Assembly: GCA_041398745.1 (NCBI GenBank)
Contig: JAWKUB010000005.1
Location: forward strand, 542,497 to 606,496
Source of the DNA: Planctomycetaceae bacterium
GTDB lineage: Bacteria > Planctomycetota > Planctomycetia > Planctomycetales > Planctomycetaceae
Direction: 5' to 3'
Length of the DNA stretch: 64,000 nt
This document shows, in pieces, positions 1 to 64,000 of the stretch. Positions within the stretch are counted from its first letter, which is position 1, and every line of letters starts with the position of its first letter. A program made the position numbers and the translations under genes. The notes beneath the pieces are model-generated. The model made no database searches. It had not been told where the DNA came from and worked only from the letters and a program-made list of their open reading frames with translations.

Positions 1-3000
1 ACCGTTGAAATCGCCGACCAGGAATGGCCCAGAAAAGGCTGTGTTCGAGAACTGGGGGCCCAGTGAGTTGATGAGGCGGTTCGCTCCAATTGCCCCATTC
101 GGAGTGGGCCCACCAGTGGCTGTGCCAAAAACAAAGCGCCCGTCGTTCCTTCGGGCTGCCACATCGGACCTGCCGTCGTTATCCCAGTCGCCAATTAGGA
201 CAGAGTGCCAGCCAACGGTTTCAATGCGCCCATTAAATGATCCTGCGAATTGGGCAAGGAGTCTTCGGGAACTGTCCGGGATGACATTCGAAATGCCATA
301 CAACCAGTTGACGCGGTCCACACCCACATTCGCATTTCGTAATCCGATAATGTCGTCGACGCCATCTTGATTGACGTCACCAACGCCGAAGTCGACCCAG
401 CCGCTTGCCTCCCATCGCCCGTAGAACGAAGTCCCAAATCCCGAACCATTGAAGGACTTCACGAACCAGCTCCCCGGCAGGGGCGTAGTGTTGTTCGTGT
501 CCTGTTGCACGATGAGATCATCGCGACCGTCGCCATTAAAGTCGCCCACGAGCATATGCTGGAACGTCTCCTGGGAGGAAAAACTTCCCGCCGACATAGT
601 GGTCATGGTACCGTCACCATTGTTGCGAGCGACGAAGACAGCATTCTGAGTTGAAATTCCAAGCCCGTCGGTAAGTCCATCACCATCAAAATCGCCGGTG
701 AAAGTTCGCCAGGAAACGAAAGGATTCCACTTAGGACCATCAATCCAGGTAAACATTGTCCCATCGCTGACACCCATGCGCCATCGCGATGCGCCTTCGT
801 CAAATATGATCAAATCATCACGGCGTCCGTTCCATTTGAGTTGATAATCTGGCCGGCCCCCAGTTTCAATTTCACTAATTTGGAGGTAATACAAACCATC
901 AGCGTCGAAGGTCATCGAGAGCCCTGTTGACGTGGGTGTGAGCTCCAAACCTTGGGCCAGTTCCGTTGTTCCATCAACGTCAAACAGAGTCAGCAATAGT
1001 CGGGCGCCTTCTTCAACATTGACGGTGAAGTCGTACGTTACGCCTGCCTCCACGTTGAGTTCAAAGAAATCTGTGTCCCCGAGATATTGAATGCCGCCGA
1101 CCACAGTGCCTTCCGGGATAAGACTTGCAGTTGATGCTGAATTGGCAAAGTCGTCCGCGAGCCCTTCGACTGCTCCAATGTCAATTGTTCCAAGTGCTCG
1201 GTTCTGATTGCGTTGGTCAACAGCAAGGGGCTGGCTGCCCTGTTGGCCATCTACGGTAGCGAAGACAGGCGAGCCGCTGTCCAAGGCTGGACTGCCCGGT
1301 ACTAAGCCATGAGTCGGCGTTTCACCGCCATTGTCTTGCAGCACAGTGTCCAGAATTGTGTTGATGTCGCGGAGTCCAATGCCGTTGACGCCAACAATAT
1401 TTCCGTTCGCTCCATCCGTCAGTCCACCTCGTGTACCGGCATATCCGATGATGCTGAAAGATGAGTTGGCATTAAGTGCCGCTCCCCGAACGTCATCCGG
1501 AACCGTGCCGAGCCCATTGAAGTTTCCGGCGACAATCGAATTGTGGACAATGACAGTGGTAGGTCCGCTATCGGAGGCGTGAATTCCGCCACCGATGTCA
1601 ATCACACTCCCGTTTCCATCAGCGTCGGCGCGGTTGCCAGTAATCGTACTGTTGATGATCGTGATCACACCGCCCAAGTGCATGATACCGCCACCGTCTC
1701 GATTTGCTGAATTGCCCGATATGGTGCTGTTGACAATGAGGTAATCGCCATGGGGGGCGATCCCTCCGCCGTCAACCAACGCTCGGTTGTTTGAAACCGT
1801 GCTGGAGTCGATGACGACCGGGCCCCAACCAGCAATTGCACCTCCTAATAGCGATATATTGTCGTAGATCCACAAATTCCTCAGCGTCGTGGGAGCAAAT
1901 CCAATCGAAATCGCCGCGCCATCCGACGCATTTTCACCGTTGTTGTTCGACGAGGTGGCTCTACCTTTAGTCAAGGACAAGCCAGAGATCTCGACGGTCG
2001 CAAAATCAATATCGAAAATCTGGAATTCATCGTTGCCGCTGATGGCAAGTTTCGATGGCCCCGGACCAACGATTGTCATGTCGGTGGTAAGTGCCAGCCT
2101 TCCATGCATCAGTGTAATCGTCTGAGGAAGCTCAGCCTCCTTGAAGGTGATGGTACTAGCATCGGGAGAATTGTTGGCGTAGATGATCGCTTCCCGCAAT
2201 GACAACGTGTCAGGCATGTCTATTTCGTCAACAAAGGTGTTGACGTTAAGCCGTTCGAATTCAACGGCCCCGATGTCAACGATTTCATTCATTACGCGAA
2301 CAAAGGGCGCTCCACGCTGATCGAATAGCAGTCGGTCACTCTGTCCATCAGCCGAGTGTGAATTGTTTCCATGGTCAATTGCCGGGCTGGTTGAGACCAG
2401 AGAATGGAAAGGCGTCTTCCCTGTTGGTTTCGTCAGCACCGTTTCGAGTATGGACTCAATTGGTCTTACCCCAGCCCCATCGAGTCCAACGATATTCCCT
2501 TGCTGTCCATCCTGCAGGCCGCCGGCGGTAGCAGCGTCACCAATCAGGTTGTTTGAAGAAGTCGAGTCGAATGGCTTGCCTCCTCGAATGTCATCGGAGG
2601 TACTTCCTGAATCAACGAAGTTTCCTGCCACAATTGAATTGTGCATGATGGGCTTGATGCCTCCATCGTCGCCAACATAAATGCCGCCACCAATTCCATT
2701 TGGAGTCCCTGGCCCATCAGCATTTGCACGGTTGCCGGTAATGGTGCTGTTGATGAAAAGGCCGGAACTGCGAGTACCGAAAATAATCCCTCCGCCGAAC
2801 CGATCGGCAGAGTTTCCTGACACCGTTGTATTGACCAACTCGAGATAACCAGCTCCGTTGTCGATCGCGCCACCGTGGGAGGCAGACATATTTCCGGTAA
2901 TTGCGCTATCCCTGATGACAAGGCTGCCGAGTGAGTTGTAGATCGCACCACCTTCCGACGTGGCAGTGTTCTGTGTAATCCAGGTGCGAGTGAGTGTCAG

Positions 3001-3510
3001 ATTCCCACCGTTACGGATGGCTCCGCCGAAGCCATCGTGTCCATTAGCTAGGGTCATGTCACTAATTGAAACCTCATAGTCCCCGATGAAGAACACGCGA
3101 GTCGTGTCATTTCCGCTGATTGTCAAAAGGTCCACACCCGGTCCAGTAATCGTCAGGTTTCCTTGAATGTTAAGAAAAATACCGCCGACAATGAGGGTCT
3201 GAGGACCGCCTGCAAAGAGACTGGGGTCGAAGGTAATGCTGTCGTCAAATGTGCCTGCTGGTGCATCTCCTGACGGCATGTTCGTGTTTGATGCCTCAAT
3301 CGCCTCTCGCAGGCTGATCAGTCCGTCTTCTACCCCGGGGTTGTCTAGCAACGTGTTTACAACATATGCGGTAAGCAAGGTTCGCGTCTCCAACAACTCC
3401 ACGGAATTCTTGCGTTGCCGAGCCCTCGAAGTCCTTCTCATGTGGAATTGCGATCGAAAATACGGGAGTAGAACGTCCAGAGTAGATCGCAGGGAATTGA
3501 ATTGAATCAT
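1..3510 (-). CDS. Large secreted repeat protein, partial (C-terminus lies beyond position 1). It has a planctomycete-type leader, two right-handed beta-helix blocks each introduced by an SLREAI (CSLREA-like) motif, a PPC-like beta-sandwich, then FG-GAP/VCBS-type GDFNGDG repeats.
   Basis: Absent from the ORF track because the frame stays open to the window edge. Manual minus-strand translation from the ATG at 3510 gives MIQFNSLRSTLDVLLPYFRSQFHMRRTSRARQRKNSVELLETRTLLTAYVVNTLLDNPGVEDGLISLREAIEASN... It also shows repeated NSTI(T/S)GN rungs, DTDFFELNVEAGVTYDFTV, and GDFDGDGLTDG / GDFNGDGRDDL / GDWDNDGRSDV. The frame was spot-checked at 3301-3510, 1981-2040 and 1-60. Confidence 0.8.
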   Translation of the reverse strand, partial: MIQFNSLRSTLDVLLPYFRSQFHMRRTSRARQRKNSVELLETRTLLTAYVVNTLLDNPGVEDGLISLREAIEASNTNMPSGDAPAGTFDDSITFDPSLFAGGPQTLIVGGIFLNIQGNLTITGPGVDLLTISGNDTTRVFFIGDYEVSISDMTLANGHDGFGGAIRNGGNLTLTRTWITQNTATSEGGAIYNSLGSLVIRDSAITGNMSASHGGAIDNGAGYLELVNTTVSGNSADRFGGGIIFGTRSSGLFINSTITGNRANADGPGTPNGIGGGIYVGDDGGIKPIMHNSIVAGNFVDSGSTSDDIRGGKPFDSTSSNNLIGDAATAGGLQDGQQGNIVGLDGAGVRPIESILETVLTKPTGKTPFHSLVSTSPAIDHGNNSHSADGQSDRLLFDQRGAPFVRVMNEIVDIGAVEFERLNVNTFVDEIDMPDTLSLREAIIYANNSPDASTITFKEAELPQTITLMHGRLALTTDMTIVGPGPSKLAISGNDEFQIFDIDFATVEISGLSLTKGRATSSNNNGENASDGAAISIGFAPTTLRNLWIYDNISLLGGAIAGWGPVVIDSSTVSNNRALVDGGGIAPHGDYLIVNSTISGNSANRDGGGIMHLGGVITIINSTITGNRADADGNGSVIDIGGGIHASDSGPTTVIVHNSIVAGNFNGLGTVPDDVRGAALNANSSFSIIGYAGTRGGLTDGANGNIVGVNGIGLRDINTILDTVLQDNGGETPTHGLVPGSPALDSGSPVFATVDGQQGSQPLAVDQRNQNRALGTIDIGAVEGLADDFANSASTASLIPEGTVVGGIQYLGDTDFFELNVEAGVTYDFTVNVEEGARLLLTLFDVDGTTELAQGLELTPTSTGLSMTFDADGLYYLQISEIETGGRPDYQLKWNGRRDDLIIFDEGASRWRMGVSDGTMFTWIDGPKWNPFVSWRTFTGDFDGDGLTDGLGISTQNAVFVARNNGDGTMTTMSAGSFSSQETFQHMLVGDFNGDGRDDLIVQQDTNNTTPLPGSWFVKSFNGSGFGTSFYGRWEASGWVDFGVGDVNQDGVDDIIGLRNANVGVDRVNWLYGISNVIPDSSRRLLAQFAGSFNGRIETVGWHSVLIGDWDNDGRSDVAARRNDGRFVFGTATGGPTPNGAIGANRLINSLGPQFSNTAFSGPFLVGDFNG

Positions 3511-3795
3511 GACATTCCACCTTGGGTGAACCAAACGTGATCGGGAAGAGGCCGATACGATGAAAACTTTCGAACATACATTACTTACTTTTCCGTATTC
3601 TAGACTGCAAGTGACGATGAACGCCATGAATCACAATGTCTCCAAGGCCGCAAAGTCAGATCGCGAAGAATCCCCTTGCGTGTAGATTCTTTCCAACGAT
3701 TATGTTGGCATGGAATGGCTGAATGCCTTTCTCCGAAAGCCGTATGAGGTGTGCGGCGGAGCGTCGGGGGCTTAGGCGACGGTAGGAGCCGGTGG

Positions 3796-3858
3796 CCGCG
3801 ACCCGCGGAGATGTCGCAGCCGGTCCCTCGGCGTCGTCGGCAGCTCCGCGGGTCGCGG
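3796..3858. repeat. 15-bp perfect inverted repeat (CCGCGACCCGCGGAG / CTCCGCGGGTCGCGG) with a 33-nt spacer, inside a locally GC-rich non-coding block
   Basis: Read directly; the arms are 3796-3810 and 3844-3858. Confidence 0.9.
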
Positions 3859-3938
3859 GCAAAGCCCGTCGACGCGACGCCCTCATCGTGGTGTCCGCTT
3901 CTCGGCTCGTCCGAGCGGTGCAAGGGTTCGCTTTCTGC

Positions 3939-3968
3939 GACCCGTTACACGACCCGCAGCGTGACCCG
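3939..3968 (+). repeat. Three direct GACCCG repeats phased at exactly 12 bp (3939, 3951, 3963). A further copy lies at 3800 in the left arm of the inverted repeat.
   Basis: Read directly: cGACCCGttacacGACCCGcagcgtGACCCGttc. Confidence 0.85.
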
Positions 3969-4034
3969 TTCAGGGGACACGTTCCGCATCAGCAAAAAGT
4001 CAGTCGCTGTTTCGCGTCATAGCATGAGTTTTGA

Positions 4035-5462
4035 TCAACAATTCTCACTCTGCACAATGCGAGGCAACTGCCGTTCCACGGCAATCGACTCCAGCACCTG
4101 TAAGTGTGGTTTGGCGGTCTCGACTGCCTCCCGCCGAATGATGTCCGCCAGCCGCGAACTCGTTTCCCGTTCGACCGCCGCCGCAATCCAACGACGACGA
4201 TCTGCGAGCGACGCAATCCCCCACTCCGTCAACAACTGCTGCTGTCGACCATGACGGGCCGCACGTTGCTGCTTGATCTGAGCATCTTCCTGAACCTGCT
4301 GGACATCCTGTTGCCGATGTCGCTGGCGAATCGCGTTGCGTCGTTCCTGCTGCACAATCGACTGCGGCTTCTCCCAGTTCTCCTGAATCGCCTTCCGCAA
4401 CATCCCGACGCGGTTCTCTGTCGGATTGCGAGCATCGAGCCAGTCCAATTGATTTCGGACAACATCCATCCCCTGCTGCTTCACCAGCTTTGTGGCACTG
4501 CCACGATCCAATCCCGCCTCGATCAATAATTGAATCCCCTCTTTCCAGGCAGCAGCCGGTTGTTGTTTTAGAGTGTCTTTGTTTGTTGTCTTTCTACTGC
4601 TGGGGTTTTTGAACCGATGTTCTGCTGGGCTTTCTGAACCGTTCCTGCTGGGGATTTTGGACCGATTGGTCTCTGCTGGGATTTTTGAACCGATCTCGCC
4701 GCTATTCGCTGCCTGAAGCCAACGAACGCCGTAAGTCGTGGCCTGTTGTTGCGACACGTCAGGACTGAAGATTCCGGATTCAAGTCGCTGAATGTATCCC
4801 GCTGATTCGGCACTCTGGATTGCCTGGGACAGCGTTTTGCCATTGCTGAGCCGGGCATAGTTGGCGATCAACTGATACGACAACGGTGCCGATGAACGTC
4901 GTCCACCGAACTGGTTCTGGTATCCAATGGTGTGACGCAACACCGTGCCCACAACCTTCGTGACCGCCAACGGCTCGACAGGCACAATGCGATCAAAGAA
5001 CGCATTCGGCACGGGGGTACGATGTCCTTCCCCGGCATAGAATCCATCGAAGTCGGACGGCGATTTCACATATTCCGTAGCGCTCCCCCACTTCAGTCGG
5101 TACTGGCCAGATTGTCCGGCTGATCCACTGGACTTGGACTTCCCTGAACGGAGTTCATCGATGAACCCACCGTTCATGGCCTCGGTCAACGCATCCTTCA
5201 GGGCTCCGCGACTGATGCCCGCATGCTCAATCAACTCCCGCCACGTGACCGAGATCTCCTGCTCAATCGGTTCTCCATTCGCATCGAGCCATCCCAACGT
5301 CCGCCGCAGCAAATGCGCCACCAATCGCACGCAACCCCGCGATCCATGTGGCAACAGCACGTCAAAGAACTGATTCGGGCAATAGACATAGTTCGCCGTC
5401 AGCGGCTCAAACCCCTGGAACGGCTCTACCGACTGCCGATGCTGTGATTTGGACTCAGGCAT
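4035..5462 (-). CDS. Putative replication-initiator / replisome-organizer-like protein with tandem winged-helix N-domains and a basic Q/R-rich C-terminus
   Basis: 475-aa ORF. Two similar segments (NQFFDVLLP...VRLVAHLLRRTLGW...ISVTWRELIEHAGISRGALKDALTEAMNGGFI and NAFFDRIVP...TKVVGTVLRHTIGY...LSYQLIANYARLSNGKTLSQAIQSAESAGYI) resemble phage or plasmid initiator wHTH modules. The gene lies next to an excisionase-type gene and contains iteron-like repeats. Confidence 0.55.
   Translation of the reverse strand: MPESKSQHRQSVEPFQGFEPLTANYVYCPNQFFDVLLPHGSRGCVRLVAHLLRRTLGWLDANGEPIEQEISVTWRELIEHAGISRGALKDALTEAMNGGFIDELRSGKSKSSGSAGQSGQYRLKWGSATEYVKSPSDFDGFYAGEGHRTPVPNAFFDRIVPVEPLAVTKVVGTVLRHTIGYQNQFGGRRSSAPLSYQLIANYARLSNGKTLSQAIQSAESAGYIQRLESGIFSPDVSQQQATTYGVRWLQAANSGEIGSKIPAETNRSKIPSRNGSESPAEHRFKNPSSRKTTNKDTLKQQPAAAWKEGIQLLIEAGLDRGSATKLVKQQGMDVVRNQLDWLDARNPTENRVGMLRKAIQENWEKPQSIVQQERRNAIRQRHRQQDVQQVQEDAQIKQQRAARHGRQQQLLTEWGIASLADRRRWIAAAVERETSSRLADIIRREAVETAKPHLQVLESIAVERQLPRIVQSENC
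4598..4695. repeat. Four tandem ~22-bp iteron-like direct repeats (consensus CTGCTGGGnTTTTTGAACCGAT) inside the initiator-like gene, next to a T-rich tract (4561-4597)
   Basis: Units at 4598-4619, 4623-4644, 4646-4667 and 4674-4695. They encode the low-complexity linker ...GSKIPAETNRSKIPSRNGSESPAEHRFKNPSS... Confidence 0.8.
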
Positions 5463-5483
5463 GGGAAGGGATTGCGGTCAAAC

Positions 5484-6032
5484 CTAAGAGCGTGACCGGC
5501 CAAACAAATGGAACTCACGCAGCCAGAAAGAACGGCTGCGATCAGTCCCCTGCTTCGGCTCCATCACAACTTCTGCTGGTGATGCTGGCGCCGCAATGGA
5601 AAGTCGCTGCTGCAATTCCTTCATCAGGATGTTCTGCTCACGCATGCGTTCATTCTGATTCCCAATTTGCTCATCCTTGCGGTCGAGTTGCTTTTCCAGG
5701 GTTTCAATCTGACGATCCTTCGACTGCAACTGCTCCCGCAGAACTTCAATCAAAGGTGAAGAGAGTTCATCGATAGGGGAGTCTACTTTGCGAGTTTTCG
5801 GCTTCTGCTCCGGCTCTTTGGGAAGTCGTTGCAACAGAAACTCCCGCTCGATCCGCCACGCATACAGCTCACCCGCCGCCCGCTTGGCCGCCAGTTCGTT
5901 GACGGACGGCTGAATTGATTCCCTGTCAGGGTGGCCTTCCGTCTGCACCACATCATGAATCAACCGCTTAATCGTCGATTCCGACTTGCCCACGAGTGCG
6001 GCGGCATCTTTGACTGTGAGAAACTTTTCCAT
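5484..6032 (-). CDS. Excisionase-family / MerR-type HTH DNA-binding protein with a coiled-coil C-terminus
   Basis: N-terminus MEKFLTVKDAAALVGKSESTIKRLI matches the HTH_17/excisionase pattern. The C-terminal half is E/Q/K-rich and heptad-like. Confidence 0.7.
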   Translation of the reverse strand: MEKFLTVKDAAALVGKSESTIKRLIHDVVQTEGHPDRESIQPSVNELAAKRAAGELYAWRIEREFLLQRLPKEPEQKPKTRKVDSPIDELSSPLIEVLREQLQSKDRQIETLEKQLDRKDEQIGNQNERMREQNILMKELQQRLSIAAPASPAEVVMEPKQGTDRSRSFWLREFHLFGRSRS

Positions 6033-6133
6033 AATGAGGGTGGGGGAGTAACGCCACCAGCATACCCCAGTTCACCGCCCCGTCCAAGAAAATCATGGCC
6101 GAAGTTCACTGATCGCCGTTCAACCACCCCGAT

Positions 6134-6161
6134 CATGACTCATCCATGACCCCGCCATGAC
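6134..6161 (+). promoter_or_regulatory. Three direct CATGAC repeats phased at 11 bp, upstream of the excisionase-type gene; candidate protein-binding array
   Basis: gatCATGACtcatcCATGACcccgcCATGACcgc, with repeats starting at 6134, 6145 and 6156. Confidence 0.45.
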
Positions 6162-6354
6162 CGCATCCATAAACGGGGCAAGAGGGGAGTCGTCGAGTCC
6201 AGACCTGCGTCCCCAGCCGGTCATTGGCCGACCAGTGAACCGTCCACACCCCGATCAACCGCCGGTCAGGTTTCCCTTGCACAAATGCCTGAACGATGTC
6301 ATGACCTCAGCCATGCAGGGCAGTGACGCCGGTTACTGACTCGCGTTGAGCTCC

Positions 6355-6500
6355 ACAGCACTTTTGCAATCTGCTCCGGCGTGTGCCGCTTCCGTCGCTT
6401 CTTCGTCACCCGCAAAGGTCTCTTCAATGCCACACAGGTAGTTGAAACACTCGTGGCACATGGACCAAGTCTTCAATTGCAGACCACTCCAATTCTTGGC
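6355..6500 (-). mobile_element. Remnant of the 5' region of an IS3-family-like element (leader plus the first ~17 codons of an HTH_Tnp_1-type OrfA). It is homologous to the remnant at 34523-34800 but inverted.
   Basis: The minus strand reads ...cttggtccatgtgccacgagtgtttcaactacctgtgtggcattgaagagacctttgcgggtgacgaagaagcgacggaagcggcacacgccggagcagattgcaaaagtgctg. This aligns by eye with 34590-34700. It encodes (V)TKKRRKRHTPEQIAKVL and then diverges. Confidence 0.7.
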
Positions 6501-6593
6501 TGTACGCGATTCATGCTAAACCGCATTACCGCTTGACACGCCTGGAGCTAACGTGGTAGCTTGGCTGCAGCAATTTTCATGCCAGGAACAAGA

Positions 6594-7124
6594 ATGACAA
6601 AAGAACTTGAACTCGAATTGACATTCCTCGCCTCTCCGAGGTTGGTGACCCATTCACTGTTGGAAGGTGTAGATATGGTTGATGTGTACATCCCGTCCAA
6701 CACAAGTGTCGTGCATCCGCGATTACGGCTTCGGCAGCAGGCAGACCGCTACACCGTAACAAAAAAGATTCCCGTGAGCAGCGATGATGCATCGGCGCAC
6801 ACCGAGGAAACCATTTGCCTGACTCTTGACGAATTTGAATGCCTTTCAGCAGCGAGCGGTCGTAGGGTTGCGAAGACGAGATACAAATGTGACTTGGGAG
6901 GCCGAATAGCTGAAGTAGACGTCTTCAAGGAATCGCTTGCGGGCCTTGTCCTCATTGACTTTGAGTTTGCGAATTCTAGTGAACTTCTGGATTTCACCCC
7001 TCCACCTGAGTGCTTGGCAGATGTCACGCAGGAGGAGTTTATTGCGGGAGGAGTGCTCGCTGGAAAGTCCTACAATGATATTAGTCCGCAGCTAGAGAGA
7101 TTCAACTATGAACCAGTCCGGTAA
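6594..7124 (+). CDS. CYTH-domain (triphosphate tunnel metalloenzyme / CyaB-ThTPase-like) protein
   Basis: ExExK-type start (MTKELELELTF), then RLRLRQ, YTVTKK, AKTRYK and EVDVF...GLVLIDFEF acidic/basic strand pattern. The ATG at 6594 is preferred over the TTG at 6561. Confidence 0.65.
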   Translation: MTKELELELTFLASPRLVTHSLLEGVDMVDVYIPSNTSVVHPRLRLRQQADRYTVTKKIPVSSDDASAHTEETICLTLDEFECLSAASGRRVAKTRYKCDLGGRIAEVDVFKESLAGLVLIDFEFANSSELLDFTPPPECLADVTQEEFIAGGVLAGKSYNDISPQLERFNYEPVR

Positions 7125-7626
7125 ACGATCATCGCGGCAGGACACTGTTCGCTACTTTGGCAGTCTCGCCATTGCAGCACAAACTGATAGCGAGTCAGAG
7201 CTAGCCGTGCAGGCCCTAACTGAATGTAGCAACTTCCTTAAGGGCAAGTATGCACCAGGCCGGCATCACGTAGCCTCTGTCCTAAAGTGTGTTGGCAACA
7301 CCTACTTTGGTCTACACATAGACTGCGTAGGTTTCGACAGATGTGCCGAGGGTATAGCGCTTGCTAGCGCTGTAATGGCTGATGAAAGCGACTTTCAGAT
7401 CGTCGTTTCGATGATGTGGAATGGTGAGTCCGGTATTGAACCCTGGCTGATTCCGCCGTGCGGTGATTGTCGGCAATTCCTGCACGAATACGCCCCTAGT
7501 GTAAAGGTTGCTGTTGAGTCCGATGCGAGGATTCGTCTCCATCCGATAGAATGCCTGCTCCCATTTGCGTATAGTTCATCAGCTAAAACTGCTAAACGGA
7601 GGCTTCGCATTGTGGGTCGCGATTGA
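7108..7626 (+). CDS. Cytidine-deaminase-fold zinc enzyme (Cdd / blasticidin-S-deaminase type)
   Basis: CAEGIALASAV and PPCGDCRQFL zinc-ligand motifs. The start overlaps the CYTH gene by 17 nt. Confidence 0.75.
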   Translation: MNQSGKRSSRQDTVRYFGSLAIAAQTDSESELAVQALTECSNFLKGKYAPGRHHVASVLKCVGNTYFGLHIDCVGFDRCAEGIALASAVMADESDFQIVVSMMWNGESGIEPWLIPPCGDCRQFLHEYAPSVKVAVESDARIRLHPIECLLPFAYSSSAKTAKRRLRIVGRD

Positions 7627-8239
7627 TGGCACTGATGCAACTGGTAAGACTACTTTATGTCACCTTATCAGAGATCGCCTAGTTTCTCTTGGTTACAACG
7701 TGACGATAATTGGTGAATTCTCAGATTCGATTCTGGGCGATTTTCTCAATCGCATCGTCCGTGAGAGAAAGTATTTCTCATTCAGCAATGGCGACCCACC
7801 GCTTGCAGTTGCCGAGTCGCTTTGTCTGGTTGCGGATCTCGCCGCAAAGGCAAGCCAAGCGAAATACCAGCGTGGCTGTGATCTGGTGCTATCCGACCGC
7901 GGCGTCCTTTCCGTACTTGGCTATCAGTTTGCTCGGGTCTCGGATGTTTACGGTGCCTCCGTTGCCGAGAGAACGATTGACCAAATCCGTGAACTTATCT
8001 GTAACCTGGAGTTAGGGCCAGACTGTCATGTCTTCTTAGATGCAGGCTCCGCAACATTGCGGTCACGACTCGCCAAGAGATACGGAGGTTCGGTTTCACT
8101 GAGCGACCATGCTAAAGTGCTACGCTACCAGGAATGCTGCAAGAAATATCTGTCGGGTTCCGATTTCTGTATTGTCATTGATGAATGCGAGAATCTTGCA
8201 GGCCGAATTACTGAGATCGCATGCAAGCTAATTAATTGA
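7565..8239 (+). CDS. dTMP-kinase-like P-loop nucleotide kinase
   Basis: Walker A VAIDGTDATGKTT. VLSDRGVLSVLGYQF matches the DR(Y/F)xxSxxAYQ motif of thymidylate kinases. The true start may be the TTG near 7610. Either start overlaps the deaminase gene. Confidence 0.65.
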   Translation: MRIVHQLKLLNGGFALWVAIDGTDATGKTTLCHLIRDRLVSLGYNVTIIGEFSDSILGDFLNRIVRERKYFSFSNGDPPLAVAESLCLVADLAAKASQAKYQRGCDLVLSDRGVLSVLGYQFARVSDVYGASVAERTIDQIRELICNLELGPDCHVFLDAGSATLRSRLAKRYGGSVSLSDHAKVLRYQECCKKYLSGSDFCIVIDECENLAGRITEIACKLIN

Positions 8240-9505
8240 CTCCATATTCTTGATCTGATCGATGTTTTCGCACACCTTCATTAGACCTCGGAGATACTTG
8301 TCCATAATTGCGGCGTCGTCAAGCGTGGTCCACATTGGCATTTTTACGAGGCTCTCGTAGATCTCTTTGGCAACACTAAACCCTTCTTGCTTGGCGATAG
8401 GATCGTCGTAGAGTCGCGGAATTAGGCTTCCAGGAGATGTAAACAATGGCAGCTCATTCAGTAGTCCAGTTGACCCTGGGATGTCAAACTCCACTAGGCC
8501 TTCAGCATGCAAGGCACGCACGAATAGTTCACGGCTGATTCCAGCCAAGTCCTCACGAAAGCGAAATGGGAAGGCGTAAAACGACCATTCGTTCGGATTG
8601 CCGTTAATGTTTTCAAGAAAAGGAGTCGCATTGATATAGTCGAAAAAACGACGACCGTACTTCCGCTTCATGTCAAGGATGTCGTCCAGCCGATTAAGCA
8701 TCTCGAGCGCAATCGCGATTGCGAGTGGATGAGCCCGCAACTTTAGCCCCTCACCAGTAAGGTAGAAGCGTCGAAGTCCGTCGTCCTCAGGGATCTCTTG
8801 CTTGGGACGCTTGTTGTAGTGCCCTTGCAGCAGTGCACGCCTATAAAGGGAGGGATTATCGGTCGCAAAAACTCCCCCTTCTCCCCCCGTAACGATTTTT
8901 TGGCCTTGCAAGCTCCATGCCGCCACATCACCAAACGTTCCAACTAAGCGGCCAGAAATGCTCGCTCCATGAGCGTGTGAACAATCTTCTAGCAGGTAGA
9001 GGCCCCTATCCGAGCAGAACTGGGCAATCTCCTTGGTGTCCCTTGCAGGTACGCCCCACATGTGGGTAATCACCACAGCTCGAGTTCTAGCTGTGGTCTT
9101 GCCCTTCAATTCAGCAAGGGAAAGGCCGCACGATTCGTCACAGTCGGCAAACACCGGGACCGCGCCTGTCTGCATCAGTGGGCTGACTGCAGCATGGAAG
9201 GTATACACCGGGCATATTACCTCGTCGCCAGGACCAACCCCAATAGAATCAAACATTGCGAAGATCGAGGATGTCCCGGAATTTGACACGAGGCAGTACT
9301 GGCGTCCATGGTAGGATGCGAATCGGTCTTCGAAGGATTCGAACACGCCAGAACGGTCGTAGATCGAAATTGTTTGTCGGAGCTGTTCTAGGACCACCTT
9401 CTCGATTCGCTCGTCAATAATCGGCCATTTGAAGGCTGCATATTGGGAGTCTGCAATTGGCATTCCTCCGCATAAAGCCAATCGGGAGTTCGCGTTAGTT
9501 TGCAT
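8228..9505 (-). CDS. DegT/DnrJ/EryC1/StrS-family PLP-dependent aminotransferase
   Basis: DEVICPVYTFHAAVSPL, ITHMWGVPA, LLEDCSHAHGA and SLQGQKIVTGGEGG (PLP-lysine motif). The longest ORF starts at 9529. The 3' end overlaps the kinase gene convergently by 12 nt. Confidence 0.8.
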   Translation of the reverse strand: MQTNANSRLALCGGMPIADSQYAAFKWPIIDERIEKVVLEQLRQTISIYDRSGVFESFEDRFASYHGRQYCLVSNSGTSSIFAMFDSIGVGPGDEVICPVYTFHAAVSPLMQTGAVPVFADCDESCGLSLAELKGKTTARTRAVVITHMWGVPARDTKEIAQFCSDRGLYLLEDCSHAHGASISGRLVGTFGDVAAWSLQGQKIVTGGEGGVFATDNPSLYRRALLQGHYNKRPKQEIPEDDGLRRFYLTGEGLKLRAHPLAIAIALEMLNRLDDILDMKRKYGRRFFDYINATPFLENINGNPNEWSFYAFPFRFREDLAGISRELFVRALHAEGLVEFDIPGSTGLLNELPLFTSPGSLIPRLYDDPIAKQEGFSVAKEIYESLVKMPMWTTLDDAAIMDKYLRGLMKVCENIDQIKNMESIN

Positions 9506-10529
9506 TGAGTGATCTCCCAAGTAGCTCACGAGGATTCACGGTCAATCCGGTACGAGCGGACTCATAGGCCGCATCTACGAAAGCCACCTGTTCTAAGTAG
9601 TGCATTCCGAAGTCGTAATCGCCAATATTGTCCATTGCAAATTTCGCAAAATCTTCGATTTGGTCTGCCAATGCAGATGGCCACGCTCCGAATCGTTCCA
9701 TGGACTCGACAGTAGTTCCATCAATGTCATGACGCGCAATTTTTCCGCGTCGAACGCACGCCATTCCTTTGGTGCCATGTGCGACTAAATGCTCATCTTT
9801 CTCGCCATAAACCCGAGACACAATTAGGCTACCCAGCACTTCCTCACCCGGATTATTCTCGCAATATGAAAAGTTCACAAATGCTGTGTCCTCAACATCA
9901 TATTCCTGTCCAACTCTATTGCGCATCGACGTTCTGCATGTGATCAAATCAGGAAGCCCAAAATACCACACAATGAGGTCCACGTAATGGTATCCAAGGT
10001 CAATTAATGCCCCACCTCCCGAGTAAAGTCGACTTGCGCGCCAGCCGCAATCCAATCGCGATATGTTTAGTGCGTACTTTGCTTCAATGGAGAATATTCG
10101 ACCAATTCGGCGCAGCAACTGGGGAAAGCTTTGAAAGACCGGATTGTATCTCCTCTGAAGCGTTAGCGACAGAAGCACATTATTGGCTTCGACAACAGCT
10201 TTCATCTGCAGGGCTTCCTTCAGTGAAACTGCCAGTGGTTTTTCTTTGAGGATGTGAATGCCGGCCTCAGCGAGTTCGCAAACAGCCTCTAGATAACCAA
10301 CGTGCGGGATCGCAACGAGCGCGGCGGTTGGCTTGGGGTTCTCTTTCAGAAACTCACTGATGCTTTTTGCAAATGGCACCGCCAACGCTTTCCCGACGCG
10401 CGCGGCTTTCTCGATATCGGTGTCCACGACGCCAGCTAGGTGGACATCATCACTGGATTGGATCGCTGGGATGTGATCATCTAGGCTCTGGTGCCCGAGG
10501 CCGACAACAAGAAAATCGAAACTTGACAT
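9495..10529 (-). CDS. Gfo/Idh/MocA-family NAD(P)-dependent oxidoreductase
   Basis: Rossmann start MSSFDFLVVGLGHQSLDDHIPAI and the EKP motif (ILKEKPLAVSL). The longest ORF starts at 10589. Confidence 0.8.
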   Translation of the reverse strand: MSSFDFLVVGLGHQSLDDHIPAIQSSDDVHLAGVVDTDIEKAARVGKALAVPFAKSISEFLKENPKPTAALVAIPHVGYLEAVCELAEAGIHILKEKPLAVSLKEALQMKAVVEANNVLLSLTLQRRYNPVFQSFPQLLRRIGRIFSIEAKYALNISRLDCGWRASRLYSGGGALIDLGYHYVDLIVWYFGLPDLITCRTSMRNRVGQEYDVEDTAFVNFSYCENNPGEEVLGSLIVSRVYGEKDEHLVAHGTKGMACVRRGKIARHDIDGTTVESMERFGAWPSALADQIEDFAKFAMDNIGDYDFGMHYLEQVAFVDAAYESARTGLTVNPRELLGRSLNAN

Positions 10530-10585
10530 TCTCTCTCCCCTTCGCTTGCCCGCCGAACACAAACAGTATGGCATTTTGCTTAACG

Positions 10586-11128
10586 TCAATCAATCGAGAG
10601 CCGATCAAGTATGGTTCGTCGGAAAGGGTTTTGGTCGAGATTCCCGACGCGTAGGGAGTACAGGTCCATCAGGAGAGCCAGGTAGGCGAACTGTCCCCGT
10701 TGACAAAGCGGCAAATACGTGATGTCACCGACCCACACTTCGTTGATCTTCACCGGTTGTGGACGGTCCAGCAGGAGGTTGTCGTTGTAACCCAGTGTGT
10801 GCCTGCTTTCCGTGGTTCGGGGCTGGAACGATTTGGGCTGGATGGCTCTGAGACCCAGTGTTTTCATCACTCGCGAGACTCGATCCACACCACACAGAAC
10901 ATTGCGTTCCCGCAGTTCCGCCGCGATGCGACGTGCTCCATAGCGTCGCTTGTGTTGATGAAAGATCTCGCCAATCATCGCGTGTAGCGGTTCTTCCTGC
11001 TCTCTTTGAGGAGACACTCTTTCACGCTTCCAGGCGTGAAAGCCAGATCGAGAAACGTTCAATGTGCGACACACCACACTCACCGGAAATGCCTCTTGAA
11101 AAATCACCTGCTGAATTGCTGAGTACAC
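10586..11128 (-). pseudogene. IS3-family transposase OrfB, truncated
   Basis: It matches OrfB of the intact copy up to ...FAYLALLMDLYS, then runs into unrelated sequence. Only the first catalytic D region (WVGDITY) is retained. Confidence 0.85.
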
Positions 11129-11499
11129 GTCGGCTACCCGCTGCGGCTGAAAATGGACAAGGCTTTTTTTAGGATGTCACGCTCCCGCTCGACCCGCCGG
11201 AGTTCCTCTTCCAGTTGCCGCACCCGCGCTTCCAGTGACTCGGCCGCCACTCCTGCCTGGCTGATGAACTCCCGCTTCCAGCGGTACAACAAATTCACGC
11301 TGGAAAGCCCCAGCCGCTGTGCCACCGCCGGGGCCGACTGACCATCCAAGTGCAACTGCACAGCGTCTCGCTTGAAGTCCTCGGTGTACGTTCGACGCTC
11401 CCGAGTCGTCGCTTTTGTACTCTTTCCGCGTGCCATCGGTCTTCCTCCCGACCACACAGAATAAGATTTCCAACTGTCCACGAAATCCCAAGCAACTCA
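10650..11499 (-). mobile_element. IS3-family element, 3'-truncated copy. IRL and OrfA are intact; OrfB is cut within the DDE core.
   Basis: The terminal sequence TGAGTTGCTTGGGATTTCGTGGACAG (minus strand, ending at 11499) matches the IR of the intact copy at 43168 except for one base. Homology to the intact copy is lost near 10650, right after ...LALLMDLYS. Confidence 0.85.
11134..11481 (-). CDS. IS3-family transposase OrfA (HTH), in the truncated copy
   Basis: 115 aa, differing from OrfA at 43186-43533 at two residues (KATT versus KTKT). Confidence 0.85.
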   Translation of the reverse strand: MDSWKSYSVWSGGRPMARGKSTKATTRERRTYTEDFKRDAVQLHLDGQSAPAVAQRLGLSSVNLLYRWKREFISQAGVAAESLEARVRQLEEELRRVERERDILKKALSIFSRSG

Positions 11500-11691
11500 T
11501 TTCTCCGAGGCATCTTGATGGAGTAGTTGAAGAGAAGTGGGCGACGACCATTCGTTGACGCTTCATGTCCGCGATCGCTCATGTTCTTTAGTTACGTTTT
11601 CAGTCTTGGACACAATTCAATCTCTACTTTCGGAACCGAAAGTCCGATATACTTCTCAATGTTGACCGATGGCGTCCAAAGGCGATGATGA

Positions 11692-11976
11692 ATGAAAGAC
11701 TCGAACAGAAAGCGGCTTGGTGTGAGTCGGAACAGTCTTGGGATTCGGATTCGCGGGCGACTTGAGCCAAGTCGTGGACGTCGCCCCGGACGGCCTTCGG
11801 ACCCATTACTAACGATTCAGCGTAAGATATCGATGACGGATGACACTCTTGGGTGGTTGGAGGAGTTGGCAGCAGCCGTGAGCACGTCTGAGCGTCAAGT
11901 CAGTCCGATGCAAGTTGCGGCTCACTTGCTTGAAGAGGTAGTAGAAGAATACGCGAAGAGTTCAGCTGCGGCATGA
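11692..11976 (+). CDS. Possible ribbon-helix-helix (CopG/Arc-like) small regulator
   Basis: RKISMTDDTLGWLEELAAAV fits a beta-strand plus helix RHH pattern. It lies 130 nt upstream of the next operon on the same strand. Confidence 0.4.
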   Translation: MKDSNRKRLGVSRNSLGIRIRGRLEPSRGRRPGRPSDPLLTIQRKISMTDDTLGWLEELAAAVSTSERQVSPMQVAAHLLEEVVEEYAKSSAAA

Positions 11977-12112
11977 GGCTGCGAGAGACGGGGAAGCGAG
12001 TCCAAGATGGTGGCAACTCAACAACCTGACGCATCTTTGTCGCTCTTCGGCGTTTGCTAAGTCCGCGACTCAAGGCCGAGAGTGGTAATTTGAACCTCTA
12101 CAGGGTGTGAGC

Positions 12113-12814
12113 ATGACAAGCACGAGCAAGACTGAGGTGAGCTATTTCCGGCCGCGAATTGACGGTCCGGAACTACGTATCGAAGATGCCGTTGTTTCGA
12201 AGCTGACCGAAATCTTCGAGCGAAACGATTGGCCCCTTTGGATAGGAGGTTCCGTTCCAATTGGTGCTGGATTCCCGGACATTGTTTCGGTTTGGTATGA
12301 CCCGCAGGTCATCACCCTCGCTGATTTCCCCGTCACCGATGGCCATATTCTGGCCTACCTCCGCACTGTGCGGCGAGCCACTCTTGAGACGATTGCAAGC
12401 CGTTTGCAGTTTTCGTCGAAGGATGTCGAAGACACTTTGCTTCGACTGACTGAGTCATCTGTTGTGGCTCGGGAGACAGAACGAGCCTTCGCCATTTCCT
12501 CCGCCTGGCGACAGATTCTCCCAGAAGTTATTACTGTCGAGGCCAAAGTCTCAGATTGGCAAGCAGCCTTACAACAAGCGAATCGAAACCGAATATTCGC
12601 ACATCGTTCTTTTGCCGCATTCCCCGAGCCGGTTGCCGAGCGGGTCATGAAGAAGTCCGGCTTTGAACTTCACGGCGTCGGGATTCTATCTGTTTCAGAG
12701 CAAGGTGAAGTCACCGTTGTCAGACCGGCACGCAGGAATAGCCCTTCTGTTTGGGACTATTATTTCCACTTGGCTGCTCTCGCTGCGAAAGACATGAACA
12801 ACAGGAACCACTAA
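12113..12814 (+). CDS. Hypothetical protein; possible PD-(D/E)xK nuclease fold with an inserted winged-helix
   Basis: GFPDIVSVW ... (ILAYLRTVRRATLETIASRLQFSSKDVEDTLLRL, wHTH-like) ... VITVEAKVSDW. The spacing between PD and ExK is unusually long, so the nuclease call is tentative. Confidence 0.4.
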   Translation: MTSTSKTEVSYFRPRIDGPELRIEDAVVSKLTEIFERNDWPLWIGGSVPIGAGFPDIVSVWYDPQVITLADFPVTDGHILAYLRTVRRATLETIASRLQFSSKDVEDTLLRLTESSVVARETERAFAISSAWRQILPEVITVEAKVSDWQAALQQANRNRIFAHRSFAAFPEPVAERVMKKSGFELHGVGILSVSEQGEVTVVRPARRNSPSVWDYYFHLAALAAKDMNNRNH

Positions 12815-13659
12815 TGTCATTCACCGTCGACATTAAGGACGCACAGGCACAGTTTCCGGACTACACGTTCATCAAGCCGCTTACACCAAGCGCTCAAAAA
12901 TGTGCATTTCACGTTCGCGATGCCGATGATACAGACCTTTGTCTGAAAATCATTTCTCCGACGTATGGAAATGACCGCCTACAGCGAGAGATTACTGCCA
13001 TGCAGCAAATCTCTCACGAGAATGTCGTTTCTCTCTTGGAGTACACTTTCTCTTCGACCCCGGGTTCGTTGAAGCACTATGTAATCGAAGAGTTTGTGGA
13101 GGGAGACGACTTACAAGCCCACCTCAACACGCCTTGGGACCGTTCTCGTCTCTCGAAAGTCTTTTCTCAACTGATGGACGGTCTACAGCAACTCAATGAG
13201 AAAGACATCGTTCACCGTGACTTAAAGCCGACAAACATCAGGCTCCGCTCAGATGACTCCCCAGTCATAATTGACTTTGGGCTGGCACGGCATCTGACAA
13301 TGACAGATTTGACCGCCACCGCTCAAGGAGCACAGATTGGGACTCCCCTTTATTTTGCACCTGAGCAATTCCAAGGGACCAAATACGACATCGACCATCG
13401 AACAGACCTGTTTGCGTCTGGGATCATCATCTACCAAGCACTCGTTGCCCGTCATCCATTTTATGCCGCTGGGATGTCGCGACCCGATCTGCAAGACCGA
13501 GTCTGTAGCAATGATGATTTCAAACGTGACGCGGATTTTCTTGCTTTGCCGAAGAAATGGCAACTACTGTTGAGCAAGCTGCTCGAAAAGGAACGTTCGA
13601 AGAGAATCAACTCGGCTCAGCAGGCTGCAATGCTGCTCCGCAAACTGGAGAATGAATAG
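12814..13659 (+). CDS. Hanks-type Ser/Thr protein kinase, stand-alone catalytic domain
   Basis: LCLKI (VAIK-like Lys), IVHRDLKPTNI, IIDFGLAR and PLYFAPEQ. There is no canonical GxGxxG loop. The start overlaps the previous stop (TAATG). Confidence 0.85.
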   Translation: MSFTVDIKDAQAQFPDYTFIKPLTPSAQKCAFHVRDADDTDLCLKIISPTYGNDRLQREITAMQQISHENVVSLLEYTFSSTPGSLKHYVIEEFVEGDDLQAHLNTPWDRSRLSKVFSQLMDGLQQLNEKDIVHRDLKPTNIRLRSDDSPVIIDFGLARHLTMTDLTATAQGAQIGTPLYFAPEQFQGTKYDIDHRTDLFASGIIIYQALVARHPFYAAGMSRPDLQDRVCSNDDFKRDADFLALPKKWQLLLSKLLEKERSKRINSAQQAAMLLRKLENE

Positions 13660-13661
13660 TC

Positions 13662-14852
13662 ATGCGAAGAGGAGCTTGGCATCAACTAGGCTGGAATCAT
13701 CAAAAAATGGTTATAGAGCAGCTGCAAAACAATGCGGGTGTTGGCATTGTTTTGAGTCCCCGAGATTTGAGCTATTCGAAGGCTAAGGAATACGTACCGC
13801 AGTACAAGGCCGAAGGGGCGTCCGTTGTACTTGACCCGCAGTGGCACATACCGGGATTCAGCAATACTCAGTTTGCTGAATACCCGACAGCCGACCTGAG
13901 AGCTTCCATCACGGACCTTGCCGCGATAACCGATACTGAGATGCAGCAGCTCAAGGACAAGCTTGTTTCGGAAAACTCCGCTCTTTCAACGGATGCCTTG
14001 ATTGCACCAGCAGTTCTGTACGCTGCTGGCAGAAGCGACATTGTGCAGTTAAACGCCAAGCTCCATGCCGTTGCCCGCGATGCAGCTGCAACGCTTGGCG
14101 TTCCGTGTTGGGGTACTGCATTTCTTGGCGAATCAATAACAAACAGCCAGCAGCTCGTGGAGTCAACGTTGTCCTCCGTAACCGCTTTGAATTGTGACGG
14201 CTGGTATTTTGGTTTTGAGTTTCCCTCAGAGCGAATACCGTCATCTACCGACACGGTTTACCGTTGCTTGCAGGCAGCTTTGCTGCTCGTGCAGACCGGC
14301 AAACCTGTCCTTCACGGTTACGCTGGGCCGCTTGGAATCCTCTCTTTTTCCTCGGGCTGCACCGGGGCTGCGTTTGGCGGAAGTCAGAAGCAGTGGCGGT
14401 TTTGCCCGGAAAGGTGGGAAGAATCTTCCGATGGTGGTGGAGGAGGACAGGCACCAGCTCGCTACTTCTCACGAAATCTCTGGGGGACAATTGTGTTTCC
14501 GGACGAAACGGCGTTATTGCCGCCCAATGTGCAATCTCAAGTGTTCACGCCCTCACCGTTCGCACCAAATCCACTTCCTACTACGTGGAGCAAGACCAAC
14601 GCACTTAAGCACCTCACGTACACGGTTTGCAAAGGTATCGAAAGTGTCGCAGCGAACACGGATTTGGCATCCTGCAGGCAAGCCGCCGAGAGCATGCTAG
14701 GCACAGCTGTTGGCCTTCACAATGACATAGCTCAACTCGGAATCACGCTAAAGGACGACACTGCCGCATATCAAGCGAATTGGCGTTCCGCATTGACTAT
14801 CCTGCAGCAGAACCACGGAGATGACTTCGAATTTCTTGACATGTTATTGTAA
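13662..14852 (+). CDS. Hypothetical 396-aa protein with no recognisable motif
   Basis: The ORF starts 2 nt after the kinase stop. It contains an internal SSDGGGGGQAP linker. Confidence 0.6.
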   Translation: MRRGAWHQLGWNHQKMVIEQLQNNAGVGIVLSPRDLSYSKAKEYVPQYKAEGASVVLDPQWHIPGFSNTQFAEYPTADLRASITDLAAITDTEMQQLKDKLVSENSALSTDALIAPAVLYAAGRSDIVQLNAKLHAVARDAAATLGVPCWGTAFLGESITNSQQLVESTLSSVTALNCDGWYFGFEFPSERIPSSTDTVYRCLQAALLLVQTGKPVLHGYAGPLGILSFSSGCTGAAFGGSQKQWRFCPERWEESSDGGGGGQAPARYFSRNLWGTIVFPDETALLPPNVQSQVFTPSPFAPNPLPTTWSKTNALKHLTYTVCKGIESVAANTDLASCRQAAESMLGTAVGLHNDIAQLGITLKDDTAAYQANWRSALTILQQNHGDDFEFLDMLL

Positions 14853-15053
14853 GTTATTGTAAGAAGGAGACTGTGTTTGCCATATGGTCTTTGGTGATCA
14901 AGCCATGGCCTCGCGGATCTTTCAGCCTGTCACGGTTTGTCACAGAACCCTTGCAATTTGTCGCATTTCTCGCGAAACTCGCAAGTGTGTGCTTGGCCGA
15001 AAACCCAAGTGACAAAGGGACTTCCAACACAATTTGGTTCCTTAACCACATAA

Positions 15054-15095
15054 CTGGGGGTCAAGAGGCCGCAGGTTCAAATCCTGTCGTCCCGA
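15054..15095 (+). pseudogene. tRNA-Pro(GGG)-like 3' fragment running from the anticodon loop to the discriminator base; a probable att scar
   Basis: CTGGGGG|TCAAG|AGGCC|GCAGG-TTCAAAT-CCTGT|CGTCCCG|A has the layout of a tRNA-Pro 3' half. There is no matching 5' anticodon stem, D-arm or CGGGACG acceptor upstream. Confidence 0.6.
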
Positions 15096-15293
15096 CTATT
15101 CTCAGAAATGAGCCCTTCGGTGAGTACGTCGAAGGGCTTTCTCATCGTGGCGCAAAGACTTGCGCCATCGAGCCTACAGTTCAAACTGCTGTTTGGGTCG
15201 AGGCGTCTTTGCGTGCCATCTTCCGTAAACTCTTGTTATGAAACCACTTGGCGAGTTCAAACCCCGTCACCTTTCTTGGCTCTTCTCACCTTT

Positions 15294-15406
15294 TAGTGGG
15301 TGACCAGTTCTGGTAGCAGTTTGAGCTTTCCGCAGAAGAAGAGGATTCTGGTGCGGTAGTTGTCGAAGTTTCGGAAGTCACGGGCGGCGGTATTCAGTGT
15401 CGCGAA
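15294..15406 (-). pseudogene. C-terminal remnant of a DDE transposase (ISL3-like tail)
   Basis: The minus-strand frame gives FATLNTAARDFRNFDNYRTRILFFCGKLKLLPELVTH*. This resembles the ...AYGFRNFxNYRxRIL... tail of ISL3-family transposases. An in-frame stop lies immediately upstream. Confidence 0.35.
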
Positions 15407-15910
15407 TTACGGTCGAACACAATCTGCGAGGGATGACGCAAACGCCGTGTACTTCCGTGTCAGCGATAAGAAACGGCAAACATTATCCGGCAGTATGCAA
15501 CACCGCTCGCTCTTCCAAGCGGCTAAGGACGGTTCGTCCTGAGTGTGCGACTAATACTCTCCATTGACCTACAGGCTGCTATTTGTGGCAGAGAAGCGCC
15601 TTCAGTTTGACAACAACCAACCATCGAAAGGGGCGGTACACTTGATTTGCTTTCGGTCGTGAAGATCGCGACATGTTGTGTTCGACGCCTGCAGAAAAAT
15701 TGCCCTGATCCCGACTCCGTGCGGCAATCGCGATAGATGTCCATTGGCTTGTCCGCGAACTTCCCCAGAGTTCCCGGCTGTGTACGCCAAAACACGAAGT
15801 CAACATCAAAGTTGATTTTTCTTGAAATCGCTTCCGTGTCACTTGAAATCTTTAAGCAAATACGTCCTAGTGCAGGGTAGATCGTTCTGCTGGGGAGGTC
15901 GAGAAGAAGT

Positions 15911-16900
15911 ATGGCCGGTCGAAGAGCACTTGTCGTTGGAATAGACTATTACGAACACGCCAGTCGCCTGTATGGATGCGCCAGGGATGCGATTTCCGTC
16001 TCTCAAGTCCTCAAACACCACGGTGATTCAGTTGGGAGCCTGAATTTCCAGATACCGGACTTGCTTACTGCCTCGAACGGGCTGCAAGCTGTGTCGGTCG
16101 CGAAATTGCGATCCGCAGTAAAAGAACTGTTCACACATGAGCCGTACGAAGTAGCACTATTCTATTTTGCAGGACATGGTCACCTTGATTCGACTGGCGG
16201 TTTCCTGCTGGGAAGCGATTCCAAGTCGGGAGACGATGGAGTGTCGCTTAACGACATCCTAACGCTCGCGAATCAATCGAAGTCTACAAACCGCGTTATC
16301 GTCCTCGACAGTTGCCATTCTGGCATTGCCGGAGTGTTACCTCTCTCTGGTGTCACGGCCATTGAAGATGGCGTAACCATACTTACAGCTTCGACGGCTC
16401 AGCAGTATGCAACCGAAGAAAATGGGGCGGGAGTCTTCACAGGTCTATTTGTTGACGCCCTGAGAGGTGGTGCGAGTGACATTCTCGGAAATGTTACCCC
16501 CGGCAGCACATATGCACACATTGACCAATCACTGGGTGTCAAATCACAAAGACCGACATTCAAGACGAACACAAGGGCGTTCGTTTCGCTGAGGCGAGTA
16601 GAGCCAAAGATTGGATTACCGGAGTTGCGTAGAATAACGGAGATATTCCCTGAGCCCGAGTACGTCAAGAAATTGAATCCCACGTATGAACCTTACCGTT
16701 CAAGCGATGAAAAGGCGCTTCCAGCACCGCACGAGGAGAACGTAGTGATCTTTGGCATTCTCCAAAAACTAAACCGCACTAATTTGGTAGTACCGGTTGA
16801 TGCTGATGCGATGTATTGGGCAGCCATGAATTCAAAATCATGCCGCCTTACTCCATTGGGAAAACACTACCACAGACTCGTCGCCAATGATTTGATCTAG
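15911..16900 (+). CDS. Caspase-like (peptidase C14) protease with a ~90-aa C-terminal extension
   Basis: RALVVGIDYY, FYFAGHG (catalytic His) and VLDSCHSG (catalytic Cys). Confidence 0.85.
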   Translation: MAGRRALVVGIDYYEHASRLYGCARDAISVSQVLKHHGDSVGSLNFQIPDLLTASNGLQAVSVAKLRSAVKELFTHEPYEVALFYFAGHGHLDSTGGFLLGSDSKSGDDGVSLNDILTLANQSKSTNRVIVLDSCHSGIAGVLPLSGVTAIEDGVTILTASTAQQYATEENGAGVFTGLFVDALRGGASDILGNVTPGSTYAHIDQSLGVKSQRPTFKTNTRAFVSLRRVEPKIGLPELRRITEIFPEPEYVKKLNPTYEPYRSSDEKALPAPHEENVVIFGILQKLNRTNLVVPVDADAMYWAAMNSKSCRLTPLGKHYHRLVANDLI

Positions 16901-16926
16901 CAACACCACTTCTTTGGAGCATAGCA

Positions 16927-19900
16927 ATGGACTCATTCCCGCCGATTCGCGTGTTGCATGTTGGGGTGACTTCCGCTGCCGCCTTTGCATTCATTTCATG
17001 GGTGCTTTTGCCCAGATTGCGTCAACAATTTGCTTTGCCAGCGGACCCCGTCGCAACGGTAGGACGCGCCGGACGTTACGCAATGTTCGCATGGCTACGA
17101 AATGTCTGTGGGATTTGTGTCGTCGCCTCCCTTGTCGTCGCCGGGATCTTGAGCGCGCTCTGGTTGTCCTCAGGGGCAATTGAACGAGACTCGCTAGACT
17201 CTTCACGTGCCCTCTTTGCTTCAGCAAGGGACATTCTCAAAGCGGTGCGCCCATTTTGGTGGATAGCGTCAACCGGGCTTCTAATTGCGGGTATGGCGAT
17301 CATCGCAAGGGCTCGCGCTCGCCGAGGGTGTGAAGAGTTCTATGCCGAGGAAGTGAAGCGACAGGTATTGCGGCTGCAAGAAGACCGGGAGAACGGCAAG
17401 CTTCCGGAGTTGCCGCCAGACGACGTGATGCGGAAGATCTTGGAACATGTCCACACACTTGATCGGCAACTCGGCGAGCTATTGAGCAATTCGCAACTCC
17501 AGGTCGGCGACAAGCAGAGGCTTAAAAAAATCGCCGAGGCAGAAATCGGCAAATTGGTCGCCATGTATCAATGGCGAGATCTTGAGCGCCGAGTTGAATG
17601 GCAGAACATAGACATTGCCTCGGCCTTGATTGCCCCGAGTCCGGATGCGGGAAATAGCTTCAAAAGTCGAATGGCCCGTTTTTTGACGTCTAAGTCGACA
17701 GTGTCTTTTCTGGATCGAGGCACACGCTACTTGGTAATTGCCAGTACATTGCTCACGTTGTTGTCAACCGTTGGCTGGATGTCCGTGCCTGCGGCGAGCG
17801 TTGCGACGTCGGAACACGATCGAATCGAAGATTTGCAGGCTGCGTTCAATGCGATCGACGAGGTTGTTGCCGCTGGGGTACTTCCGGCTTCAGAGGACGA
17901 AGAGGCTCAGGCAGCGATTGATGAGGCAACAGCGGCCCTAAATCAGATTGATCAGGAAGTATCAGCTGGCTCTTCCGATCTTGACGATCTGGAACAGAGG
18001 ATTGCTTCCAAGGTCAAAGCGTACAAGTCAGATGTCGGAGCGGCAGATGCACTCTTTGAGGAAATTGACTCCGCTTTCAAAGAGCAAGAAACGCGGAAAC
18101 CACCCCGTTCTCCTCTCGATATTCCAGCGGACGCACCGGGCAATGCTGATCGAGTCGCTGAGTTGGAGGCACAGCTCGCTGAACTTTCTGAACTGTCTCA
18201 AAAGGCAGAGTCGCTCGAAGCAAAGCCCGCCTCAACGATCCGCCGTGATCTCACTGCGGCCACTGAAAAGGTGGGTGAATCGACTAGACAATCTGCGGTC
18301 TTCGAAACTCAAATTGATCAACAGCGCCGACGTATCCGCGCTGCCCAAGCTAAACAGGATGCACGCTTTGAGAATCGACTCTCAGCACTTAATGCGAAAA
18401 GAGCTGAACTGGAAAGATATGCGTCCAATCCGGCTCTGGAAGCCGATGCGGCTAAGGCTCTTGATTTGGTTGACGGAAACAAGGAGGTTGTAGAACAGCG
18501 GGTGAGGAAGAGTAAGACGCTGTTCGGGGCCGCAGAAGCACGTGTAGCAGCGTCATCAAGAGCAGTCGAATCTCATCTTGCCAAAGCGGAAGGCGTATCA
18601 GCCATGATACCCGGCTCAGTAGATGCACCGCCTTGGGTTGACACTCTACCGAACTTGGTTCGTGAAATTCGACGGCGATACGGACAGACAAAAACCGAAT
18701 TGACGCTGGAGGCTGCTCGTCTGAACCCGCGGCCTCTAACTCTAACTTCAGAAGAAGTGACATTGAAGAATCACGCTCTTGACGTCATTGAAAGCCAAAT
18801 GGCGGAAGCATTTGAAGGGCTGTCGCCGAATGCTCGCGAAATGACGTCGAGCTCCAAATCAACTGCTGCTGCGGAGCAGATTCTGAGGTCACACGCAGCA
18901 AAATTTGATGCTCGGAACGTGCCAGGGACTTACCTGTCGGCGGACGGGTTGCCACCCGAGACACGAGAGTTTCTCAAGGCATTTACTGAGCGGGGCCCGC
19001 CTGAACAATCACTTCGCGGCAAATTAAATAGAATATTGGAGGGAGTCATTCCGTCACTTTCCGAATCTCAAAGGGCGGAGTTGCGCAGTACCCAGCCGCG
19101 CCGTGTAACTGCGACTATGAGCGAGTTCGTGTCACCGCTTTTTCGTAGTGCCACCATGGAAACCCTTCCAGACGTCTTCCATCCGGCAATCGACGCTGCC
19201 AATGAGTTGGTAACAGAACTGGCGTCCGGCACATCACTGAAGCCAACATTCGAAAGTCCGCTGACTGAATTGGAGTCTGGCAGGGCTCTGCAACAGAACC
19301 TTCGCCGCGTTTCAAGCTCTTTCGAACAGTCGGTGGTGACTGAGGCGATTCAGAGAAGCCCGGCGACGTTGGAGACTGAGCGGATTGTCAGTCGCAATGC
19401 TGATGGACCACAGCTCGCAAATGAACAGAATATCAGCAAGGCCTTTGAAGATTATTTTGATCGAGTGCCAGAGTCAGTTCGGCGAAGTCGGCAGGTACCC
19501 GGAATAAGTGCAGTCGAATCTTTTGATTCCCACTTCCCGGGCCAGAATCCTCCTCCTCCTGATATCCCTGATTTCGGGGGACCAACGGCCCCAAAGCCGC
19601 CCAAGGGACCGGCGCCAAGTGGAAGCGGGTCTGCATCGCTAGCGAGAAGGATCGAGCAGAACCTGTACCGCAGCACTAGGCTTAGCAGTCAGGCTGCTCA
19701 GAATCTCCGTTTCACATCGTCTCAGTCGTTCTCTCGTGCTCGAAGCTTCAGCAGACTCCGCGGCTTTCGGAGAATCGGGGGCGTGCTGATTGGACGGGAG
19801 TTGGAAGGTGATCCCCAGATCACTGACATTGACTGGGATTGGAATACAGACGACGACAGGATTCGATTACGCATCAAGGGGAACGATGGCACGTGGCACG

Positions 19901-21696
19901 AATCAGAGTACTTTGATCCGCATACGATGGAACTCGCCCTTGCGTATGCCGCTGATGGTCGGCCAATTACTGTTACCATGGTAACGGCATCACCATTGCC
20001 GGAATTGCAGATACTCCTTCACCCGACTCTGGTTGACACAAGCGTCGGACAGGATGCAATTGAGCTCGACCGCTTCGTTGACACCTATGCTCGACGAGAG
20101 CCCTTCTGTCAAGAGGCCGAAAACCGAGTCCGGTCGGCGAAAGACCTTTTTAGACTTGCTTGGGCCGTCCGAGTTCTCCAACTGAAGGAATATGGTTTCG
20201 GCGCAGTGCAGAGCCCTGACGAAGGAGCAGAGCTTCTTCAAATCTATGCGGCAACCTTCGCCGCTGCCTCTCGAATCCTCGAAGAGGCAGACGAAACCTA
20301 TTTGGTCGCGAAGCAAAACGCCAAGACTCTAAAGGACACCCCAGTGTCCGATCGCCCGGAGTTTTTCGACAAAACACTAGTTGCATACACAGAACGCGCG
20401 TTGGCATCCGACTCGTTTGAGGGATTTCGGGATTCAATTCAAACGGCAGCAAACAACGAAATGAGGTCTGTGATCCGCAAGTCCGGTGGCAGCAATTTCG
20501 AGTGGCTTGTGCAAAACCCAAAAGCGTGGCGAGTTTTCTCCGAAGAGAGTGCGAGATTTGAATCTGCGTTGAATACATACAACCAGAACGTCAAACGATA
20601 CAACAACCGAGTAAACCCTTCACGCACAGACTCTATTCTGGACCGGCTACGAGGTGGTGCATTTGACATAGAAGACTATCAACGATTGCAGGATTCACAT
20701 CAAAACGATCAGCTCGCAAATTCGATAGACGAGCAACTGGCATGGCTGGAAGCCGAGAAACCCAGGATCGAGCAGCAACAAAAGAGTCTGCAAGAGCAAC
20801 AGGAGCAGCTTGAAAAATACCTGTTCCCTGTGGTCTCAGGCACAATCACATGGAGACTACCTCCGGCAGATTTCGAAGTCTGGAGCGGCGTTCGCGAGTC
20901 GAACTTCGAATGCACCCTGGAGAATCTGACTCAACCTAGTGGTGACGAGTTGCCGTTTCGCTTCATGCTGCAAACAGCATTTACATCCCCTGCCTTCTTT
21001 GACGCATCCGGCGAACTAATCGAGGACGAAGAGGACGACAGAAACGAGGATGACATTCCTCCGTGGACGTTTGAAGCGATATCTGACGAGCTGCACCAGT
21101 CTGTGGTTACCAGCGTGACGGAGGAAGAGCGCCTGCTCATCTCTCGCATGTCTGAATTCACGCAACTCCAGCGCATTTTCCGCCTCTTCTTTGAATCCAA
21201 TCATCCGCAGTTGCATCGTCTCGTTGAGCTCAACTCGGAATTGAACCAAGCCGTTCCAGTGAAATTGGTTCGGACATCCCGATGGAATGCTCGGCCCGGG
21301 GCTCTTGAGATAATCTTGCAAATTCAACTTCTCGAGTTTGGCCCGAAGTTGGAAAACACTGAAGCTAAGTCACAGTTGGACGAGCTTTCAGAGCTAGTGA
21401 CTGAGCAGTTGAATGCTGTCGCGACGCTCCGTGAATTACAAGCTGCTGACGAGAGTGACTGGAGTGAGGGCTGGGACAGATACCTCAGGGCAATTGAAGC
21501 TGGAAGAAAGAAGCTTCCAGACATTGTGTCCAGCCTCGGCAGTATCAGTCGGGCCCAACAAGAAAACAAAGTGCTGGAACAGCTGCACCAAACGGCTAAT
21601 CAGTACTCTTTGGCGGTGCAGTTGAGGTCCGAGCTTGGGGTCATAGAAGACGATCGCGCGGTTTTGAAACGCTCGCTTGATAGGGGGAGTGAGTGA
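16927..21696 (+). CDS. 1589-aa hypothetical protein with ~4 N-terminal TM segments, a long coiled-coil, a Pro-rich linker and a large C-terminal region of unknown fold
   Basis: Hydrophobic stretches VGVTSAAAFAFISWVLL, VCGICVVASLVVAGILSALWL, WWIASTGLLIAGMAIIA and YLVIASTLLTLLSTVGWM. The middle is A/E/Q/L-rich, followed by NPPPPDIPDFGGPTAPKPPKGPAPSG. No P-loop or catalytic motif was seen. Confidence 0.75.
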   Translation: MDSFPPIRVLHVGVTSAAAFAFISWVLLPRLRQQFALPADPVATVGRAGRYAMFAWLRNVCGICVVASLVVAGILSALWLSSGAIERDSLDSSRALFASARDILKAVRPFWWIASTGLLIAGMAIIARARARRGCEEFYAEEVKRQVLRLQEDRENGKLPELPPDDVMRKILEHVHTLDRQLGELLSNSQLQVGDKQRLKKIAEAEIGKLVAMYQWRDLERRVEWQNIDIASALIAPSPDAGNSFKSRMARFLTSKSTVSFLDRGTRYLVIASTLLTLLSTVGWMSVPAASVATSEHDRIEDLQAAFNAIDEVVAAGVLPASEDEEAQAAIDEATAALNQIDQEVSAGSSDLDDLEQRIASKVKAYKSDVGAADALFEEIDSAFKEQETRKPPRSPLDIPADAPGNADRVAELEAQLAELSELSQKAESLEAKPASTIRRDLTAATEKVGESTRQSAVFETQIDQQRRRIRAAQAKQDARFENRLSALNAKRAELERYASNPALEADAAKALDLVDGNKEVVEQRVRKSKTLFGAAEARVAASSRAVESHLAKAEGVSAMIPGSVDAPPWVDTLPNLVREIRRRYGQTKTELTLEAARLNPRPLTLTSEEVTLKNHALDVIESQMAEAFEGLSPNAREMTSSSKSTAAAEQILRSHAAKFDARNVPGTYLSADGLPPETREFLKAFTERGPPEQSLRGKLNRILEGVIPSLSESQRAELRSTQPRRVTATMSEFVSPLFRSATMETLPDVFHPAIDAANELVTELASGTSLKPTFESPLTELESGRALQQNLRRVSSSFEQSVVTEAIQRSPATLETERIVSRNADGPQLANEQNISKAFEDYFDRVPESVRRSRQVPGISAVESFDSHFPGQNPPPPDIPDFGGPTAPKPPKGPAPSGSGSASLARRIEQNLYRSTRLSSQAAQNLRFTSSQSFSRARSFSRLRGFRRIGGVLIGRELEGDPQITDIDWDWNTDDDRIRLRIKGNDGTWHESEYFDPHTMELALAYAADGRPITVTMVTASPLPELQILLHPTLVDTSVGQDAIELDRFVDTYARREPFCQEAENRVRSAKDLFRLAWAVRVLQLKEYGFGAVQSPDEGAELLQIYAATFAAASRILEEADETYLVAKQNAKTLKDTPVSDRPEFFDKTLVAYTERALASDSFEGFRDSIQTAANNEMRSVIRKSGGSNFEWLVQNPKAWRVFSEESARFESALNTYNQNVKRYNNRVNPSRTDSILDRLRGGAFDIEDYQRLQDSHQNDQLANSIDEQLAWLEAEKPRIEQQQKSLQEQQEQLEKYLFPVVSGTITWRLPPADFEVWSGVRESNFECTLENLTQPSGDELPFRFMLQTAFTSPAFFDASGELIEDEEDDRNEDDIPPWTFEAISDELHQSVVTSVTEEERLLISRMSEFTQLQRIFRLFFESNHPQLHRLVELNSELNQAVPVKLVRTSRWNARPGALEIILQIQLLEFGPKLENTEAKSQLDELSELVTEQLNAVATLRELQAADESDWSEGWDRYLRAIEAGRKKLPDIVSSLGSISRAQQENKVLEQLHQTANQYSLAVQLRSELGVIEDDRAVLKRSLDRGSE

Positions 21697-23141
21697 GACT
21701 TTTCATCTCCTATAATCGTGACAGCGGCAGCAACTACGCGGAGTTCCTCCTATCAAAGATCGATTCGGAGGATGAGTGGGAGTCGCTCATTGATATTGAA
21801 CCGTCGGTAGTCACGAACGATTACTGGGATGATCTGGTTACTTCGCTAAAGTTTTGTGACTGTGTGCTCTTTGTGGCCACACGAGGAGCGTGCGACTCAG
21901 ATGAATGCAAAGCGGAGGTGCGTTACGCAAAAGCAGAAAACAGGCCCGTCATTATTTGTGAATTCGAAAAGATCGAGTCGTACCCTCGCGGATTTGAATC
22001 ATTCCATATAGTCGAATTTCATGCCAACTTTTCCGTCGGGTGGGATCGCCTTCGAGATGTTATCCTGGCAGCAAAAGCGGCCAAGGCGTCCAAACCGTCA
22101 ACGGGGTCGTCGACGTCACGCGATGCGGATAACACAGAATCAACAACAACTTCGGTCCAGCGGCGTCCCAACATCAACATCACTGGAACCGTATTCACAG
22201 TCTTGGCGGCTTTTGTTTTCGGTGGTTTAAGCGGTGCGAAGTATTTCTCAGCTTCTCCTGTTGCCGAAATCCCAGCGGAGAAACCCTTTCCTGAAAACAC
22301 CATGAAAAAAACAGAGGGTGATGCGCCCCGGGAATCATTTGATAATGAATTTGAGGCCCCTGAGCCAGAAAGAACGTTGGATTTCCTCGCAATGAATGAA
22401 GAATGCGCGGGGATTATTGGTGCTGAAGAGCTAAGCACCCTGCCATTGAAAACAAAGGACCAGCTGCTCCGGGAAATATTTGGACCAGAGATGCAGGATA
22501 AAAACATTACGATTAAAAAGGTAACCGCAGCGCTTACCGAATTAGAAGAAACTGAATCCGCCTTTAAGCAACTGCATGCTGCAGTCCGCAACGCAATACA
22601 GGACCCTAACACCAACGTAGCAATTGTCAATGAACTTACTTTGGCCCTTGGCGAAATCCCGAATGCTGACGTCAGTGCCCCGGATCCGGTGAGGGAAGCC
22701 CAATTCAGTCGATTCGCTGGTGTCAAGAGCACTCTTGGCGACTGTTCTCTTCAGCTTGCAAATGCAAATCATGTCCTGGCTGCAGTTAGGAATCATCCGC
22801 AACACATAGACCGAATCATAAAAGAAATCCGGATAGAAGACCTTGGGATAGACGGGCTTTTCGTTGTCTCCGTAACTATCGATGGCGGAACGGAATCAAC
22901 AATGCTATGTCAGCTGGAAGTCCGGGGAGGTGTGATTGAGAATCCTCTCTATGAACGCCGACGACGCGAAATGGAATTGAGGGGTTATATGGATCGAGCG
23001 GGAATACCGGGTCTCATTCCAACGGGAGTTCCAAAGCTCGGGAAGTTGGCCGAGGAACTTGCCGCGAACGAAGGCAAGGTTTTTGACGTGCCCCCCAGGA
23101 AGCATATGAGAGAGCCTAATGAATCTGCTGGGGGCCACTAG
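21693..23141 (+). CDS. TIR-domain protein with one TM helix and a ~290-aa C-terminal domain
   Basis: MRLFISYNRDSGSNYAEFL... and DECKAEVRYAK (candidate catalytic Glu). The TM candidate is ITGTVFTVLAAFVFGGLSGA. A GTG start overlaps the upstream stop (GTGA). Confidence 0.75.
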   Translation: MRLFISYNRDSGSNYAEFLLSKIDSEDEWESLIDIEPSVVTNDYWDDLVTSLKFCDCVLFVATRGACDSDECKAEVRYAKAENRPVIICEFEKIESYPRGFESFHIVEFHANFSVGWDRLRDVILAAKAAKASKPSTGSSTSRDADNTESTTTSVQRRPNINITGTVFTVLAAFVFGGLSGAKYFSASPVAEIPAEKPFPENTMKKTEGDAPRESFDNEFEAPEPERTLDFLAMNEECAGIIGAEELSTLPLKTKDQLLREIFGPEMQDKNITIKKVTAALTELEETESAFKQLHAAVRNAIQDPNTNVAIVNELTLALGEIPNADVSAPDPVREAQFSRFAGVKSTLGDCSLQLANANHVLAAVRNHPQHIDRIIKEIRIEDLGIDGLFVVSVTIDGGTESTMLCQLEVRGGVIENPLYERRRREMELRGYMDRAGIPGLIPTGVPKLGKLAEELAANEGKVFDVPPRKHMREPNESAGGH

Positions 23142-25728
23142 CGATCTCAGGGTATTCCTCTCGTCGACATTTGTCGACATGATTGCCGAGCGGGACGCGC
23201 TGCAACGGACAACGTTCCCCAGCCTGTACCGTACCGCCCCTGTCGACGTCATCCCAATTGATCTGCGGTGGGGGATACGCGACGAAAATACTATAGGAGG
23301 GAAACTGATCGATCTGTGTCTCGACTCCGTATCACGAAGCTCAGTCTTTGTCGGGATGATTGGTCAACGGTACGGAGCTGTGATAGCAGATGAGATTCTG
23401 GCAACTAAGCTGCCGCAGCGAGACTATCTCAAGCTAGGGCTATCGCTGACAGAATGTGAAATTCGGGCGGCCTTTGCAATGAAGGAAAGTGGCGAGGGGC
23501 CGCAGCATCTCTTCTTTGGATTTCGTAAAAATGACTGGACGTTCTTAGATGAGCGGGTGCGTCTTTTGCTCCCCGACGCGTTTCGAAATTATGCACCCTA
23601 TGAATTTGCAGATGATGATCCGGCTCTACTCGGGAAGCTTGCCGATCTAAGGGATTTTATCCGTTCTCGTGACTGCACGGTCATTGAGTATGCGAATGCC
23701 GACGAGTTTGCAGAATGTGTGCGCCGCGAACTCATACAGATCGCCCCTCGGCTTCGTCAGTACTCCGGCCCGCATTACAGAGGTAACGTAGCTAACAGCG
23801 CTGCTCAGTCATTGATCGATGATTGGCGCAGGGGCAAACGGCTGTTTCTGATCCCAACTCCGCGACGCCTACTTCTGGTCGGGGAATCAGGTATTGGAAA
23901 AACACATGAAGTAACTCGATACCTTTCTGAGAATTCTGAGAACATCCTATGCGTAGTCGCTGACCAGTTCAGTTCGATGGAGGGCTGCCTTCAGTGGCTC
24001 GAAGATCGGCTTCAAGTGAGTGGCCACGAATGTGCCAACGCTGCCAGACCGATTCGCCGCCGGGTATTCGAGCGACTTGTGTCTTTCGGTAATTCGGACC
24101 AGAACTCCTTGATTCTTGATGGCCTTGAAGAGCTATCGGTGATTCCCGATCTGTCATGGCTCCCGGATTGTAGGTTGCGGGTTCTTGCGACGACCACAAC
24201 CGATTCGAAATGGCACGCAGCATTTGAGCGCCTGGATTTCACCGTGGCCGATTTCCCTGCTCTTTCAAATCGCGAAGCATTGAAACTCTCCACTGATCTT
24301 CTTGCGAGGTACGACAAGCAGGAATGGCTATCCATTACTCAGGCTGTCAGAGTAAGGGGGCTTAGGAATCCTCAAATGCTCGCAACACTGATTGGCGGGC
24401 TGCATCGCGAGGTTTATGAAACAGTCGATGAAACGGTAGATGACTACGCGGACTTTTCGTCTGCATCAAGAATGATTGCTCGAACGTGGGGCAAACTTGT
24501 CGAAGACCTTGAAAGAAGTCCGGAAGATGGTGTTGTTCGCCGAATACTCCATTTTGTTTCTATCAGTCCTGCAGGAATTCATTCCTACGATCTCGAAAGA
24601 TTGCTGCGCACGACGGTCAAAGCGAATACGAGCATTGCGATGTCCAACCTTCGACCTTTCCTAAAGGAAGACAGTATGTTCATCCGGTTGCGATCAGCAG
24701 CCTTCAATGCAGCACGGCGACACCTAAACCCAACCCGTGAAGAATTGCGACAAAGGTGGAATGAGTACGGCGAGTTTTTCAGTCGTCGTGACGACATCCC
24801 CTTGAGCAGGCGTTGGGCAGCGTTACGTGGGTTGGGCGAACGGAGTAGCAATGACTCGTGGTGCCTCTCGCTGTTAGCTTCTGCTCCGCGGGAAATCATG
24901 GAATTGGCTTTCAGCAATGTTCGATTATTCCTGCATACCACTACCCGGGACGCTCAACTCAAGATTTTGGACGTTTTGTACGGCAAAGTCCCTGCGGAAT
25001 CACTCGAACTCGCAGCTCAACTTGGCCACACTGCTCTTGCCGCAGAGCGACTAGAACGTTTGCCGCCGCATCAATTTCGATTAGCTGTTATTCGCGTGGC
25101 CCCTGCGCTGATCGACTCGAACACAACGGAGACTGCAAGGCGTCACCTGATGCACTTGCTTCCGCTGGAAATGCCTGTAGCCGAACGGATTCAGACACTT
25201 CTCCTGCTTGCACACTTGGAAGTCAACGAAGGAAATCTAAAGGTTGCCGAACGCATACTTGACTCCTGCGAAGGTCACACTCTAAATGAGGACCCGCTTT
25301 CCCTTTCTAGGTGCTGGATTACGCTGTTTCGCAGTCGAATTGAATTCGCCGTGGGTGCACAAATCCCGATCCAAAGAATGATCAATCTACAGCAGACGTT
25401 TCTACAACACGAGGAGCAACGAGGAGCAGGATGGGCCGCGGTATGGATGTTTGACGTTTACGAAAAACAGGGTAACTACACGGAGGCAAACATGTCGGCG
25501 ATGACGCTGATTGGTGAGCTGGAGCAATCAAAGCTCCTGGGTCTGTACCGCATTATTTCACTAAGGCTTGCACACATGCTCGTCAGCCTTGACAGAGATT
25601 TGAGCTTGGCATTGCGATTGTTGGACAACTACGAACGGATCGGAACTGGGCTTTCGGATAATCGAAAACAAAGTGCCGACACCGAGTCTCTTAGAGCTGA
25701 GATCCTGCGTCGATTTGGAGGAGTTTAA
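23119..25728 (+). CDS. DUF4062-like N-domain + NACHT-like STAND NTPase + C-terminal helical (TPR-like) repeats
   Basis: LRVFLSSTFVDMIAERDALQ (DUF4062 signature), Walker A LLVGESGIGKTH, Walker B SLILDGLEEL and RVLATTT. The C-terminus is alpha-helical and repeat-like. The gene overlaps the TIR gene by 23 nt. Confidence 0.75.
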   Translation: MNLLGATSDLRVFLSSTFVDMIAERDALQRTTFPSLYRTAPVDVIPIDLRWGIRDENTIGGKLIDLCLDSVSRSSVFVGMIGQRYGAVIADEILATKLPQRDYLKLGLSLTECEIRAAFAMKESGEGPQHLFFGFRKNDWTFLDERVRLLLPDAFRNYAPYEFADDDPALLGKLADLRDFIRSRDCTVIEYANADEFAECVRRELIQIAPRLRQYSGPHYRGNVANSAAQSLIDDWRRGKRLFLIPTPRRLLLVGESGIGKTHEVTRYLSENSENILCVVADQFSSMEGCLQWLEDRLQVSGHECANAARPIRRRVFERLVSFGNSDQNSLILDGLEELSVIPDLSWLPDCRLRVLATTTTDSKWHAAFERLDFTVADFPALSNREALKLSTDLLARYDKQEWLSITQAVRVRGLRNPQMLATLIGGLHREVYETVDETVDDYADFSSASRMIARTWGKLVEDLERSPEDGVVRRILHFVSISPAGIHSYDLERLLRTTVKANTSIAMSNLRPFLKEDSMFIRLRSAAFNAARRHLNPTREELRQRWNEYGEFFSRRDDIPLSRRWAALRGLGERSSNDSWCLSLLASAPREIMELAFSNVRLFLHTTTRDAQLKILDVLYGKVPAESLELAAQLGHTALAAERLERLPPHQFRLAVIRVAPALIDSNTTETARRHLMHLLPLEMPVAERIQTLLLLAHLEVNEGNLKVAERILDSCEGHTLNEDPLSLSRCWITLFRSRIEFAVGAQIPIQRMINLQQTFLQHEEQRGAGWAAVWMFDVYEKQGNYTEANMSAMTLIGELEQSKLLGLYRIISLRLAHMLVSLDRDLSLALRLLDNYERIGTGLSDNRKQSADTESLRAEILRRFGGV

Positions 25729-25734
25729 GCAGAT

Positions 25735-26946
25735 CTAGAGAGGAGACGTGGCCATTCCAAAGACTGCATCCGCAGTTCGAATGTTGTCAAGCTTCGTTCC
25801 CGCTCCACATAGGCGAGTCTTCACTTCTGAAGCCTGAATTCTTCCTGTGTCGTTCATTAGACGCTGCCCCCATAGCGCAGCCAGACCAGCAACGTGCGGC
25901 GCAGCCATGCTTGTCCCTGACATCAAAGTAGGTGAGCCGTCGAGGCCTGCTGAAACGATTGATACACCAGGGGCGGCAATAGTGGCTCCATGGTTAGAAA
26001 ACCAAGCGATAGAATAGTCTTGTCCCTCTGCCGCAGTGCCGGTTTCTGAGTCGTTTCCTCGCCCAATTGCACTTACCGAAACGACTCCCTTTGCTGCCGC
26101 AGGAGGCGCTACCTGAATACTGTAGTCAGGACTGATGTGCCGACGACTTTCATTTCCGGCTGCGGCTACCAAGAGCGTACCTCCCCCAATCAGGTCACGA
26201 GCTAAGAGCCAGTCCGACAGCTGCCGAAACACCTCTACATTTTCAACGTACGCAGAGAGAGCCGTTGATGTTGCCAGATCCGCAGGGACGCCGTTGTCTG
26301 TCAGCTGCTTTGCATAACCCGGGAAGTCCATTCCGAGGGACATGGAAATTACATTCGCCCCTTGCTCGACCGCGGCCCACTGAATTGCTGCGGCGATGGT
26401 TTCTGAAGATCCTCCGCCTTTCCCGAGGACTTTCCCAATAATTGCCTTCGACACGCCGCTTGCGACGCCGATTCGAGAACCGCCTGCAGTACGACCAAAG
26501 ATCGTCCCAGCGCAATGTGTTCCATGCCCATCAGTGTCTTGAGGAACGTCCCTTGTAAAGTTCTTAATAATCATCCGATCTGCGATGTGTTCGAATGCTT
26601 CGAGGCCTTCAAATTGCTCACAGATTCCTGTATCAAGTACAGCGACGGCAACGCCCTCTCCGCTTAAAACCGACTCATTGGCGCGGACTGCCAAAATTCC
26701 CCACGAGCTCTCTCTGTCTGTTCCAGTTGGCGAAAATGAACTCAACCGCTCTGGGACACGTGGATACGACATTGGCATCGGTGGTGCCATCGCCAATAGG
26801 GAATCGTCCCTGCGTGCATCTGCTATTTCAGCAGCGGTCAACTTGAAAGTTTCTATTCCGATTTCATGCTGCGCGACGTCGAACCTGCTCGCTCGCACTC
26901 GACTACCAGACGACTGTGACTTAGCTCTCAGTAAAATGTACTGCAT
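25735..26946 (-). CDS. Subtilisin-like (S8) serine protease with no obvious signal peptide
   Basis: VAVLDTGI (Asp), HGTHCAGTI (His) and GTSMAAPHVAGLAAL (Ser). Confidence 0.85.
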   Translation of the reverse strand: MQYILLRAKSQSSGSRVRASRFDVAQHEIGIETFKLTAAEIADARRDDSLLAMAPPMPMSYPRVPERLSSFSPTGTDRESSWGILAVRANESVLSGEGVAVAVLDTGICEQFEGLEAFEHIADRMIIKNFTRDVPQDTDGHGTHCAGTIFGRTAGGSRIGVASGVSKAIIGKVLGKGGGSSETIAAAIQWAAVEQGANVISMSLGMDFPGYAKQLTDNGVPADLATSTALSAYVENVEVFRQLSDWLLARDLIGGGTLLVAAAGNESRRHISPDYSIQVAPPAAAKGVVSVSAIGRGNDSETGTAAEGQDYSIAWFSNHGATIAAPGVSIVSAGLDGSPTLMSGTSMAAPHVAGLAALWGQRLMNDTGRIQASEVKTRLCGAGTKLDNIRTADAVFGMATSPL

Positions 26947-26969
26947 ATGCTTTCGCTCACTTCAGAGAT

Positions 26970-27233
26970 TCAGACATCAACAGGCCACCACTTTCCGTCT
27001 GCATTATCGACGAATGTCGCGATTTCTCCGCTTCTGAGACGGACCTTGTGCAGCTTATCCAAGCGTTTCACGATTGCAGCGGACGAGGGTCTCTTGTCTT
27101 CGGTCAGCGGAAGTAGCTGCCTGATCTCTGATGGGCTGAGCCCGTGGACTTCAGCGTCCATCAAGGTCTTCAAGATCAAGGCATCGAACTCATCGACATT
27201 AGCAGATCTGCGGCGATATTGGTAAAGAAGCAC
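26970..27233 (-). CDS. Small winged-helix-like protein
   Basis: 87 aa. DALILKTLMDAEVHGLSPSEIRQLL...AAIVKRLDKLHKVRL fits a wHTH pattern. It is co-directional with the S8 gene, 23 nt upstream of it. Confidence 0.45.
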   Translation of the reverse strand: MLLYQYRRRSANVDEFDALILKTLMDAEVHGLSPSEIRQLLPLTEDKRPSSAAIVKRLDKLHKVRLRSGEIATFVDNADGKWWPVDV

Positions 27234-27260
27234 TGCCAGCCCCCAAGGCTCGTGAGTGTT

Positions 27261-27674
27261 TCAAACTGGGGGAGTTGCGATTTCGCGATACTCGACGTAA
27301 GTCGTTGACTCCCTTGAAGCGACAGTACGATCGAGACATTGCCCATTCAATGCGGTTTCAAAAACTGACCGGCCCTGTGCCAGCCCCCCAATAGCGGCAG
27401 CCGGGAGCGTCAGGAAACTTGCGAATGCACCAACATTGATGATGGCCTCGAACACAAATTCAGGTACAGACCCCTTCGAAATTCGGAATCCACTACCAAG
27501 TAGGTTCTTTTCCGACGTCCGTTCGGTCGATGTGCTTTGTTGACTCCCTACAGGCGCTGAAGAGGGGTTCGATAGAAGCTCAGCGGCAACTGCGGAAAGT
27601 TCAATTTGGACAGCTGGAGGAAGTTGCTGGCGTTCTAGGGAAGCTTGGACTTCAGCGGCTGTAATTTCCGACAT
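27261..27674 (-). CDS. Small hypothetical protein with one hydrophobic segment
   Basis: Internal ATG start (MSEITAAEVQ...). The hydrophobic stretch is AIINVGAFASFLTLPAAAIGGLAQG. It is the first gene of the minus-strand S8 operon. Confidence 0.45.
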   Translation of the reverse strand: MSEITAAEVQASLERQQLPPAVQIELSAVAAELLSNPSSAPVGSQQSTSTERTSEKNLLGSGFRISKGSVPEFVFEAIINVGAFASFLTLPAAAIGGLAQGRSVFETALNGQCLDRTVASRESTTYVEYREIATPPV

Positions 27675-28027
27675 TTCGCACGTTCTCCCACACGTTCCGT
27701 TTGCTCTGCAAGTCACCAAAGTAGGCAGCTTTCGTCTCCGAAGTCAACGGATGCCCTATCGTACACTATCTCGTTCGTGATGTCCTGTGGCCAGTTCGTC
27801 GAATGTTACTCAAACTCTCAGTCTAACAGACCTGAGAAGAGTTAGTTTTCGGCGATCTGGGAGCACCATTGGCAGGTAAGTGCGCAATGAAGTTCCCCAC
27901 TACCTGTTGAATGGAAACTGCAACAAGTCCGCAATTCCGCTGCGACCCTTCAAGAACCAATCAAGAATGTCGAAGTGACTGGCACATCTGCTTGCGCCGC
28001 GCAGAGAGAAGCGCTATCTTACCTCTT

Positions 28028-28384
28028 ATGGAGCGTCATCAACTGAGATCTATCCCCAGCCATCAATTCGAGCACATTCAATCGTTATCGAATCATGTCC
28101 TCAACTCATCCAACGAGGATGAGATTCTCGAGGAAATCGTCTCGCTTTATCGAGGCCTGACACGATCAAGATTGATTAGTGCGGTGCTCGTGCACAGAGT
28201 TTTTGACCTGTTTCATCGAACTTGCTTGCAGGCAGGATGTTCCGACTCTGAAGCTGAGAAGCTCTGGAATCGCGTCTTGCTTGGCCTGACCTGCGACCTC
28301 AGTCGCGAGAATCTATATCTGTTCCTGTTTGAATCTCCAATTGAGTTGTCGAGAGTTCCTAGAAGCCCAAGTGTCTTTCTGTGA
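28028..28384 (+). CDS. Possible small helical protein (uncertain)
   Basis: The ORF from the internal ATG has plausible amino-acid composition. It has no motif and no tight operon context. Confidence 0.3.
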   Translation: MERHQLRSIPSHQFEHIQSLSNHVLNSSNEDEILEEIVSLYRGLTRSRLISAVLVHRVFDLFHRTCLQAGCSDSEAEKLWNRVLLGLTCDLSRENLYLFLFESPIELSRVPRSPSVFL

Positions 28385-28867
28385 ACTCTTGCACGACAGC
28401 TACCCCAAAGTCATGACTTCTCGGCGTCACCGATGATCTTGAAATAAGGGCAAAAGGAGATCGCCCCCATGCCACATTTCGCAAGGCGCCTTCTTGTCTG
28501 ACTGGCGTCAATTCAAGAATGCAGCTGGGTTGCTTGGATTGCAACTTGAACACGGAGCCGCCTTTTGGGGTTGTCGAGGGATGCGAGAAATCGCCCTGAC
28601 ACGTGGACCAGTATTTCCAGGTGGGACCGCTGGGGCGGTAGCCATTTTATCTCGAACGGCAGAATCGGCTGCGGGCCCGCGGCGAGCTGTTACCCAATAC
28701 TGGAGATGACTTACGTCAAGAGTCGCCTTGCGCCGCATCACAGAAGGCTGAACAGCGATGCCGCTCATTTAGCGACCACTTGTTGAAAACTCAGTGATTC
28801 AATAGCATCCGGATCAGTAATGTTTTGTGATTTGTTGAAGAGAAGCGACTGGGAAGGGCAAACGGGA

Positions 28868-29212
28868 ATGAGCGTGGTTAAGAAAGTATCGCTTTCAAAT
28901 GGCGAACATGTGTTGGTTGAAATGGTAGAAGCCCAACTACCTGATGTGACTGAAGGAAGCAAAGCGGCAGTAGAGTACACGGACGGCAGGCTGGTCGACG
29001 TTCTGAATGCATTCGAATTATTAAAGCCAACCCTGGGAACCGTTTTGAGGTCGGTCCACGATTCAATATCCGAGTCAGGGCCATCTGAATGGGGAGTCGA
29101 GTTTTCGATTGGATTCAAAGGGACGGTCTCCCCGTTGCCGGTTATCGTGACCGGTGAGTCTAGTGCCTCGTTGAAAGTGCACGCCAAGTGGAAGGCAAGC
29201 ACTAACGGCTGA
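28868..29212 (+). CDS. Trypco2-like (trypsin-co-occurring, CU044_2847-type) small protein
   Basis: ~114 aa, immediately upstream of a trypsin-like peptidase. The pattern ...HVLVEM...WGVEFSIGFKG...ASLKVHAKW recalls that family. This is recognition from memory, not a search. Confidence 0.5.
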   Translation: MSVVKKVSLSNGEHVLVEMVEAQLPDVTEGSKAAVEYTDGRLVDVLNAFELLKPTLGTVLRSVHDSISESGPSEWGVEFSIGFKGTVSPLPVIVTGESSASLKVHAKWKASTNG

Positions 29213-29280
29213 ACGATATGACCGACCATTTTGGCCGGTTTGTGTGAAGTCCTGTACCTTTCGACGATTCGCTTTCAACC

Positions 29281-30639
29281 ATGTCTCAGCAAGCTCAAGA
29301 TGCACTAGGCCCAATCTATTCCCTAGTTAATGATCAAAACAAGGTCATCGCGACGGCGTTCCGCTTGGGCAACTCCCGTTTCCTTGCTACGGTCGGCCAT
29401 GTCTTTGGAGCGGCCCATGTCTTCGCAGAGGCAGGAGGGCAATCTCAAAGCTGTAGGAGCGGACAACTCAAACTTCGCAAGGATGGAGAGAGGATTGATT
29501 TTGCCTTGCGGCAGAAGATGTTTGATCCTGATTGTGGAGTCGATTTTGCATTTATTGAAGTGGCTAGTGACCATGAATTGCCAACCCTCCGTGCGCCGCT
29601 GGGCGTTAGCCTGAGTGAGGATGTGTTCACCATCAAGAGCATGAGGGCCACTGTCTGCGGCAACGATGCTGCCCTGGGGGCTAGATCAATCGAAGTAAGA
29701 GTAGAAGGCCCAACGTTCCCCAGGGTCGACGAAGAGAAAAACGCGGTTATCGGGTTGAGTTGTCAGGTAGGGCTTAGTAATGGCTGCAGTGGCGCACCAA
29801 TTGTGAATGACCAAGGTCAGGTCGTCGGCATTTTTTCCTATCGATTCACCCCAAGCAGTAGTGATTCGAGGGCAGGATATTTTGCCATGCCTTTGTTCCG
29901 ATGCTTCCATCTGCATCCCACCTTGCTTCGATGCACTGAGCTACTTGATAGCTCCTGCTCTGCCAACTCGATGCCTTTTAACTCGGACAAGTGCCAACAT
30001 CTCGGGAAGGGCTTCGCTAGGAACTGGACGGACGAGCAAGTGATGCAATGCAACAGCATGAACCTTACTTGTAGATCTCACAAACCTGCTGTTGCATTAG
30101 TGGCCGCTATTACTAAAGCCTCGGCAGGCCGCCAAGTCTCGGCCCCGTTGCTCGATCAACTATTGAACATGTATAAGTTGATTCATACCTGTGGTGAAGA
30201 TGTTTCACGAAAGAAGTACGGAGCTCGATGCCGATATCACATTGACCAAATTCATCGGCTGGCAAAGCGTGTTTGTAGATCGACGTTGGCAGTCGATGCT
30301 GAAGCCGGGTTGGCAAACGGGCTCATGCGAGCCCTCCGGCTCCCAAAGAGTCTGAAGCCAGAGACGACGAAACTGGCTGAAACAATCGAGCGGATTGCTG
30401 AGTTTGAGCTCGCGCCTCGAAACGGACGTCGTGATTCTATGCCCGAAGACTTAGGCTGGTGGTTAGGCGACTTTTCGGATTCATTTGGCCATATCGTCGG
30501 CTGCCTGTCACAGGAATACCGACCTAGTGCCCCCGAGACTCGATACTTACTCGAGGCCAGCGAGGCACATGGAGTCAATCACGATGAATTCTCCGGTTTG
30601 GTCTACCAGCTTGCTAGCATCATTTCCCCAGCAGAATAG
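29281..30639 (+). CDS. Trypsin-like (S1/PA-clan) serine peptidase fused to a ~230-aa unknown C-terminal domain
   Basis: LATVGHVF (His), DFAFIEV (Asp) and SNGCSGAPIVNDQGQVVGI (Ser). Confidence 0.75.
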   Translation: MSQQAQDALGPIYSLVNDQNKVIATAFRLGNSRFLATVGHVFGAAHVFAEAGGQSQSCRSGQLKLRKDGERIDFALRQKMFDPDCGVDFAFIEVASDHELPTLRAPLGVSLSEDVFTIKSMRATVCGNDAALGARSIEVRVEGPTFPRVDEEKNAVIGLSCQVGLSNGCSGAPIVNDQGQVVGIFSYRFTPSSSDSRAGYFAMPLFRCFHLHPTLLRCTELLDSSCSANSMPFNSDKCQHLGKGFARNWTDEQVMQCNSMNLTCRSHKPAVALVAAITKASAGRQVSAPLLDQLLNMYKLIHTCGEDVSRKKYGARCRYHIDQIHRLAKRVCRSTLAVDAEAGLANGLMRALRLPKSLKPETTKLAETIERIAEFELAPRNGRRDSMPEDLGWWLGDFSDSFGHIVGCLSQEYRPSAPETRYLLEASEAHGVNHDEFSGLVYQLASIISPAE

Positions 30640-31107
30640 ATGAAGTGCGTTACGATGGACAATGACTATTGGAACGACGCAGTTGTTGAAGCCAAGAGAA
30701 ATGGATGGGTAGCTCCAGACTCTGACGATTTCTTTGAAGTGCTAAATGAGACAGCCGAACAAAGTAAGGTTGGGCCGGTCTTGCATGCGCCCTTGTTGGC
30801 AATGATTTCCGCAATGGCAGTGCTACTCGCTTCAGACGACAAGCCGTACTTCTGGCTCGTTCCAATCTTTGACTCGATTGCCGACGATCCAGAGTTGACC
30901 GGAACGGAATTCAAGCAATCCGCACGGTTAGGTTCGCTCTTAAATCAGGAGCAGTTCAGCCAAGTAATTGCGTACGCCGAGCGCTTCTCAGCGATTGCGA
31001 TAGTGGCGTCTCTCCTGCCGATCCAAGACGGTAGGCGGGCCCGTTATGGGGCACCATTTCGATATAGCAAAGGGTACTTCGGGGATCTCGATTGCGGTCT
31101 CGACTGA
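30640..31107 (+). CDS. Hypothetical 155-aa protein
   Basis: The ATG directly follows the upstream stop (TAGATG). No motif was seen. Confidence 0.55.
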   Translation: MKCVTMDNDYWNDAVVEAKRNGWVAPDSDDFFEVLNETAEQSKVGPVLHAPLLAMISAMAVLLASDDKPYFWLVPIFDSIADDPELTGTEFKQSARLGSLLNQEQFSQVIAYAERFSAIAIVASLLPIQDGRRARYGAPFRYSKGYFGDLDCGLD

Positions 31108-31319
31108 GATCATGTGCAATTCGGATGGTTTGTAGCGAGGCGATTGTACAATTGGCAGGGTTCCCACCGTCTCTGTCGCGTGTATCATCTTTGAGTAGCG
31201 ATACTGGCACATCCACTTACGAGATGTGAATTTCACCAATTTTGCGTTTGCCAAACTTCAGTGCTACCTGCCAATTGCGGGTATGCATCTCCCATAGCTC
31301 ATCGTGGAAAGTTTCACAG

Positions 31320-34300
31320 ATGCCCCTCTCCTACGACGACTTTGTAGTCCTCTTCTCCTTTCTCGGGGAATCAGAAACAATTCGAATAGGCAAGAATCCT
31401 CAATCGAATACACCTGATCGCGGAGCCAGTTACTCGCGGTTATTTTATGATACTAACCAGCACTTTACCTCTGCGGTTTGCTCACACTTGGAGCGATTAC
31501 GGTCGCGGTCGAGCGAACCGGACTGCGATGCACCATACCTGTACAACCCAGCATGTTTTGCGACGTTTGGGCATGTCGATAGCCTAGCAATCGTTTTATT
31601 GGATGATTTTGATACTGCGTTCTCTCTCACAGCTGACATTGACTCCCGCGTCGAGCAAGCAGCTATTGCGTTCTCGCCTAAGCTTGGATCGCTTGATCTA
31701 AGTGCGGCGGAACTTGTTCGCTTCCAATCGCTTAAGCACCTCCTTGTTGGTGCTCGCCCAAATCGCCAAACCGACAACCAGGGAAAGCCATATTACAATG
31801 CAACAACCCATTCATTTCAACAGCGATTGCCATTAATGATGGTAGCAAAATTCTCTGTCAGTGGGCTCGGAAAAATGGTTTCGGCACTTGAGATGGAGAC
31901 TGCGTTGTATCAGGCGGGAGTTCGACGCATTAACAGGGTGTTCGACCAAGCAGCCAAAGATTCAGTATCGCTCAAGACTGCTCCCAACCTAGTGAGTCCG
32001 ATTGATCTCGACTCAGTGCGAATCTCTCTGCTCGACACGCAGGGGAGTGCAGAATTCACGATGGCAATCTTCTGTACCAATTATTCTGTTGGAGGACTTG
32101 CAGTATCTGCACTACGGTCCTTGACACTTCGAGACCTTTTTCGCGAGTCACCTGATCTTGCTCGGAAGTTTCGTGAATCCAAAGTCCGATCATCGCTTCA
32201 GGAATTACTCAAACGAAACAATGAGTCGGCTCAATTTGACGATTTCTTCGACAATCATGTTTTTTCGCGAAGCTATACAACGGCCGGTGTTGTCGCCGAG
32301 TGTCTTCGCGAGGACGCCAGTCTGTCGCAGATATCTGGTTTTGTCTCCGTAACTCCAAACTTCCAAGTGGCACCTGGGCATACGGGTGAAGCTGAACGGA
32401 GCGTTTGGCAGGCTCTGTCCGCCACAAATAAGAATCGACCTTTTCGTGTTCGCGACATTGGAGAACGGAGTCGGTTTCACGTACTATCGCTCGGCCGGTA
32501 CGATATGGTTTTGCACCCCAGCTTAAGCACCAAACATGTCATTGGCGAGTTCCCAGCTCATACGACCCAAGAGTTTCTTCGCCATTTGGCGACCTTCTAT
32601 CAACACCTAGGCGTGGTCGCCCCCGACTGGATGTCCTTGGTGGGCCCTACCAACTGGGAACCCAATGATGTTCACGAAACGATAGTGGCGGAGACATCAT
32701 GCTCAATCGAGATTCCGGTTCCGATGGTCAAGTTAATCCATCCAGATGGTTCGTCAGGGGCGATGCTGCCGAGAAGGCGGCGAAAATCCCACACTCCGTT
32801 CCTTCCAGCACTTGCACGATTGCAATTCGAGATCTTCCACCACACGGTCCCCAATCGAATGGCAGTTTTCGATATTGACGGCCTAGAATTCCACATGAAA
32901 CGCCTTGGCATTCCACGAGGGCTGCGCCGGTCCATTCGATACGTGTTTCAAAACTTTCGCTTCGCATTGGCGGACCCTGTATTATTCTACAAAGTTCTTG
33001 ACCTGTATGATTCGCTAGCAACACTATACCGAGCCCTTTGTACCCCATCCTGTAATGAGAGTAATTCGGCGCTTATTCCAGAAGAGACCCTCGCCGACAT
33101 TGCACATTTCATGCGGGCTCTGCAGCAGGCTATGTCTTACCGAGTGTCGAGCCGATCACCATTCGTTGAGGAGAGAGATTTTGCGATTGAGTTTCGTGGG
33201 CTATTGTCCCAGATTGTAGCAGCAGTCGACGCACCGCTTAAGTGTGGTGTCGGGATGACCAAAGACTGTATCGAGCATCGGTACGGTGTTCGCCCCCCTA
33301 AAGACACCGTCGGTCGCATCAGTAACCTGACTCTTGGGCGTCAGGTCGAGATCCGGCAGGTACGTTTTGAGGAGAACCTGAGCGAATTGCCTGGCAATTC
33401 CGTTACCTTAGCAAGCGTTGATGTCGGCGTGGATGTGCTCTGCGCCCCAGAGCAGCTTGTATGTCTTTTGCACGAGTCCTTTCACAGTGCCGTGGCAATG
33501 CAGAATTTTTTGCCCGACGACAGGGATCACAGCCGCGATGACTGTTCATTCCACGCGTTGAGGGACCGGCTAGAAGAACTCTTCGTATTGCGGCTGGAAT
33601 TCTTGTTCGTTTTCAACGGCGATTCGCGACTGAATGCCCTACACCATCTTGTCGCCTACGGGACACATCCAATCAGTCGTCCATTGAGCGATCGCGTAAG
33701 TGTCCAAAGATTCCTGGAATGGACTTTGCGAGTCTACGTCTCGACTGCCCAGCCTTCCAATCTCGCAGTCAGTTCGTTGGTTGAGGGCTATTTGCAGTTC
33801 GTCAAGGATTACCGCCAAATTCTTCCACTTGACGATTTTCTAGGGGATTTCTCAAGAGAATTCGACACACTTTGCGTCGGCTACGCGGAAAGATTTACTC
33901 GCTCGGTGATGCCGTGCTTAGCGAAGACGCTGAAGAGTGCCGATGCAGTTTATGAAACGTGGTGGGAGTACGTAAGAGAAAAATCAAGCGCAAAGGGCTC
34001 GATGGATCGCGAGGCTATCATTGCATTGATTGAAGCGACGGTAGACGATTGCATGAGCAACGGAATACCGGACGTTGAAGCCGCCGTTCCGTATGAGGCG
34101 AAGCAGTGGGACAAGATTTCGTCCTTCTACTACATCTGTGTCGTCTTTCGGCGATATTTTCATTTTCTTTTTGAGGGCGTTGATGGCAGCGTTCAACTCT
34201 TCGTCAGGCCGAATAACGGTACAGTTCGAAGGCCGGCGCATCCGAGTTTTCGATTTGAACACGGTAGCGCCGTGTCACTGTGTTCTGACTTTGAGCAGCG

Positions 34301-34433
34301 CCGCAACAGAGTGCAGCGTCATGTGCAGCTCTACAAGTACCTTTGGGGAGTTGCATGCCGACTCAATGGCGAACGGTTCGTGGACTTGGTCGACGCAGTT
34401 TCCAGCGCAGGTCGAAATGACAGTTTGACTTGA
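31320..34433 (+). CDS. Hypothetical ~1037-aa protein with a single HExxH motif
   Basis: Long uninterrupted ORF; an alternative TTG start lies at 31242. LLHESFHSAVAM occurs at about nt 33470-33490. No P-loop was seen. Confidence 0.7.
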   Translation: MPLSYDDFVVLFSFLGESETIRIGKNPQSNTPDRGASYSRLFYDTNQHFTSAVCSHLERLRSRSSEPDCDAPYLYNPACFATFGHVDSLAIVLLDDFDTAFSLTADIDSRVEQAAIAFSPKLGSLDLSAAELVRFQSLKHLLVGARPNRQTDNQGKPYYNATTHSFQQRLPLMMVAKFSVSGLGKMVSALEMETALYQAGVRRINRVFDQAAKDSVSLKTAPNLVSPIDLDSVRISLLDTQGSAEFTMAIFCTNYSVGGLAVSALRSLTLRDLFRESPDLARKFRESKVRSSLQELLKRNNESAQFDDFFDNHVFSRSYTTAGVVAECLREDASLSQISGFVSVTPNFQVAPGHTGEAERSVWQALSATNKNRPFRVRDIGERSRFHVLSLGRYDMVLHPSLSTKHVIGEFPAHTTQEFLRHLATFYQHLGVVAPDWMSLVGPTNWEPNDVHETIVAETSCSIEIPVPMVKLIHPDGSSGAMLPRRRRKSHTPFLPALARLQFEIFHHTVPNRMAVFDIDGLEFHMKRLGIPRGLRRSIRYVFQNFRFALADPVLFYKVLDLYDSLATLYRALCTPSCNESNSALIPEETLADIAHFMRALQQAMSYRVSSRSPFVEERDFAIEFRGLLSQIVAAVDAPLKCGVGMTKDCIEHRYGVRPPKDTVGRISNLTLGRQVEIRQVRFEENLSELPGNSVTLASVDVGVDVLCAPEQLVCLLHESFHSAVAMQNFLPDDRDHSRDDCSFHALRDRLEELFVLRLEFLFVFNGDSRLNALHHLVAYGTHPISRPLSDRVSVQRFLEWTLRVYVSTAQPSNLAVSSLVEGYLQFVKDYRQILPLDDFLGDFSREFDTLCVGYAERFTRSVMPCLAKTLKSADAVYETWWEYVREKSSAKGSMDREAIIALIEATVDDCMSNGIPDVEAAVPYEAKQWDKISSFYYICVVFRRYFHFLFEGVDGSVQLFVRPNNGTVRRPAHPSFRFEHGSAVSLCSDFEQRRNRVQRHVQLYKYLWGVACRLNGERFVDLVDAVSSAGRNDSLT

Positions 34434-34522
34434 ATATTGGACTCATCAGCGAGACCTTGAGCACGTTTCTACAGTTGACACAAGGCTTTAATATTGGCGC
34501 AATCAGTCGCCATCCAGAGTTT

Positions 34523-34800
34523 CCTTTGAGAAATCTGGTCAATGTGTCATAGAGGTTTCAACTGCCGGTGGTTATGGTCTGCCTTTGAAAAACTGGTCCA
34601 TGTGTTATGAAGGCTTCAACTGCCCGTGATGGGCTGAGGAGACCTTTGAGATGACGAAGAAACGACGGAAGCGACACACGCCGGAGCAGACAGCCAAGAT
34701 TTTGCGGAGGGCCGATGCAATGCTGAATGAGGCAACGGTGTTACAGTAACTGGAGATCAGTGAAGCCACACCGTGGCGCATGGACCTGACGTCAATCCAC
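34523..34800 (+). mobile_element. Remnant of the 5' region of an IS3-family-like element. It has two ~47-bp leader repeats ~59 bp apart, followed by a degraded HTH_Tnp_1-type OrfA.
   Basis: The repeats are 34523-34570 and 34582-34628. The ATG at 34651 opens MTKKRRKRHTPEQTAKILRRADAMLNEATVLQ*. After the stop the same frame reads LEISEATPWRM, which resembles the ...ISExTYYRW... helix of IS3 OrfA. Confidence 0.7.
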
Positions 34801-34995
34801 TTGAGTTCAACTCGTCCAAGATTCGCGGCCTTCTACCTCAATGCCAATTTCGTAACCGGTACAGAATTCGGTACTGAATCTATCGCAAAGTGGCCGAAAG
34901 CCGCGTAGGATTTGGAAAGTTGAGCAGCTGTGTGCTTGCCTTAAACTGTTTGGCACCAAACGATTGGTGTCTATCGGTGGACTGCGTTCGATTGA

Positions 34996-35040
<45 letters not shown>

Positions 35041-35383
35041 CTTTTCGGGCATGGGCTGACAAGAGAACTGCTGTTCTCACATTCTCTTCGGTATTTGTTC
35101 AGGGACTTACGACGGTGGTCGCCCCACCCTCCAGGAACGTCCATGGGATTTATCATTTCCCGTGTCTGACGATAATCGCGCTGGTCGCTTTCGGTATTTG
35201 ATCGGGTTGGAAGCACAGGTTTGGCCAGTCGTTTCAACACGAGTTCTGGCGGTGCTTACTCCGGCACGGCGCATGTACCGACTCCCCCAGTTCGCCCGCG
35301 TGCCACTATGCATTGGTTCGCCCGGAATCTGCTGCTAAGGTATTTCCGCAGTCCCGCCCTTGCTTGCTCCATTCAGGCCGCCC

Positions 35384-38300
35384 ATGTTCACCGATTTATT
35401 CTCAGGTACGAATTGTCGGTTGCTGACTGCCGTCTGCATGTTGAGTCAATTCCTGATTGTCACGGCGTTCGCCCAAACGACGACGCCTGCGAAACCAACA
35501 CCCACTGTTCAGGAGTTCCAGACAAACATTCAGCCGTTGCTGCAGGACCATTGTTTCGGTTGTCACAACGTCGACGAAACTACCTCTGGAGTGCGGGTGG
35601 ATCATCTCGATGGCACGTTGCCCGAGGCACGCATGCGATTATGGGAAGCGATTGAGCGTGAAGTTTCGCATCGCAAAATGCCTCCGGAAGACGAGACGCC
35701 GCTTTCGGAACAGGAGTTTGAGCAACTCACCTCCTGGATGGGCAGGGCACTTACGGAAGCTCGGTCGCGTCCGACTCCCAGGAACGGCCTGATGCGGCGG
35801 CTCACTGTGGCTCAGTACCGCAACACGTTGCGAGACCTGTTGGGAATTGATGATAACCTGACGGACATTCTCCCGCCCGACGCTGTTTCCCGCGACGGGT
35901 TCGTCAACAATCACGAAACGCTGCAACTCACACCGCTACTGGCAGAAGCCTGTTTCGACATTGCTGAGGAGGCACTGAATCGGTGCCTGGTTGATGAGTC
36001 GGCAAAGCCATCCATCCAGAATTTTCGGATGGACTTGGGGCGACACATCAATCCGAATCCGTGCCCCGACCCACTCATTCTCGGGGCGCTCAGCATGCTG
36101 CTGAACAACGACGACTTCATGGTCACGCAGTTGGCCAACGAGAAGCCGTTCGACTACACGCCGTTCTTCATGCAGACCAACTACCGGTTCATTGAAGGGT
36201 ATCAGGGAAATGACACGGTCCGCGGCTGGCGGGAGTACGACAGTATTTATCACTCCGTCTTCGCCTGCGTGCGGGGGACCGATGGATATCCGAAGGGAGA
36301 CCCCTGGAACACTGTACCCGAGGGACTCTTGCTGCGTCCTGCTATTCCGAGTGCTGAGTTGTTTCAGGTCGAGAGTACGTACGGGCCGAAAGCGAATTTC
36401 AAAATTTCGCTGCGGGAACTTCCCGATACAGGCAAGTTCCGCGTCACCGTCAATGCCGCACGCTATGACGACGCACTCTTATTGGAGCCGGATGTACCGC
36501 ATCGAATGGAAGCGAAAGGGGCGCCGTCGCAAATTGTCATCAACAAACCACAGAACGCTCAGGAAGTCACACTTCCGCGTGGCAGGATTTATCAGGTCGA
36601 CGTATTCCCCCGGCAGCCGGAAGCAATTCAGGTTCCGGCAGATGCCTCCCGACTCGACCAACAACTCGTCGGACACTGGACGTTTGATGACACAACCGCG
36701 GCGGTGGATCGTCCCGAAGGATTCACGGGGCAACTGGCTGGCGATGCCCATTTCGTCGAGTCGCCATTTCAACACGCACTCTCGCTCGACGGTGACAATG
36801 ACGCGTTCGTCGCACCGCGCAATGCCTCGATGGACGTGAGGGACGGAGACTTCACCGTCGCCGCCTGGATTTATCCCACAGAGCTGCGGCAGTCTGGGAT
36901 TTTCTGTCTCGGAAAATACAGTTGGACGCACGGATGGTATTTCGACATGCCCAACAATCAGGGTGTGCTGAGAATTGAGACTGTGGGGCCGAACAATTCG
37001 CCCAATGGCACGGTTGCCAGTCGTCCCGGAGCAATTCGGGCCAATCGCTGGCAGCACGTGGCCGCCGTTGTGCGACGCGGCGAGAACGAGACACGTTTGT
37101 TTGTGAATGGCTATCAGGTCGCGACCGGCACCATTGGCAAGGAAGTTCTGGATAATCCTAAGGTCAGCCTGCATATTGGCCGCATCCAGGATGCTCAACA
37201 GTTCAAAGGGGAAATCGACGAAGTCTATTTTTACCGTCGCGCGCTGGACGAGGCAGAACTACAGGCACTGCTGGAAAATGGTCGACCGTTCGTCACTCCT
37301 CCTCCCACAGAGAAGCCACAAAGGTTGCAGTTATTTGTCGGGCAGGAGGGCAGCGGCCAACGTGAATTCAGCGGCGTGCTGCACAGTCCTGCATTTGCCG
37401 CAATGCGGCTCGAACAAGGTCCCCTCTCCATTCAGGCTGCCTATCCGGGTTCGACGCCATTGGACCGACTCATGTTGACACCGCTTCCCGCGGAGGATGA
37501 AATCGCCCAGCGTTTCGCTGTGTTTGAAAGTCGGTCGCCGCGAGTGGGGGTTCACTTGGGATTACGTCGCGACTGCGGGAGTACGCTGACTCAAGTTGGG
37601 AACGCCCAGCGTGTCGATGGCCGCGAAGTGCAGCCTTACGTTTTTGAAGGGGCCATCTCAAATTATCCCAGCCCCGACGTCGAGAAGGACAACGTCAACT
37701 ATCTTGCGGGCATCAAAGAAATAGGTGTGCGCAGCGAATACACAGACGGGCGCGACATGCCCCGACTTCTCATTCGCTCGATCGAGTTCGAAGGTCCGTA
37801 CTACGACACATGGCCACCTTCAACGCATCGACAGATTTTCGTCGACTCACCGCACCCGAAAGATTCAGCCGAGTATGCGCATGAGGTCATTAAGAGATTC
37901 GCTCAGCGTGCCTATCGTCGACCGTTAACCAAGCTAGAAGAAGATCAGCTGACACGAGTCTTCGATGAATCTCGCGGAGATGGAAATTCTTTCGGACAAT
38001 CAGTCCGTGACGCTTTGCTCGTCGTGCTTACATCCCCTCAGTTTCTCATGTTGATTGAAAGTAGTTCCGGACCGGAGCCGGAGCCGCTGGATCAGTATGA
38101 GTTGGCTTCAAAGCTGTCATACTTTCTCTGGAACGCTCCACCCGACGAAGGATTGTTGGAGTGCGCGGCCGACGGTCGCCTGTATGAGGAACTGGATGAG
38201 CAAACGGACCGGCTCATTGATGATCCTCGCTTCTCGCAGTTTACCAACGAGTTTGTGCCGCAGTGGTTGAATCTTGAGAAGCTGGCGGTGCTCGAACCGG

Positions 38301-39073
38301 ACCGCAGTCGCTTCCCGGAACTCACCAGAGACGTGAAGCAGCAACTGGCGCAGGAACCGGTTTCGTATGTCAGCCATCTGGTTCGTGAGAATCGGCCGGT
38401 GAGCGAATTGATTTCAGCGGATTACATCATCGCCAATGAAGTCGTCGCGGCATACTACAATTTGGGAGAGAAGACAGAGCAGGGGTTCGATTTTGTATGC
38501 ATTCCGCATCAGCGAAATGATCTGGGCGGTGTGCTGAGCCATGCGGGGACGCTCGCAGGCCTCTCCGATGGGCGTGAGCCGAATCCCATTAAGCGGGGTG
38601 CGTGGATAGCCAGGAAAATCATCGCCGAACCGCCAGCTGATCCTCCACCCAATGTTCCGAAACTTGGCGAACAGAACGGGAACCTGTCGCTGCGTGCGCG
38701 GTTGGAACACCATCGTAACCAACCTGGATGTGCGAAATGCCACTCGGGAATCGATCCCTGGGGATTGCCATTCCAGCAATACGATGCGGGAGGACGCTTT
38801 CGTCGTGAACCAGTCGCCGCCGATTCGACGCTGCCCGATCAAACTGAGGTCAATGGAGTGGCTGAGCTGAAGCGGTATCTGGCAGAAGACCGCATCGATC
38901 AGGTGGCCTTCGGCATGTTGAAACATCTGTCGATTTACGCCAGTGGCCGCAGTCTCACCTATCACGAGATTGAGTTACTTCGGCGTGAAGGTATAGCATT
39001 ACGGGACGATGGCTACCGAATGCGCGACCTCATCCACTTCGTCGTCCATAGCCCCGTCTTTCTGGAGAAGTAA
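35384..39073 (+). CDS. DUF1592/DUF1595/DUF1587/DUF1588/DUF1585-family protein with an N-terminal cytochrome-c-like CxxCH and an inserted LamG-like domain
   Basis: Signal-like N-terminus, then CFGCHN. The LamG-like block runs LVGHWTFDD...FTVAAWIYP...[24 protein letters not shown] lies near the C-terminus. A DUF1552 gene follows 2 nt downstream. Confidence 0.8.
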
Positions 39074-39075
39074 CC

Positions 39076-40413
39076 ATGGCTGCATTACGACTCGATCGCC
39101 GAGCCGTTCTCAAAGGCATTGCCGGTGCCACGCTGGCGCTGCCCGTACTCGACGCCATGGGTGACGAAGTTGCCAGCCAAATCCCACGGCGGTTCTGTGC
39201 CTTGTACACGGCGAACGGCATGTCACTGCCGAACGCTCAGCACGGTATGGAGGAGTGGAGTTGGTTTCCCACGCAGGAAGAAAATGGTCGGTTTGTGTTG
39301 GGCAAGTCGACAGAGCCACTCGCGGCGTTCCAAAATCACATGACGTTTTTCGGGGGGATGTATCACCCCAGCGGACCGAAGGCCGATCCACACGTTTGTT
39401 CTGACATGTGGTTGACGGGCGCCCCGCTCCATAATCCCAAACCGGGAACATACAACTCCGTCGGGCTCGACCAAATCATCGCACTACATACAAAACAGTA
39501 CTGCCGTCAGCCTTCGCTGGTCCTCTCCATCGATGCCGGAACAGGATTCCTGTCCCGCACCGGTACGATTTCTTATAGCCTCGAAGGGAAGCCGATTCCG
39601 GCGGAAAACAATCCCAGACGTGTATTTGATCGACTATTCCGGGGAGACCGAGCCTCACTGCAATCGGAGCGTGAACAACTCAAACGCAGAATTCGACTGG
39701 TCGACGCTGTCCTCGAAAATGCCCGTTCGCTGAATCAACAGTTGGGCCAGTCGGACCGCGACCGGATGGACCAGTATTTGACGTCGCTGAATGAAGTGGA
39801 GTCACGTCTCATTGCCTCGGAACAGTGGATCGATATTCCGCTGAAGCAGCAGGACTATTCTCACCTCGACCTGGATGTGACGAACGAGAGTGCGCCGGCG
39901 GACTATTACCGCAACATGTTCGACCTGATTGCACTGGCTTTTGATGCCGACATTACCCGGTCTGTCGCCTTCATGCTGAATCGGGAAGATGGCATGGGGA
40001 TTAGCGATACGTTTCCGCTGAAGCTAGGTTTGACGAGAACACATCACAGCCTGTCCCATGCGGGCGACAAAGACGGACAGCTCGAGTTCGCCAGGTACGA
40101 CCGCTTCCTCAGCGAGCAACTGGCCCACCTGTTTGGTCAACTGCAGAACTATCGAGACCGCGAAGGAAGCGTGCTCGACAACACGCTTGTCCTTTACGGC
40201 AGCGGTGCGAGCACCACTCATAACCCCCGCAATTTGCCCACGCTCATTGCCGGTGGAAACAATCTGGGACTGCAGCATGGAACGTATTGGCGGGATGGCG
40301 AATCGCGCATGTCCAATTTGTTCGTCAGCATTTTGCGAACACTGGATTTGCCAGTTGAGTCATTCTCCGACAGTACAGGAACTGTCGCTGAGTCGGTCTT
40401 TACCCGCACATGA
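39076..40413 (+). CDS. DUF1552-family protein (partner of DUF1592 proteins) with a Tat-like leader
   Basis: [25 protein letters not shown]. Size and gene pairing are typical for this family. Confidence 0.75.
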
Positions 40414-40542
40414 ATTTGCCACTGATTCCGCTTCTAAGTTCTTGAGGGAATCAAACGCATGACATGCGAAGTAGCACATCGGTCCCCACTGGGACACGGA
40501 GAGGCAATTCTAATGGGGACAGCCTACCGCGAATTGCGACAC

Positions 40543-40575
40543 CCATCACTTCACTACGCTTCGTACTGGGGCGTG
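40543..40575 (+). repeat. REP-like element, family 1, copy 1 (CCATCACTTCACTnCGyTTCGTnCnGGGnCGTG)
   Basis: Aligned by eye with 41712-41744 and 42648-42680. Confidence 0.8.
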
Positions 40576-40599
40576 CCACCCCAACCGTGGCCACCGACG

Positions 40600-41715
40600 T
40601 CATGCATCTTGCCAGCGAGTGGACGGCAAGTTTTCCATTAGGTGTTCGCTCCCCTTGTCGATAGCAGTTTGTCTTTCATTTTCTGTTATCGGGATGAACC
40701 AAAGCAGATTCACTGGATCCCCGAACTGATGGTCAGTGGGTAATTCGTTCAAAGCTGGATGGCTCTTTGTCACTAGCCCATGTGTGTATTTCGGATTTTT
40801 CCAGGAGCCGCACGGAATCGTGTGACCATCGCCAAACCAGGTGAAATGGCTCCAAGGCAGGCCACTCTGAGCGCTCAAATAAGAATCGAACGCTCGTTCG
40901 TCGTCAGCTGACCATGTTTTTGGTAGCACCACACCCAATTCAATTCTGCGGATCAGTTCGGGGTGTTCGGACAACGAATCAACGTTCGGCTGAGGCCTCA
41001 AACTGAGCCCAATCGTGGAATGAATGGAACGGTCCTTTTGTGGAATTCGTATGAGTGCTTTAGGTGGCCAGCAACCGCCATCAATGGCGTAATAGATCGA
41101 ATGACTTCCGAATTGTTCTTCGAGGTACGACAGTCTTGCGGACTGGAATGTGGGCCAGAATTCCTGACTATCCCACTGTTCCCAGTAATCTGCTGCGTCG
41201 CTGAACCTCTCAACCAGGACATTCTCCGGAGACAATTCCCAAGCCAGGGGACCTTGTCCCACGCATTCGGTTGAATAGCCATGGAACCCTTCAAAACCAC
41301 TCCACGGAGGGATGATGCTCAGCAGTTCTTCGTCATCATAGAGTGCGGCACCGTTCCCTTCAGGAAGCCAGACGACGCGTAGGCTATCAGATCGTAACGG
41401 TGACAGTCCCTCCGGATGTCGACAGAACGGTGCGGGATTAGCTGGCGGCAACCCTTGTCGCATTGAGCCCACATCAAGCGCTTCAGGCGCTGGGGTCAGG
41501 TTCCGCACCCACACCGACTTCATTGGGAACTCGATTTTAGGAGAGCCATACAGATAGAAGTAAACGGCTTGATCAGTCGACTCAACTACAGCCTGAACGT
41601 TGCCGTTCGGATTCACCTGTTCCAGTAAGACATCATTCACCGCGCAACTCCTTGAACAAAAGTTCTTCTCCTCAACTAAGCGGAACGGGTGGTCTACCGT
41701 GATCGCCAGTCCCAT
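40600..41715 (-). CDS. Suppressor-of-fused (SUFU)-like, immunity-type protein
   Basis: The C-terminal half (...IHSTIGLSLRP...IELGVVLP...VNLLWFIPITENERQTAIDKGSEHLMENL) fits the bacterial SUFU-like domain pattern. The ORF track start at 41763 runs through a REP element, so the ATG at 41715 is preferred. Confidence 0.55.
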   Translation of the reverse strand: MGLAITVDHPFRLVEEKNFCSRSCAVNDVLLEQVNPNGNVQAVVESTDQAVYFYLYGSPKIEFPMKSVWVRNLTPAPEALDVGSMRQGLPPANPAPFCRHPEGLSPLRSDSLRVVWLPEGNGAALYDDEELLSIIPPWSGFEGFHGYSTECVGQGPLAWELSPENVLVERFSDAADYWEQWDSQEFWPTFQSARLSYLEEQFGSHSIYYAIDGGCWPPKALIRIPQKDRSIHSTIGLSLRPQPNVDSLSEHPELIRRIELGVVLPKTWSADDERAFDSYLSAQSGLPWSHFTWFGDGHTIPCGSWKNPKYTHGLVTKSHPALNELPTDHQFGDPVNLLWFIPITENERQTAIDKGSEHLMENLPSTRWQDA

Positions 41716-41744
41716 CACTTCACTCCGTTTCGTTCCGGGTCGTG
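41712..41744 (+). repeat. REP-like element, family 1, copy 2
   Basis: CCATCACTTCACTCCGTTTCGTTCCGGGTCGTG. Confidence 0.8.
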
Positions 41745-41759
41745 TCACCCGTCCCGGAA

Positions 41760-42170
41760 TCAATCGAAGTCCTCGTCGAAAGGTTCATATTGAATTGGCT
41801 TCTTGCCTGTTTCCTTGACGACACGCGGGTACTTGACCCCAGCTGCTGGATTCTGTGGACGTTTTCGCGACTTGCTCACCCTGAACAGCCAACTGTCACC
41901 GTAATCGAACAGATAAAACAACTGCTGCTTCGGCGGAAGAGGAAACAGGTTGGCGAGCTTGGTTTCGTAGAGACCGCCATTCTCGTCATCGTATCGAACC
42001 CGATTGTAAGCCCGCACGTGACGGGCGACGTAGAATTCGTAGAGGTGGTCATTATCGAAGTTCACTGCCTTCTGGATGGCCCAATGGAGATGTTCGAGAA
42101 CAGATTCGTCCTCGATTTCAATGTCAGCACTCCATTCAGAGCCCAGTCTGATGGTCAGCGTGATAATCAA
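41760..42170 (-). CDS. pRiA4b ORF-3-like family protein
   Basis: LHWAIQKAVNFDNDHLYEFY and FYLFDYGDSWLFRV match the characteristic LHxxIQxAFGW..HLxxF / YxYDFGDxW pattern. Confidence 0.65.
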   Translation of the reverse strand: MIITLTIRLGSEWSADIEIEDESVLEHLHWAIQKAVNFDNDHLYEFYVARHVRAYNRVRYDDENGGLYETKLANLFPLPPKQQLFYLFDYGDSWLFRVSKSRKRPQNPAAGVKYPRVVKETGKKPIQYEPFDEDFD

Positions 42171-42280
42171 CGTCGGTCATCCCAGGTTGAAGGCAACAGC
42201 AAGGCCCGCTGTGAATTGTGGCACATAAGCCGTCCAACCTACAAGGGCATCCAGCACCGGTAATTTCATCCAATTCCATA

Positions 42281-42315
42281 ACCCCCTCCGCGTTCCCCGC
42301 GTCTCGGCGTGAGAC
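42281..42315 (+). repeat. REP-like element, family 2, copy 1 (CCCCTCCGCGwTCCCCGCGTnnnnGCGTGAG)
   Basis: Aligned by eye with 42595-42629 and, inverted, with 54638-54672. Confidence 0.8.
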
Positions 42316-42594
42316 TACTCTTCTGGACTACTACTCGATCCGGACGATGATACCCAACAGGAATCAAAGACTCACGCGGAGACACGGAGAAAGAATTTCT
42401 TTGGACACTCAGTCCAATTCCCGCCTGTTTGGTTGGTCGATTCTGAGTTTCTTGGCTGAGTTGAAGCCGAAGACGTAACCCGGCTTTGCGATATCAACTC
42501 TCGAATGCCAAGGACTCATCGCAGCCTACGCTCGTTCCCGATGAATCTTCATAGCTTCATCATTGAATCCCCATTGATCTCGTCGAATCCCATT

Positions 42595-42629
42595 ATCCCC
42601 TCCGCGATCCCCGCGTCACCGCGTGAGCC
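42595..42629 (+). repeat. REP-like element, family 2, copy 2
   Basis: ATCCCCTCCGCGATCCCCGCGTCACCGCGTGAGCC, directly followed by a family 1 copy. Confidence 0.8.
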
Positions 42630-42647
42630 TACTGCGGACTGCCACGT

Positions 42648-42680
42648 CCATCACTTCACTCCGTTTCGTTCTGGGTCGTG
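42648..42680 (+). repeat. REP-like element, family 1, copy 3
   Basis: CCATCACTTCACTCCGTTTCGTTCTGGGTCGTG. Confidence 0.8.
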
Positions 42681-43185
42681 ACATCAGACCCTCTACGGGT
42701 TGAACTGGCAGAAGAAATCACAGTCGTAGGCCGTGGTGATGACTGGTACCGGGAATGCCAGTGGCCCACTGGTCAATGCCCTTGCGATTAACTGAACGAC
42801 TCGCATCTTCACAAGGAGTTCCGCTGCATCTGCGACTGATTCCCATTCTTCATCTTCGAATTTCTCTTCCTTCACGTACCATTCAAAATCTTCCTGTGCC
42901 TTCTCCAATCCCGTAAGCGTGAAAGAATCCCATTCGGTTGATTTCGGGTAACAGAGCCATTCGTAGTCGTCGGAAATGCCATGAATAACGTCGTAGGCAT
43001 TTGAATCGAAGTACCAACGATCGTTGTTGAACACGAATCCGTTGTGGGGCAAATAGACCGCTTTCACATCAAAATCGCGCTGGCACTTGATCAGAAATCC
43101 ATTGATGTGATTCAGCACCATTTGAGGAGGATTCGTAAATTCCGAAGTCAATACTGACTCGAATCGCTGAGGTGCTTGGGATTTC

Positions 43186-43533
43186 GTGGACAGTTGGAAA
43201 TCTTATTCTGTGTGGTCGGGAGGAAGACCGATGGCACGCGGAAAGAGTACCAAAACGAAGACGCGGGAGCGTCGTACGTACACCGAGGATTTCAAGCGGG
43301 ATGCTGTGCAGTTGCACTTGGATGGTCAGTCGGCCCCGGCGGTGGCACAGCGGCTGGGGCTCTCTAGCGTGAATCTGTTGTACCGCTGGAAGCGGGAGTT
43401 CATCAGCCAGGCAGGAGTGGCGGCCGAGTCACTGGAAGCGCGGGTGCGGCAACTGGAGGAGGAACTCCGGCGGGTCGAGCGGGAGCGTGACATCCTAAAA
43501 AAAGCCTTGTCCATTTTCAGCCGCAGCGGGTAG
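43186..43533 (+). CDS. IS3-family transposase OrfA (HTH)
   Basis: 115 aa. An A7G slippery run at 43497-43504 lies near its end, typical of -1 frameshifting that yields OrfAB. Confidence 0.9.
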   Translation: MDSWKSYSVWSGGRPMARGKSTKTKTRERRTYTEDFKRDAVQLHLDGQSAPAVAQRLGLSSVNLLYRWKREFISQAGVAAESLEARVRQLEEELRRVERERDILKKALSIFSRSG

Positions 43534-43559
43534 CCGACGTCTACGCAGCAATTCAGCAG

Positions 43560-44408
43560 GTGATTTTTCAAGAGGCATTTCCGGTGAGTGTGGTGTGTCG
43601 CACATTGAACGTTTCTCGGTCTGGCTTTCACGCCTGGAAGCGTGAAAGAGTGTCTCCTCAAAGAGAGCAGGAAGAACCGCTACACGCGATGATTTGTGAG
43701 ATCTTTCATCAACACAAGCAACGCTATGGAGCACGTCGCATCGCGGCGGAACTGCGGGAACGCAATGTTCTCTGTGGTGTGGATCGAGTCTCACGAGTCA
43801 TGAAAACACTGGGTCTCAGAGCTATACAGCCCAAGTCGTTCAAGCCCCGAACCACGGAAAGCAGGCACACACTGGGTTACAACGACAACCTCCTGTTGAA
43901 CCGTCCACAACCGGTTAAGATCAATGAAGTGTGGGTCGGTGACATCACGTATTTGCCGCTTTGTCAACGGGGACAGTTCGCCTATCTGGCTCTACTTATG
44001 GACCTGTACTCTCGGCGTGTTGTTGGCTGGGATGTGCGTGGTGACATGACGACAGACCTCGTGCTCGCCGCTCTCGAGTATGCAATCCGCTCACGCGCAA
44101 TGAGCCCTGGCCTCCTTCATCACACCGATCGAGGCGGACAATACGCCGGCAAGAAATACCGCGGGGTACTGCGTCGCCACGGCATCCTGCAAAGCATGAG
44201 CCGCGCCGGCAACTGCTATGACAATGCATTTCTGGAAAGCTGCTTCGGAACCATCAAGACGGAGCTGGAAATCACCGAATACAAAAACAGCGAGTGTGCC
44301 CGCGCCGAAATCCACAGCTACCTCAGCTACTACAACCTCGAACGCAAACACTCCACCCTGAACTACCAATCACCCCACCAATTCGAACAACAGACCACGC
44401 GGAAATAA
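43560..44408 (+). CDS. IS3-family transposase OrfB (rve/DDE integrase core), probably expressed as an OrfAB fusion
   Basis: WVGDITY, HHTDRGGQY and NCYDNAFLESCFGTIKTE form the D, D, E core. Confidence 0.9.
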   Translation: MIFQEAFPVSVVCRTLNVSRSGFHAWKRERVSPQREQEEPLHAMICEIFHQHKQRYGARRIAAELRERNVLCGVDRVSRVMKTLGLRAIQPKSFKPRTTESRHTLGYNDNLLLNRPQPVKINEVWVGDITYLPLCQRGQFAYLALLMDLYSRRVVGWDVRGDMTTDLVLAALEYAIRSRAMSPGLLHHTDRGGQYAGKKYRGVLRRHGILQSMSRAGNCYDNAFLESCFGTIKTELEITEYKNSECARAEIHSYLSYYNLERKHSTLNYQSPHQFEQQTTRK

Positions 44409-44654
44409 GACACAACACTGTCCACGAAATCCCAAGCACCTCACGCTTCGATTCTTGAGCACGAAGTGCATCCTCGGCAATTCGTACCGCAACGTCCAAT
44501 TCTCCTTTGACAAGGGAGGCGCCAACGCTTGCGAATATGTCTTGGTGCATGGCTACATTCGTCCACAATTTGGGGTTAAGAAATAGTAAGGTCTGCCTTG
44601 AGAACGAGGATCCATTGGAAGTACACACCAATCTTCAAGGCGTCTTCTACTCAA

Positions 44655-46121
44655 CTAGATGAAGAATTGGCTCCGTGCCCAAGTCGTCGACTTAATACCT
44701 GCCGACCTCTGCCTCCACCACGAAAGCAGGTAGGCGACAAGTGCAATGGCCGCGCTTCCGCCCAGTGCGTAGTACGTGGGAATCTGACCGATTCTTCCGT
44801 TGACGACCAAAATTAGCGTGAACAAAAAGCAGGCAAACGAAATGAGGAACCCAGTCCCTTGTATCCAGCTACAACTGGAGTGTACGTCGTAGCACTTCCG
44901 ACAACGCGGCATGGAACCGCTTTTGTAACGAACTGTTCGTCGACCCACATTTTGCGATTCATGAAACGTAAAGTCATAGATGCCGCCGTCCTTTGCAACG
45001 AGTTGCTTGTCACAGAATGGACAGCACGCCAAAACAGACAGTTGCATTTTTTCATGAGCAGCAAACTGCCATTTCCGTGTCCCCCAGGCGGTCAGCAAGA
45101 TCAAGCCAACGACAGTCGCAAGAAGCGACTCGAGGATGATTAAAGCGAGCAACCCGTCCTCATTCTTGAACAAGTCTGCGCGGAATGGCTCCCAGAACAG
45201 AAACGAAAGGGGCAATGCCAGCAGGAATAGAGAGATAGAGATGTTCGAGAAGGAAAAAACTCTGGAGGGCGGATACTGACCAAGGTCCACCTTGAGTCGT
45301 GATTGCTGCACTTGCTCAATTCCGAGGTTTGTCGAGTTGCAATGCAATTCCAGCGGTTTGAGAAAACTCAGAACAAACTCAACAAGCGGACGCCGCTGTC
45401 GCACTAGCATGAGACTTGTGTCGAGGACAACTTCCTCGCTGGCAAACCTAAGAATGAAAACGCCGACTGGTCTTCCTTGAGACTTGGCGCAAACGCGAAC
45501 ACTGAGAAGGTCATCCCAGCGGTACGTTTTCCCAGTGCTCAATTGCAACTCTTGCTCCGAAATCCAGCTATTGTTGCAAGTCCTAAGTAGTGCGAATGAC
45601 ATCGGATTAACGGGATATACGAACGCGACTTTACCCGAATTCACTGCCAACCGCCTCCAGCGGTCTTGAATGGCAAGCACCATCCACATGCCGAGAACAG
45701 TCACTGCTATCGTCGCCGCAACGGCAGCAGCAACCTGAACTCGCAGTTCAATCGCGACTACTGGTCCTTCAAAAGTGACTTCTTTTGGCCATTTGGAGTA
45801 ATCAGCCCCGGTAATAGTCGCGTCATGGAATTGATACGCAATGACATCTGCGGCAATGGTAGCGACAAGGAACAGCATCGCGCCATAGAAAGACGCCCTC
45901 ACGAAAGACGGGAACCCCGTCCACATCTTCCGAAGTATGAGGGCGACCATTGCGAGTGTCGGAGCATTGGACGCCTGGCTGCCAAATGCACCAATGTCAA
46001 ACGTCAATTTCACATCAGGACGACATGTAGCAAGCGAGGGCTTCGTCGTTTTTGGAAGCTGAATTGTTCTACTCGGAGGTGTGTTGGTCATTGCATTTCG
46101 TGGCAGGAGGCAGACTGCCAC
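44655..46121 (-). CDS. Hypothetical multi-pass membrane protein with a Cys-rich (CPFC...CRKC) zinc-ribbon-like insert
   Basis: Several hydrophobic segments and a CCPFCDK...PRCRKC motif. The start is uncertain. Confidence 0.55.
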   Translation of the reverse strand: MAVCLLPRNAMTNTPPSRTIQLPKTTKPSLATCRPDVKLTFDIGAFGSQASNAPTLAMVALILRKMWTGFPSFVRASFYGAMLFLVATIAADVIAYQFHDATITGADYSKWPKEVTFEGPVVAIELRVQVAAAVAATIAVTVLGMWMVLAIQDRWRRLAVNSGKVAFVYPVNPMSFALLRTCNNSWISEQELQLSTGKTYRWDDLLSVRVCAKSQGRPVGVFILRFASEEVVLDTSLMLVRQRRPLVEFVLSFLKPLELHCNSTNLGIEQVQQSRLKVDLGQYPPSRVFSFSNISISLFLLALPLSFLFWEPFRADLFKNEDGLLALIILESLLATVVGLILLTAWGTRKWQFAAHEKMQLSVLACCPFCDKQLVAKDGGIYDFTFHESQNVGRRTVRYKSGSMPRCRKCYDVHSSCSWIQGTGFLISFACFLFTLILVVNGRIGQIPTYYALGGSAAIALVAYLLSWWRQRSAGIKSTTWARSQFFI

Positions 46122-46223
46122 CTGCCATTCCCGAGTTGCGAAGCAAAGAGCGGAAGATTTGCGCTTCCAAAATCAGAAGCATGCCCACGCCACTTCCGCG
46201 GCGTGGGCATGGCACATTCATCC

Positions 46224-47963
46224 CTACAGCCCCGGCTTGGGTGGTTTTACCGGGCCGTCCATTGGTCTGATGCCTTTGGCGTTCAGTTTGCGTTTGAACA
46301 GTTGTGTCCCGCAGGTGACGTAGAGGATGTCGAGGTCGGGGCCGGCGAAGACGCAGTTGGAGAGCCAGCCGGGGCCGGGCTTCGTCAGGATGAGATGCAC
46401 GCGGCCGAGTTGATCGGTGATTTGCAGGCCGACTCGGGTGGTAATGTACACCCGGCCCAGCGTGTCGACCGTCATGCCGTCGGCGCCGCTGGAGTAGTTA
46501 TCATCGGGCACGTGCAAATGGCCGTGTCGCTGCTTGTAGGCGAGTTTGCCATCCGACTGAATTTGATACGAGTACGTGAAACGTCCGTCGGTGTCGGCGA
46601 CGTTCAGCAGGGTTTGATCGGGCGACATAATGACGCCGTTGGGTTTCTTGACCCCCTCGTCTGCGAGCGAGACTTCGCCGCTGGGTGACCATCTCCACAC
46701 TTTGCTGTTGTTGGGATCAGTGAAATAGCCACTGCCGTCAGCAAGTACAACGAGGTCATTCGAGGGTTGTCCTTCGCAGACGGTTTCTTCCTTCCCGTCC
46801 TCGGTGTAGCGCACAATTTTCTTGGTGTCGTTCTGACAGGCGTACAGTTTTCCGTCGGGGCCGAACATGAGTCCGTTCACGCCGGGGCTGTTTTCCGCGA
46901 ACACGGAGACAGAACCATCGGCCTCCAGTTTGTGGATGCGACCGTTCGGAATATCGGTGAAGAAGAGTTCCCCTTTTGCATTCACCGCCGGACCTTCGGT
47001 GAACTTGTAACCTTCGGTGACGAGTTCCCAGCCTTCCCCTTCAATAAGTACGTCGGTGCGGCGTTTGGGAGGATGCCCCGCCACAATGGGCTCGGGATAA
47101 TTCTTCCACAGAAAGCGGAAGGCGTCGGGTGTAATGGCGGCAGATTGTTTGCCATCGTGTCCCCCTTCGCCCCAGGCATGCTCAACCTCGTAGCCAGAGA
47201 ACTTCAGAGCCGAGAGCATTCCCTGGTTGGCGTTCCACCAGTCGCCCGCGTAAATGTTGAGGTCGTTCTCACCATCTTGCAGGAAGACGCGAATGGGCTT
47301 CGGCTCATACTTGCGGACAAGCGTCGGGAAAGCATCACCGCCCCGTAGGCCGACATACGTTCCAATAGTGCTGTAGACGCGGCGGAATTCGTCGGGACGT
47401 TCCCAGGCGACATTGAACGCGCAAATGGCTCCGGAGCTGGCACCACAAATGGCACGGTCGTTGGGATTGGTGCTGAGGTTGTAATCCTTCGCGACGGCGG
47501 GCAGGATTTCTTCGAGCAGGAACCGGGCGTAGGCATCGCCGAGACCGTCGTATTCGAAGCTGCGGTTGTAGCGGGCTTCCGCGTTTTCATTCGCTGCGGG
47601 AACAACACCTGGCTCAATGAAAATTCCAATTTGCGGCGGCACTTCCCCTTTATGTGTCAAATTGTCCAGCACCGTCGGAATTTTCCAGCCGTTCGCGCGG
47701 CCGAGACCATCTTGCACGACGAGTACACAGGTGGGTTTGCTGGCATCGTACTGCGCGGGGACATACACCCAGTAGCGGCGATGCGTCCCCGGGAAAATCT
47801 TGCTGTTGTTCCACTCAAACGGCCCCTTGACTTCCCCCTGCGGCACCCCCTCCTGCGGCATGGAATCTTCCGTGAGGGGATACTCATTCGCCCCCATTGC
47901 CAAAGCCGAACAGGCCACCACGGCCAGACACGTCGCAAACAACTTCCGCATGTGAATCCTCAA
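46224..47963 (-). CDS. Secreted fusion of an esterase (enterochelin-esterase-like alpha/beta hydrolase) and an SMP-30/gluconolactonase/LRE-like beta-propeller
   Basis: Signal peptide MRKLFATCLAVVACSALAMG. The esterase block is AICGASSGAICAF (GxSxG-like). The propeller repeats include GPDGKLYACQ, SGYFTDPNN and LGRVYITT. Confidence 0.75.
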   Translation of the reverse strand: MRIHMRKLFATCLAVVACSALAMGANEYPLTEDSMPQEGVPQGEVKGPFEWNNSKIFPGTHRRYWVYVPAQYDASKPTCVLVVQDGLGRANGWKIPTVLDNLTHKGEVPPQIGIFIEPGVVPAANENAEARYNRSFEYDGLGDAYARFLLEEILPAVAKDYNLSTNPNDRAICGASSGAICAFNVAWERPDEFRRVYSTIGTYVGLRGGDAFPTLVRKYEPKPIRVFLQDGENDLNIYAGDWWNANQGMLSALKFSGYEVEHAWGEGGHDGKQSAAITPDAFRFLWKNYPEPIVAGHPPKRRTDVLIEGEGWELVTEGYKFTEGPAVNAKGELFFTDIPNGRIHKLEADGSVSVFAENSPGVNGLMFGPDGKLYACQNDTKKIVRYTEDGKEETVCEGQPSNDLVVLADGSGYFTDPNNSKVWRWSPSGEVSLADEGVKKPNGVIMSPDQTLLNVADTDGRFTYSYQIQSDGKLAYKQRHGHLHVPDDNYSSGADGMTVDTLGRVYITTRVGLQITDQLGRVHLILTKPGPGWLSNCVFAGPDLDILYVTCGTQLFKRKLNAKGIRPMDGPVKPPKPGL

Positions 47964-48257
47964 TCCTCAGCCGGTTCCCTCGAGCGCCCAGCCACCACGG
48001 CAAGGCCAAAGAAACGGTAGAGGATGGGGGTGGGGAAGTCTATGGTGTGGGGATGGTGACTGAGTCGCAGTTGAAGCTGGAGAGTAACTTCAGGGACATG
48101 TGCGTGAGTTGGTGGACACGATAAGCTGTGACTGAGAGTTGATTGTCTACCAGAATCTCTGTCAAACTCTATTAATAATGGATCAATTTCTTTTGCCAAT
48201 GCCGACCGTAGTTTGCACAGGATTTTACGATCAAAGAAAGCGGGTTTGGCCAGATCG

Positions 48258-51200
48258 ATGATATTCATCAACTATCGAAAGAGCGATACTCAGGGAGTGG
48301 TTGACCATTTGGCGTTTCGCCTGAAGAGCCAGTTTGGAGACGAGGCAGTCTTCAAAGATGATGCCGACCTGCAGGGCGGCGAACGGTGGCCCGCACGCCT
48401 AAGGGATGAGATTAGCAATCGACAAGTCGTCTTGGCCGTTATTGGTCCTGACTGGCTGACAGCCGAAGATCAGAGTGGAAACAGACGGCTTGATAATTGT
48501 GACGACTGGGTTCGTCAAGAACTCTGCTTGGCATTCGACCTCGATCGAGACGTCCTAGTGCTCCTTGTGGACGGTGCCAAAGTTCCCTCCAAGCAAGACC
48601 TGCCAGATTCAGCACTCCGAATGTTACCTGAGATTCAGACACTTCCGTTAAGGACGGGACGGGACTTTGAAGCCGACTTGGAGAGACTTGCTGAACGATT
48701 ACTTCAGTTGACTCATTCTCGGCTTCCTGGCGGCGGCGGGAAAGCACTAGGTACACCTGTCGACACGTCGAATCTGCCTTTCGTCGGCGACAGTTTCATT
48801 GGTCGAGTTGAGGAACTGAGGAGGCTTCAGCAAGCACTAACCGGTTCGCAACAGCAGTCGCTGGTTACGGTTTGGGGACCACCCGGATCTGGAAAGACAA
48901 GACTGGCCGTTCAGGTTGCGAGGCTCATCTCGTCTCGGTTTTCTGGAGGCTGCTGGTTTGCAGATCTTTCCGACTGCCAATCCGCTGACGATGTTGCTCA
49001 TGCGGTGGCCAAGGCATTTTCAGTACCATTAACTGGCAAGACTTCCCCAACTGAAGAAGTTGCGCGTGTCCTCGAATACAGGAAGCCGATGTTGCTTATC
49101 TTGGACAACTTTGAACAAGTCGCGGAAACTGCACCTGACACAATTGTGTACTGGAGGCGGGTTGCCCCGCAAGTTCGTTTCCTCACAACAAGCCGCACGC
49201 TTCTGGCAATTGCAGACGAACATGAGTTCATGTTGGATCCGCTACCTATTCCCGAAGGAAATTGTCAGCAATTTACGGAAGAAGAGCTTCTGAATTATGG
49301 AGCTATTCAATTGTTTGTTGAAAGAGCGAGTAGTGTGCGTCCAGAATTTCGCCTTGACGATCAAAATGCCAGTGATGTCGTGTCAATATGCCAACGTTTG
49401 GATGGTGTGCCGTTGGCGATCGAACTGGCTGCAGCGCGAATGCGGATTTTTCAAACAGGTCAACTGCTTGAGCGACTGGAGAAGCGGTTTGACATTCTGA
49501 AGTCAAATCGGAGAGACATTCATCGTCGTCATCAAACATTATTGGCAGCAATCGATTGGAGTTTTGATCTGCTCCAACCTTGGGAGCAAGAGACGCTCTT
49601 GCAAGCTTCCATCTTCCGCGGGGGCTTCTTCCTTAGTGCTGCGGAGGAAATCATCGACCTTTCCGCCAGCGAGGGATCCCCGACTGTAATGGACGCGGTT
49701 CAGTCCTTATGCGAGAAAGGTCTGCTCGTCGCCTCCGACACAATTCATGGAACGCGATTTCGGATGCTTCTGACAATTCGCGAGTTTGGTCAGTCTCGAA
49801 TTGAGCAATCGTGGAGCCCTGAGAAACTGAGTGCACTGTGGAATGCGTTTACCCAGTCATACCTCAAGTATGCGACGAACTGGAACGATCGAATTCACAG
49901 CGAGAGTTGCCGAGTTGCTTTGGATCGACTGGAACTTGAAATCCCGAACTGTCTTGCAGCATACGACTGGCAGATGGATACGGAAGATTTCGACAACTGT
50001 GCTCTAATCATACTCGCTTTGGGCGAGGTTCTCACGCTTCGCGGGCCAGTGCATGAACGGATCCCAAGGATTGAAATGTGCCTCCAGAACGTCTCGGCAC
50101 TGAAAAAAGAATACGCTGGAGAACTCGCGGTCGTACTCGTTGATGCGATGCACGATATTGGTGAATGGGAACGCGGCATCGAGTTGGCAGTTCGAACGCA
50201 GGAAGAATTGAGCCATGACGCGAATGAATTGATGGCACAGTTGCTGTTTATTCACTCACGGATGCTTTGCCTTCGAGGAAGTTACCTGGAGGCCATCAAC
50301 GGATTGCGCGAGGCGCAGCGACGGTTTGAAGAATTCGGTGACGAGCGAAGATTATCCAACTGTGCAAGCCAGCTGGGTTGGGCTTACATGCACATCGGAG
50401 AAGATGATCTTGCACTTGAATGTTACGTCTCCGCAGAAAGGCACGGCAGAACAGCAGGGGATCCGCTGGCAGTTGCAGCTGCTTACAATAATCGTGGTGT
50501 TTTCCACAATGATCGAAGAGAGTTGGACGATGCACTGAAGCATATGAAACAGGCCGAACTAATGTTTGCAGAGTCAGGAGATCGGCGCTCGTCAGCGCTC
50601 CCAATAAGCAACCAAGCAACTGTGTTCCAGAAGCGCCGACAGTTTGACGCAGCGATTGTGTGTTGTGACAAAGCGGAGGAGATCAACCGGGAGTTCGGAA
50701 ACCACTATTCGCTAGCTGCCAACATCAACAATCGCGCGATGGCAAATCGTAGCTTTGGGCGATTACAAGTTGCCATTGATGGTTACAAGGAAGCGGAAAG
50801 CATTAACCGACGACTTGGAAACCTGCCATGGCTTGCAAAGAATCTCAACAATCGTGGATTAGTGCATATGGATCTTGAACAGTTTGATGAGGCTGTTCAG
50901 AGTTTTCGTGAGTCAGAAGAGATTTGTACTTTGATTGGCAGTGATCGTGGGAGAGCGTATGCTTTGAACAACTGGGGGCGAGTCTTGGGGAGAATGGGAA
51001 ATCACGAACGAGCTTTGGAACTGATTTCCGAGGCCGAGGTGATCAATCGCAGAACTGAGAACTGGGAGGAACTTGCCGAAAATCTGGGAAATCGTGGAAG
51101 ACTTCTATTCGATCAGGGAAGTCTCATCGAAGCAGATTCCGCACTATGTGCATCGCTCGAAATGTACGAAGAAGGTGACGTCCGAAATCTGTACCGATTC

Positions 51201-51380
51201 GAGTTTACAGTGATCCGAGCCTTGGTCTTAAAGGCCTTGGGGCCCCAAACGGAGTGGGAAACCCTTGCTGCCACTGCGATTCAACTTGCCGATGAACTTG
51301 ATTTGGCCGAGCAAGACCAGTCGACATGGTTCGTGCGTCTATTGCCGTTGGTACGGAATCTCACGAACTCTGAGCGTTGA
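48258..51380 (+). CDS. TIR - NB-ARC (STAND) - TPR protein
   Basis: MIFINYRKSDTQ... and DWVRQELCLA (TIR). Walker A WGPPGSGKTRLA, Walker B MLLILDNFE, and DGVPLAIELAAARM (GxP motif). The C-terminus carries many TPR-like NNRG/LG.. repeats. Confidence 0.8.
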   Translation: MIFINYRKSDTQGVVDHLAFRLKSQFGDEAVFKDDADLQGGERWPARLRDEISNRQVVLAVIGPDWLTAEDQSGNRRLDNCDDWVRQELCLAFDLDRDVLVLLVDGAKVPSKQDLPDSALRMLPEIQTLPLRTGRDFEADLERLAERLLQLTHSRLPGGGGKALGTPVDTSNLPFVGDSFIGRVEELRRLQQALTGSQQQSLVTVWGPPGSGKTRLAVQVARLISSRFSGGCWFADLSDCQSADDVAHAVAKAFSVPLTGKTSPTEEVARVLEYRKPMLLILDNFEQVAETAPDTIVYWRRVAPQVRFLTTSRTLLAIADEHEFMLDPLPIPEGNCQQFTEEELLNYGAIQLFVERASSVRPEFRLDDQNASDVVSICQRLDGVPLAIELAAARMRIFQTGQLLERLEKRFDILKSNRRDIHRRHQTLLAAIDWSFDLLQPWEQETLLQASIFRGGFFLSAAEEIIDLSASEGSPTVMDAVQSLCEKGLLVASDTIHGTRFRMLLTIREFGQSRIEQSWSPEKLSALWNAFTQSYLKYATNWNDRIHSESCRVALDRLELEIPNCLAAYDWQMDTEDFDNCALIILALGEVLTLRGPVHERIPRIEMCLQNVSALKKEYAGELAVVLVDAMHDIGEWERGIELAVRTQEELSHDANELMAQLLFIHSRMLCLRGSYLEAINGLREAQRRFEEFGDERRLSNCASQLGWAYMHIGEDDLALECYVSAERHGRTAGDPLAVAAAYNNRGVFHNDRRELDDALKHMKQAELMFAESGDRRSSALPISNQATVFQKRRQFDAAIVCCDKAEEINREFGNHYSLAANINNRAMANRSFGRLQVAIDGYKEAESINRRLGNLPWLAKNLNNRGLVHMDLEQFDEAVQSFRESEEICTLIGSDRGRAYALNNWGRVLGRMGNHERALELISEAEVINRRTENWEELAENLGNRGRLLFDQGSLIEADSALCASLEMYEEGDVRNLYRFEFTVIRALVLKALGPQTEWETLAATAIQLADELDLAEQDQSTWFVRLLPLVRNLTNSER

Positions 51381-51792
51381 AATGAAGTGGCCTGGCAAAA
51401 AAGTAACAGCCCCCGGTCATGAGAATCCATAGGCCGCCTGAGACAGAAAACGCAAAGAGCCACTGCCGGTTCTTTCGAGCCGAAATGAGGGTGTGTGGTG
51501 GCACCTCCATATCGGAGTAGATGTCGTCGCAGTCAAAACCGGTGTCCGGCGACATCATGTTTGGGCCGGACGAGACAATTCGGACGACAATGCCGTTATG
51601 CGTCACAACTCGATATGGCTGGCCCCACGGGTCAAGAAGTTCTGGTGCAGCACCTGATTCCAAAATCTGCCGTGATTGCAAATACGCCTGCGCCAGTCGA
51701 GCTTCGCGGCGCCCCTGCTCGATTGCGGGGGCACAAGCCAAGAAGACGAGAATGCAAACGCAGGAAATCGCAGCGATGATGCTGAATCGCAT
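51361..51792 (-). CDS. GspG-like (type II secretion pseudopilin C-domain) protein lacking the canonical prepilin motif
   Basis: LLDPWGQPYRVV...IVSSGPNMMSPDTGFDCDDIYS resembles the T2SS-G domain. The 3' end overlaps the TIR-STAND gene by 20 nt. Confidence 0.45.
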   Translation of the reverse strand: MRFSIIAAISCVCILVFLACAPAIEQGRREARLAQAYLQSRQILESGAAPELLDPWGQPYRVVTHNGIVVRIVSSGPNMMSPDTGFDCDDIYSDMEVPPHTLISARKNRQWLFAFSVSGGLWILMTGGCYFFARPLHFNAQSS

Positions 51793-52040
51793 AGGGAACT
51801 AAATCGAAACGTCGTCTCAATCGAAAGGTGTCACGCTCGCTATTCTACACCACGTTAGTCCCCACGTGCAGCAGCATGCAGCAGTGATTATTGAACGTCA
51901 CGGTCCACATTTCGATGGTAAAGCGGCGACGAAAACGGCCTCAGGAACGGAATTGTTTGATCCTCCGTGCTGACAAAGGTGTATTGTTACCGATAGACTG
52001 AAAGTGGATGTGCTCCTGTTGATTGAGTTGGAAACCACTA

Positions 52041-52529
52041 ATGGCACTGGTCTTGAAACCGAAAGAAGGCGAGGGGCGTCCCATTCCGCTCGACAAAGCC
52101 ATTGTCTTTCTCGGACGGGGACAGGAGTGTGACGTGATACTGACGGGCAGTCGGAAGGTTTCTCGAAAGCACTGCTGCATTGCCCAAATTGACGACCACT
52201 ACATTGTGCGTGATTTGGGCAGCCTAAATGGCGTTCGCTTGAACGGTGCTCAGGTGGAACGTGAAATGCTGCTGAAACCGGGCGATGAATTGTGCATTGG
52301 AGATTTGCTGTTTCAGGCGTACGAACTGAAGAAGCAACAGGGTAAACCGGCTCCCAAGGCCAAGCCTAAGCCCAATCCTTACATGGTCAGTGGTGATTTG
52401 CCTGTCGCCATCCCCGATGAAGACGAAGACTTCGCCGTTGAAGCAACAAACGCTCAACACATTCCCGTTGCCGAATTTGCCGACAGCGACGACGAAATCC
52501 TCGAAATGCGTGACGAAGATTTTGAGTAG
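52041..52529 (+). CDS. FHA-domain protein with an acidic C-terminal tail
   Basis: VFLGRGQECDVILTGSRKVSRKHCCI...YIVRDLGSLNGVRLNG. Confidence 0.8.
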   Translation: MALVLKPKEGEGRPIPLDKAIVFLGRGQECDVILTGSRKVSRKHCCIAQIDDHYIVRDLGSLNGVRLNGAQVEREMLLKPGDELCIGDLLFQAYELKKQQGKPAPKAKPKPNPYMVSGDLPVAIPDEDEDFAVEATNAQHIPVAEFADSDDEILEMRDEDFE

Positions 52530-52535
52530 CTGGTC

Positions 52536-54509
52536 TTACTCTGCTTCCCGTTCTGGCAACAGCACGAGAAAGTCGAAGAGCTGGCCGTAACGCTTGCCAT
52601 CGAGTGTGATGTCGAATGGGACAATCTGAAGCCCCGAGGTTTTTGGCGAAGCGTCTCTTCGAAGCATTACTTTGAACGACTTGCGACTCTCGGGTGGCAC
52701 TGATCCCTCCAACACCGCGGGTGTTGCGGTGACTCCCTCTGGCAATACGAGAGCAACTTCGTGTTGCTGCTCGGTCGAGCGAAAGTTTCGGATGGTAATT
52801 TCCACTTCCTGCTCTGCCGCTTCGCTTAAATCAACACGGTACGGATACGCCGAAACCCAGTAGGGATCGAACAAATACTCGTAGTCCATTTCTGGCAACA
52901 GGTCTTTGTAGAGAACGACCATTTCCTGCGACCACGCGTGGTAACGCTGCAGAAATGCCTGTGGCTCGGGCATGACGTACGAATGGCTGCCCATGACAAT
53001 GTCGGGCTTTAAGTCCATCAGGTATTTGCTGCCAAGGACGTATCCTTCCTCAAGAATGGCGCTGTTGCGACACACGACCGCTTCGTGTCCGTTTTGAGCG
53101 GGATCGCTCGGAGAGCCGAACAGATTGTCTCCCGTGAACGCGATTTTCTTGCCATCGAGTTCGAGCCATAGACAGCAGTGAAACTCAGTCTGGCCCGGCA
53201 TCCAATCGACGTGGATGGTGTACCCTTCCCACTCGACGGTCTCACCATCTTCAAAGGCCTTTTCGATTTGCATGCCGTCAAAGCCATCACCGTACGCCGA
53301 AACAAGTGCTGCGTAGTCGTAGCGGCGAGGATGCTCACAGCGGTCGACAATACTTTTGAGTGTCCAGGCTTCGGCTCCGAACTCCTTCAGTGCGGGTCCC
53401 AGAAGAAAATGATCGCCATGCATATGCGAAATCCAGAACGCGTCGATTTCCTTCAGTCCCATGTGCTCCCGCAAGCCAACAATGATTTGTTCCAGCACAG
53501 CACGGGGAAATAATCCGGCGTCGAGGATTAAACCGTGACCACTGTCTGAAATGATGATGGCAAAATTGCGTCCCTGATGCTCATGGCTCAGCTTATAGAG
53601 GTGCGGCGTGACCTGATTAATGTGCGGGATGGGAGTTGGCGTTGAAATGGGATCGCGCAGTTCAACGGCCTTGTCGAACACCGGATACCCCCGCACATAA
53701 CTCGCGCGAAACTTCGTCAGCTTCTGTTGATACGTGGCAAGCTGATCTTTCGCACTGAGGATGACCGGCCCCTGCGAGGGGAGAATGACGTCGATGCTTT
53801 CTCCCCTCAGCTTCTCGACCGATTCGATGAGCGTGTCGACGCCTTTGGCGAATCCGTAATCCCATTCGGAATCGAACCAGTTGGTCATGGTGGGGCCGTC
53901 GTGAATGACACTCCCCGTGAATGCAATGGTTTTTCCCTCATGCATCACAACGAAACTCAAGCCGCCCGGTGATGTGCCTGGCGTGCTGAGGCATTTGATT
54001 TCAAAGTCGCGCCACGTGAAAGTTTCTCCCAGCTCCAGTTCTCCCGTGACATCGATGGGCTGCGCCGGCGGTCGTACATAGCTCGCACCGTACACGGTGT
54101 ACTGGTCGCCCAATTTGGGGAACCAGTGGCGAAAGCTCGCTGGGGCCTTGAGGATTTCCGCTTCCGCTGCGGACGTCACAATGTTGAAGGGCATAGTCTG
54201 ATTACGCAGCAGTCCCTGACAGCTCTCTCGATGATGGTCGGTCAGCAGAACCTGCTCGACGTGCTGCACGCCAATGTCCGCGAGATGCTCGAAGACTTTC
54301 CCATCACCCACGTTGACGAGCAACGCGGCCTCGCCACTTCGCAGCACATAGACGTTGCATGTGTCTGTCAGGCGAAACAGATTGCGCGCATTCTCAAATG
54401 CCGGCTCGAGCTTTTCGGCACGGGCTGTTTCAACCATCCCGACGACCAGCAACACTCGAACGGCGAGGGAAAGAGCACCATTATTCCAGGCGGACCATTT
54501 CATGCGCAT
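52536..54509 (-). CDS. Secreted protein with tandem metallo-beta-lactamase-fold domains
   Basis: Signal-like N-terminus. [12 protein letters not shown] is a degenerate first motif and [10 protein letters not shown] is a canonical HxHxDH. Confidence 0.7.
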
Positions 54510-54637
54510 TGCTCCGGTGATTGCTGCGACTGTAGAAGAGTTGATGAAGCGTCGCCTGACGGTTCACCAAACCAAATCCTAGCGGGTGACTTGTTTCGTT
54601 GGGAACCGAGTTGTCCGTTGAGTGCTGGAACGGCGTG

Positions 54638-54672
54638 GCTCACGCGGAAACGCGGGGATCGCGGAGGGGATG
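54638..54672 (-). repeat. REP-like element, family 2, copy 3 (inverted)
   Basis: The reverse complement reads ATCCCCTCCGCGATCCCCGCGTTTCCGCGTGAGCC. Confidence 0.8.
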
Positions 54673-54707
54673 ATTGGGACGCTCCGCGTTAGTGGAAGCC
54701 CTTGTGA

Positions 54708-54812
54708 AATGTAGAGGGAACTCCGGGGGCTTGTCAGCACCATTCACTGCGACGAACACAGAGCTTCTCTCCCTGAAATTGTACCACGCGTTTACGGGGC
54801 GCCCCGCCACCC
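54708..54812 (+). repeat. ~105-bp intergenic repeat, copy 1
   Basis: AATGTAGAGGGAACTCCGGGGGCTTGTCAGCACCATTCACTGCGACGAACACAGAGCTTCTCTCCCTGAAATTGTACCACGCGTTT... is near-identical to 56071-56176. Confidence 0.85.
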
Positions 54813-55025
54813 GGCCGCGCGGAGGGGAATATGAGATTGGATGCAATCCAGATGTTGCTATTGAGTTTCGTAGGTTAGGTGCAGCGAAGCGAAACCCAAC
54901 AATCGGCGCGAGAATCAAATGTTGGGTGATGCGAACGTACTCGACAACGTTCTAGTCGACTGTGACTCACGTCTGAATCAGCTCACGAAGCCGCCCTTCC
55001 GTTCGCGTCACCCAACCAATTGGAA

Positions 55026-55460
55026 CTATGTTGGACTCCATTCGCGCTGCAGCAACGATTCAAGTGTAATTTCCAAATCTTCAATGTCGCATGGTGATTC
55101 ATTTGATTTATCCCATTGCACTAGCAACGGGACAACAGAAGCGTCTCCGGTCAGCTCAGCAAGAATTGGTTCGCCGTCGTAGCCGCACGCAAGGTGCATC
55201 AATGTTCGGCCGTTGAACTTGAAAGTTTCAGTAGTTGGAACGAGCGGTGCAAAACATTGAATCCAGAAGTCAGGGAGAAAACACCCGGGCGTCGACAACA
55301 GCAACGAGGCGTCAGAATAGAGTTGTCGAAGGGAGTGGGGGAGTTCAAGTCCAGTTGCCAGCTCGAATGCGGCAAAGTCCGCACGAGTGAGTTTCTCGCG
55401 ATGACTTTCGCCAAGTCGCCTAGCCTTTTCCTGGGTATCTTCGTGGTCGTGTGGATTCAT
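55026..55460 (-). CDS. SMI1/KNR4-like immunity-type protein
   Basis: LTRADFAAFELATGLELPHSLRQLYS fits the SMI1/KNR4 N-terminal pattern, and the protein is small and acidic. Confidence 0.5.
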   Translation of the reverse strand: MNPHDHEDTQEKARRLGESHREKLTRADFAAFELATGLELPHSLRQLYSDASLLLSTPGCFLPDFWIQCFAPLVPTTETFKFNGRTLMHLACGYDGEPILAELTGDASVVPLLVQWDKSNESPCDIEDLEITLESLLQREWSPT

Positions 55461-55504
55461 GTTCGGCTGTGGCCTAAGAAAGTGTCTCCTCCTTGTTCCA
55501 AACC

Positions 55505-56014
55505 CTACGAAACTTCATCCAAAGCAGTCGGGGGATCAAGGTTGGGCATGATTGGGCCAAAGAACGGGTCATCGAGTTCCGTTACCCGACCATTTTCGAT
55601 TCGATGAACGCGGAACACATTCGTGTAGTCATAGTCGACGGGTGGGGTAAATCGCGAGTACCGCTTTGGGGCGACCGTTGGATCGTGGGCATCCTCATCG
55701 TCGTGGACGTAGAACCGTCCGTAACTACCCGGACCATTTTGGGCAATCCAATCCAGCATGTCCCAGACTGGTGCGGCACGGTGATTGCGAGAAATGCAGA
55801 ACATCAAGATGCCGTTTTGGAAGTTGATGGTCTCATGAAAATAGGTCCGGAACATTGGGTGGGGATTGGCGGCGCACCATTCATTGAACGCAGCCCACAG
55901 TTTTCGGTCCGCCGCGTCAACAGCTTCGTCAATTCGCTCTAGTTCCGAGAACTCAGCGTCCCGGTAAGACTCGTGTGATGATCGGAGAATGCACCATCCA
56001 TAGCCTGAAAACAT
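55505..56014 (-). CDS. Imm7-like immunity-type protein
   Basis: From the internal ATG the protein begins MFSGYGWCILRSSHES..., resembling the M.E.HGW... start of the Imm7 family. The longer ORF runs into the 105-bp repeat. Confidence 0.45.
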   Translation of the reverse strand: MFSGYGWCILRSSHESYRDAEFSELERIDEAVDAADRKLWAAFNEWCAANPHPMFRTYFHETINFQNGILMFCISRNHRAAPVWDMLDWIAQNGPGSYGRFYVHDDEDAHDPTVAPKRYSRFTPPVDYDYTNVFRVHRIENGRVTELDDPFFGPIMPNLDPPTALDEVS

Positions 56015-56070
56015 CACGATCTCCCGACAAAAGTGACCTCGTTCCCAAGCTCCGCTTGGGAACGCCCTGC

Positions 56071-56176
56071 AATGTAGTGGGAACTTCGGGGGCTTGTCAG
56101 CACCATTCACTGCGGCGAACACAGAGCTTCTCTCCCTGAAATTGTACCACGCGTTTGCAAGGCGCCCCCGCCACCC
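56071..56176 (+). repeat. ~105-bp intergenic repeat, copy 2
   Basis: Same orientation as 54708-54812, with a few substitutions. Confidence 0.85.
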
Positions 56177-56447
56177 AGACCGCCATCATTGCCAACAGTA
56201 ATGACCGCGTTGCTGCATTGTGGGCAATGGCCGGAGTAGTGCCAGAGGAACGCAGTTCCGTCCACGACAATCTTGTGTGTGCCTCTTTTGGGCCATGCCA
56301 TTCTTGAGTTCCCCTCGCTCGTGAGTTTAGTCTGCCAAACAAAGGATCACGCCGCAACCGCCGATCATCTTTCGTCGACCACTCCCCTCCTGATACACTT
56401 TGTGTACCTGAATTTGCCCTGCCACCGTGAGTTGTCGAACCGAATCC

Positions 56448-59360
56448 ATGATGATGAAACAAGGTCTGTTGCTGACTTTTCTGTCTGCCCTGCTGTCGGT
56501 CTCGGCGGTAGCTGGCGAAGGGGAGGACTTTTTCGAGAAGCAGGTGCGGCCGTTGTTGGTGGAGCGGTGTTACAAGTGTCACTCCGGGGCGAAGGCGGGG
56601 GGCGGATTGTCGCTGGAATCGGCGAAGGGGTGGCAGCGGGGTGGTGAGAGTGGGCCGGCCCTTGTGCCCGGCAAGCCAGGTGAGAGTTTGCTCGTCGACG
56701 CGATTCATTACCGCACGCTCGAAATGCCGCCGCCTGAGGCTGGTGGGAAACTCTCAGACGAACAAATCGCGGTGCTGGAAAAGTGGATTTCGATGGGGGC
56801 ACCCGATCCCCGAACGGACGCCAACAAAATCGGTGGAATGTCTCTCGACGTGGCGGCCACCTGGTGGTCGTTTCAGCCGTTGCCGCAAGTTGACGCTCCT
56901 GGTCAGCCGGCGGCGGTGGATGCGTTCCTGCAGCAGAAAATTGAGGAGCATGGTCTCACTGTCGCTGCGGCTGCGGACAAGCGGACTCTCATCCGACGGG
57001 CGACTTATGATTTGACAGGACTGCCGCCGACGCCGGCAGAGGTGGCGGCTTTCCTCGCAGATGAATCGCCCGAGGCGTTTGCGAAGGTGGTCGACCGGTT
57101 GCTGGAGTCACCGCAGTATGGTGTGCATTGGGGGCGGCACTGGCTCGACGTGGTCCGTTATGCCGACACGGCGGGGGAGAACACCGACCGACCGCTGCCG
57201 CATGCGTGGCGGTATCGTAACTGGGTGCTCAACTCGCTGAATGAGGACATGCCGTTCGATGAGTTCGTCCGCTGGCAACTGTGTGGCGACCTCATTGGCC
57301 GGGAGTGGGAAAGTGATAAACGGAACGAAGCCATTGTCGCCACCGGGTACCTCGCCATTGCACGGCGGTTCGGGCATGACATCGACAAAGACATTCATTT
57401 GATGCACGAAGATGTCATCGACAACCTCGGCAAGAACATGCTCGGCCTCACGCTGGGCTGTGCCCGATGTCATGATCACAAATACGACCCCGTTTCCTCG
57501 GAGGATTACTACGCACTCTACGGCGTGTTCGATAGCACGCGGTTTGCGTTTCCGGGTTGTGAGCCGAAAGGGCAGCCACGCGATTTGGTGCCGCTGATTG
57601 ACCAGTCGGTGCTCGATGCACGAATGGCGGTGTACAAGGAGCAGCTCGCCGCGTTTGAGCAGCAGGAGAAACGGATTGGTGAAGAGTCGCAGCGTCTGAA
57701 GCAACTGGCGACGGAGAACAGCCAAGTCCTGGCGGAGGCGAATGTGCCAGAAGGGGAGTTGGCATCGATTCACGAGGGACGGGAAGCAACTCTTGATGCA
57801 GTCGCCATGAAACGTGGTGACGTGCTGCAGTTGACCGTGCTTCCGAACGGCAATTACGGAGCCGACACGACCCGGATTGAACTGGAGATTTCGAACACGG
57901 GGCAACCGGAGAAGAAATGGAATGTGCGGGATCTCATCCCGCGCTATGCCGCCGAGGGGCCTGCGTTTGAAGACAACGGAGCCACCTGGTGCCTGTTGGA
58001 CGTGACCGAGGGGCCGCAGTATTTGAAGGACAAGAAGGTGGATTTGAACGGGCAGCCGAGCCTCGATGGCTGGGCGAACGTGGAGAATCCTTCCTCGATT
58101 GTGAATGCATCGACTGATTCCGTTTCCGTGTGGACGACGCTGCCGCCGCAAACGCTGTTCGTGCATCCCGGCCCCGATCGAAACGTCGCGATCGCATGGG
58201 TTTGTCCAGAGGATGGAGCGTACCAGGTTCACGGACTGGTGGCCGATGGTCACCCGGCGCCGGGGCTTGATGGAGTATCGTTCCGACTCGAACACTTTGG
58301 AGCGAAAGGGTTCGGCGAGGGGCTCGTCGCACTGGGTGAGTTGACCACCGGTTCGCAGAAACCCAAACCGGAAGCTCCGACGTTTCCAGTCGCATACGCC
58401 GTCGTTGAGGGACCTCCACATAATGTGAACATGCAATTGCGGGGTGATCCCGAACAAACAGGTGAGGAAATTCCGCGATCGTGGTTGTCAGCCTTTGGTG
58501 ATGAGCCACTCGGCAACGAAGAGAACAGTGGCCGCGATGAACTTGCGGACCGCGTTGTCTCCCATCCGTTGTTTGCGCGAGTGTTGGCGAATCGTATTTG
58601 GCAATGGCATTTTGGCCGGGGCATTGTGGCAACACCGAATGACCTGGGAGCACGTGGCGCCGCGCCAACGCATCCGGAACTGCTCGACTGGCTGGCTGGT
58701 CAACTGGTCGCCCATGATTTTCAACTGAAGCCCATTCATCGACTGCTCATGCAAACCCAAGCGTACCAGCGTGGGAGTCTGCCGGTTGAGGAAGGTGGCG
58801 ATCCTGAGAATCACTGGTTGTCGCACTTTTCGCGACGACGACTGACTGCCGAAGAAATTCGGGACAGTTTTTTGGCTTCCAGCGGTGAGCTTGATGTCGG
58901 CATGGGGGAAAGGCATCCGTTCCCGCCGGAATCGACGTGGTCGTTCACTCAGCACAATCCTTTCAATGCTGTGTACGAAACGAACCGCCGCAGTTGCTTT
59001 CTCATGGTGCAGCGACAGCGGCGGCATCCTTACCTCGCCTTGTTCGACGGGGCCGATGCCAACGCCAGCACGCCGGTGCGCGACTCCACTACCGTCCCCA
59101 CGCAGGCGTTGTATTTCATGAATGCACCCTTTGTGCATGACCGGGCTGGTGCGTTTGCTGGAAGGGTTCTTGGTCATTCACAAGAATTGAATACTCAATT
59201 GGATTTCGCCTACGCCACGCTGTTCCAGCGAGAACCGACTGCAGGCGAACGTGAACGAGCGCTGCAGTTCGTCGAGCGTTATCCCGGTGAACCAACTGAA
59301 AAGTGGGCCGCGTTCGCGCGGGTGCTGATGTCCTCCAGCGAATTCCTGTACGTTGATTAA
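56448..59360 (+). CDS. PSCyt1/PSCyt2 (DUF1549) - PSD1 (DUF1553) planctomycete cytochrome-c-domain protein
   Basis: Signal peptide, then CYKCHSG, WGRHWLDVVRYADT, CARCHDHKYDP, RRRLTAEEIRDS and FDGADANASTPVRDSTTVPTQALYFMN. Confidence 0.85.
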   Translation: MMMKQGLLLTFLSALLSVSAVAGEGEDFFEKQVRPLLVERCYKCHSGAKAGGGLSLESAKGWQRGGESGPALVPGKPGESLLVDAIHYRTLEMPPPEAGGKLSDEQIAVLEKWISMGAPDPRTDANKIGGMSLDVAATWWSFQPLPQVDAPGQPAAVDAFLQQKIEEHGLTVAAAADKRTLIRRATYDLTGLPPTPAEVAAFLADESPEAFAKVVDRLLESPQYGVHWGRHWLDVVRYADTAGENTDRPLPHAWRYRNWVLNSLNEDMPFDEFVRWQLCGDLIGREWESDKRNEAIVATGYLAIARRFGHDIDKDIHLMHEDVIDNLGKNMLGLTLGCARCHDHKYDPVSSEDYYALYGVFDSTRFAFPGCEPKGQPRDLVPLIDQSVLDARMAVYKEQLAAFEQQEKRIGEESQRLKQLATENSQVLAEANVPEGELASIHEGREATLDAVAMKRGDVLQLTVLPNGNYGADTTRIELEISNTGQPEKKWNVRDLIPRYAAEGPAFEDNGATWCLLDVTEGPQYLKDKKVDLNGQPSLDGWANVENPSSIVNASTDSVSVWTTLPPQTLFVHPGPDRNVAIAWVCPEDGAYQVHGLVADGHPAPGLDGVSFRLEHFGAKGFGEGLVALGELTTGSQKPKPEAPTFPVAYAVVEGPPHNVNMQLRGDPEQTGEEIPRSWLSAFGDEPLGNEENSGRDELADRVVSHPLFARVLANRIWQWHFGRGIVATPNDLGARGAAPTHPELLDWLAGQLVAHDFQLKPIHRLLMQTQAYQRGSLPVEEGGDPENHWLSHFSRRRLTAEEIRDSFLASSGELDVGMGERHPFPPESTWSFTQHNPFNAVYETNRRSCFLMVQRQRRHPYLALFDGADANASTPVRDSTTVPTQALYFMNAPFVHDRAGAFAGRVLGHSQELNTQLDFAYATLFQREPTAGERERALQFVERYPGEPTEKWAAFARVLMSSSEFLYVD

Positions 59361-59376
59361 CAACTTCGAGCCGCCC

Positions 59377-60768
59377 ATGTTTCCTTCCCTCATTTCTCGA
59401 CGTAATGCCATTCGATCGGCCGTGGCTGGATCGATGCTGTTTCCCGGCATTGTGCAGCAACTGCTCGCTGACGAAGGCGATCCACTGGCCCCGCGCGATT
59501 CGCATTTTCCCGGCCGTGCGAAGAATGTCATTTTCCTGTTCATGACTGGCGGCGTTTCGCATGTGGACACGTTTGATCCTAAGCCGGCGCTGCACCGAGA
59601 CCATGGCAAGGAAATCCAGGCGGACCATCCCGAAATCAAAGACCGTCCCGGCTACGAACGGATTTTTCTCAAGCGCCCTCAGTGGAATTTCGCTCCGTAT
59701 GGCGAATGCGGAACGGAAGTAAGCGAGTTATTTCCGCACGTCGCGGAATGTGTGGATGACATCGCGATGATTCGGTCCATGCACACTTCGCATTCGAACC
59801 ATTACAACGCCACACTCGGCATGCATACGGGGTCGTTCGCTTTTTCGCGACCGAGCCTGGGCTCGTGGGTGAGTTATGGGTTAGGAACAGAGAACAAAAA
59901 CCTGCCTAGTTTCGTTGTTATTGCTCCGCAGCAGACGTATGCCGGCACACAGGTCTACGCCAACGATTTTCTCCCGGCGGCGCATCAGGGAACACTGGTT
60001 GTGCCCGGGGCCGAGCCGGTGGCGAATGTCAAGCCGCGCGTTTCGGAGGAGCGGCAACGGCTCGAACTGGAAGCCCTGCAGTCCATTAATGAAGAACATT
60101 TACAGGCCCGCCGCCGTGACGCTGATTTGGCAGCGAGGATGCGATCCTTCGAAACGGCCTTCGGTATGCAAATGGCCGTGCCCGAGGTGTTTGATTTCTC
60201 CAATGAAACGCAGGCCACGTTTGAGAGCTACGCCCTGGCGCCCGGCCAGACGAGCGGATTCGGTTGGCAGTGTCTGGCCGCGCGGCGACTCGTTGAACGG
60301 GGTGTGCGGTACGTCGAACTCATTGATACCGGTTCCTCAGGAAACTGGGACGCACACGGCGACATGATGTCGCACGTCGGTCTGGCGAAGAATGTTGATC
60401 AACCCATTGCGGCCTTGCTGAAAGATTTGAAACAGCGCGGAATGCTCGACGACACACTGGTTGTCTGGACCACGGAATTTGGTCGCACGCCCTTCAACAA
60501 CTCGGCCGATGCCAAAGGCCGCGAACACCATCCCTGGGGATTTACGTCATGGCTGGCCGGTGCTGGCGTGAAGCCGGGCATTGTCTACGGGGCGACCGAC
60601 GAGTACGGGTTACGGGCCGTGGAGAATAAAGTCCACGTCCACGACTTCCACGCCACCATTCTGCACTTAATGGGCTTTGACCATGAACGGCTGACATTCC
60701 GTCATGCGGGTCGAGACTATCGCCTGACTGATGTCGCCGGCAATGTGGTTGATGGTTTGTTGGCTTAG
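59377..60768 (+). CDS. DUF1501-family (sulfatase-like) protein with a Tat-like leader
   Basis: SRRNAIRSAVAGSMLF, FLFMTGGVSHVDTFDPKP, EFGRTP and GREHHPWGF. It pairs canonically with the upstream DUF1549/1553 gene. Confidence 0.85.
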   Translation: MFPSLISRRNAIRSAVAGSMLFPGIVQQLLADEGDPLAPRDSHFPGRAKNVIFLFMTGGVSHVDTFDPKPALHRDHGKEIQADHPEIKDRPGYERIFLKRPQWNFAPYGECGTEVSELFPHVAECVDDIAMIRSMHTSHSNHYNATLGMHTGSFAFSRPSLGSWVSYGLGTENKNLPSFVVIAPQQTYAGTQVYANDFLPAAHQGTLVVPGAEPVANVKPRVSEERQRLELEALQSINEEHLQARRRDADLAARMRSFETAFGMQMAVPEVFDFSNETQATFESYALAPGQTSGFGWQCLAARRLVERGVRYVELIDTGSSGNWDAHGDMMSHVGLAKNVDQPIAALLKDLKQRGMLDDTLVVWTTEFGRTPFNNSADAKGREHHPWGFTSWLAGAGVKPGIVYGATDEYGLRAVENKVHVHDFHATILHLMGFDHERLTFRHAGRDYRLTDVAGNVVDGLLA

Positions 60769-60897
60769 GCGTGAAAGCTCGGCTCGATTCGGTGTTTATC
60801 AGCTCTGCGACAGATTCCTGTCGACAGCGGGCCAGGCAAGATGTATTGTCTTTAAGTGAGTGGGCTGCTTTTGATGCGAATCCTCAGAGGAAGAGTT

Positions 60898-61755
60898 ATG
60901 CGAAAAGGTTTTCTGTTTAGTGCGCTACTGAGTTGTTGCTGGCTGACGGTCCAGGTGGGAGCCCAGGAGCCGCGTCCTGAAGAGGACATTCCACGACGCA
61001 TTGAGCATATGCACCGAGCTGCCGAAAACCTGGAAGAGGCGGGATTGCATGATCAGGCCCGGGAGTTGCATGAGCGAGCCGAAGCCATGGAACGGGAATT
61101 CCACGAACGGCACGCGCATGAACATGAAGGGCATGAGCATCCTCACGAAGGAGTGCCCGAAGCTCTCATCCACCGCATGGCAGAATTGCAGGAGCAGGTA
61201 CACGGTCTGCGGAATGAAATCCGTGAAATGCGGGAAGTTATGGAAACGATGCGCCGGGAACTCGCGCATCGCCCCGGACCAGGAATTCCACAACCAGTTC
61301 CAGGTGGCCCATACTATGTCCCAAGCGGTCAATACGTACCGGGGCAGCCCCAGCCGAATCCAGGTGCGCCGATCTACCGTGATCCACAACCAAATCCAGG
61401 AAGTTTTTCTCAGTCCGGTAGGCTAGAACGTGTTCCGCAACTTCAAGCTAGCCCTGCACAACCGATTGAAAACCCGCGAGAACCGATTGAAAATCCGCGA
61501 GTAAGGGGTGGACAACCACGAGATGACTTCCGAGTTCCTAATCAGGACTTCGGCCCCTCGCGGCCTGTTAGCCCTCCACGCGTGGAACAACCCCGTGACG
61601 ACGTTTTTCCTGAAGGAGAATTCGGTCCTGCCGTAGATGAAGAGCGACCGACCCTACTCGAGGAGTCGCCTTCTGGAAGGGACGCGACCGAAGTTATTGA
61701 AGGCGACTTTGCGGCCCCTGAATCTGAGGTCAGTGAGGCAGCCGCTGCCGAATAG
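60898..61755 (+). CDS. Secreted low-complexity protein with a His/Glu-rich helix followed by Pro/Gln/Asn-rich repeats
   Basis: Signal peptide MRKGFLFSALLSCCWLTVQVGAQ. It also contains HERHAHEHEGHEHPHEG, PQPNPG x2 and ENPREPIENPR. Confidence 0.6.
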   Translation: MRKGFLFSALLSCCWLTVQVGAQEPRPEEDIPRRIEHMHRAAENLEEAGLHDQARELHERAEAMEREFHERHAHEHEGHEHPHEGVPEALIHRMAELQEQVHGLRNEIREMREVMETMRRELAHRPGPGIPQPVPGGPYYVPSGQYVPGQPQPNPGAPIYRDPQPNPGSFSQSGRLERVPQLQASPAQPIENPREPIENPRVRGGQPRDDFRVPNQDFGPSRPVSPPRVEQPRDDVFPEGEFGPAVDEERPTLLEESPSGRDATEVIEGDFAAPESEVSEAAAAE

Positions 61756-62010
61756 TCGTATGACTGTTCAGTTTTTTTGTGAAATTCCGACGCGGGAACA
61801 ATCCTCAGTTTTCCCGAAGCGAGTCGTGTGCTAAAGTTGCGTGCCCCAAGTGAAAGATTCTTGGGGCCAATTACTTCCGATTTGATTGAGAAATGGCCTG
61901 CATTCCAAGCATTATTTGGATTTCGATTAATACCTGCGAAGGTATTGGGATTTCCATTATTTCGCAGCAGCCGCCAGCAAATCTGAGGTAAACAAGCACT
62001 GTCTACCACA

Positions 62011-62042
62011 ACCCTCAGGTCTGCTGGCCTGAGGGTTTTTTC
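62011..62042 (+). terminator. Rho-independent-terminator-like hairpin followed by a T-run
   Basis: ACCCTCAGG-tctgctgg-CCTGAGGGT followed by TTTTT. Confidence 0.6.
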
Positions 62043-62097
62043 GTTTTAAGGAACTGTGAAATCGTCCGTTATTCAGGCGGCGAGAAGAAGTCAGGCC

Positions 62098-63693
62098 ATG
62101 TCCACATCGAAAACGATTCAGTTGTACGACACCACGCTCCGCGACGGGAGCCAGGGGGAAGGGGTCAACTTTTCACTGCAGGACAAACTGCTCATTACCT
62201 CTAAGCTCGACGAACTGGGATTCGATTTCATTGAAGGTGGTTACCCGCTCTCCAATGAGAAGGATTTCGAGTACTTCCAGCGCGTTCGCGATTTGGATCT
62301 GAAGCATGCACTCGTATGTGCGTTCGGGATGACGCGGCGACGGGGAATTGGTGCTGAAGAAGATACGGGAATGATCGCCCTCCGCGATTCGATGGCCCCG
62401 ATCTGCACCGTCGTCGGCAAGACGTGGGACCTTCACGTTACAGAAGTGCTGCGAGTCGATTTGGAAGAAAACCTGGCCATGATTCGTGACTCGGTCGCGT
62501 TTCTGGTTGCTGAAGGTCGCCGCGTGTTCTATGACGCCGAGCACTTCTTTGATGGCTATCGGGCGAATCCTGATTACGCCACGAAGACCGTACTGGCTGC
62601 TCAGGAAGGTGGCGCGGAAATCATTGTTTGTTGCGACACCAACGGCGGTACGTTGCCAGAGCAAGTTGTCGCCACTTTGAATGCCGTGCGCAGTGAACTG
62701 AAAATCCCGGTCGGTATTCACTGTCACAACGACTGTGACCTCGCCACGATCAATTCCCTCGCGGCAGTAGACTGTGGGGCCATACAGGTGCAGGGGACAA
62801 TCAACGGAATTGGAGAGCGCTGCGGCAACGCCGACTTGATTGCCGTCGCAGCGAATTTAGCACTTAAAAAGCAGGGATACACCATTCTTGAGCACGGCTC
62901 AGGTTTGGGGCATCTCACCGAACTGTCCCGCTATGTGTATGAACTGGCGAACATGAATTTCCGTTCGAATCAGGCATTCGTGGGACGCAGTGCCTTCGCG
63001 CACAAAGGTGGAATGCACGTGCATGCAGTGAATCGCATCGCCCACAGCTACGAGCACATCAATCCCGAACTTGTGGGTAATGAACGCCGCGTGCTCGTGA
63101 GTGAACTCTCGGGGCGCTCCAACATTGTGGCGAAAACGACCAAGTACAAGCTGGACCACGACAGTGAACTCATGGCGAATATTCTGTCGAGAGTCCAGGA
63201 ACTGGAGAGCGAAGGCTACCAATTCGAGGCGGCTGAAGCATCGTTTGATTTGCTCGTTAAGAAACTTGCTGGCTCATACGAACCGAAGTTTCAGCGGCTG
63301 CATTATCGCGTGAACGTCGACACCGACAGCGACATTTCAACTCCTCCTATCACGGAGGCGACGGTCAAACTGAAAATCAATGGCGACGGTCCCGTGCGTC
63401 ACGAGGTAGGCGAAGGTGATGGTCCTATCAATGCACTCGACAATGCCTTGCGGAAAGCTCTTGCGCCCACCTACCCCAACCTGAGCGGAATGCATTTGGT
63501 GGATTACAAAGTGCGGGTCATCAACTCGACCGAGGGAACGGCAGCCAAGGTTCGTGTGGTCATTGAGTGTGCCGACGAACAGAAGGTGTGGAGCACTGTG
63601 GGAGTCAGCGAAAACGTCATCGAAGCGAGCTGGCTGGCACTTGTGGATGCCATCGAGTTCAAGCTCTTTAAAGATGAAGGCGAGGTCGAGTAG
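62098..63693 (+). CDS. cimA: Citramalate synthase (2-isopropylmalate/homocitrate synthase family, long CimA type with a LeuA-dimer-like C-terminus)
   Basis: LYDTTLRDGSQGEGVNFSLQDKLLITSKLDELGFDFIEGGYPLSNEKDFEYF, HCHNDCDLA and HKGGMHVHAV. The length is ~531 aa from the ATG at 62098. Confidence 0.75.
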   Translation: MSTSKTIQLYDTTLRDGSQGEGVNFSLQDKLLITSKLDELGFDFIEGGYPLSNEKDFEYFQRVRDLDLKHALVCAFGMTRRRGIGAEEDTGMIALRDSMAPICTVVGKTWDLHVTEVLRVDLEENLAMIRDSVAFLVAEGRRVFYDAEHFFDGYRANPDYATKTVLAAQEGGAEIIVCCDTNGGTLPEQVVATLNAVRSELKIPVGIHCHNDCDLATINSLAAVDCGAIQVQGTINGIGERCGNADLIAVAANLALKKQGYTILEHGSGLGHLTELSRYVYELANMNFRSNQAFVGRSAFAHKGGMHVHAVNRIAHSYEHINPELVGNERRVLVSELSGRSNIVAKTTKYKLDHDSELMANILSRVQELESEGYQFEAAEASFDLLVKKLAGSYEPKFQRLHYRVNVDTDSDISTPPITEATVKLKINGDGPVRHEVGEGDGPINALDNALRKALAPTYPNLSGMHLVDYKVRVINSTEGTAAKVRVVIECADEQKVWSTVGVSENVIEASWLALVDAIEFKLFKDEGEVE

Positions 63694-64000
63694 ATCTCCT
63701 CGACCCCGTCGTTCGTTTAGCCCATCCCCACCAGCCGAGCCGTCTGGTTTTATAGAAATGGCTGGGGGCGTGGGCGCTCGCCCGGTGTAACCCTCCGAGG
63801 ATTACCCCGGCCACACCCCCAGCCATCAAGACACTCGCGAGCCAAGTTGACTCGGTAATGATCAATAGCAACGGGCGTGCCAGTCATCGTCCTGCAATTG
63901 CGCTGTTGCCGTAACCCTATTGATGGCAGCAGTTAGGCAATTCGAGTTTCTGGTGAGATTTCCGCAGCACCGTCAGAGCACTTCAGTCAGCACGGTAACG

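What the first reader, a model, noticed from the sequence alone, without database searches (positions are those of the whole stretch)
6594..8239. Overlapping CYTH - cytidine deaminase - dTMP-kinase-like operon on a mobile element: possible split nucleotide-depletion or nucleotide-modifying module
Seen: three co-directional genes whose coding regions overlap (7108-7124, and around 7565-7626).
- One is a triphosphate-tunnel (CYTH) protein.
- One is a CAE...PCGxCRQ deaminase.
- One is a P-loop kinase with the thymidylate-kinase DRxxSxxxYQ motif.

Established (from memory): defensive dCTP/dCMP deaminases of the AvcD type combine a P-loop kinase-like domain and a deaminase domain in one polypeptide. 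Nucleotide kinases also accompany nucleotide-analogue-producing defence enzymes.

Here the two activities are separate genes in the opposite order, and a CYTH enzyme is added. The operon begins right at the inner edge of an IS remnant, next to excisionase and initiator genes rather than in a nucleotide-metabolism neighbourhood.

Inference: a deoxynucleotide-pool-manipulating or modified-nucleotide-producing system.
Basis: partly seen in the sequence, partly recalled or inferred. Interest (0 to 1): 0.7.

Follow-up and report, generated by a model that had tools for sequence, protein, structure and literature searches.

The report
CYTH-type aminonucleotide synthesis gene module
The three overlapping genes are real, but they are half of a five-gene module whose core enzymes are related to those that make 3'-amino-3'-deoxynucleoside antibiotics, so this is probably an undescribed variant of that pathway rather than a split nucleotide-depleting defence enzyme.

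Summary
The CYTH, cytidine-deaminase-like and dTMP-kinase-like genes exist as described and overlap by 17 nt at each junction.

In other genomes these two genes sit beside the same CYTH family in three different arrangements. All 9 informative close DegT relatives have the CYTH gene adjacent. The deaminase occurs only where the pair is present (6/15 against 0/65 loci). A nucleotide kinase of varying family usually accompanies them.

The window's DegT is 38-39% identical to the aminotransferase of the Photorhabdus/Pantoea adgB-E clusters. Those clusters are pur10/pur4/pur7/pur3 homologues and make 3'-amino-3'-deoxyguanosine.

Here CYTH stands where the Nudix enzyme normally is, and no phosphatase or exporter is present. 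The deaminase has His/Asp in place of the conserved Asn/Glu that bind the ribose 3'/5' oxygens.

Best reading: synthesis of a 3'-amino-3'-deoxy pyrimidine nucleotide. Its chemistry and its role (antibiotic or antiviral) are untested. AvcD-like depletion and ordinary salvage are not supported. Verdict: a new variant of a known kind.

The parts
6594..7124 (+). CYTH / triphosphate-tunnel metalloenzyme, 176 aa. It belongs to a family with an invariant ExExT motif in place of ExExK.
   Evidence: PDB NeuTTM at E 5e-12. AF2 pLDDT 90.5, with Foldseek top hits NeuTTM, SaTTM and YgiF. More than 830 homologues at about 55% identity. In alignment A1, E6, E8, T10, R45, R47, K58, E107, D109 and E124 are invariant.
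7108..7626 (+). Cytidine-deaminase-like protein, 172 aa, tetrameric-CDA type. The zinc and catalytic residues are intact; the ribose-binding Asn/Glu are replaced by His/Asp.
   Evidence: NCBIfam and PDB cytidine deaminase hits, all below cut-off. Alignment A4: CAE and PCGxCRQ are invariant. HHV corresponds to B. subtilis F24->H, and LH[IL]D to N42->H and E44->D. About 22 representative clusters in 1.84 billion carry this signature.
7610..8239 (+). dTMP-kinase-like P-loop nucleotide kinase, 209 aa. The ORF opens at 7565; the likely start is TTG 7610 behind a GGAGG.
   Evidence: Pfam Thymidylate_kin 1.8e-7; TIGR00041 9e-11, below cut-off; PHROG thymidylate kinase 5e-13. Homologues at 27-32% identity (up to 69 bits) lie next to Gfo-DegT-Nudix clusters in six metagenome loci.
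8228..9529 (-). DegT/DnrJ/EryC1-family PLP aminotransferase of the Pur4/AdgC type. The likely start is ATG 9505, which overlaps the upstream gene by 11 nt.
   Evidence: Pfam DegT 4.5e-57. 39% identity / 281 bits to the Pantoea carbekii plasmid enzyme and 38% / 260 bits to the Photorhabdus laumondii adgC-type enzyme. The best PDB hit scores only 126 bits. The PLP lysine K211 is invariant.
9495..10589 (-). Gfo/Idh/MocA NAD-dependent oxidoreductase of the Pur10/AdgB type. The likely start is ATG 10529.
   Evidence: Pfam GFO_IDH_MocA N- and C-terminal domains. 38% identity to the Streptomyces plasmid cluster enzyme and 29% / 114 bits to the Photorhabdus adgB-type enzyme. The best PDB hit scores 61 bits. 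The EKP motif and D177..H181 are invariant.
10586..11481 (-). Truncated IS3-family element (orfA 11134-11481; orfB 10586-11128, cut inside the rve domain). It abuts the oxidoreductase start.
   Evidence: Pfam HTH_Tnp_1 and HTH_21, and only positions 4-34 of the rve profile.
6340..6470 (-). Possible short transposase-like remnant at the left edge of the module. Unverified.
   Evidence: The minus-strand translation contains KKRRKRHTPEQIAKVL. It has no Pfam hit.

Best explanation
Bases 6594-10589 form one five-gene module. It most likely makes a 3'-amino-3'-deoxy ribonucleotide or nucleoside, probably a cytosine/uracil one.

**Proposed steps**
1. The Gfo/Idh/MocA enzyme oxidises the ribose 3'-OH of a nucleoside triphosphate with NAD+. 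This is inferred from homology to Pur10/AdgB.
2. The translationally coupled DegT enzyme transaminates the 3'-keto group to 3'-NH2. This is inferred from homology to Pur4/AdgC.
3. The CYTH enzyme takes the place of the Nudix enzyme Pur7/AdgD and hydrolyses the triphosphate of the product. That would limit self-poisoning or commit the intermediate. This is inferred from gene replacement and the fold.
4. The deaminase, whose ribose-3'/5' pocket is changed from Asn/Glu to His/Asp, converts the 3'-amino cytidine analogue to the uridine analogue, either as tailoring or as self-protection. This is inferred.
5. The dTMP-kinase-like enzyme phosphorylates the analogue monophosphate. This is inferred.

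**Shown:** gene content, intact catalytic motifs, conserved linkage across phyla, and homology to a validated cluster.

**Not shown:** any activity, the base, the 3' (as opposed to 2') position, the order of steps 3-5, and whether the product is exported as an antibiotic or used inside the cell.
For: **Linkage**
- The same CYTH family lies next to a Gfo+DegT pair in Saccharibacteria, an Actinomycetes MAG, Cellulomonas and Mycobacteroides. Three arrangements occur: co-directional, divergent and, in this window, convergent.
- Searching from DegT, all 9 informative loci with close relatives (HMM score >= 600) have CYTH adjacent.
- The deaminase is present in 6 of 15 pair-bearing CYTH loci and in 0 of 65 CYTH-only loci (Fisher p = 1.7e-5).
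- In related Saccharibacteria genomes the three core genes occupy different positions as one block (L037/L054 against L060).

**Homology to a validated pathway**
- Window DegT is 38% identical (260 bits, E 6e-88) to the P. laumondii aminotransferase. That gene's context is Gfo-DegT-NUDIX-Inositol_P, matching the published adgB-E cluster that makes 3'-amino-3'-deoxyguanosine (PMC9239236).
- Window DegT is 39% identical (281 bits) to the Pantoea carbekii plasmid version.
- Window Gfo scores 114 bits against the Photorhabdus enzyme and only 61 bits against the best PDB entry.

**Nucleotide-centred accessory genes around the pair**
- NUDIX follows DegT in 38 of 80 DegT-anchored loci, and DegT-NUDIX fusion proteins exist.
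- Kinases of many families accompany the pair: NDK-like, ADK-like, dNK, TMK-like, AAA_33 and APH.

**Deaminase pocket**
- In tetrameric CDAs, Asn42 and Glu44 hydrogen-bond the ribose 3'/5' oxygens and are highly conserved. Ordinary CDAs accept 3'-amino-3'-deoxycytidine poorly (PMC9897663).
- This family has invariant His and Asp at those positions.

**Intact enzymes**
- Catalytic motifs are intact in all five proteins.
Against: - No enzyme activity or product was tested.
- Identity to AdgB/AdgC is moderate (29% and 38%). Pur10 and Pur4 themselves could not be fetched for a direct comparison or a tree.
- Gfo+DegT pairs also make 3-amino sugars (RifL/RifK, NtdC/NtdA, WbpB/WbpE), so a sugar or NDP-sugar substrate is not excluded.
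- CYTH is a core gene in Saccharibacteria. It stands alone in 65 of 80 loci in housekeeping contexts. Linked and unlinked copies are equally similar to the window's, so part of the adjacency could reflect a docking site.
- A pathway that makes a triphosphate, hydrolyses it, deaminates the nucleoside and re-phosphorylates it looks circular, so the roles of the three accessory enzymes are guesses.
- Tetrameric CDAs act on nucleosides, yet no phosphatase is encoded here.
Confidence: 0.55

Rival explanations
1. Intracellular antiviral chain-terminator system, viperin-like in logic. The pair makes a 3'-amino-3'-deoxy-NTP that blocks phage RNA or DNA synthesis. The kinases keep the analogue phosphorylated. 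CYTH and the deaminase act as safety valves for the host. This uses the same chemistry as the best explanation but gives it a defence role.
For: - The window's module has kinases but no phosphatase and no exporter, unlike the adg and pur clusters.
- It lies beside a stretch of conflict-type genes: S/T kinase, caspase, TIR, DUF4062-AAA, subtilase and trypsin-like.
- One Saccharibacteria copy is next to MazG-like, SLFN-type helicase and type ISP restriction genes.
- Distant relatives (38-41% DegT identity) form an operon with an EAD1-TPR-AIRS protein. EAD1 is a conflict-system adaptor domain (PMC7159879).
- Presence of the module varies between related genomes.
Against: - No PADLOC hit for any of the five proteins beyond a P-loop match.
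- Neighbourhoods elsewhere are often housekeeping: P-type ATPase, cytochrome oxidase, glycosyltransferases.
- No sensor or regulator is encoded in the module.
- The closest characterised relatives are antibiotic clusters.
- Nothing in the searched literature describes such a defence.
Confidence: 0.2
2. Amino-sugar pathway. The oxidoreductase and aminotransferase 3-aminate a sugar phosphate or NDP-sugar, as in kanosamine synthesis by RifL/RifK or NtdC/NtdA. The nucleotide enzymes recycle the released nucleotide.
For: - Both enzyme families are best known from sugar chemistry. PDB neighbours include GenD2, WlbA, BtrR, AHBA synthase and NtdA.
- Some distant loci carry a MobA-like nucleotidyltransferase.
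- Nudix enzymes can cleave NDP-sugars (general knowledge).
Against: - The DegT is far closer to the adgC-type enzyme (260-281 bits) than to any solved sugar aminotransferase (at most 126 bits; NtdA 60 bits).
- A nucleoside deaminase with a remodelled ribose pocket, a triphosphate-tunnel enzyme and NMP/NDP kinases have no obvious role in sugar amination.
- No glycosyltransferase or sugar kinase is part of the conserved set.
Confidence: 0.13
3. One reading: a split AvcD-like system, or another nucleotide-pool-depleting system, formed by the deaminase, the kinase-like protein and CYTH alone.
For: - A deaminase and a P-loop protein are adjacent and translationally coupled.
- CYTH enzymes hydrolyse triphosphates.
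- The location is an island of conflict-type genes.
Against: - The deaminase is of the nucleoside-CDA type, and such enzymes do not take nucleotides.
- No PADLOC dCTP-deaminase hit.
- The trio is not conserved on its own. The deaminase occurs only where the Gfo-DegT pair is present.
- The kinase partner changes family from locus to locus.
Confidence: 0.05
4. Ordinary salvage genes (cdd, tmk) and a housekeeping CYTH gene that happen to lie together.
For: - The CYTH family is a core gene in Saccharibacteria.
- The catalytic residues of the deaminase and the kinase are intact.
Against: - Both score far below the NCBIfam equivalog cut-offs.
- The deaminase belongs to a rare subfamily with changed substrate-binding residues.
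- The genes sit between IS remnants in a segment of lower G+C (0.506 against 0.535).
- Their linkage to Gfo-DegT is conserved across phyla.
Confidence: 0.04

Closest known systems
adgA-E cluster of Photorhabdus luminescens, which makes 3'-amino-3'-deoxyguanosine (PMC9239236)
   Same: An adjacent, co-transcribed Gfo/Idh/MocA oxidoreductase and DegT aminotransferase. Window DegT is 38-39% identical and window Gfo 27-29% identical to the Photorhabdus and Pantoea versions. The expected chemistry is oxidation and then transamination of a ribonucleotide 3' position.
   Different: The window has no Nudix (adgD), no inositol-monophosphatase-type phosphatase (adgE) and no MFS exporter (adgA). It has a CYTH enzyme, a cytidine-deaminase-like enzyme and a dTMP-kinase-like kinase instead. 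Those partners suggest a pyrimidine base rather than guanine.
Early steps of puromycin, A201A and cystocin biosynthesis: Pur10, Pur4, Pur7, Pur3 (PMC11641026)
   Same: The same enzyme families and the same order for the first two steps. Pur7 removes the toxic triphosphate, which is the role proposed here for CYTH.
   Different: There is no aminoacyl-nucleoside synthetase, methyltransferase, acetyltransferase or phosphatase. Direct comparison with the Pur proteins was not possible with the tools available.
Prokaryotic viperins with associated nucleotide kinases (ddhNTP chain terminators)
   Same: Only the proposed logic: an enzyme-made nucleotide modified at the 3' position, with a nucleotide kinase encoded alongside.
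   Different: There is no radical-SAM enzyme. The chemistry is different, and no defence phenotype is known.
Blasticidin S deaminase and tetrameric cytidine deaminases
   Same: The CAE...PCGxCRQ zinc site and the fold family. A resistance-type role for the deaminase is conceivable.
   Different: The ribose-binding Asn42/Glu44 and the Phe24 position are replaced by His/Asp/His. All scores are below the curated cut-offs.
AvcD / dCTP deaminase defence
   Same: A deaminase is combined with a P-loop protein.
   Different: The genes are separate, the order is opposite, the deaminase is nucleoside-type rather than dCMP-type, and there is no PADLOC match.

Membership tests
Aminonucleoside biosynthetic clusters (pur10/pur4/pur7/pur3; adgB-E) | Gfo/Idh/MocA NAD-dependent dehydrogenase homologous to Pur10/AdgB | tested here: met
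   29% identity, 114 bits, E 1e-33 to the Photorhabdus adgB-type protein, and 38% to the Streptomyces plasmid cluster enzyme. The EKP and D..H motifs are present. This shows homology only; activity was not tested.
Aminonucleoside biosynthetic clusters (pur10/pur4/pur7/pur3; adgB-E) | DegT-family aminotransferase homologous to Pur4/AdgC, immediately downstream of the dehydrogenase | tested here: met
   38-39% identity and 260-281 bits. The two genes overlap by 11 nt. The PLP lysine is conserved.
Aminonucleoside biosynthetic clusters (pur10/pur4/pur7/pur3; adgB-E) | Nudix pyrophosphatase (Pur7/AdgD) | tested here: not met
   There is no Nudix gene in 6.5-10.6 kb. A CYTH gene is present instead. 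Nudix follows DegT in 38 of 80 DegT-anchored relatives, mostly the more distant ones.
Aminonucleoside biosynthetic clusters (pur10/pur4/pur7/pur3; adgB-E) | Inositol-monophosphatase-type phosphatase (Pur3/AdgE) and an exporter | tested here: not met
   Neither is encoded in or beside the module.
Aminonucleoside biosynthetic clusters (pur10/pur4/pur7/pur3; adgB-E) | The product is a 3'-amino-3'-deoxynucleoside | not testable with these tools
   Needs heterologous expression and LC-MS.
AvcD-type dCTP deaminase defence | A dCMP/dCTP-deaminase-type domain with a P-loop domain, recognised by defence-system profiles | tested here: not met
   PADLOC gives no hit for the deaminase and only a P-loop-only VakA match for the kinase. 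The deaminase matches nucleoside CDA models.
Housekeeping cytidine deaminase (Cdd, TIGR01354 / NF005314) | Score above the equivalog cut-off, and conserved Asn/Glu ribose-binding residues | tested here: not met
   37 bits against 114, and 59 against 131. N42->H and E44->D are invariant in the family.
Housekeeping thymidylate kinase (Tmk, TIGR00041) | Score above the equivalog cut-off | tested here: not met
   41.8 bits against 83.25. PDB TMKs match only at E about 0.1.
CYTH / triphosphate tunnel metalloenzymes | Eight-stranded tunnel fold with acidic and basic tunnel residues | tested here: met
   AF2 model with pLDDT 90.5; Foldseek hits NeuTTM, SaTTM, YgiF and AtTTM3. R45, R47, K58, E107, D109 and E124 are invariant.
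CYTH / triphosphate tunnel metalloenzymes | N-terminal ExExK signature | tested here: not met
   The family has an invariant ExExT (E6, E8, T10). The lysine is absent in all 29 aligned members.

The most novel reading that the evidence does not exclude
The module is a self-contained antiviral or conflict system that makes a 3'-amino-3'-deoxy pyrimidine NTP inside the cell as a chain terminator. The kinases push the analogue to the triphosphate. The CYTH enzyme and the remodelled deaminase hold it in check until needed.

A still more exotic variant is that the ExExT CYTH enzyme acts as a cyclase on the 3'-amino-NTP and gives a 3',5'-cyclic phosphoramidate nucleotide.
Probability: 0.2. Interest if true: 0.85.

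Novelty: new variant of a known kind. Interest (0 to 1): 0.6.

Why it matters
- Natural 3'-aminonucleosides (the puromycin core, 3'-amino-3'-deoxyadenosine, ADG) are potent inhibitors of transcription and translation. Only purine versions, with a Nudix/phosphatase route, have been characterised.
- This module points to a distinct route that is probably pyrimidine-based and retains the phosphates. It has a dedicated deaminase and a CYTH enzyme.
- It is found mostly in Saccharibacteria, which are uncultured episymbionts with tiny genomes. It has also moved by horizontal transfer into Actinobacteria and a planctomycete.
- If the chemistry holds, it would add a new natural nucleoside analogue and three enzymes tuned to a 3'-amino sugar (a deaminase, a kinase and a triphosphatase). 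It would also give a testable idea about how Saccharibacteria interact with their hosts or phages.
- Cultured carriers exist (Mycobacteroides saopaulense, Cellulomonas algicola), so the idea can be tested directly.

Tried and rejected
- **Exact-sequence look-ups.** The window's deaminase and CYTH returned no contigs.
- **Word-based homologue search for the deaminase.** It found one unrelated Firmicute protein in a spore-germination context, which was not informative.
- **Phages and plasmids.** tblastn with the CYTH protein found only distant matches at about 30% identity. Viral contigs hold no DegT relative and only one CYTH relative, so a phage origin is rejected.
- **Regulatory features.** Rfam found nothing in or around the module. 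Promoter and terminator scans were at chance level. Repeat searches found no terminal repeats framing the module.
- **Literature.** Searches combining CYTH, DegT, MocA, Nudix, aminonucleoside, anti-phage and chain termination found no description of this system. The eLife paper that defined EAD1 does not mention it. A look-up of the PDB codes of the best DegT hits was uninformative.
- **Direct comparison with Pur10/Pur4.** This was not possible because their sequences could not be fetched. The Photorhabdus and Pantoea adg-type clusters were used as the anchor instead.
- **Structure prediction of the deaminase.** Not attempted, because the family alignment contains locus-derived sequences that the tool does not accept.
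- **Defence association.** Surveying neighbours of the module in other genomes gave mixed contexts: conjugation genes, restriction-like helicases and housekeeping genes. It neither supports nor excludes a defence role.
Full report
**1. What is in the sequence**

Three co-directional ORFs occupy 6561/6594-7124, 7108-7626 and 7565/7610-8239 on the + strand.
- The CYTH stop and the deaminase ATG overlap by 17 nt.
- The kinase most likely starts at TTG 7610, seven bases after GGAGG. That again overlaps the deaminase stop by 17 nt.
- Gene 1 gets no Pfam hit. It matches the Nitrosomonas triphosphatase NeuTTM at E 5e-12. Its AlphaFold model (pLDDT 90.5) retrieves NeuTTM, SaTTM, YgiF and other tunnel enzymes.
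- Gene 2 matches tetrameric cytidine deaminases and blasticidin-S deaminase, but far below curated cut-offs.
- Gene 3 matches dTMP kinase, also below cut-off.

Its description of the flanks is weaker.
- The left 'IS remnant' is a 43-aa fragment without a Pfam hit.
- The 'excisionase' is a sub-threshold HTH_17 match.
- The 'initiator' has only a faint winged-helix match.

**2.

Two further genes lie convergent with the kinase.
- A DegT aminotransferase sits at 8228-9529 (-). Its 3' end overlaps the kinase's by 12 nt.
- A Gfo/Idh/MocA oxidoreductase sits at 9495-10589 (-). The two are translationally coupled, with an 11-nt overlap if DegT starts at ATG 9505.
- A truncated IS3 copy (10586-11481) abuts the oxidoreductase start.
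- The 4-kb block has G+C 0.506, against 0.535 for the rest of the window.

The window is planctomycete DNA.
- It carries PSCyt/PSD/DUF1501 genes.
- The CYTH protein is identical to a Planctomycetaceae MAG protein.

**3. Linkage in other genomes**

The CYTH protein belongs to a family of more than 830 proteins at about 55% identity, mostly from Saccharibacteria.

Contexts of single members:
- Gfo>DegT>CYTH>deaminase>dNK kinase in an Actinomycetes MAG.
- NUDIX<DegT<Gfo next to CYTH>APH in a Saccharibacterium.
- A minimal Gfo>DegT>CYTH operon in Mycobacteroides saopaulense.

A scan of species-representative genomes found 285 relatives of the CYTH protein. Results for the best 80 loci:
- 15 have the pair next to CYTH, and 6 of those also have the deaminase directly after CYTH.
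- In the other 65 loci CYTH stands in housekeeping contexts, for example beside a UvrD-like helicase, TrpRS, RsmD, Obg or a HAM1-like gene.
- No deaminase occurs in those 65 loci (Fisher p = 1.7e-5).

The reverse search, anchored on DegT in metagenomes:
- All nine informative loci with close relatives have CYTH adjacent.
- More distant relatives keep the Gfo-DegT pair but carry NUDIX instead.

So CYTH is a general enzyme that this clade of the pair always travels with. The set has moved together into Actinobacteria and a planctomycete, in three different gene arrangements. In two lineages it lies next to type IV secretion coupling proteins.

**4. What the core resembles**

tblastn of the window's DegT against plasmids found three clusters:
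- A 6.3-kb Candidatus Pantoea carbekii plasmid made of repA plus Gfo-aminotransferase-NUDIX-inositol monophosphatase.
- A Streptomyces plasmid with Gfo-aminotransferase-NUDIX.
- A Bacillus thuringiensis plasmid cluster with an MFS transporter, a MazG-like protein, a class I tRNA ligase and a GNAT acetyltransferase.

The Pantoea enzyme has 72-79% identical homologues in Xenorhabdus, Proteus, Providencia and Photorhabdus laumondii. The Photorhabdus gene sits in Gfo-DegT-NUDIX-Inositol_P. That is the arrangement published as adgB-E: homologues of pur10, pur4, pur7 and pur3 that make 3'-amino-3'-deoxyguanosine, a transcription chain terminator once phosphorylated (PMC9239236; PMC11641026).

| Window protein | adg-type relatives | Best solved structure |
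|---|---|---|
| DegT | 38-39% identity, 260-281 bits | 126 bits |
| Gfo | 27-29% identity, 90-114 bits | 61 bits |

The Gfo is also 38% identical to the Streptomyces plasmid enzyme. The catalytic lysine of DegT and the EKP and D..H motifs of Gfo are invariant.

**5. The accessory enzymes**

Kinase:
- A nucleotide kinase accompanies the module in many loci, but its family changes from locus to locus.
- NDK-like kinases occur in L026, L029, L094, L097 and L098.
- L021 has an ADK-like kinase and L026 an AAA_33 kinase.
- L008/L010 carry a dNK.
- An APH-type kinase occurs in L004/L011/L090/L103.
- The window carries the TMK-like kinase.
- The window's kinase has homologues at 27-32% identity (up to 69 bits) beside Gfo-DegT-NUDIX clusters in six metagenome loci. 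That is much closer than its match to solved thymidylate kinases.

Deaminase:
- It belongs to a rare subfamily. A full HMMER scan of 1.84 billion representatives gave 45 hits at E <= 1e-10.
- Only the top ~22 share the signature HH[VA]...LH[LIM]D...CAE...PCGxC[RA]Q.
- Aligned to B. subtilis CDA, the His and Asp replace Asn42 and Glu44.
- In tetrameric CDAs those residues hydrogen-bond the ribose 3'/5' oxygens and are highly conserved. Ordinary CDAs accept 3'-amino-3'-deoxycytidine poorly and do not take CMP (PMC9897663).
- A remodelled 3' pocket fits a 3'-modified cytidine substrate. This is an inference.

CYTH:
- The family has an invariant ExExT in place of ExExK. The other tunnel residues are kept.

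**6. Most likely mechanism**
1. Gfo oxidises the 3'-OH of a ribonucleoside triphosphate.
2. DegT transaminates the 3'-keto group to 3'-NH2.
3. CYTH, standing where Nudix Pur7/AdgD normally is, hydrolyses the triphosphate of the toxic product.
4. The deaminase converts the cytidine analogue to the uridine analogue.
5. The TMK-like kinase phosphorylates the monophosphate.

Steps 1-2 rest on homology to a validated cluster. Steps 3-5 rest on gene replacement, the fold and the residue changes, and their order is uncertain. The pyrimidine assignment rests only on the identity of the accessory enzymes.

The biological role is open.
- Kinases without a phosphatase or exporter, the neighbouring conflict-type genes in the window, and EAD1-TPR-AIRS partners in distant relatives hint at an intracellular role.
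- The closest characterised relatives are antibiotic clusters, and contexts elsewhere are mixed.

**7. Rivals**
- AvcD-like depletion is not supported. The deaminase is nucleoside-type, PADLOC gives no match, and the trio is not conserved on its own.
- Ordinary salvage is not supported. Scores are sub-threshold, binding residues are changed, and the linkage is conserved.
- A 3-amino-sugar pathway cannot be excluded. It is disfavoured by the much closer similarity to adgC-type enzymes and by the nucleotide-specific accessory genes.

**8. Novelty and verdict**

No description of a Gfo-DegT-CYTH(-deaminase-kinase) system was found in the searchable literature. I rate it a new variant of a known kind: an aminonucleoside-type pathway with a different set of nucleotide-handling enzymes and an unusual taxonomic home. 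Interest is 0.6, because the chemistry is plausible and directly testable but nothing has been demonstrated.

Noticed in passing
L126-L147, L150-L151, L155, L157, L159, L169 (e.g. L137:3727-9811): In 22 actinobacterial-type metagenome loci the Gfo-DegT-NUDIX genes are preceded in the same operon by a ~1060-aa protein. It combines EAD1 (effector-associated domain 1), TPR repeats and a PurM/ThiL-like AIRS domain. This looks like an undescribed conflict-system architecture, and the paper that defined EAD1 does not mention it.
   Followed up: partly
P0153, P0156-P0158, P0160, P0161: Single proteins of about 557-570 aa fuse the adgC-type DegT aminotransferase to a NUDIX domain, mostly in candidate-phyla-radiation bacteria. 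This is a gene-fusion argument that the two activities act in one pathway.
   Followed up: no
window 12107-34433 and 48213-51380: The module is followed by a run of conflict-type genes: a Ser/Thr kinase, a caspase-like peptidase, a 1589-aa protein with no Pfam hit, a TIR protein, a DUF4062-AAA protein, a subtilase and a trypsin-like protease. A separate TIR-NB-ARC-TPR protein lies further on.
   Followed up: partly
L172 (Candidatus Pantoea carbekii plasmid pBMSBPS2, whole record): A 6.3-kb plasmid of a stink-bug gut symbiont consists of repA plus a complete adgB-E-like set (Gfo, aminotransferase, NUDIX, inositol monophosphatase). The symbiont may therefore make a 3'-aminonucleoside.
   Followed up: no
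L171:1420-8712 and L173:6123-14870: Streptomyces sp. 769 plasmid pSGZL has an extra alaS next to Gfo-aminotransferase-NUDIX. B. thuringiensis pBT62A has oxidoreductase-DegT-MFS-MazG-like-class I tRNA ligase-GNAT. Both look like uncharacterised aminoacyl-aminonucleoside antibiotic clusters.
   Followed up: no
L010-L089 (e.g. L044, L057, L069): The ExExT CYTH family is close to a core gene in Saccharibacteria. In one clade it is followed by a HAM1/ITPase-like gene, which hints at a general nucleotide-pool cleaning role.
   Followed up: partly
L086:7645-8719, L091-L093, L060:8721-9977, L154, L156: In several genomes the oxidoreductase or the aminotransferase is split into two ORFs. These are apparent frameshifts, so the module seems to be decaying in some lineages.
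   Followed up: no
window 1-3630 (- strand): This stretch looked gene-free in the ORF list. It is in fact one open reading frame of at least 1210 codons running off the window start, with beta-helix-like and FG-GAP/VCBS-like repeats. It marks the left limit of the variable region.
   Followed up: yes
window 8228-8239: The kinase and the aminotransferase are convergent and their coding 3' ends overlap by 12 nt, with no terminator between them. Transcription from the two sides would therefore collide.
   Followed up: no

Follow-up and report, generated by a model that had tools for sequence, protein, structure and literature searches.

Kinase signalling is central in eukaryotic innate immunity and is poorly understood in the defence of prokaryotes. 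Kinases are borne by the defences PD-T4-6, MAD6, Mokosh (MkoA), and PglW, and the few prokaryotic defence kinases which have been validated either act singly or belong to giant fusion proteins. To the former belongs PD-T4-6, a defence consisting of one gene for a eukaryotic-like kinase, as described in PMC9519451. In PglW of type 2 BREX and in some DndF proteins a winged helix-turn-helix (wHTH), a restriction endonuclease, and a Ser/Thr/Tyr kinase are fused to one polypeptide (described in PMC12839542 and PMC10853773), and CapK is presented as a DNA-damage-activated kinase which phosphorylates a DNA-binding repressor upstream of immune operons (PMC13373217). Here a trio of genes, named B, C, and D, is described which joins a DNA-binding, putatively nucleolytic protein, a Ser/Thr kinase, and a predicted TIM-barrel protein, and which probably acts as a previously undescribed anti-invader defence. 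The original prediction, made from the DNA letters alone, had not recognised the trio as a described system, and indeed it occurs neither in the libraries searched nor in the literature within reach of the search.

The DNA analysed is a stretch of 64,000 nt, referred to as the window, from a Planctomycetaceae bacterium (assembly GCA_041398745.1, contig JAWKUB010000005.1, positions 542,497 to 606,496 of the forward strand). The three co-directional genes encode proteins of 235, 281, and 396 amino acids and together span positions 12107 to 14852 (Table 1). Their tight junctions were found as originally read, with a 1-nt overlap of the stop of B with the start of C and a gap of 2 nt between C and D. 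At NCBI the start of gene B is placed at an ATG two codons later than the GTG; its product agrees in every residue (100% identity) with R3C18_14035, a hypothetical protein from a Planctomycetaceae MAG, and the product of gene C is identical to MEZ5942510.1.

Table 1. Features of the trio and its borders, with positions in the window.
Feature	Position	Strand	Basis
Truncated IS3-family element, left border	10586-11481	-	HTH_Tnp_1 OrfA; OrfB HTH_21 and partial rve
94-aa ORF upstream of the trio	11692-11976		
Gene B, 235 aa, GTG start, first of the trio	12107-12814	+	ORF list
wHTH insert of B, residues 66-131	12302-12499	+	Foldseek, HMM matches, model
Gene C, 281-aa stand-alone Hanks-type Ser/Thr kinase	12814-13659	+	ORF list, Pkinase
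Gene D, 396 aa, predicted TIM barrel and C-terminal domain, sequence-orphan family	13662-14852	+	ORF, model
tRNA 3'-half fragment (T-arm and acceptor 3' strand), ~40 nt	15058-15097	+	GGTTCAAATCC motif and flanking stem

Protein C matches the Pkinase profile PF00069 over residues 43-269 with 121.7 bits (cut-off 31.7; E-value 4.6e-35) and consists of the kinase domain only. Its HRD, DFG, and APE motifs had been called complete, and they are not only present but invariant across a main and a sister clade of homologues: in 32 sequences from both clades K29, K45, E59, H134-R-D136, K138, N141, D154-F-G156, T167, T177, P183-E184, D198, and R264 are all retained. The lack of regulatory domains and of a glycine-rich loop was likewise read correctly. 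The loop is degenerate, with LTPSAQK in this protein and LTPSxQK, free of glycine, across the main clade; the kinases of the sister clade retain GxGxxK, and K29 at the position of the third glycine is invariant. Judged from these residues, C appears to be a catalytically competent Ser/Thr kinase. A PADLOC search, which had been proposed as a check, gave an answer for the kinase and no matching model for B or D. The best match of C was the PD-T4-6 profile PDLC04042 (3.4e-44 over 292 positions, similar length), accompanied by more than 20 further PD-T4-6 profiles, mad6 (9e-41), and the N-terminus of MkoA (3.9e-27). The MAD6 model NF047741 (cut-off 460 bits) was matched with 112 bits, by the kinase domain only, and the PglW HMM (cut-off 990 bits) with 60.5 bits.

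For protein B a nuclease-like character had been suggested on the basis of a PD motif, a wHTH, and an ExK motif in suitable spacing. Among 30 main-clade sequences E22, P57-D58, E145-x-K147, Q157, and R160-N161 are invariant, and the motif E22, P57-D58, E145-x-K147, Q157 is retained in the sister and archaeal homologues. The structural model (pLDDT 92.8) has the order a1-b1-b2-[wHTH]-b3-a2-b4, with a helix at residues 21-37, strands at 44-48 and 59-63, the insert, a strand at 140-146, a helix at 151-161, and a strand at 167-173. This predicted order agrees with an alpha-beta-beta-beta-alpha-beta core interrupted by the wHTH. The guess of a restriction-endonuclease-like core fits both the invariant residues and the predicted strands and helices, and B can be regarded as a putative PD-(D/E)xK-like core split by an inserted wHTH. 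A match of this core to a known nuclease family or fold was not obtained. Foldseek recognised the wHTH only (MarR/ArsR-type domains over about 70 residues) and no nuclease fold, a profile of B with the insert deleted found nothing in PDB or Pfam, NERD and Mrr_cat included, and hhalign against an Mrr_cat protein yielded a probability of 0.4%. The insert itself is modelled as three helices with a beta-wing and shows weak matches to the DUF4423 and Lrs14 HTH families at residues 75-132.

Protein D had been left without a placeable motif, and no family match was obtained for it in Pfam, NCBIfam, PADLOC, PHROGs, or PDB sequences; profile searches of the PDB were equally empty. Its model (pLDDT 90.7, pTM 0.91) consists of a TIM barrel at residues ~1-300 and a three-helix C-terminal domain at 311-395. 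The proposed fold search with Foldseek thus succeeded in placing the fold and left D outside any sequence family. The 14 best PDB matches are bacterial tRNA-guanine transglycosylases (TGT), with E-values of 2e-6 to 9e-6, TM scores of 0.45-0.50, and ~400 aligned columns, closely followed by NagZ, xylanases, and aldolases; GH5 and GH10 enzymes are also among the fold matches. Comparison with E. coli Tgt by hhalign, using two profiles, gave a probability of 0.1%. TGT structures contain a zinc-binding CxCxxC...H subdomain, and in D no cysteine at all occupies an invariant or nearly invariant column. The family comprises more than 155 full-length homologues, with 727 representatives at E<=1e-3. Its conserved residues Q8, S32, D58, Q60, and Y182 are placed by the model at barrel strands or immediately following them, and one acidic residue only is universally invariant. 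The model confidently predicts a TIM barrel, and its likeness to TGT is one of predicted fold only. Chemistry at a base-sugar bond would mean for such a protein base excision or base exchange on nucleic acids or nucleotides.

The strongest argument for a functional unit is the conservation of the three genes together. Order and orientation B-C-D are kept in all of the 35 main-clade loci for which upstream DNA is available, and this clade extends over nine bacterial phyla. A sister clade, deeply diverged from it, is found in Bacillota (Oceanobacillus, Bacillus), in other genomes, and on a plasmid of the haloarchaeon Natribaculum; its first gene, B', is homologous to B with an hhalign probability of 98.5%. 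At the C-D junction most loci have an overlap of 1 or 4 nt (median -1 nt); at the B-C junction the genes overlap or are adjacent. Because 34 loci share the identical order and the coupled junctions, chance can be excluded. Kinase C was never seen without B and D in main-clade, sister-clade, or plasmid loci, and no fourth co-conserved gene was found across the trio loci. The two clades share only ~20% identity, and what remains invariant between them are the catalytic residues of the kinase, the E/D/ExK/Q residues of B, and the barrel-face residues of D, a pattern which points to selection on catalysis. Among relatives the identity is 47-65% for the kinase, 34-56% for B, and 34-70% for D; the evolutionary rates of the three proteins are moderate and alike, and none of them is a fast-evolving sensor as found in many abortive-infection systems. 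Some copies are decayed, one by IS insertions in C and D (L001) and two by frameshifts (L003 and L037; in L003 B is frameshifted and C and D are intact), as is expected for dispensable, costly genes. The self-contained mobile module that the original prediction had put forward is supported, and the co-occurrence across genomes, which it had proposed as a check, is found in nine phyla and on an archaeal plasmid, with variable flanks and no conserved housekeeping context.

The flanking regions are unrelated even between relatives with 82-85% identity. One copy of the trio stands alone between the genes for PEPCK and cytidylate kinase, and another has a phage integrase directly upstream. In Oceanobacillus HsdM-HsdS-HsdR and Mrr precede the trio and an HNH gene follows it, and in Natribaculum it is preceded by an Eco57I/MmeI-like gene. 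By a rough count, about 15 of 209 flanking ORFs are of restriction or defence type (including three Mrr, PvuII, two N6-MTases, a C5-MTase, two to three HsdR-like proteins, PDC-S37/Hhe, HipA, and three extra kinases) and about 15 encode integrase, transposase, or plasmid functions; many others are genes of ordinary metabolism. By this count the surroundings of the trio are rich in restriction, integrase, and transposase genes; a review, PMC13434031, puts the predicted anti-phage share of bacterial genes at about 1.5%. The trio is present on plasmids and was absent from phages and IMG/VR, and no phosphatase is conserved with it. In the window it adjoins a caspase/TIR/STAND island and is bordered by an IS3 remnant on the left and a tRNA fragment on the right, the two borders which had been pointed out originally: OrfB of the IS3 element retains only the first ~30 residues of rve, and the fragment, a tRNA 3' half, is likely an integration scar of the right border. 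The 64-kb window contains no intact tRNA and no second copy of the fragment. Two further elements of the prediction were not confirmed. The presumed transposase remnant at the right side gave no match in a Pfam search, and the 94-aa ORF upstream of the trio, taken for an RHH-like component of the system, had no RHH or other family match in profile searches, is absent from public protein sets, and is missing beside every related trio, and it does not belong to the system; such RHH-like and caspase neighbours vary among the loci.

Taken together it is rather likely that B-C-D is an autonomous, horizontally mobile conflict cassette of Bacteria and Archaea, and the most likely role of this cassette would be defence against phages or plasmids. 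Translational coupling would provide the three proteins in fixed proportion, and they may act as one complex. B would bind DNA by its inserted winged helix and might carry an active PD-(D/E)xK-type nuclease centre. Since C has no sensor domain of its own, it would have to be switched by B and/or D. D may be a TIM-barrel enzyme, its nearest structural relatives being enzymes which cleave and re-form the base-sugar bond of nucleic acids. The trigger could be recognised foreign DNA or another cue of infection, leading to autophosphorylation of the kinase on the conserved threonines of its activation loop. The activated kinase would then phosphorylate its partners, and perhaps also proteins of the host or the invader, licensing the nuclease and/or the TIM-barrel enzyme for an attack on invader nucleic acid or for shutdown of the cell. 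Phosphorylation might thus control the DNA-binding or nuclease component, or be triggered through it, as was originally suggested. A more specific version, a new class of immune systems in which a kinase couples a DNA-sensing nuclease to a TIM-barrel enzyme acting on the base-sugar bond, either as effector or for marking of self, is unlikely.

The same components could also be arranged in the manner of restriction-modification, with D as a TGT-like enzyme of base exchange or base modification marking host DNA or RNA, B reading the mark by its wHTH and cutting unmarked DNA, and the kinase tuning the balance. The TGT enzymes at the top of the fold matches and the intact nuclease-type motif of B next to its DNA-binding domain would suit this, as would the use of TGT homologues by defences which mark DNA (DpdA of Dpd, and the TGT of a HerA/FtsK-PglZ system, as described in PMC12839542) and the locus with frameshifted B, which shows the direction of loss tolerated in restriction-modification systems. 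The arrangement is nevertheless rather unlikely: D has neither sequence nor profile similarity to Tgt nor its conserved zinc-site cysteines, its single universally invariant acidic residue adds to the difference, and at a TM score of only about 0.5 generic TIM barrels score nearly equal. No queC/D/E, folE, DpdB, or DpdC occurs among the 25 most frequent flank Pfam families listed out of 115 and out of 100, no fourth gene recurs, and a nuclease gene in first and a putative modifier in last position is the reverse of the usual safe order. A toxin-antitoxin or addiction module which stabilises plasmids and islands, the kinase or B being a toxin checked by its partner with no dedicated anti-phage role, is distinctly unlikely. 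A D of 400 amino acids with a conserved enzyme-like active face is unlike typical antitoxins, the invariant catalytic motif of B would be needless in a mere repressor, and all three proteins are equally conserved. HipBA and HipBST (PMC8262856) are examples of kinase toxins paired with HTH proteins, but C is of the Hanks type and not of the HipA type. The compact, tightly coupled operon on plasmids and islands, its absence from phages, and the frequent autoregulation of toxin-antitoxin operons by wHTH proteins are in line with such a module, a role which is in any case compatible with defence.

That the kinase alone is the effector, phosphorylating many host proteins in an abortive infection of the Stk2/PD-T4-6 type with B and D only as accessory sensors or regulators, could be argued from its similarity to PD-T4-6 and from its being the most conserved of the three proteins. 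It is very unlikely in view of the invariable company of B and D, PD-T4-6 and Stk2 being single genes, and of the catalytic-looking invariant residues in B and D, which argue for enzymes and not for passive sensors. Most improbable is a housekeeping operon for metabolic signalling with no part in conflict, in which the kinase would stand beside a wHTH regulator and a TIM-barrel enzyme processing sugars or nucleosides. Most TIM barrels are metabolic enzymes, the glycosidases NagZ, GH5, and GH10 are among the fold matches of D, and some copies of the trio lie amid ordinary metabolic genes; against this stand the patchy distribution over nine phyla and Archaea with unrelated flanks even in close relatives, the lack of co-conserved transporter or pathway genes across the loci, the association with plasmids, integrases, IS elements, and restriction genes, and the existence of IS-disrupted copies.

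As a conflict cassette the trio would be a compact and widespread kinase system in which each function resides on its own small, confidently modelled protein. Because the proteins are separate and homologues occur in culturable hosts such as Bacillus, Oceanobacillus, Paracoccus, and Bradyrhizobium, sensing and switching by a defence kinase become directly testable. The trio also defines two unannotated protein families, together with several hundred to a few thousand public members, of which the TIM-barrel family may bring new chemistry on nucleic acids or nucleotides. Should D indeed act on base-sugar bonds, phosphorylation-gated base chemistry of nucleic acids would be a form of immunity. 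Automated defence finders would at most call the kinase PD-T4-6-like and miss the system.

Compared with the described systems, C shares with PD-T4-6 of E. coli and Stk2 of staphylococci the Hanks-type kinase with all catalytic motifs. It differs from these single-gene kinases in being a bare 281-aa domain with a degenerate glycine loop and an invariant lysine, whose gene is in every case translationally coupled to those of two conserved proteins that PADLOC lacks. MADS (MAD6), Mokosh type I (MkoA), and the TerY-P triad resemble the trio as multi-gene systems with a Hanks-type kinase, but only the kinase domain matches, far under the MAD6 equivalog cut-off, and their partners (methyltransferase, helicase, PLD nuclease, vWA protein TerY, PP2C) are absent from the trio. 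With Dpd the likeness is confined to the TIM barrel and C-terminal subdomain of DpdA and other TGT enzymes, whereas the sequence and the zinc cysteines are not shared; no preQ0-pathway, DpdB, or DpdC gene is seen among the flank families listed. PglW and some DndF proteins, as described in PMC12839542 and PMC10853773, have the same set of components, since they too combine an active Ser/Thr kinase with a winged helix and a domain of restriction-endonuclease type for use against invaders. There, however, they form one fused protein of 1400-1600 amino acids with extra sensor domains, accompanied by PglX/PglZ or DndGH, and the N-terminal module joins the wHTH to a NERD-type endonuclease, a (pseudo)kinase, and the Ser/Thr/Tyr kinase. 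No NERD match was found in the trio proteins by profile, and no pseudokinase, methyltransferase, PglX, or PglZ among the flank families listed; the trio has separate small proteins, the wHTH inside the nuclease-like core of B, and a TIM-barrel partner. A functional analogy can finally be drawn to CapK-CapS, in which a neighbouring immune effector is controlled by a kinase together with a DNA-binding protein (PMC13373217). The two are not homologous to the trio, CapK being a kinase of the anti-sigma-factor type and CapS a protein with a STAS domain, and while they precede many different operons, B and C are always found together with D.

Three genes of the window, termed B (nuclease-like protein with an inserted winged helix-turn-helix, wHTH), C (Hanks-type kinase) and D (TIM barrel protein), run in the same direction and are tightly coupled: the stop of B and the start of C share one nucleotide and a gap of 2 nt separates C from D, as had been read in the original prediction. 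Protein C is identical to NCBI MEZ5942510.1, annotated as 'serine/threonine-protein kinase [Planctomycetaceae bacterium]', and for B a hypothetical protein from the same metagenome-assembled genome (MAG) gives 100% identity. Scans for promoters and terminators gave a signal no higher than shuffled background.

Features of the trio, its borders and the adjacent conflict island (window coordinates)
Feature	Position	Strand	Description
Truncated IS3-family element	10586-11481	-	OrfA and cut OrfB, left of the trio
ORF A	11692-11976		94-aa ORF ahead of the trio
Gene B	12107-12814	+	ORF, 235 aa
Gene C	12814-13659	+	ORF, 281 aa counted from ATG
Gene D	13662-14852	+	ORF, 396 aa
tRNA 3' fragment	15058-15097	+	about 40 nt, T-arm and acceptor 3' strand, right of the trio
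Caspase	15911-16900		EACC1-associated type
1589-aa protein	16927-21696		no family match
TIR-domain protein	21693-23141		
DUF4062 protein	23119-25728		with AAA/STAND-like ATPase
Subtilase	25735-26946	-	
Trypsin-like protease	29281-30639		

The borders predicted originally were both recovered. In the IS3 remnant on the left OrfA (115 aa) is intact, and in OrfB just the first 30 or so residues of the rve integrase core remain; the cut end of OrfB abuts a sugar-modification cluster with a GFO/IDH/MocA oxidoreductase and a DegT aminotransferase. The tRNA fragment on the right is likely an integration scar with its partner elsewhere. It occurs once in the 64-kb window, so a repeat that would delimit an island is missing, and neither an intact tRNA nor a tmRNA is present there. 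For the putative transposase remnant further right (about 15300-15400, minus strand) no Pfam match was obtained; its peptide ARDFRNFDNYRTRILFFCGKL resembles the C-terminal end of ISL3-family transposases. The right side of the trio is bordered by a separate conflict island of caspase, TIR, STAND and protease genes (15911-30639). The caspase and the 1589-aa protein, which belong to this island, are co-conserved with the trio in no locus and were ruled out as parts of its system. The same applies to ORF A, which had been proposed as an RHH-like component: it has zero family matches in Pfam, PADLOC, NCBIfam and PHROGs, is missing from the public protein collection, has no homologue beside any related trio and is absent from the closest relatives.

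Outside the window the trio proved to be a conserved unit. A scan with one genome per species yielded 38 loci from Planctomycetota, Acidobacteriota, Alpha- and Betaproteobacteria, Elusimicrobiota, Bacillota, Verrucomicrobiota, Chloroflexota, Thermodesulfobacteriota and Actinomycetota, and the order B-C-D was the same in all 35 main-clade loci having upstream DNA, as found by tblastn. Most loci have C and D overlapping by 1 or 4 nt (median spacing -1 nt), and B and C overlap or are adjacent. For D alone more than 155 full-length homologues were retrieved, about 397 aa long and none of them named; an exhaustive profile search yielded 727 representatives at E≤1e-3 and revealed a second tier of relatives of about 400 aa with roughly 20% identity. 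This tier is a deeply divergent sister clade, present in Oceanobacillus caeni, on a Bacillus mycoides plasmid (NZ_CP128131, trio at 65234-67922), on a plasmid of the haloarchaeon Natribaculum breve and in other genomes and metagenomes. Its loci have the identical three-gene layout, and their first gene and B are homologues (hhalign probability 98.5%). A narrow alignment of this clade recovered three short loci from metagenomes. Paracoccus and Bradyrhizobium have copies too. No trio was found in GenBank phages or IMG/VR.

The view of the trio as a self-contained mobile module is upheld by unrelated flanks, by plasmid copies and by all-against-all clustering of 591 flank ORFs, in which B, C and D were the only recurring families. 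Even the closest relatives differ in their flanks: at 82% identity the trio stands alone between PEPCK and cytidylate kinase, and in a relative of 85% identity the next gene upstream encodes a phage-type integrase. On the Bacillus plasmid a recombinase and an integrase follow it. Some copies are decayed. Frameshifts are seen in L003 and L037, and in L001, positions 1-4748 of a Planctomycetia MAG contig (CAVSWR010000002), C as well as D is interrupted by IS insertions. These carry ORFs, and the duplication of residues at their junctions (kinase 120-125, D 26-36) fits IS target-site duplications.

Defence genes are found in several of these neighbourhoods. The Oceanobacillus caeni locus L046 (1-10099, JARTGE010000122) is a compact defence island with a complete type I restriction-modification (R-M) system, where HsdM, HsdS, HsdR and a DUF8426-Mrr nuclease precede the sister-clade trio and an HNH_5 endonuclease gene follows it. 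This HNH-type gene also stands behind the trio in the metagenome locus L039. On the Natribaculum breve plasmid CP095393 (L048) an Eco57I/MmeI-type R-M gene (487-3018) precedes the trio and a calcineurin-like metallophosphoesterase gene (7198-7887) comes directly after it; the latter is a possible counter-enzyme to the kinase, and at the other loci the trio has no conserved phosphatase partner. A rough count of 209 flanking ORFs at 36 loci, listing the most frequent families, gave about 15 ORFs of restriction or defence type (three Mrr, PvuII, two N6-methyltransferases, a C5-methyltransferase, two to three HsdR-like, PDC-S37/Hhe, HipA and three further kinases) and about 15 of mobile elements (integrases, transposases and plasmid genes), the remainder being ordinary metabolic genes.

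Protein C is a kinase domain alone (Pkinase, 121.7 bits). The beta3 lysine, the alphaC glutamate, HRDxKxxN, DFG, APE and the subdomain-XI arginine are invariant in both clades, as are two threonines in the activation loop (T167 and T177). The glycine loop reads LTPSxQK in the main clade, with all three glycines lost, and GxGxxK in the sister clade. The original description of a kinase with full catalytic motifs and neither a regulatory domain nor a glycine loop was thus accurate. At the third-glycine position of GxGxxG a lysine, K29 (window 12898-12900), is invariant in both clades and is additional to the normal beta3 lysine K45. In a defence library the PD-T4-6 profiles scored best, ahead of MAD6 and the kinase portion of MkoA, and all curated NCBIfam equivalogs stayed far under threshold. 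At three main-clade loci a second, only distantly related Hanks-type kinase gene lies within 5 kb of the trio (L026 4906-5544, L030 12428-13117 and L032 7155-7700); against PD-T4-6 profiles these extra kinases score strongly (E values as low as 1e-91).

In B the residues E22, P57-D58, E145-x-K147, Q157 and R160-N161 are invariant. The predicted structure (pLDDT 92.8) shows helix-strand-strand, a three-helix winged helix (residues 66-131) and strand-helix-strand, which would place the invariant residues at the catalytic positions of a PD-(D/E)xK nuclease. The proposed restriction-endonuclease-like arrangement of PD, wHTH and ExK thus stands with regard to motif and element order, but not with regard to a profile or fold match for the core. 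Foldseek returned only wHTH matches of MarR/ArsR type, and a profile with the insert deleted matched nothing in PDB or Pfam and did not align with Mrr. A PD-(D/E)xK-type nuclease under strong selection is a plausible assignment for B. NERD or Mrr as the core gave no signal, neither with this profile nor, for Mrr, in hhalign against a Mrr_cat protein.

The 396-aa protein D, in which no motif could be placed originally, indeed has no match in PADLOC, Pfam, NCBIfam or PHROG. Its model (pLDDT 90.7, pTM 0.91) shows a TIM barrel and, C-terminal to it, a domain of three helices. The best 14 PDB fold matches are bacterial tRNA-guanine transglycosylases (TGT; E about 2e-6, TM 0.45-0.50, about 400 aligned columns), closely followed by NagZ, xylanases, aldolases and pyruvate kinase barrels; the viral fold library BFVD gave only generic TIM barrels. 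Membership in TGT/DpdA was ruled out, since comparison of D profiles with E. coli Tgt showed no similarity (probability 0.1%) and D matches no PDB sequence; a conserved cysteine for a TGT-type zinc site was not found either. The resemblance of the modelled fold may serve as a lead at fold level only. The idea of D as a metal nuclease of TatD/amidohydrolase or Endo IV type is unsupported: an HxH motif is missing, and the main-clade histidines H7 and H218 are not kept in the sister clade. Strand ends form the usual catalytic face of TIM barrels. The polar residues conserved in all D proteins (Q8, S32, D58, Q60 and Y182) are located there in the model, either at a barrel strand or just behind one, which makes an enzymatic role of D probable.

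On balance the trio is best read, with moderate confidence, as a conflict cassette that is autonomous and moves horizontally, most likely for defence. Analogy, together with coupling and domain content, suggests a working model in which B, C and D would act as one complex. B would recognise and cleave DNA, the kinase C, which has no sensor, would be switched by B/D and phosphorylate them or other targets, and D would add a second enzymatic step that may act on base-sugar bonds. An R-M-like scheme, in which D would be the modifier, is rather unlikely; the most frequent flank families listed include no queuosine-precursor or DpdB/DpdC genes. A toxin-antitoxin or addiction module is somewhat less probable still, and a kinase-effector abortive system with B and D as mere accessories is improbable. 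A housekeeping operon is hardly credible: the two outcomes set against the original prediction, a housekeeping pathway and lack of conservation of the three genes together, are both contradicted.

Kinases are known from several defences, namely Stk2, PD-T4-6, PglW, MAD6, Mokosh and TerY-P. CapK/CapS identity was ruled out, as kinase and substrate families differ. A wHTH, a restriction-type nuclease and a S/T/Y kinase recur fused in PglW and DndF (PMC12839542, PMC10853773), and TGT homologues work in Dpd and in a HerA/FtsK-PglZ system (PMC12839542). The trio shares parts and logic with Stk2, PD-T4-6, PglW, MAD6, Mokosh, TerY-P, DndF, Dpd and the HerA/FtsK-PglZ system, yet by their membership criteria it belongs to none of them. 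No description of it was found in the open-access literature, RefSeq labels B and D hypothetical, and B, like D, is without a match among PADLOC, Pfam, NCBIfam and PHROG models. By analogy the trio would thus represent a kinase-containing multi-gene defence, a kind already known, with B and D as two unannotated protein families.

Follow-up and report, generated by a model that had tools for sequence, protein, structure and literature searches.

The four genes at positions 15911 to 25728 of the window (the whole 64,000-nt stretch of DNA analysed) belong to a type of locus in which a giant membrane protein, encoded by gene B, appears to be the constant 'hub'. Judged from gene neighbourhoods, the conserved unit is the pair of B and gene D, the latter encoding a predicted NIR NADase and STAND NTPase in one chain. 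The first-pass annotation had proposed one system of four genes. Of these, B and D recur as a pair, while the TIR gene C is confined to a planctomycete clade and the caspase-like gene A stands beside B only in the window. That the set of four carries no known name was borne out, as nothing in PADLOC, NCBIfam or the literature fits it.

Layout of the locus

All open reading frames, motifs and junctions of A to D were confirmed on the forward strand. Gene A (15911-16900) encodes a caspase-like C14 peptidase of 329 aa and gene B (16927-21696) a membrane protein of 1589 aa from a large family that is uncharacterised. Gene C (21693-23141, GTG start) encodes a TIR-TM-C-terminal-domain protein of 482 aa, and gene D (23119-25728) an 869-aa protein with a DUF4062 (NIR) domain, a STAND P-loop NTPase and helical/TPR repeats. 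A and B are separated by 26 nt (16901-16926), in which a GGAG ribosome-binding site can be read before the ATG of B. The start of C overlaps the stop of B in a GTGA (21693-21696) that is preceded by GGGGGAG, and C and D overlap by 23 nt (23119-23141), with the ATG of D at 23119 and the TAG of C at 23139-23141. In the closest relative (L001), a homologous ATGA takes the place of the GTGA at the B/C junction, and in the related locus L002 a 3-nt gap and a 4-nt overlap indicate the same coupling as in the window. No mutual similarity or shared adaptor domain was found among the four proteins.

The B family and its partners

A full HMMER search returned 530 representative homologues of B from at least seven phyla. 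They are large four-TM proteins of 1100-1650 aa with large conserved soluble modules, fall into no Pfam, NCBIfam or PADLOC family, and those in RefSeq are named 'hypothetical protein'. Of 106 non-redundant loci, 34 have a D-family gene no more than three ORFs away from B; they are distributed over Planctomycetota, Acidobacteriota, Proteobacteria, Verrucomicrobiota and Myxococcota. When the count is restricted to the 56 loci flanked by 2.5 kb or more on each side, 20 have such a gene, and in approximately 64% of loci with enough flanking sequence no D gene adjoins B. In 24 loci, D is the tail-to-tail, immediate downstream neighbour of B, at a distance of -16 to 200 nt that in most cases does not exceed about 100 nt. 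With NIR genes present in roughly 9% of genomes, the contribution of chance to this adjacency is negligible. Together with the coupled junctions in the window and in L002, the recurrent pair supports the functional linkage proposed in the first-pass annotation.

The neighbours of B (n = 149) show an enrichment of classic effector and adaptor domains, namely EAD11 (14), TIR_2 (6), DnaJ (4), Patatin (3) and Peptidase_C14 (3). Conserved linkage of the B homologues was found for D, and TIR, caspase and patatin genes recur around them as well. The phylogeny of B tracks the type of partner, with clades that carry D, one with EAD11, one with DnaJ, and one (the window, L001, L002 and L074) in which B is accompanied by both D and a TIR gene. 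For one large clade from Alphaproteobacteria, no partner could be recognised. In Bacteroidota, an EAD11-TM gene lies directly downstream of B, and in three loci of this phylum a caspase-EAD11 gene, which is different from A, lies directly upstream on the same strand. These Bacteroidota variants are present in the cultured strains Aquimarina sp. Aq78, Algoriphagus sp. SE2 and Lewinella sp. W8. At locus L070, a TIR-AAA_16-TPR protein stands in place of D. Because of these replacements, B can be considered the constant element and the enzymes the variable ones.

Architecture of B

The predicted number of about four TM segments agrees with the four hydrophobic segments located in B (aa 9-29, 52-86, 109-128 and 268-288). 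They form an N-terminal membrane module (aa 1-288, nt 16927-17790) of four TM helices and a conserved loop (aa 128-268), which is predicted to be cytoplasmic from hydropathy and a Lys/Arg pattern kept in 50 family members; across these, the Lys/Arg distribution assigns loops 1 and 3 to the cytoplasm. The AlphaFold2 model of the module (m9903d8d2be2d, pLDDT 87) is all-helical, and a Foldseek search of the PDB gave nothing better than E 0.1.

A linker at aa 291-900 (nt 17797-19626), delimited by composition and a heptad scan, is covered by few family members and is longer than usual (601 aa in the window versus a family median of 366 aa). Its first half (aa 291-600) is Ala/Glu-rich and helical, with 35 heptad-like windows compared to 6.5 ± 6.8 in shuffled sequences, and its second half (aa 601-900) is Ser/Pro-rich with 10% Pro. 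The very long coiled-coil of the first-pass annotation was overstated, and the region is better described as a variable linker than as one continuous coil.

Family alignments define a conserved core (aa ~901-1190) and a C module (aa ~1300-1480), which together span nt 19627-21366. The motifs of these two parts are RARSFxxLRGFxRVGGVLIGR, ALxYAADGRP, HPxLVDT, IELDRFVD, WSGVRE, PFxFMLQVAFTS, LQRLFR and RTxRWNxRPG. B of the window carries all three family modules with their invariant residues, i.e. the four-TM module, the GGVLIG/YAADGRP/HPxLVDT core and the WSGVRE/LQRLFR/RTxRWN C module. The C-terminal part was modelled well by AlphaFold2 (m640a348d791d, pLDDT 86, pTM 0.83), and the model matched nothing in the PDB (best E 0.15) or BFVD. 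A PDB profile search with the core and C module gave no match, nor did the sequence of B match Pfam, PADLOC, NCBIfam, PHROG or the PDB. The predicted fold yields no functional clue. B had also been described as a giant scaffold of this particular operon; a giant membrane protein it is, but rather than being peculiar to the window it belongs to a large family and is the constant component of the locus type.

D as a putative sensor and effector in one protein

The N-terminus of D was assigned to DUF4062 (PF13271, E 7.8e-11, 42.5 bits versus a cut-off of 24.7) and matches the NIR structure of TEP1 (11gz_A, E 3.2e-15; 8e-49 with the family profile). DUF4062 (NIR) domains were shown by experiment to be NADases that need a conserved Glu and act in phage defence, the catalytic residues being E97 in KpSwz and E108 in PsAvs2 (bioRxiv 10.64898/2026.05.01.722283, 10.64898/2026.09.04.749371). 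In D, S109-L-T111-E112-C-E114 (nt 23443-23460) aligns with SVTEMEV of TEP1, which makes E112 or E114 the candidate catalytic Glu; the S, T, E and E of this S-x-T-E-x-E motif are invariant in 12 B-linked homologues.

The STAND P-loop NTPase follows with the Walker A motif GESGIGKT (aa 255-262, nt 23881-23904) and the Walker B motif LILDGLEEL (aa 331-339, nt 24109-24135), and the motifs of D are invariant in 12-13 B-linked homologues. In the P-loop region, AAA_22 (E 5e-6) and AAA_16 were the only NTPase-domain matches. The D homologue L004_13 scored below threshold for NACHT (PF05729, 25.4 bits versus a cut-off of 26.7) and NPHP3_N (24.1 versus 24.8), and no NACHT structure was among the PDB matches of the family profile. 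The TPR repeats are seen only with this profile, which finds TPR proteins at about 1e-15. The closest non-syntenic relatives of D are 25-35% identical over part of their length. Since the DUF4062 domain is an NIR NADase domain and its S-x-T-E-x-E motif is intact, D would combine sensor and effector in one protein. The sensor NTPase had previously been placed apart from the enzymatic effectors, a separation that does not hold with a TIR-like NADase domain at the N-terminus of D.

The accessory genes C and A

C was confirmed as a TIR protein with a candidate catalytic Glu, one TM helix and a large C-terminal domain, its NADase activity being putative. The TIR domain (aa 1-135) matches TIR_2 with E 2.7e-7 (31.6 bits versus a cut-off of 28). 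Its motif S69-D-E-C72-K-A-E75 (S69-x-x-C72-x-x-E75) fits the TIR pattern S-x-W-C-x-x-E, with E75 (nt 21915-21917) as the candidate residue. A single hydrophobic segment (aa 161-185, nt 22173-22247) separates it from a C-terminal region of about 300 aa that matches no family. A word-indexed search of 5.8 billion proteins returned only C itself, and pairwise BLAST and jackhmmer on the fetched loci detected one relative, the syntenic TIR-TM gene of L002 (29% identity over the first 92 aa, Glu conserved). The TIR-TM-tail layout is common to C, L002_11 and L074_3, while the C-terminal (ecto)domain is not conserved between relatives. The arrangement B-TIR(TM)-D was found in the planctomycete clade only. 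In L001, the TIR gene has decayed to a pseudogene while B and D are still open, which marks C as dispensable.

A belongs to Peptidase_C14 (PF00656, E 4.6e-17, 62.9 bits versus a cut-off of 21.4) and matches the caspase model of PADLOC with E 1.3e-16. The intact His/Cys dyad noticed earlier was verified, as His89 (FYFAGHG, nt 16175-16177) and Cys135 (VLDSCHSG, nt 16313-16315) align with the dyad of metacaspase 4f6o. Over its full length, A matches phrog_18397 (E 4.6e-74), in which the C-terminal extension (aa 225-329) is kept. None of the other B loci examined has a homologue of A beside B. Homologues of 53% and 42% identity stand alone, without B, C or D, on a phage-like contig and in a Salmonella integrative (ICE-like) element. 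From these matches, A is best described as a member of a mobile, stand-alone caspase family that was added 26 nt upstream of B in the window.

Proposed function and alternative explanations

On the basis of sequence, we consider the chances evenly balanced that the four genes form a single co-transcribed conflict module, for anti-phage abortive infection or for programmed death, with a two-gene core and two extra effectors. In this reading, B would stay constant as a sensor or scaffold embedded in the membrane, and the death effectors encoded next to it would vary. The bulk of B and the C-terminal domain of C would probably be periplasmic and the B loop at aa 128-268 cytoplasmic, although the location assigned to the bulk of B deserves moderate confidence only, since the Lys/Arg balance around TM4 is ambiguous. 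An envelope disturbance or a phage component may be relayed to D, whose TPR/STAND part would oligomerise and switch on the NIR NADase, leading to NAD+ depletion. The membrane-tethered TIR of C may cluster at the same site and add a second NADase or signalling activity, and caspase A may cleave cell proteins or the long linkers in B or C. As an outcome, the infected cell would stop growing or die. A bolder version, which we consider rather unlikely, makes B and the TIR-TM protein a trans-envelope receptor layer, whose large non-cytoplasmic domains would sense extracytoplasmic events while the B loop would trigger the NIR NADase, TIR and caspase. Such events could be the adsorption or injection of a phage, damage to the envelope, or a signal from kin.

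Counted against a module with B as its hub are the D architecture, which works alone in PsAvs2, the majority of flanked B loci without an adjoining D gene and the partnerless alphaproteobacterial clade, as well as the dispensable C, the A homologues outside such loci and the lack of an adaptor common to A-D. The sufficiency of the D-type architecture, the solitary A family in the phage-like contig and the Salmonella island and the decay of C in L001, along with the further protease and kinase genes that flank the locus, would also fit independent defence genes that merely lie side by side, i.e. an NIR-Avs-like D, a mobile caspase A, an orphan TIR C and an unrelated B. For the locus as a whole this is very unlikely, as B and D are close neighbours (within three ORFs) in about a third of the loci and in several phyla, the partner type tracks the B phylogeny, and start and stop codons overlap in the window and in L002. 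For gene A alone, juxtaposition is plausible, at somewhat less than an even chance. Alternatively, B itself could be the terminal effector, a latent membrane disruptor released by caspase cleavage or by a nucleotide product of TIR or NIR; it would then resemble gasdermin, EACC1, Pepco, or the TM effectors of Thoeris II and CBASS. A protease with a neighbouring membrane-active protein is a design established by experiment (PMC12642450), the window and the three Bacteroidota loci have a caspase gene immediately before B in the same orientation, and B offers four TM helices and long, cleavable linkers. However, a caspase (A or caspase-EAD11) is present in only 4 of the 106 non-redundant loci, and B is constant while its partners include terminal effectors themselves (NADases, patatin). 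Moreover, a protein of 1100-1650 aa with conserved soluble modules is unlike the known pore-forming effectors of 12-50 kDa, and characterised NIR enzymes hydrolyse NAD+ to ADP-ribose instead of turning it into signals, which leaves an effector role of B unlikely.

A function outside defence is also very unlikely. B would in this case be a structural or developmental protein of the envelope or surface, and its partners would serve regulated death or the discrimination of kin in bacteria of complex lifestyle, as Kaur et al. proposed for multicellular prokaryotes. The hosts (Planctomycetota, Acidobacteriota, Bacteroidota and Myxococcota) fit the lifestyle bias reported in PMC7159879, B was not found in plasmid and phage collections, and many B loci have ordinary neighbours. 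Yet the patchy distribution resembles horizontal transfer, integrases and transposases are close to B in some loci, and NIR and TIR domains have so far been overwhelmingly tied to defence in experiments.

Significance and comparison with known systems

The innate immunity of animals and plants has its bacterial roots in STAND, TIR and caspase systems. The B-centred locus type seems to represent a membrane-centred branch of bacterial immune or cell-death systems that has not been described before, and it ties the NIR NADase class to a widespread giant membrane protein that has neither annotation nor structural relative. The NIR/DUF4062 NADase was characterised only in 2026. A sensor role of B would put the locus among the rare cases in which NLR-type immunity of bacteria is connected to the cell envelope; as an effector, B would represent a novel type of membrane executioner. 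Either way, B defines a testable family. Should the trans-envelope receptor layer exist, bacteria would have their own equivalent of TLR-like, NLR-like and caspase signalling in combination, with a protein family of previously unseen fold as its organiser.

Several described systems share single features with the locus. As in Thoeris, C has a TIR_2 domain with a conserved Glu, and it matches ThsB (17.6 bits) and ThcB4 (28 versus a cut-off of 220) weakly, but no ThsA-type gene (SIR2, Macro, SLOG) is in the neighbourhood, and C has its own TM helix and tail. C, L002_11 and L074_3 resemble the Toll-like receptor layout by analogy, with one TM helix between the TIR and a non-cytoplasmic-looking domain. 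In contrast to these receptors, the order is reversed (TIR N-terminal) and the ectodomain is variable and without LRRs; homology is proposed for the TIR domain only. Modules of the EACC1-caspase, Pepco-trypsin and gasdermin-protease types likewise place a protease gene, here the caspase-like A, next to a membrane-protein gene. A reached 83.5 bits on the NCBIfam model for the 'caspase, EACC1-associated type' (caspase_w_EACC1, NF047832), under the cut-off of 140. B exceeds EACC1 and Pepco about tenfold in size, and no EACC1-like small TM gene lies 5' of A; a 122-aa ORF 670 nt upstream has no TM segment and no family.

The logic of a constant core with rapidly varying effectors is shared with the EAD-coupled NTP-dependent conflict systems (Kaur, Burroughs, Iyer, Aravind 2020, 2021); in these papers, EAD11 is confined to the supplementary tables, as a fusion with LRR-AP-GTPase proteins. 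In the described systems, the core is an NTPase (vWA-MoxR, GTPase, iSTAND), whereas here it is a four-TM giant without a known domain. Core and effector of those systems have an EAD in common; the Bacteroidota B loci carry EAD11 on effectors and on the membrane anchor but not on B, and a domain search detected no EAD in the four proteins of the window.

The closest likeness in layout is that of D to the NIR(DUF4062)-Avs/NLR-like NADases (PsAvs2; eukaryotic TEP1, NWD1 and NPHP3), as D has the order of effector, STAND NTPase and TPR-like sensor in one polypeptide. By analogy, NAD+ depletion after oligomerisation would be its expected output. D matched nothing in PADLOC at E ≤ 0.01, a search that covers Avs models only if the library holds them, and was thus not placed in an Avs clade. 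Compared to a single-gene Avs, D is conserved beside a giant membrane protein and, in the window, translationally coupled to a TIR-TM gene.

Operon layout

We read the operon as a conflict system of the STAND/TIR/caspase kind, built about a new hub protein, B. Its four genes lie on one strand among the ORFs of the window. Gene A (15911–16900, +) encodes a caspase-like protease with a Peptidase_C14 match in the domain scan (E 4.6e-17), and gene B (16927–21696, +) a 1589-aa membrane protein without any family in domain scans. Gene C (21693–23141, +) has a GTG start and a TIR_2 match that exceeds the gathering score (E 2.7e-7), while gene D (23119–25728, +) encodes a STAND NTPase with DUF4062 (E 7.8e-11) and AAA_22 matches. 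The first-pass annotation had placed the four ORFs at exactly these positions, and base-by-base reading returned the three junctions it described: a 26-nt gap between A and B with GGAG inside, a GTGA overlap between B and C (21693–21696) with GGGGGAG ahead of it, and a 23-nt overlap of the C and D reading frames. Composition and linkage of A to D are direct observations. The TIR domain of C and the DUF4062 domain of D had also been proposed from the sequence and were recovered by the Pfam-type scans. The suggested C14 dyad corresponds to His89 and Cys135 of A, which align with metacaspase 4f6o, and the transmembrane counts hold, with four hydrophobic segments in B and one in C. A promoter and terminator scan was uninformative, as the number of sites was not above that in shuffled sequence, and all-against-all BLAST detected no EAD-like adaptor domains common to A–D and their neighbours.

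The B family

A word-indexed search gave a single B homologue (database record P0001, 52% identity) and made B look like a near-orphan, a reading overturned by full HMMER search. With B residues 850–1589 as query, phmmer against 1.84 billion representatives yielded 530 matches at E ≤ 1e-3 and 190 at E ≤ 1e-30. Family members are mostly 1050–1300 aa long (maximum about 1680 aa) and have three modules in common: an N-terminal 4-TM module (B 10–300), a core (B ~900–1180; motifs RARSFxxLRGFxRVGGVLIGR, ALxYAADGRPxTVTM, HPxLVDT and IELDRFVD) and a C module (B ~1300–1480; motifs WSGVRE, PFxFMLQVAFTS, LQRLFR and RTxRWNxRPG). No Pfam domain was found in any member scanned, no NCBIfam or PADLOC match was obtained for B itself, and neither the plasmids of PLSDB nor the GenBank phages contained the core. 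RefSeq names the members from cultured strains 'hypothetical protein'. These sequence comparisons place B in a large uncharacterised family, and B is the constant element of the loci. The very long coiled-coil initially ascribed to B stands in part: the region is a 600-aa variable linker, rich in Ala and Glu in its first half, which has some heptad-like stretches, and rich in Ser and Pro in its second.

AlphaFold2 models were obtained for residues 901–1589 (pLDDT 86, pTM 0.83) and 1–350 (pLDDT 87). Neither had a significant Foldseek match in the PDB, nor did the core model in BFVD; the best E-values were 0.1–0.3 with TM-scores around 0.1–0.2, and a PDB profile search with the core returned nothing. 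Lys and Arg are enriched after TM1 and TM3 and scarce after TM2 in nearly all of 50 family members, a pattern that predicts a cytoplasmic location for the conserved loop at B 128–268. If TM4 crosses once, the ~1300 remaining residues would lie outside the membrane, which we hold with moderate confidence.

The full 1589-aa product is absent from database records. A 450-aa record, P0014, is 100% identical to the C-terminus of B (window 20347–21696, B residues 1141–1589), and the public assembly may have gene B mis-annotated or divided.

Partners of B in other genomes

GTDB species genomes and JGI metagenomes were scanned with a B-family alignment. A contig scan with a two-sequence alignment found nothing, one with 50 sequences was successful, and the scans gave 125 loci; the survey loci together with two relatives (L001, L002) and the window make up 106 non-redundant B loci, in which our own ORF calls were searched by jackhmmer. 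In 34 of the 106, B has a D-family gene no more than three ORFs away, and the same holds for 20 of the 56 loci having at least 2.5 kb on both flanks. In 24 loci the D-family gene directly follows B in convergent orientation, at a distance of −16 to 200 nt and in most cases of no more than about 100 nt. Among 149 other neighbours, a Pfam scan found EAD11 (14), TIR_2 (6), DnaJ (4), Patatin (3) and Peptidase_C14 (3) as top families, and detected divergent caspase-EAD11 genes missed by jackhmmer seeded with A. Three Bacteroidota loci have caspase-EAD11 immediately upstream of B, and ten loci have EAD11-TM shortly downstream of it, in nine of them as the next gene. A TIR-EAD11 protein is present in Algoriphagus, and FHA-REC-TIR, S1-TIR, patatin and TPR-S-patatin proteins also occur among the neighbours. 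In a third partner type, a 150-aa ORF and then a DnaJ protein (about 340–370 aa) come directly downstream of B; the six loci of this type (L130, at 9601–11211, L131, L035, L068, L108 and L113) make up a separate clade of the B tree.

In the neighbour-joining tree of the B core (95 loci), partner type is clade-specific, and the window clusters with L001, L002 and L074, all of which have D plus TIR. At L001, the closest relative, where the B homologue is 52% identical, B and D enclose a TIR pseudogene (L001:4715–4850, MKLYIS*NRVTGANYAEFLL...) that is interrupted by a stop at codon 7, has lost about 1.3 kb, and retains an ATGA start/stop overlap with B, homologous to the GTGA of the B/C junction in the window. 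The N-terminus of this B homologue, near the contig end, contains in-frame stops. L002, a Pirellulaceae MAG locus (B 36% identical over the matched core), has the single-strand order Patatin, TPR-S/MAP3K_TRAF_bd, B, TIR(TM), D, TIR, NUDIX, with junctions including a 3-nt gap and a 4-nt overlap; L074 has TIR(TM) and B, then a convergent D. The survey therefore indicates that every component class of the window operon recurs around B homologues. The linkage of these homologues to C14, TIR and D-type genes, a check that the first-pass annotation had asked for, holds class by class, but the exact set A-B-C-D occurs in the window only among the 106 non-redundant loci.

Gene D, a predicted NIR NADase-STAND protein

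Three 2026 preprints establish DUF4062, renamed NIR, as a TIR-like NADase that requires a conserved Glu (KpSwz E97, PsAvs2 E108) for activity and has a role in phage defence, also as part of an Avs protein laid out DUF4062-STAND-TPR. D residues 9–117 match the NIR domain in the solved TEP1 structure (11gz_A, E 3.2e-15), with TEP1 SVTEMEV aligned opposite SLTECEI of D. The motifs FxSSTFxDM..ER, DLRWG, RYG, S-x-T-E-x-E and Walker A GxxGxGK[ST] are invariant in the alignment of 12–13 B-adjoining D homologues. The D family profile matches TEP1 at 8e-49, and its C-terminal third the TPR proteins GPSM2, kinesin light chain and IFIT at 1e-15 to 1e-6; the helical repeats noted earlier are supported by this family profile and were seen by no other means. 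No NACHT signature was detectable in D itself, and the NACHT assignment is weaker than first given. D would thus be sensor and effector in one chain. Given the NIR match and the kept motifs, the earlier picture of a sensor NTPase separate from its effectors is incomplete, as D carries its own NIR domain with S-x-T-E-x-E. At L070 (3402–6683, −), a TIR_2-AAA_16-TPR protein of 1093 aa adjoins a 1681-aa B homologue, and this STAND partner has a canonical TIR in place of the NIR domain. D is identical to the database protein 'MAG: DUF4062 domain-containing protein [Planctomycetaceae bacterium]'.

Genes A and C

Gene A has a full-length match to the PHROG family phrog_18397 (E 4.6e-74). Full-length homologues were found on a phage-like contig (L129, MT835687.1, 2625–3608; 53% identity) and in Salmonella enterica houtenae (L128, AGRM01000005.1, 371917–372882; 42% identity), the latter in an integrase-flanked integrative-element island at tRNA-Leu with a RES-domain gene close by. 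B, C and D are missing from both neighbourhoods. A is therefore a member of a caspase family that is mobile and stands alone. For C, a word-indexed search of 5.8 billion proteins gave no homologue. It resembles its L002 counterpart in the first 92 residues only (29% identity, with the S-x-E-C-x-x-E motif kept); the TIR-TM-tail layout is conserved, the tail sequence is not.

Flanking genes

Upstream of A, after a 670-nt gap, lie four co-directional ORFs (12107–15241, +). One is a Ser/Thr kinase (12751–13659; Pkinase E 5.7e-35) with a PADLOC PD-T4-6 score of 149 bits, possibly a generic kinase match, and the other three are without family. A truncated IS transposase remnant (10586–11128, −; HTH_21 and 30 residues from the start of rve) points to a mobile or island setting. 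An S8 subtilase gene (25735–26946, −; PADLOC 'subtilase', 52 bits) stands tail-to-tail with D, 6 nt from its stop codon. A trypsin-like peptidase (452 aa), followed by 155-aa and 1063-aa ORFs, both without family (29281–34433, +), could form a separate protease-effector module. Downstream of the operon, 35360–41763 contains planctomycete-specific PSD/PSCyt/DUF1552 genes and a SUFU-like gene; together with the record identical to D, they mark the host as a planctomycete.

Proposed mechanism

Across the B neighbourhoods one membrane protein stays constant, its NADase, protease and lipase partners replace one another, and adaptor domains are added. This pattern agrees with the principle of 'constant core, variable effector' in the conflict systems of prokaryotes (PMC7159879), and B is therefore favoured as a membrane sensor or scaffold. 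D would then act as a switch and, through NAD+ depletion, as executioner, with C and A as add-on effectors; we give this scheme about an even chance of being right. The direction of signalling and the topology of the B system are what we infer here. B could instead be a membrane effector activated by protease or nucleotide, for which EACC1 and Pepco (PMC12642450) offer a comparison; we regard this as rather unlikely.

That A–D are simply juxtaposed in an island we regard as improbable. For A alone, juxtaposition is a serious possibility, if somewhat short of even, considering its stand-alone relatives; its place in the system is argued from the 26-nt spacing and from the similar order of caspase-EAD11 and B in Bacteroidota. 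A non-defence role of the B system, in cell death or at the envelope, seems more improbable still.

Comparison with known systems

Thoeris was ruled out, as ThsB scores lay far below the cut-off and no ThsA gene is present at the locus, and so was the EACC1-caspase system (A 83.5 vs 140 bits, no EACC1 gene). The searchable literature, including three DUF4062 papers, held no description of the B family or the B-D pairing, and D matches no PADLOC model, on which ground a described Avs clade was rejected for it; this agrees with the initial impression that the four-part architecture is not a named system. The B locus shares its logic with EAD-coupled systems, but it has a hub other than an NTPase, and the four proteins of the window are without EAD. 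D is built like the NIR-Avs and NLR NADases and is predicted to work like them.
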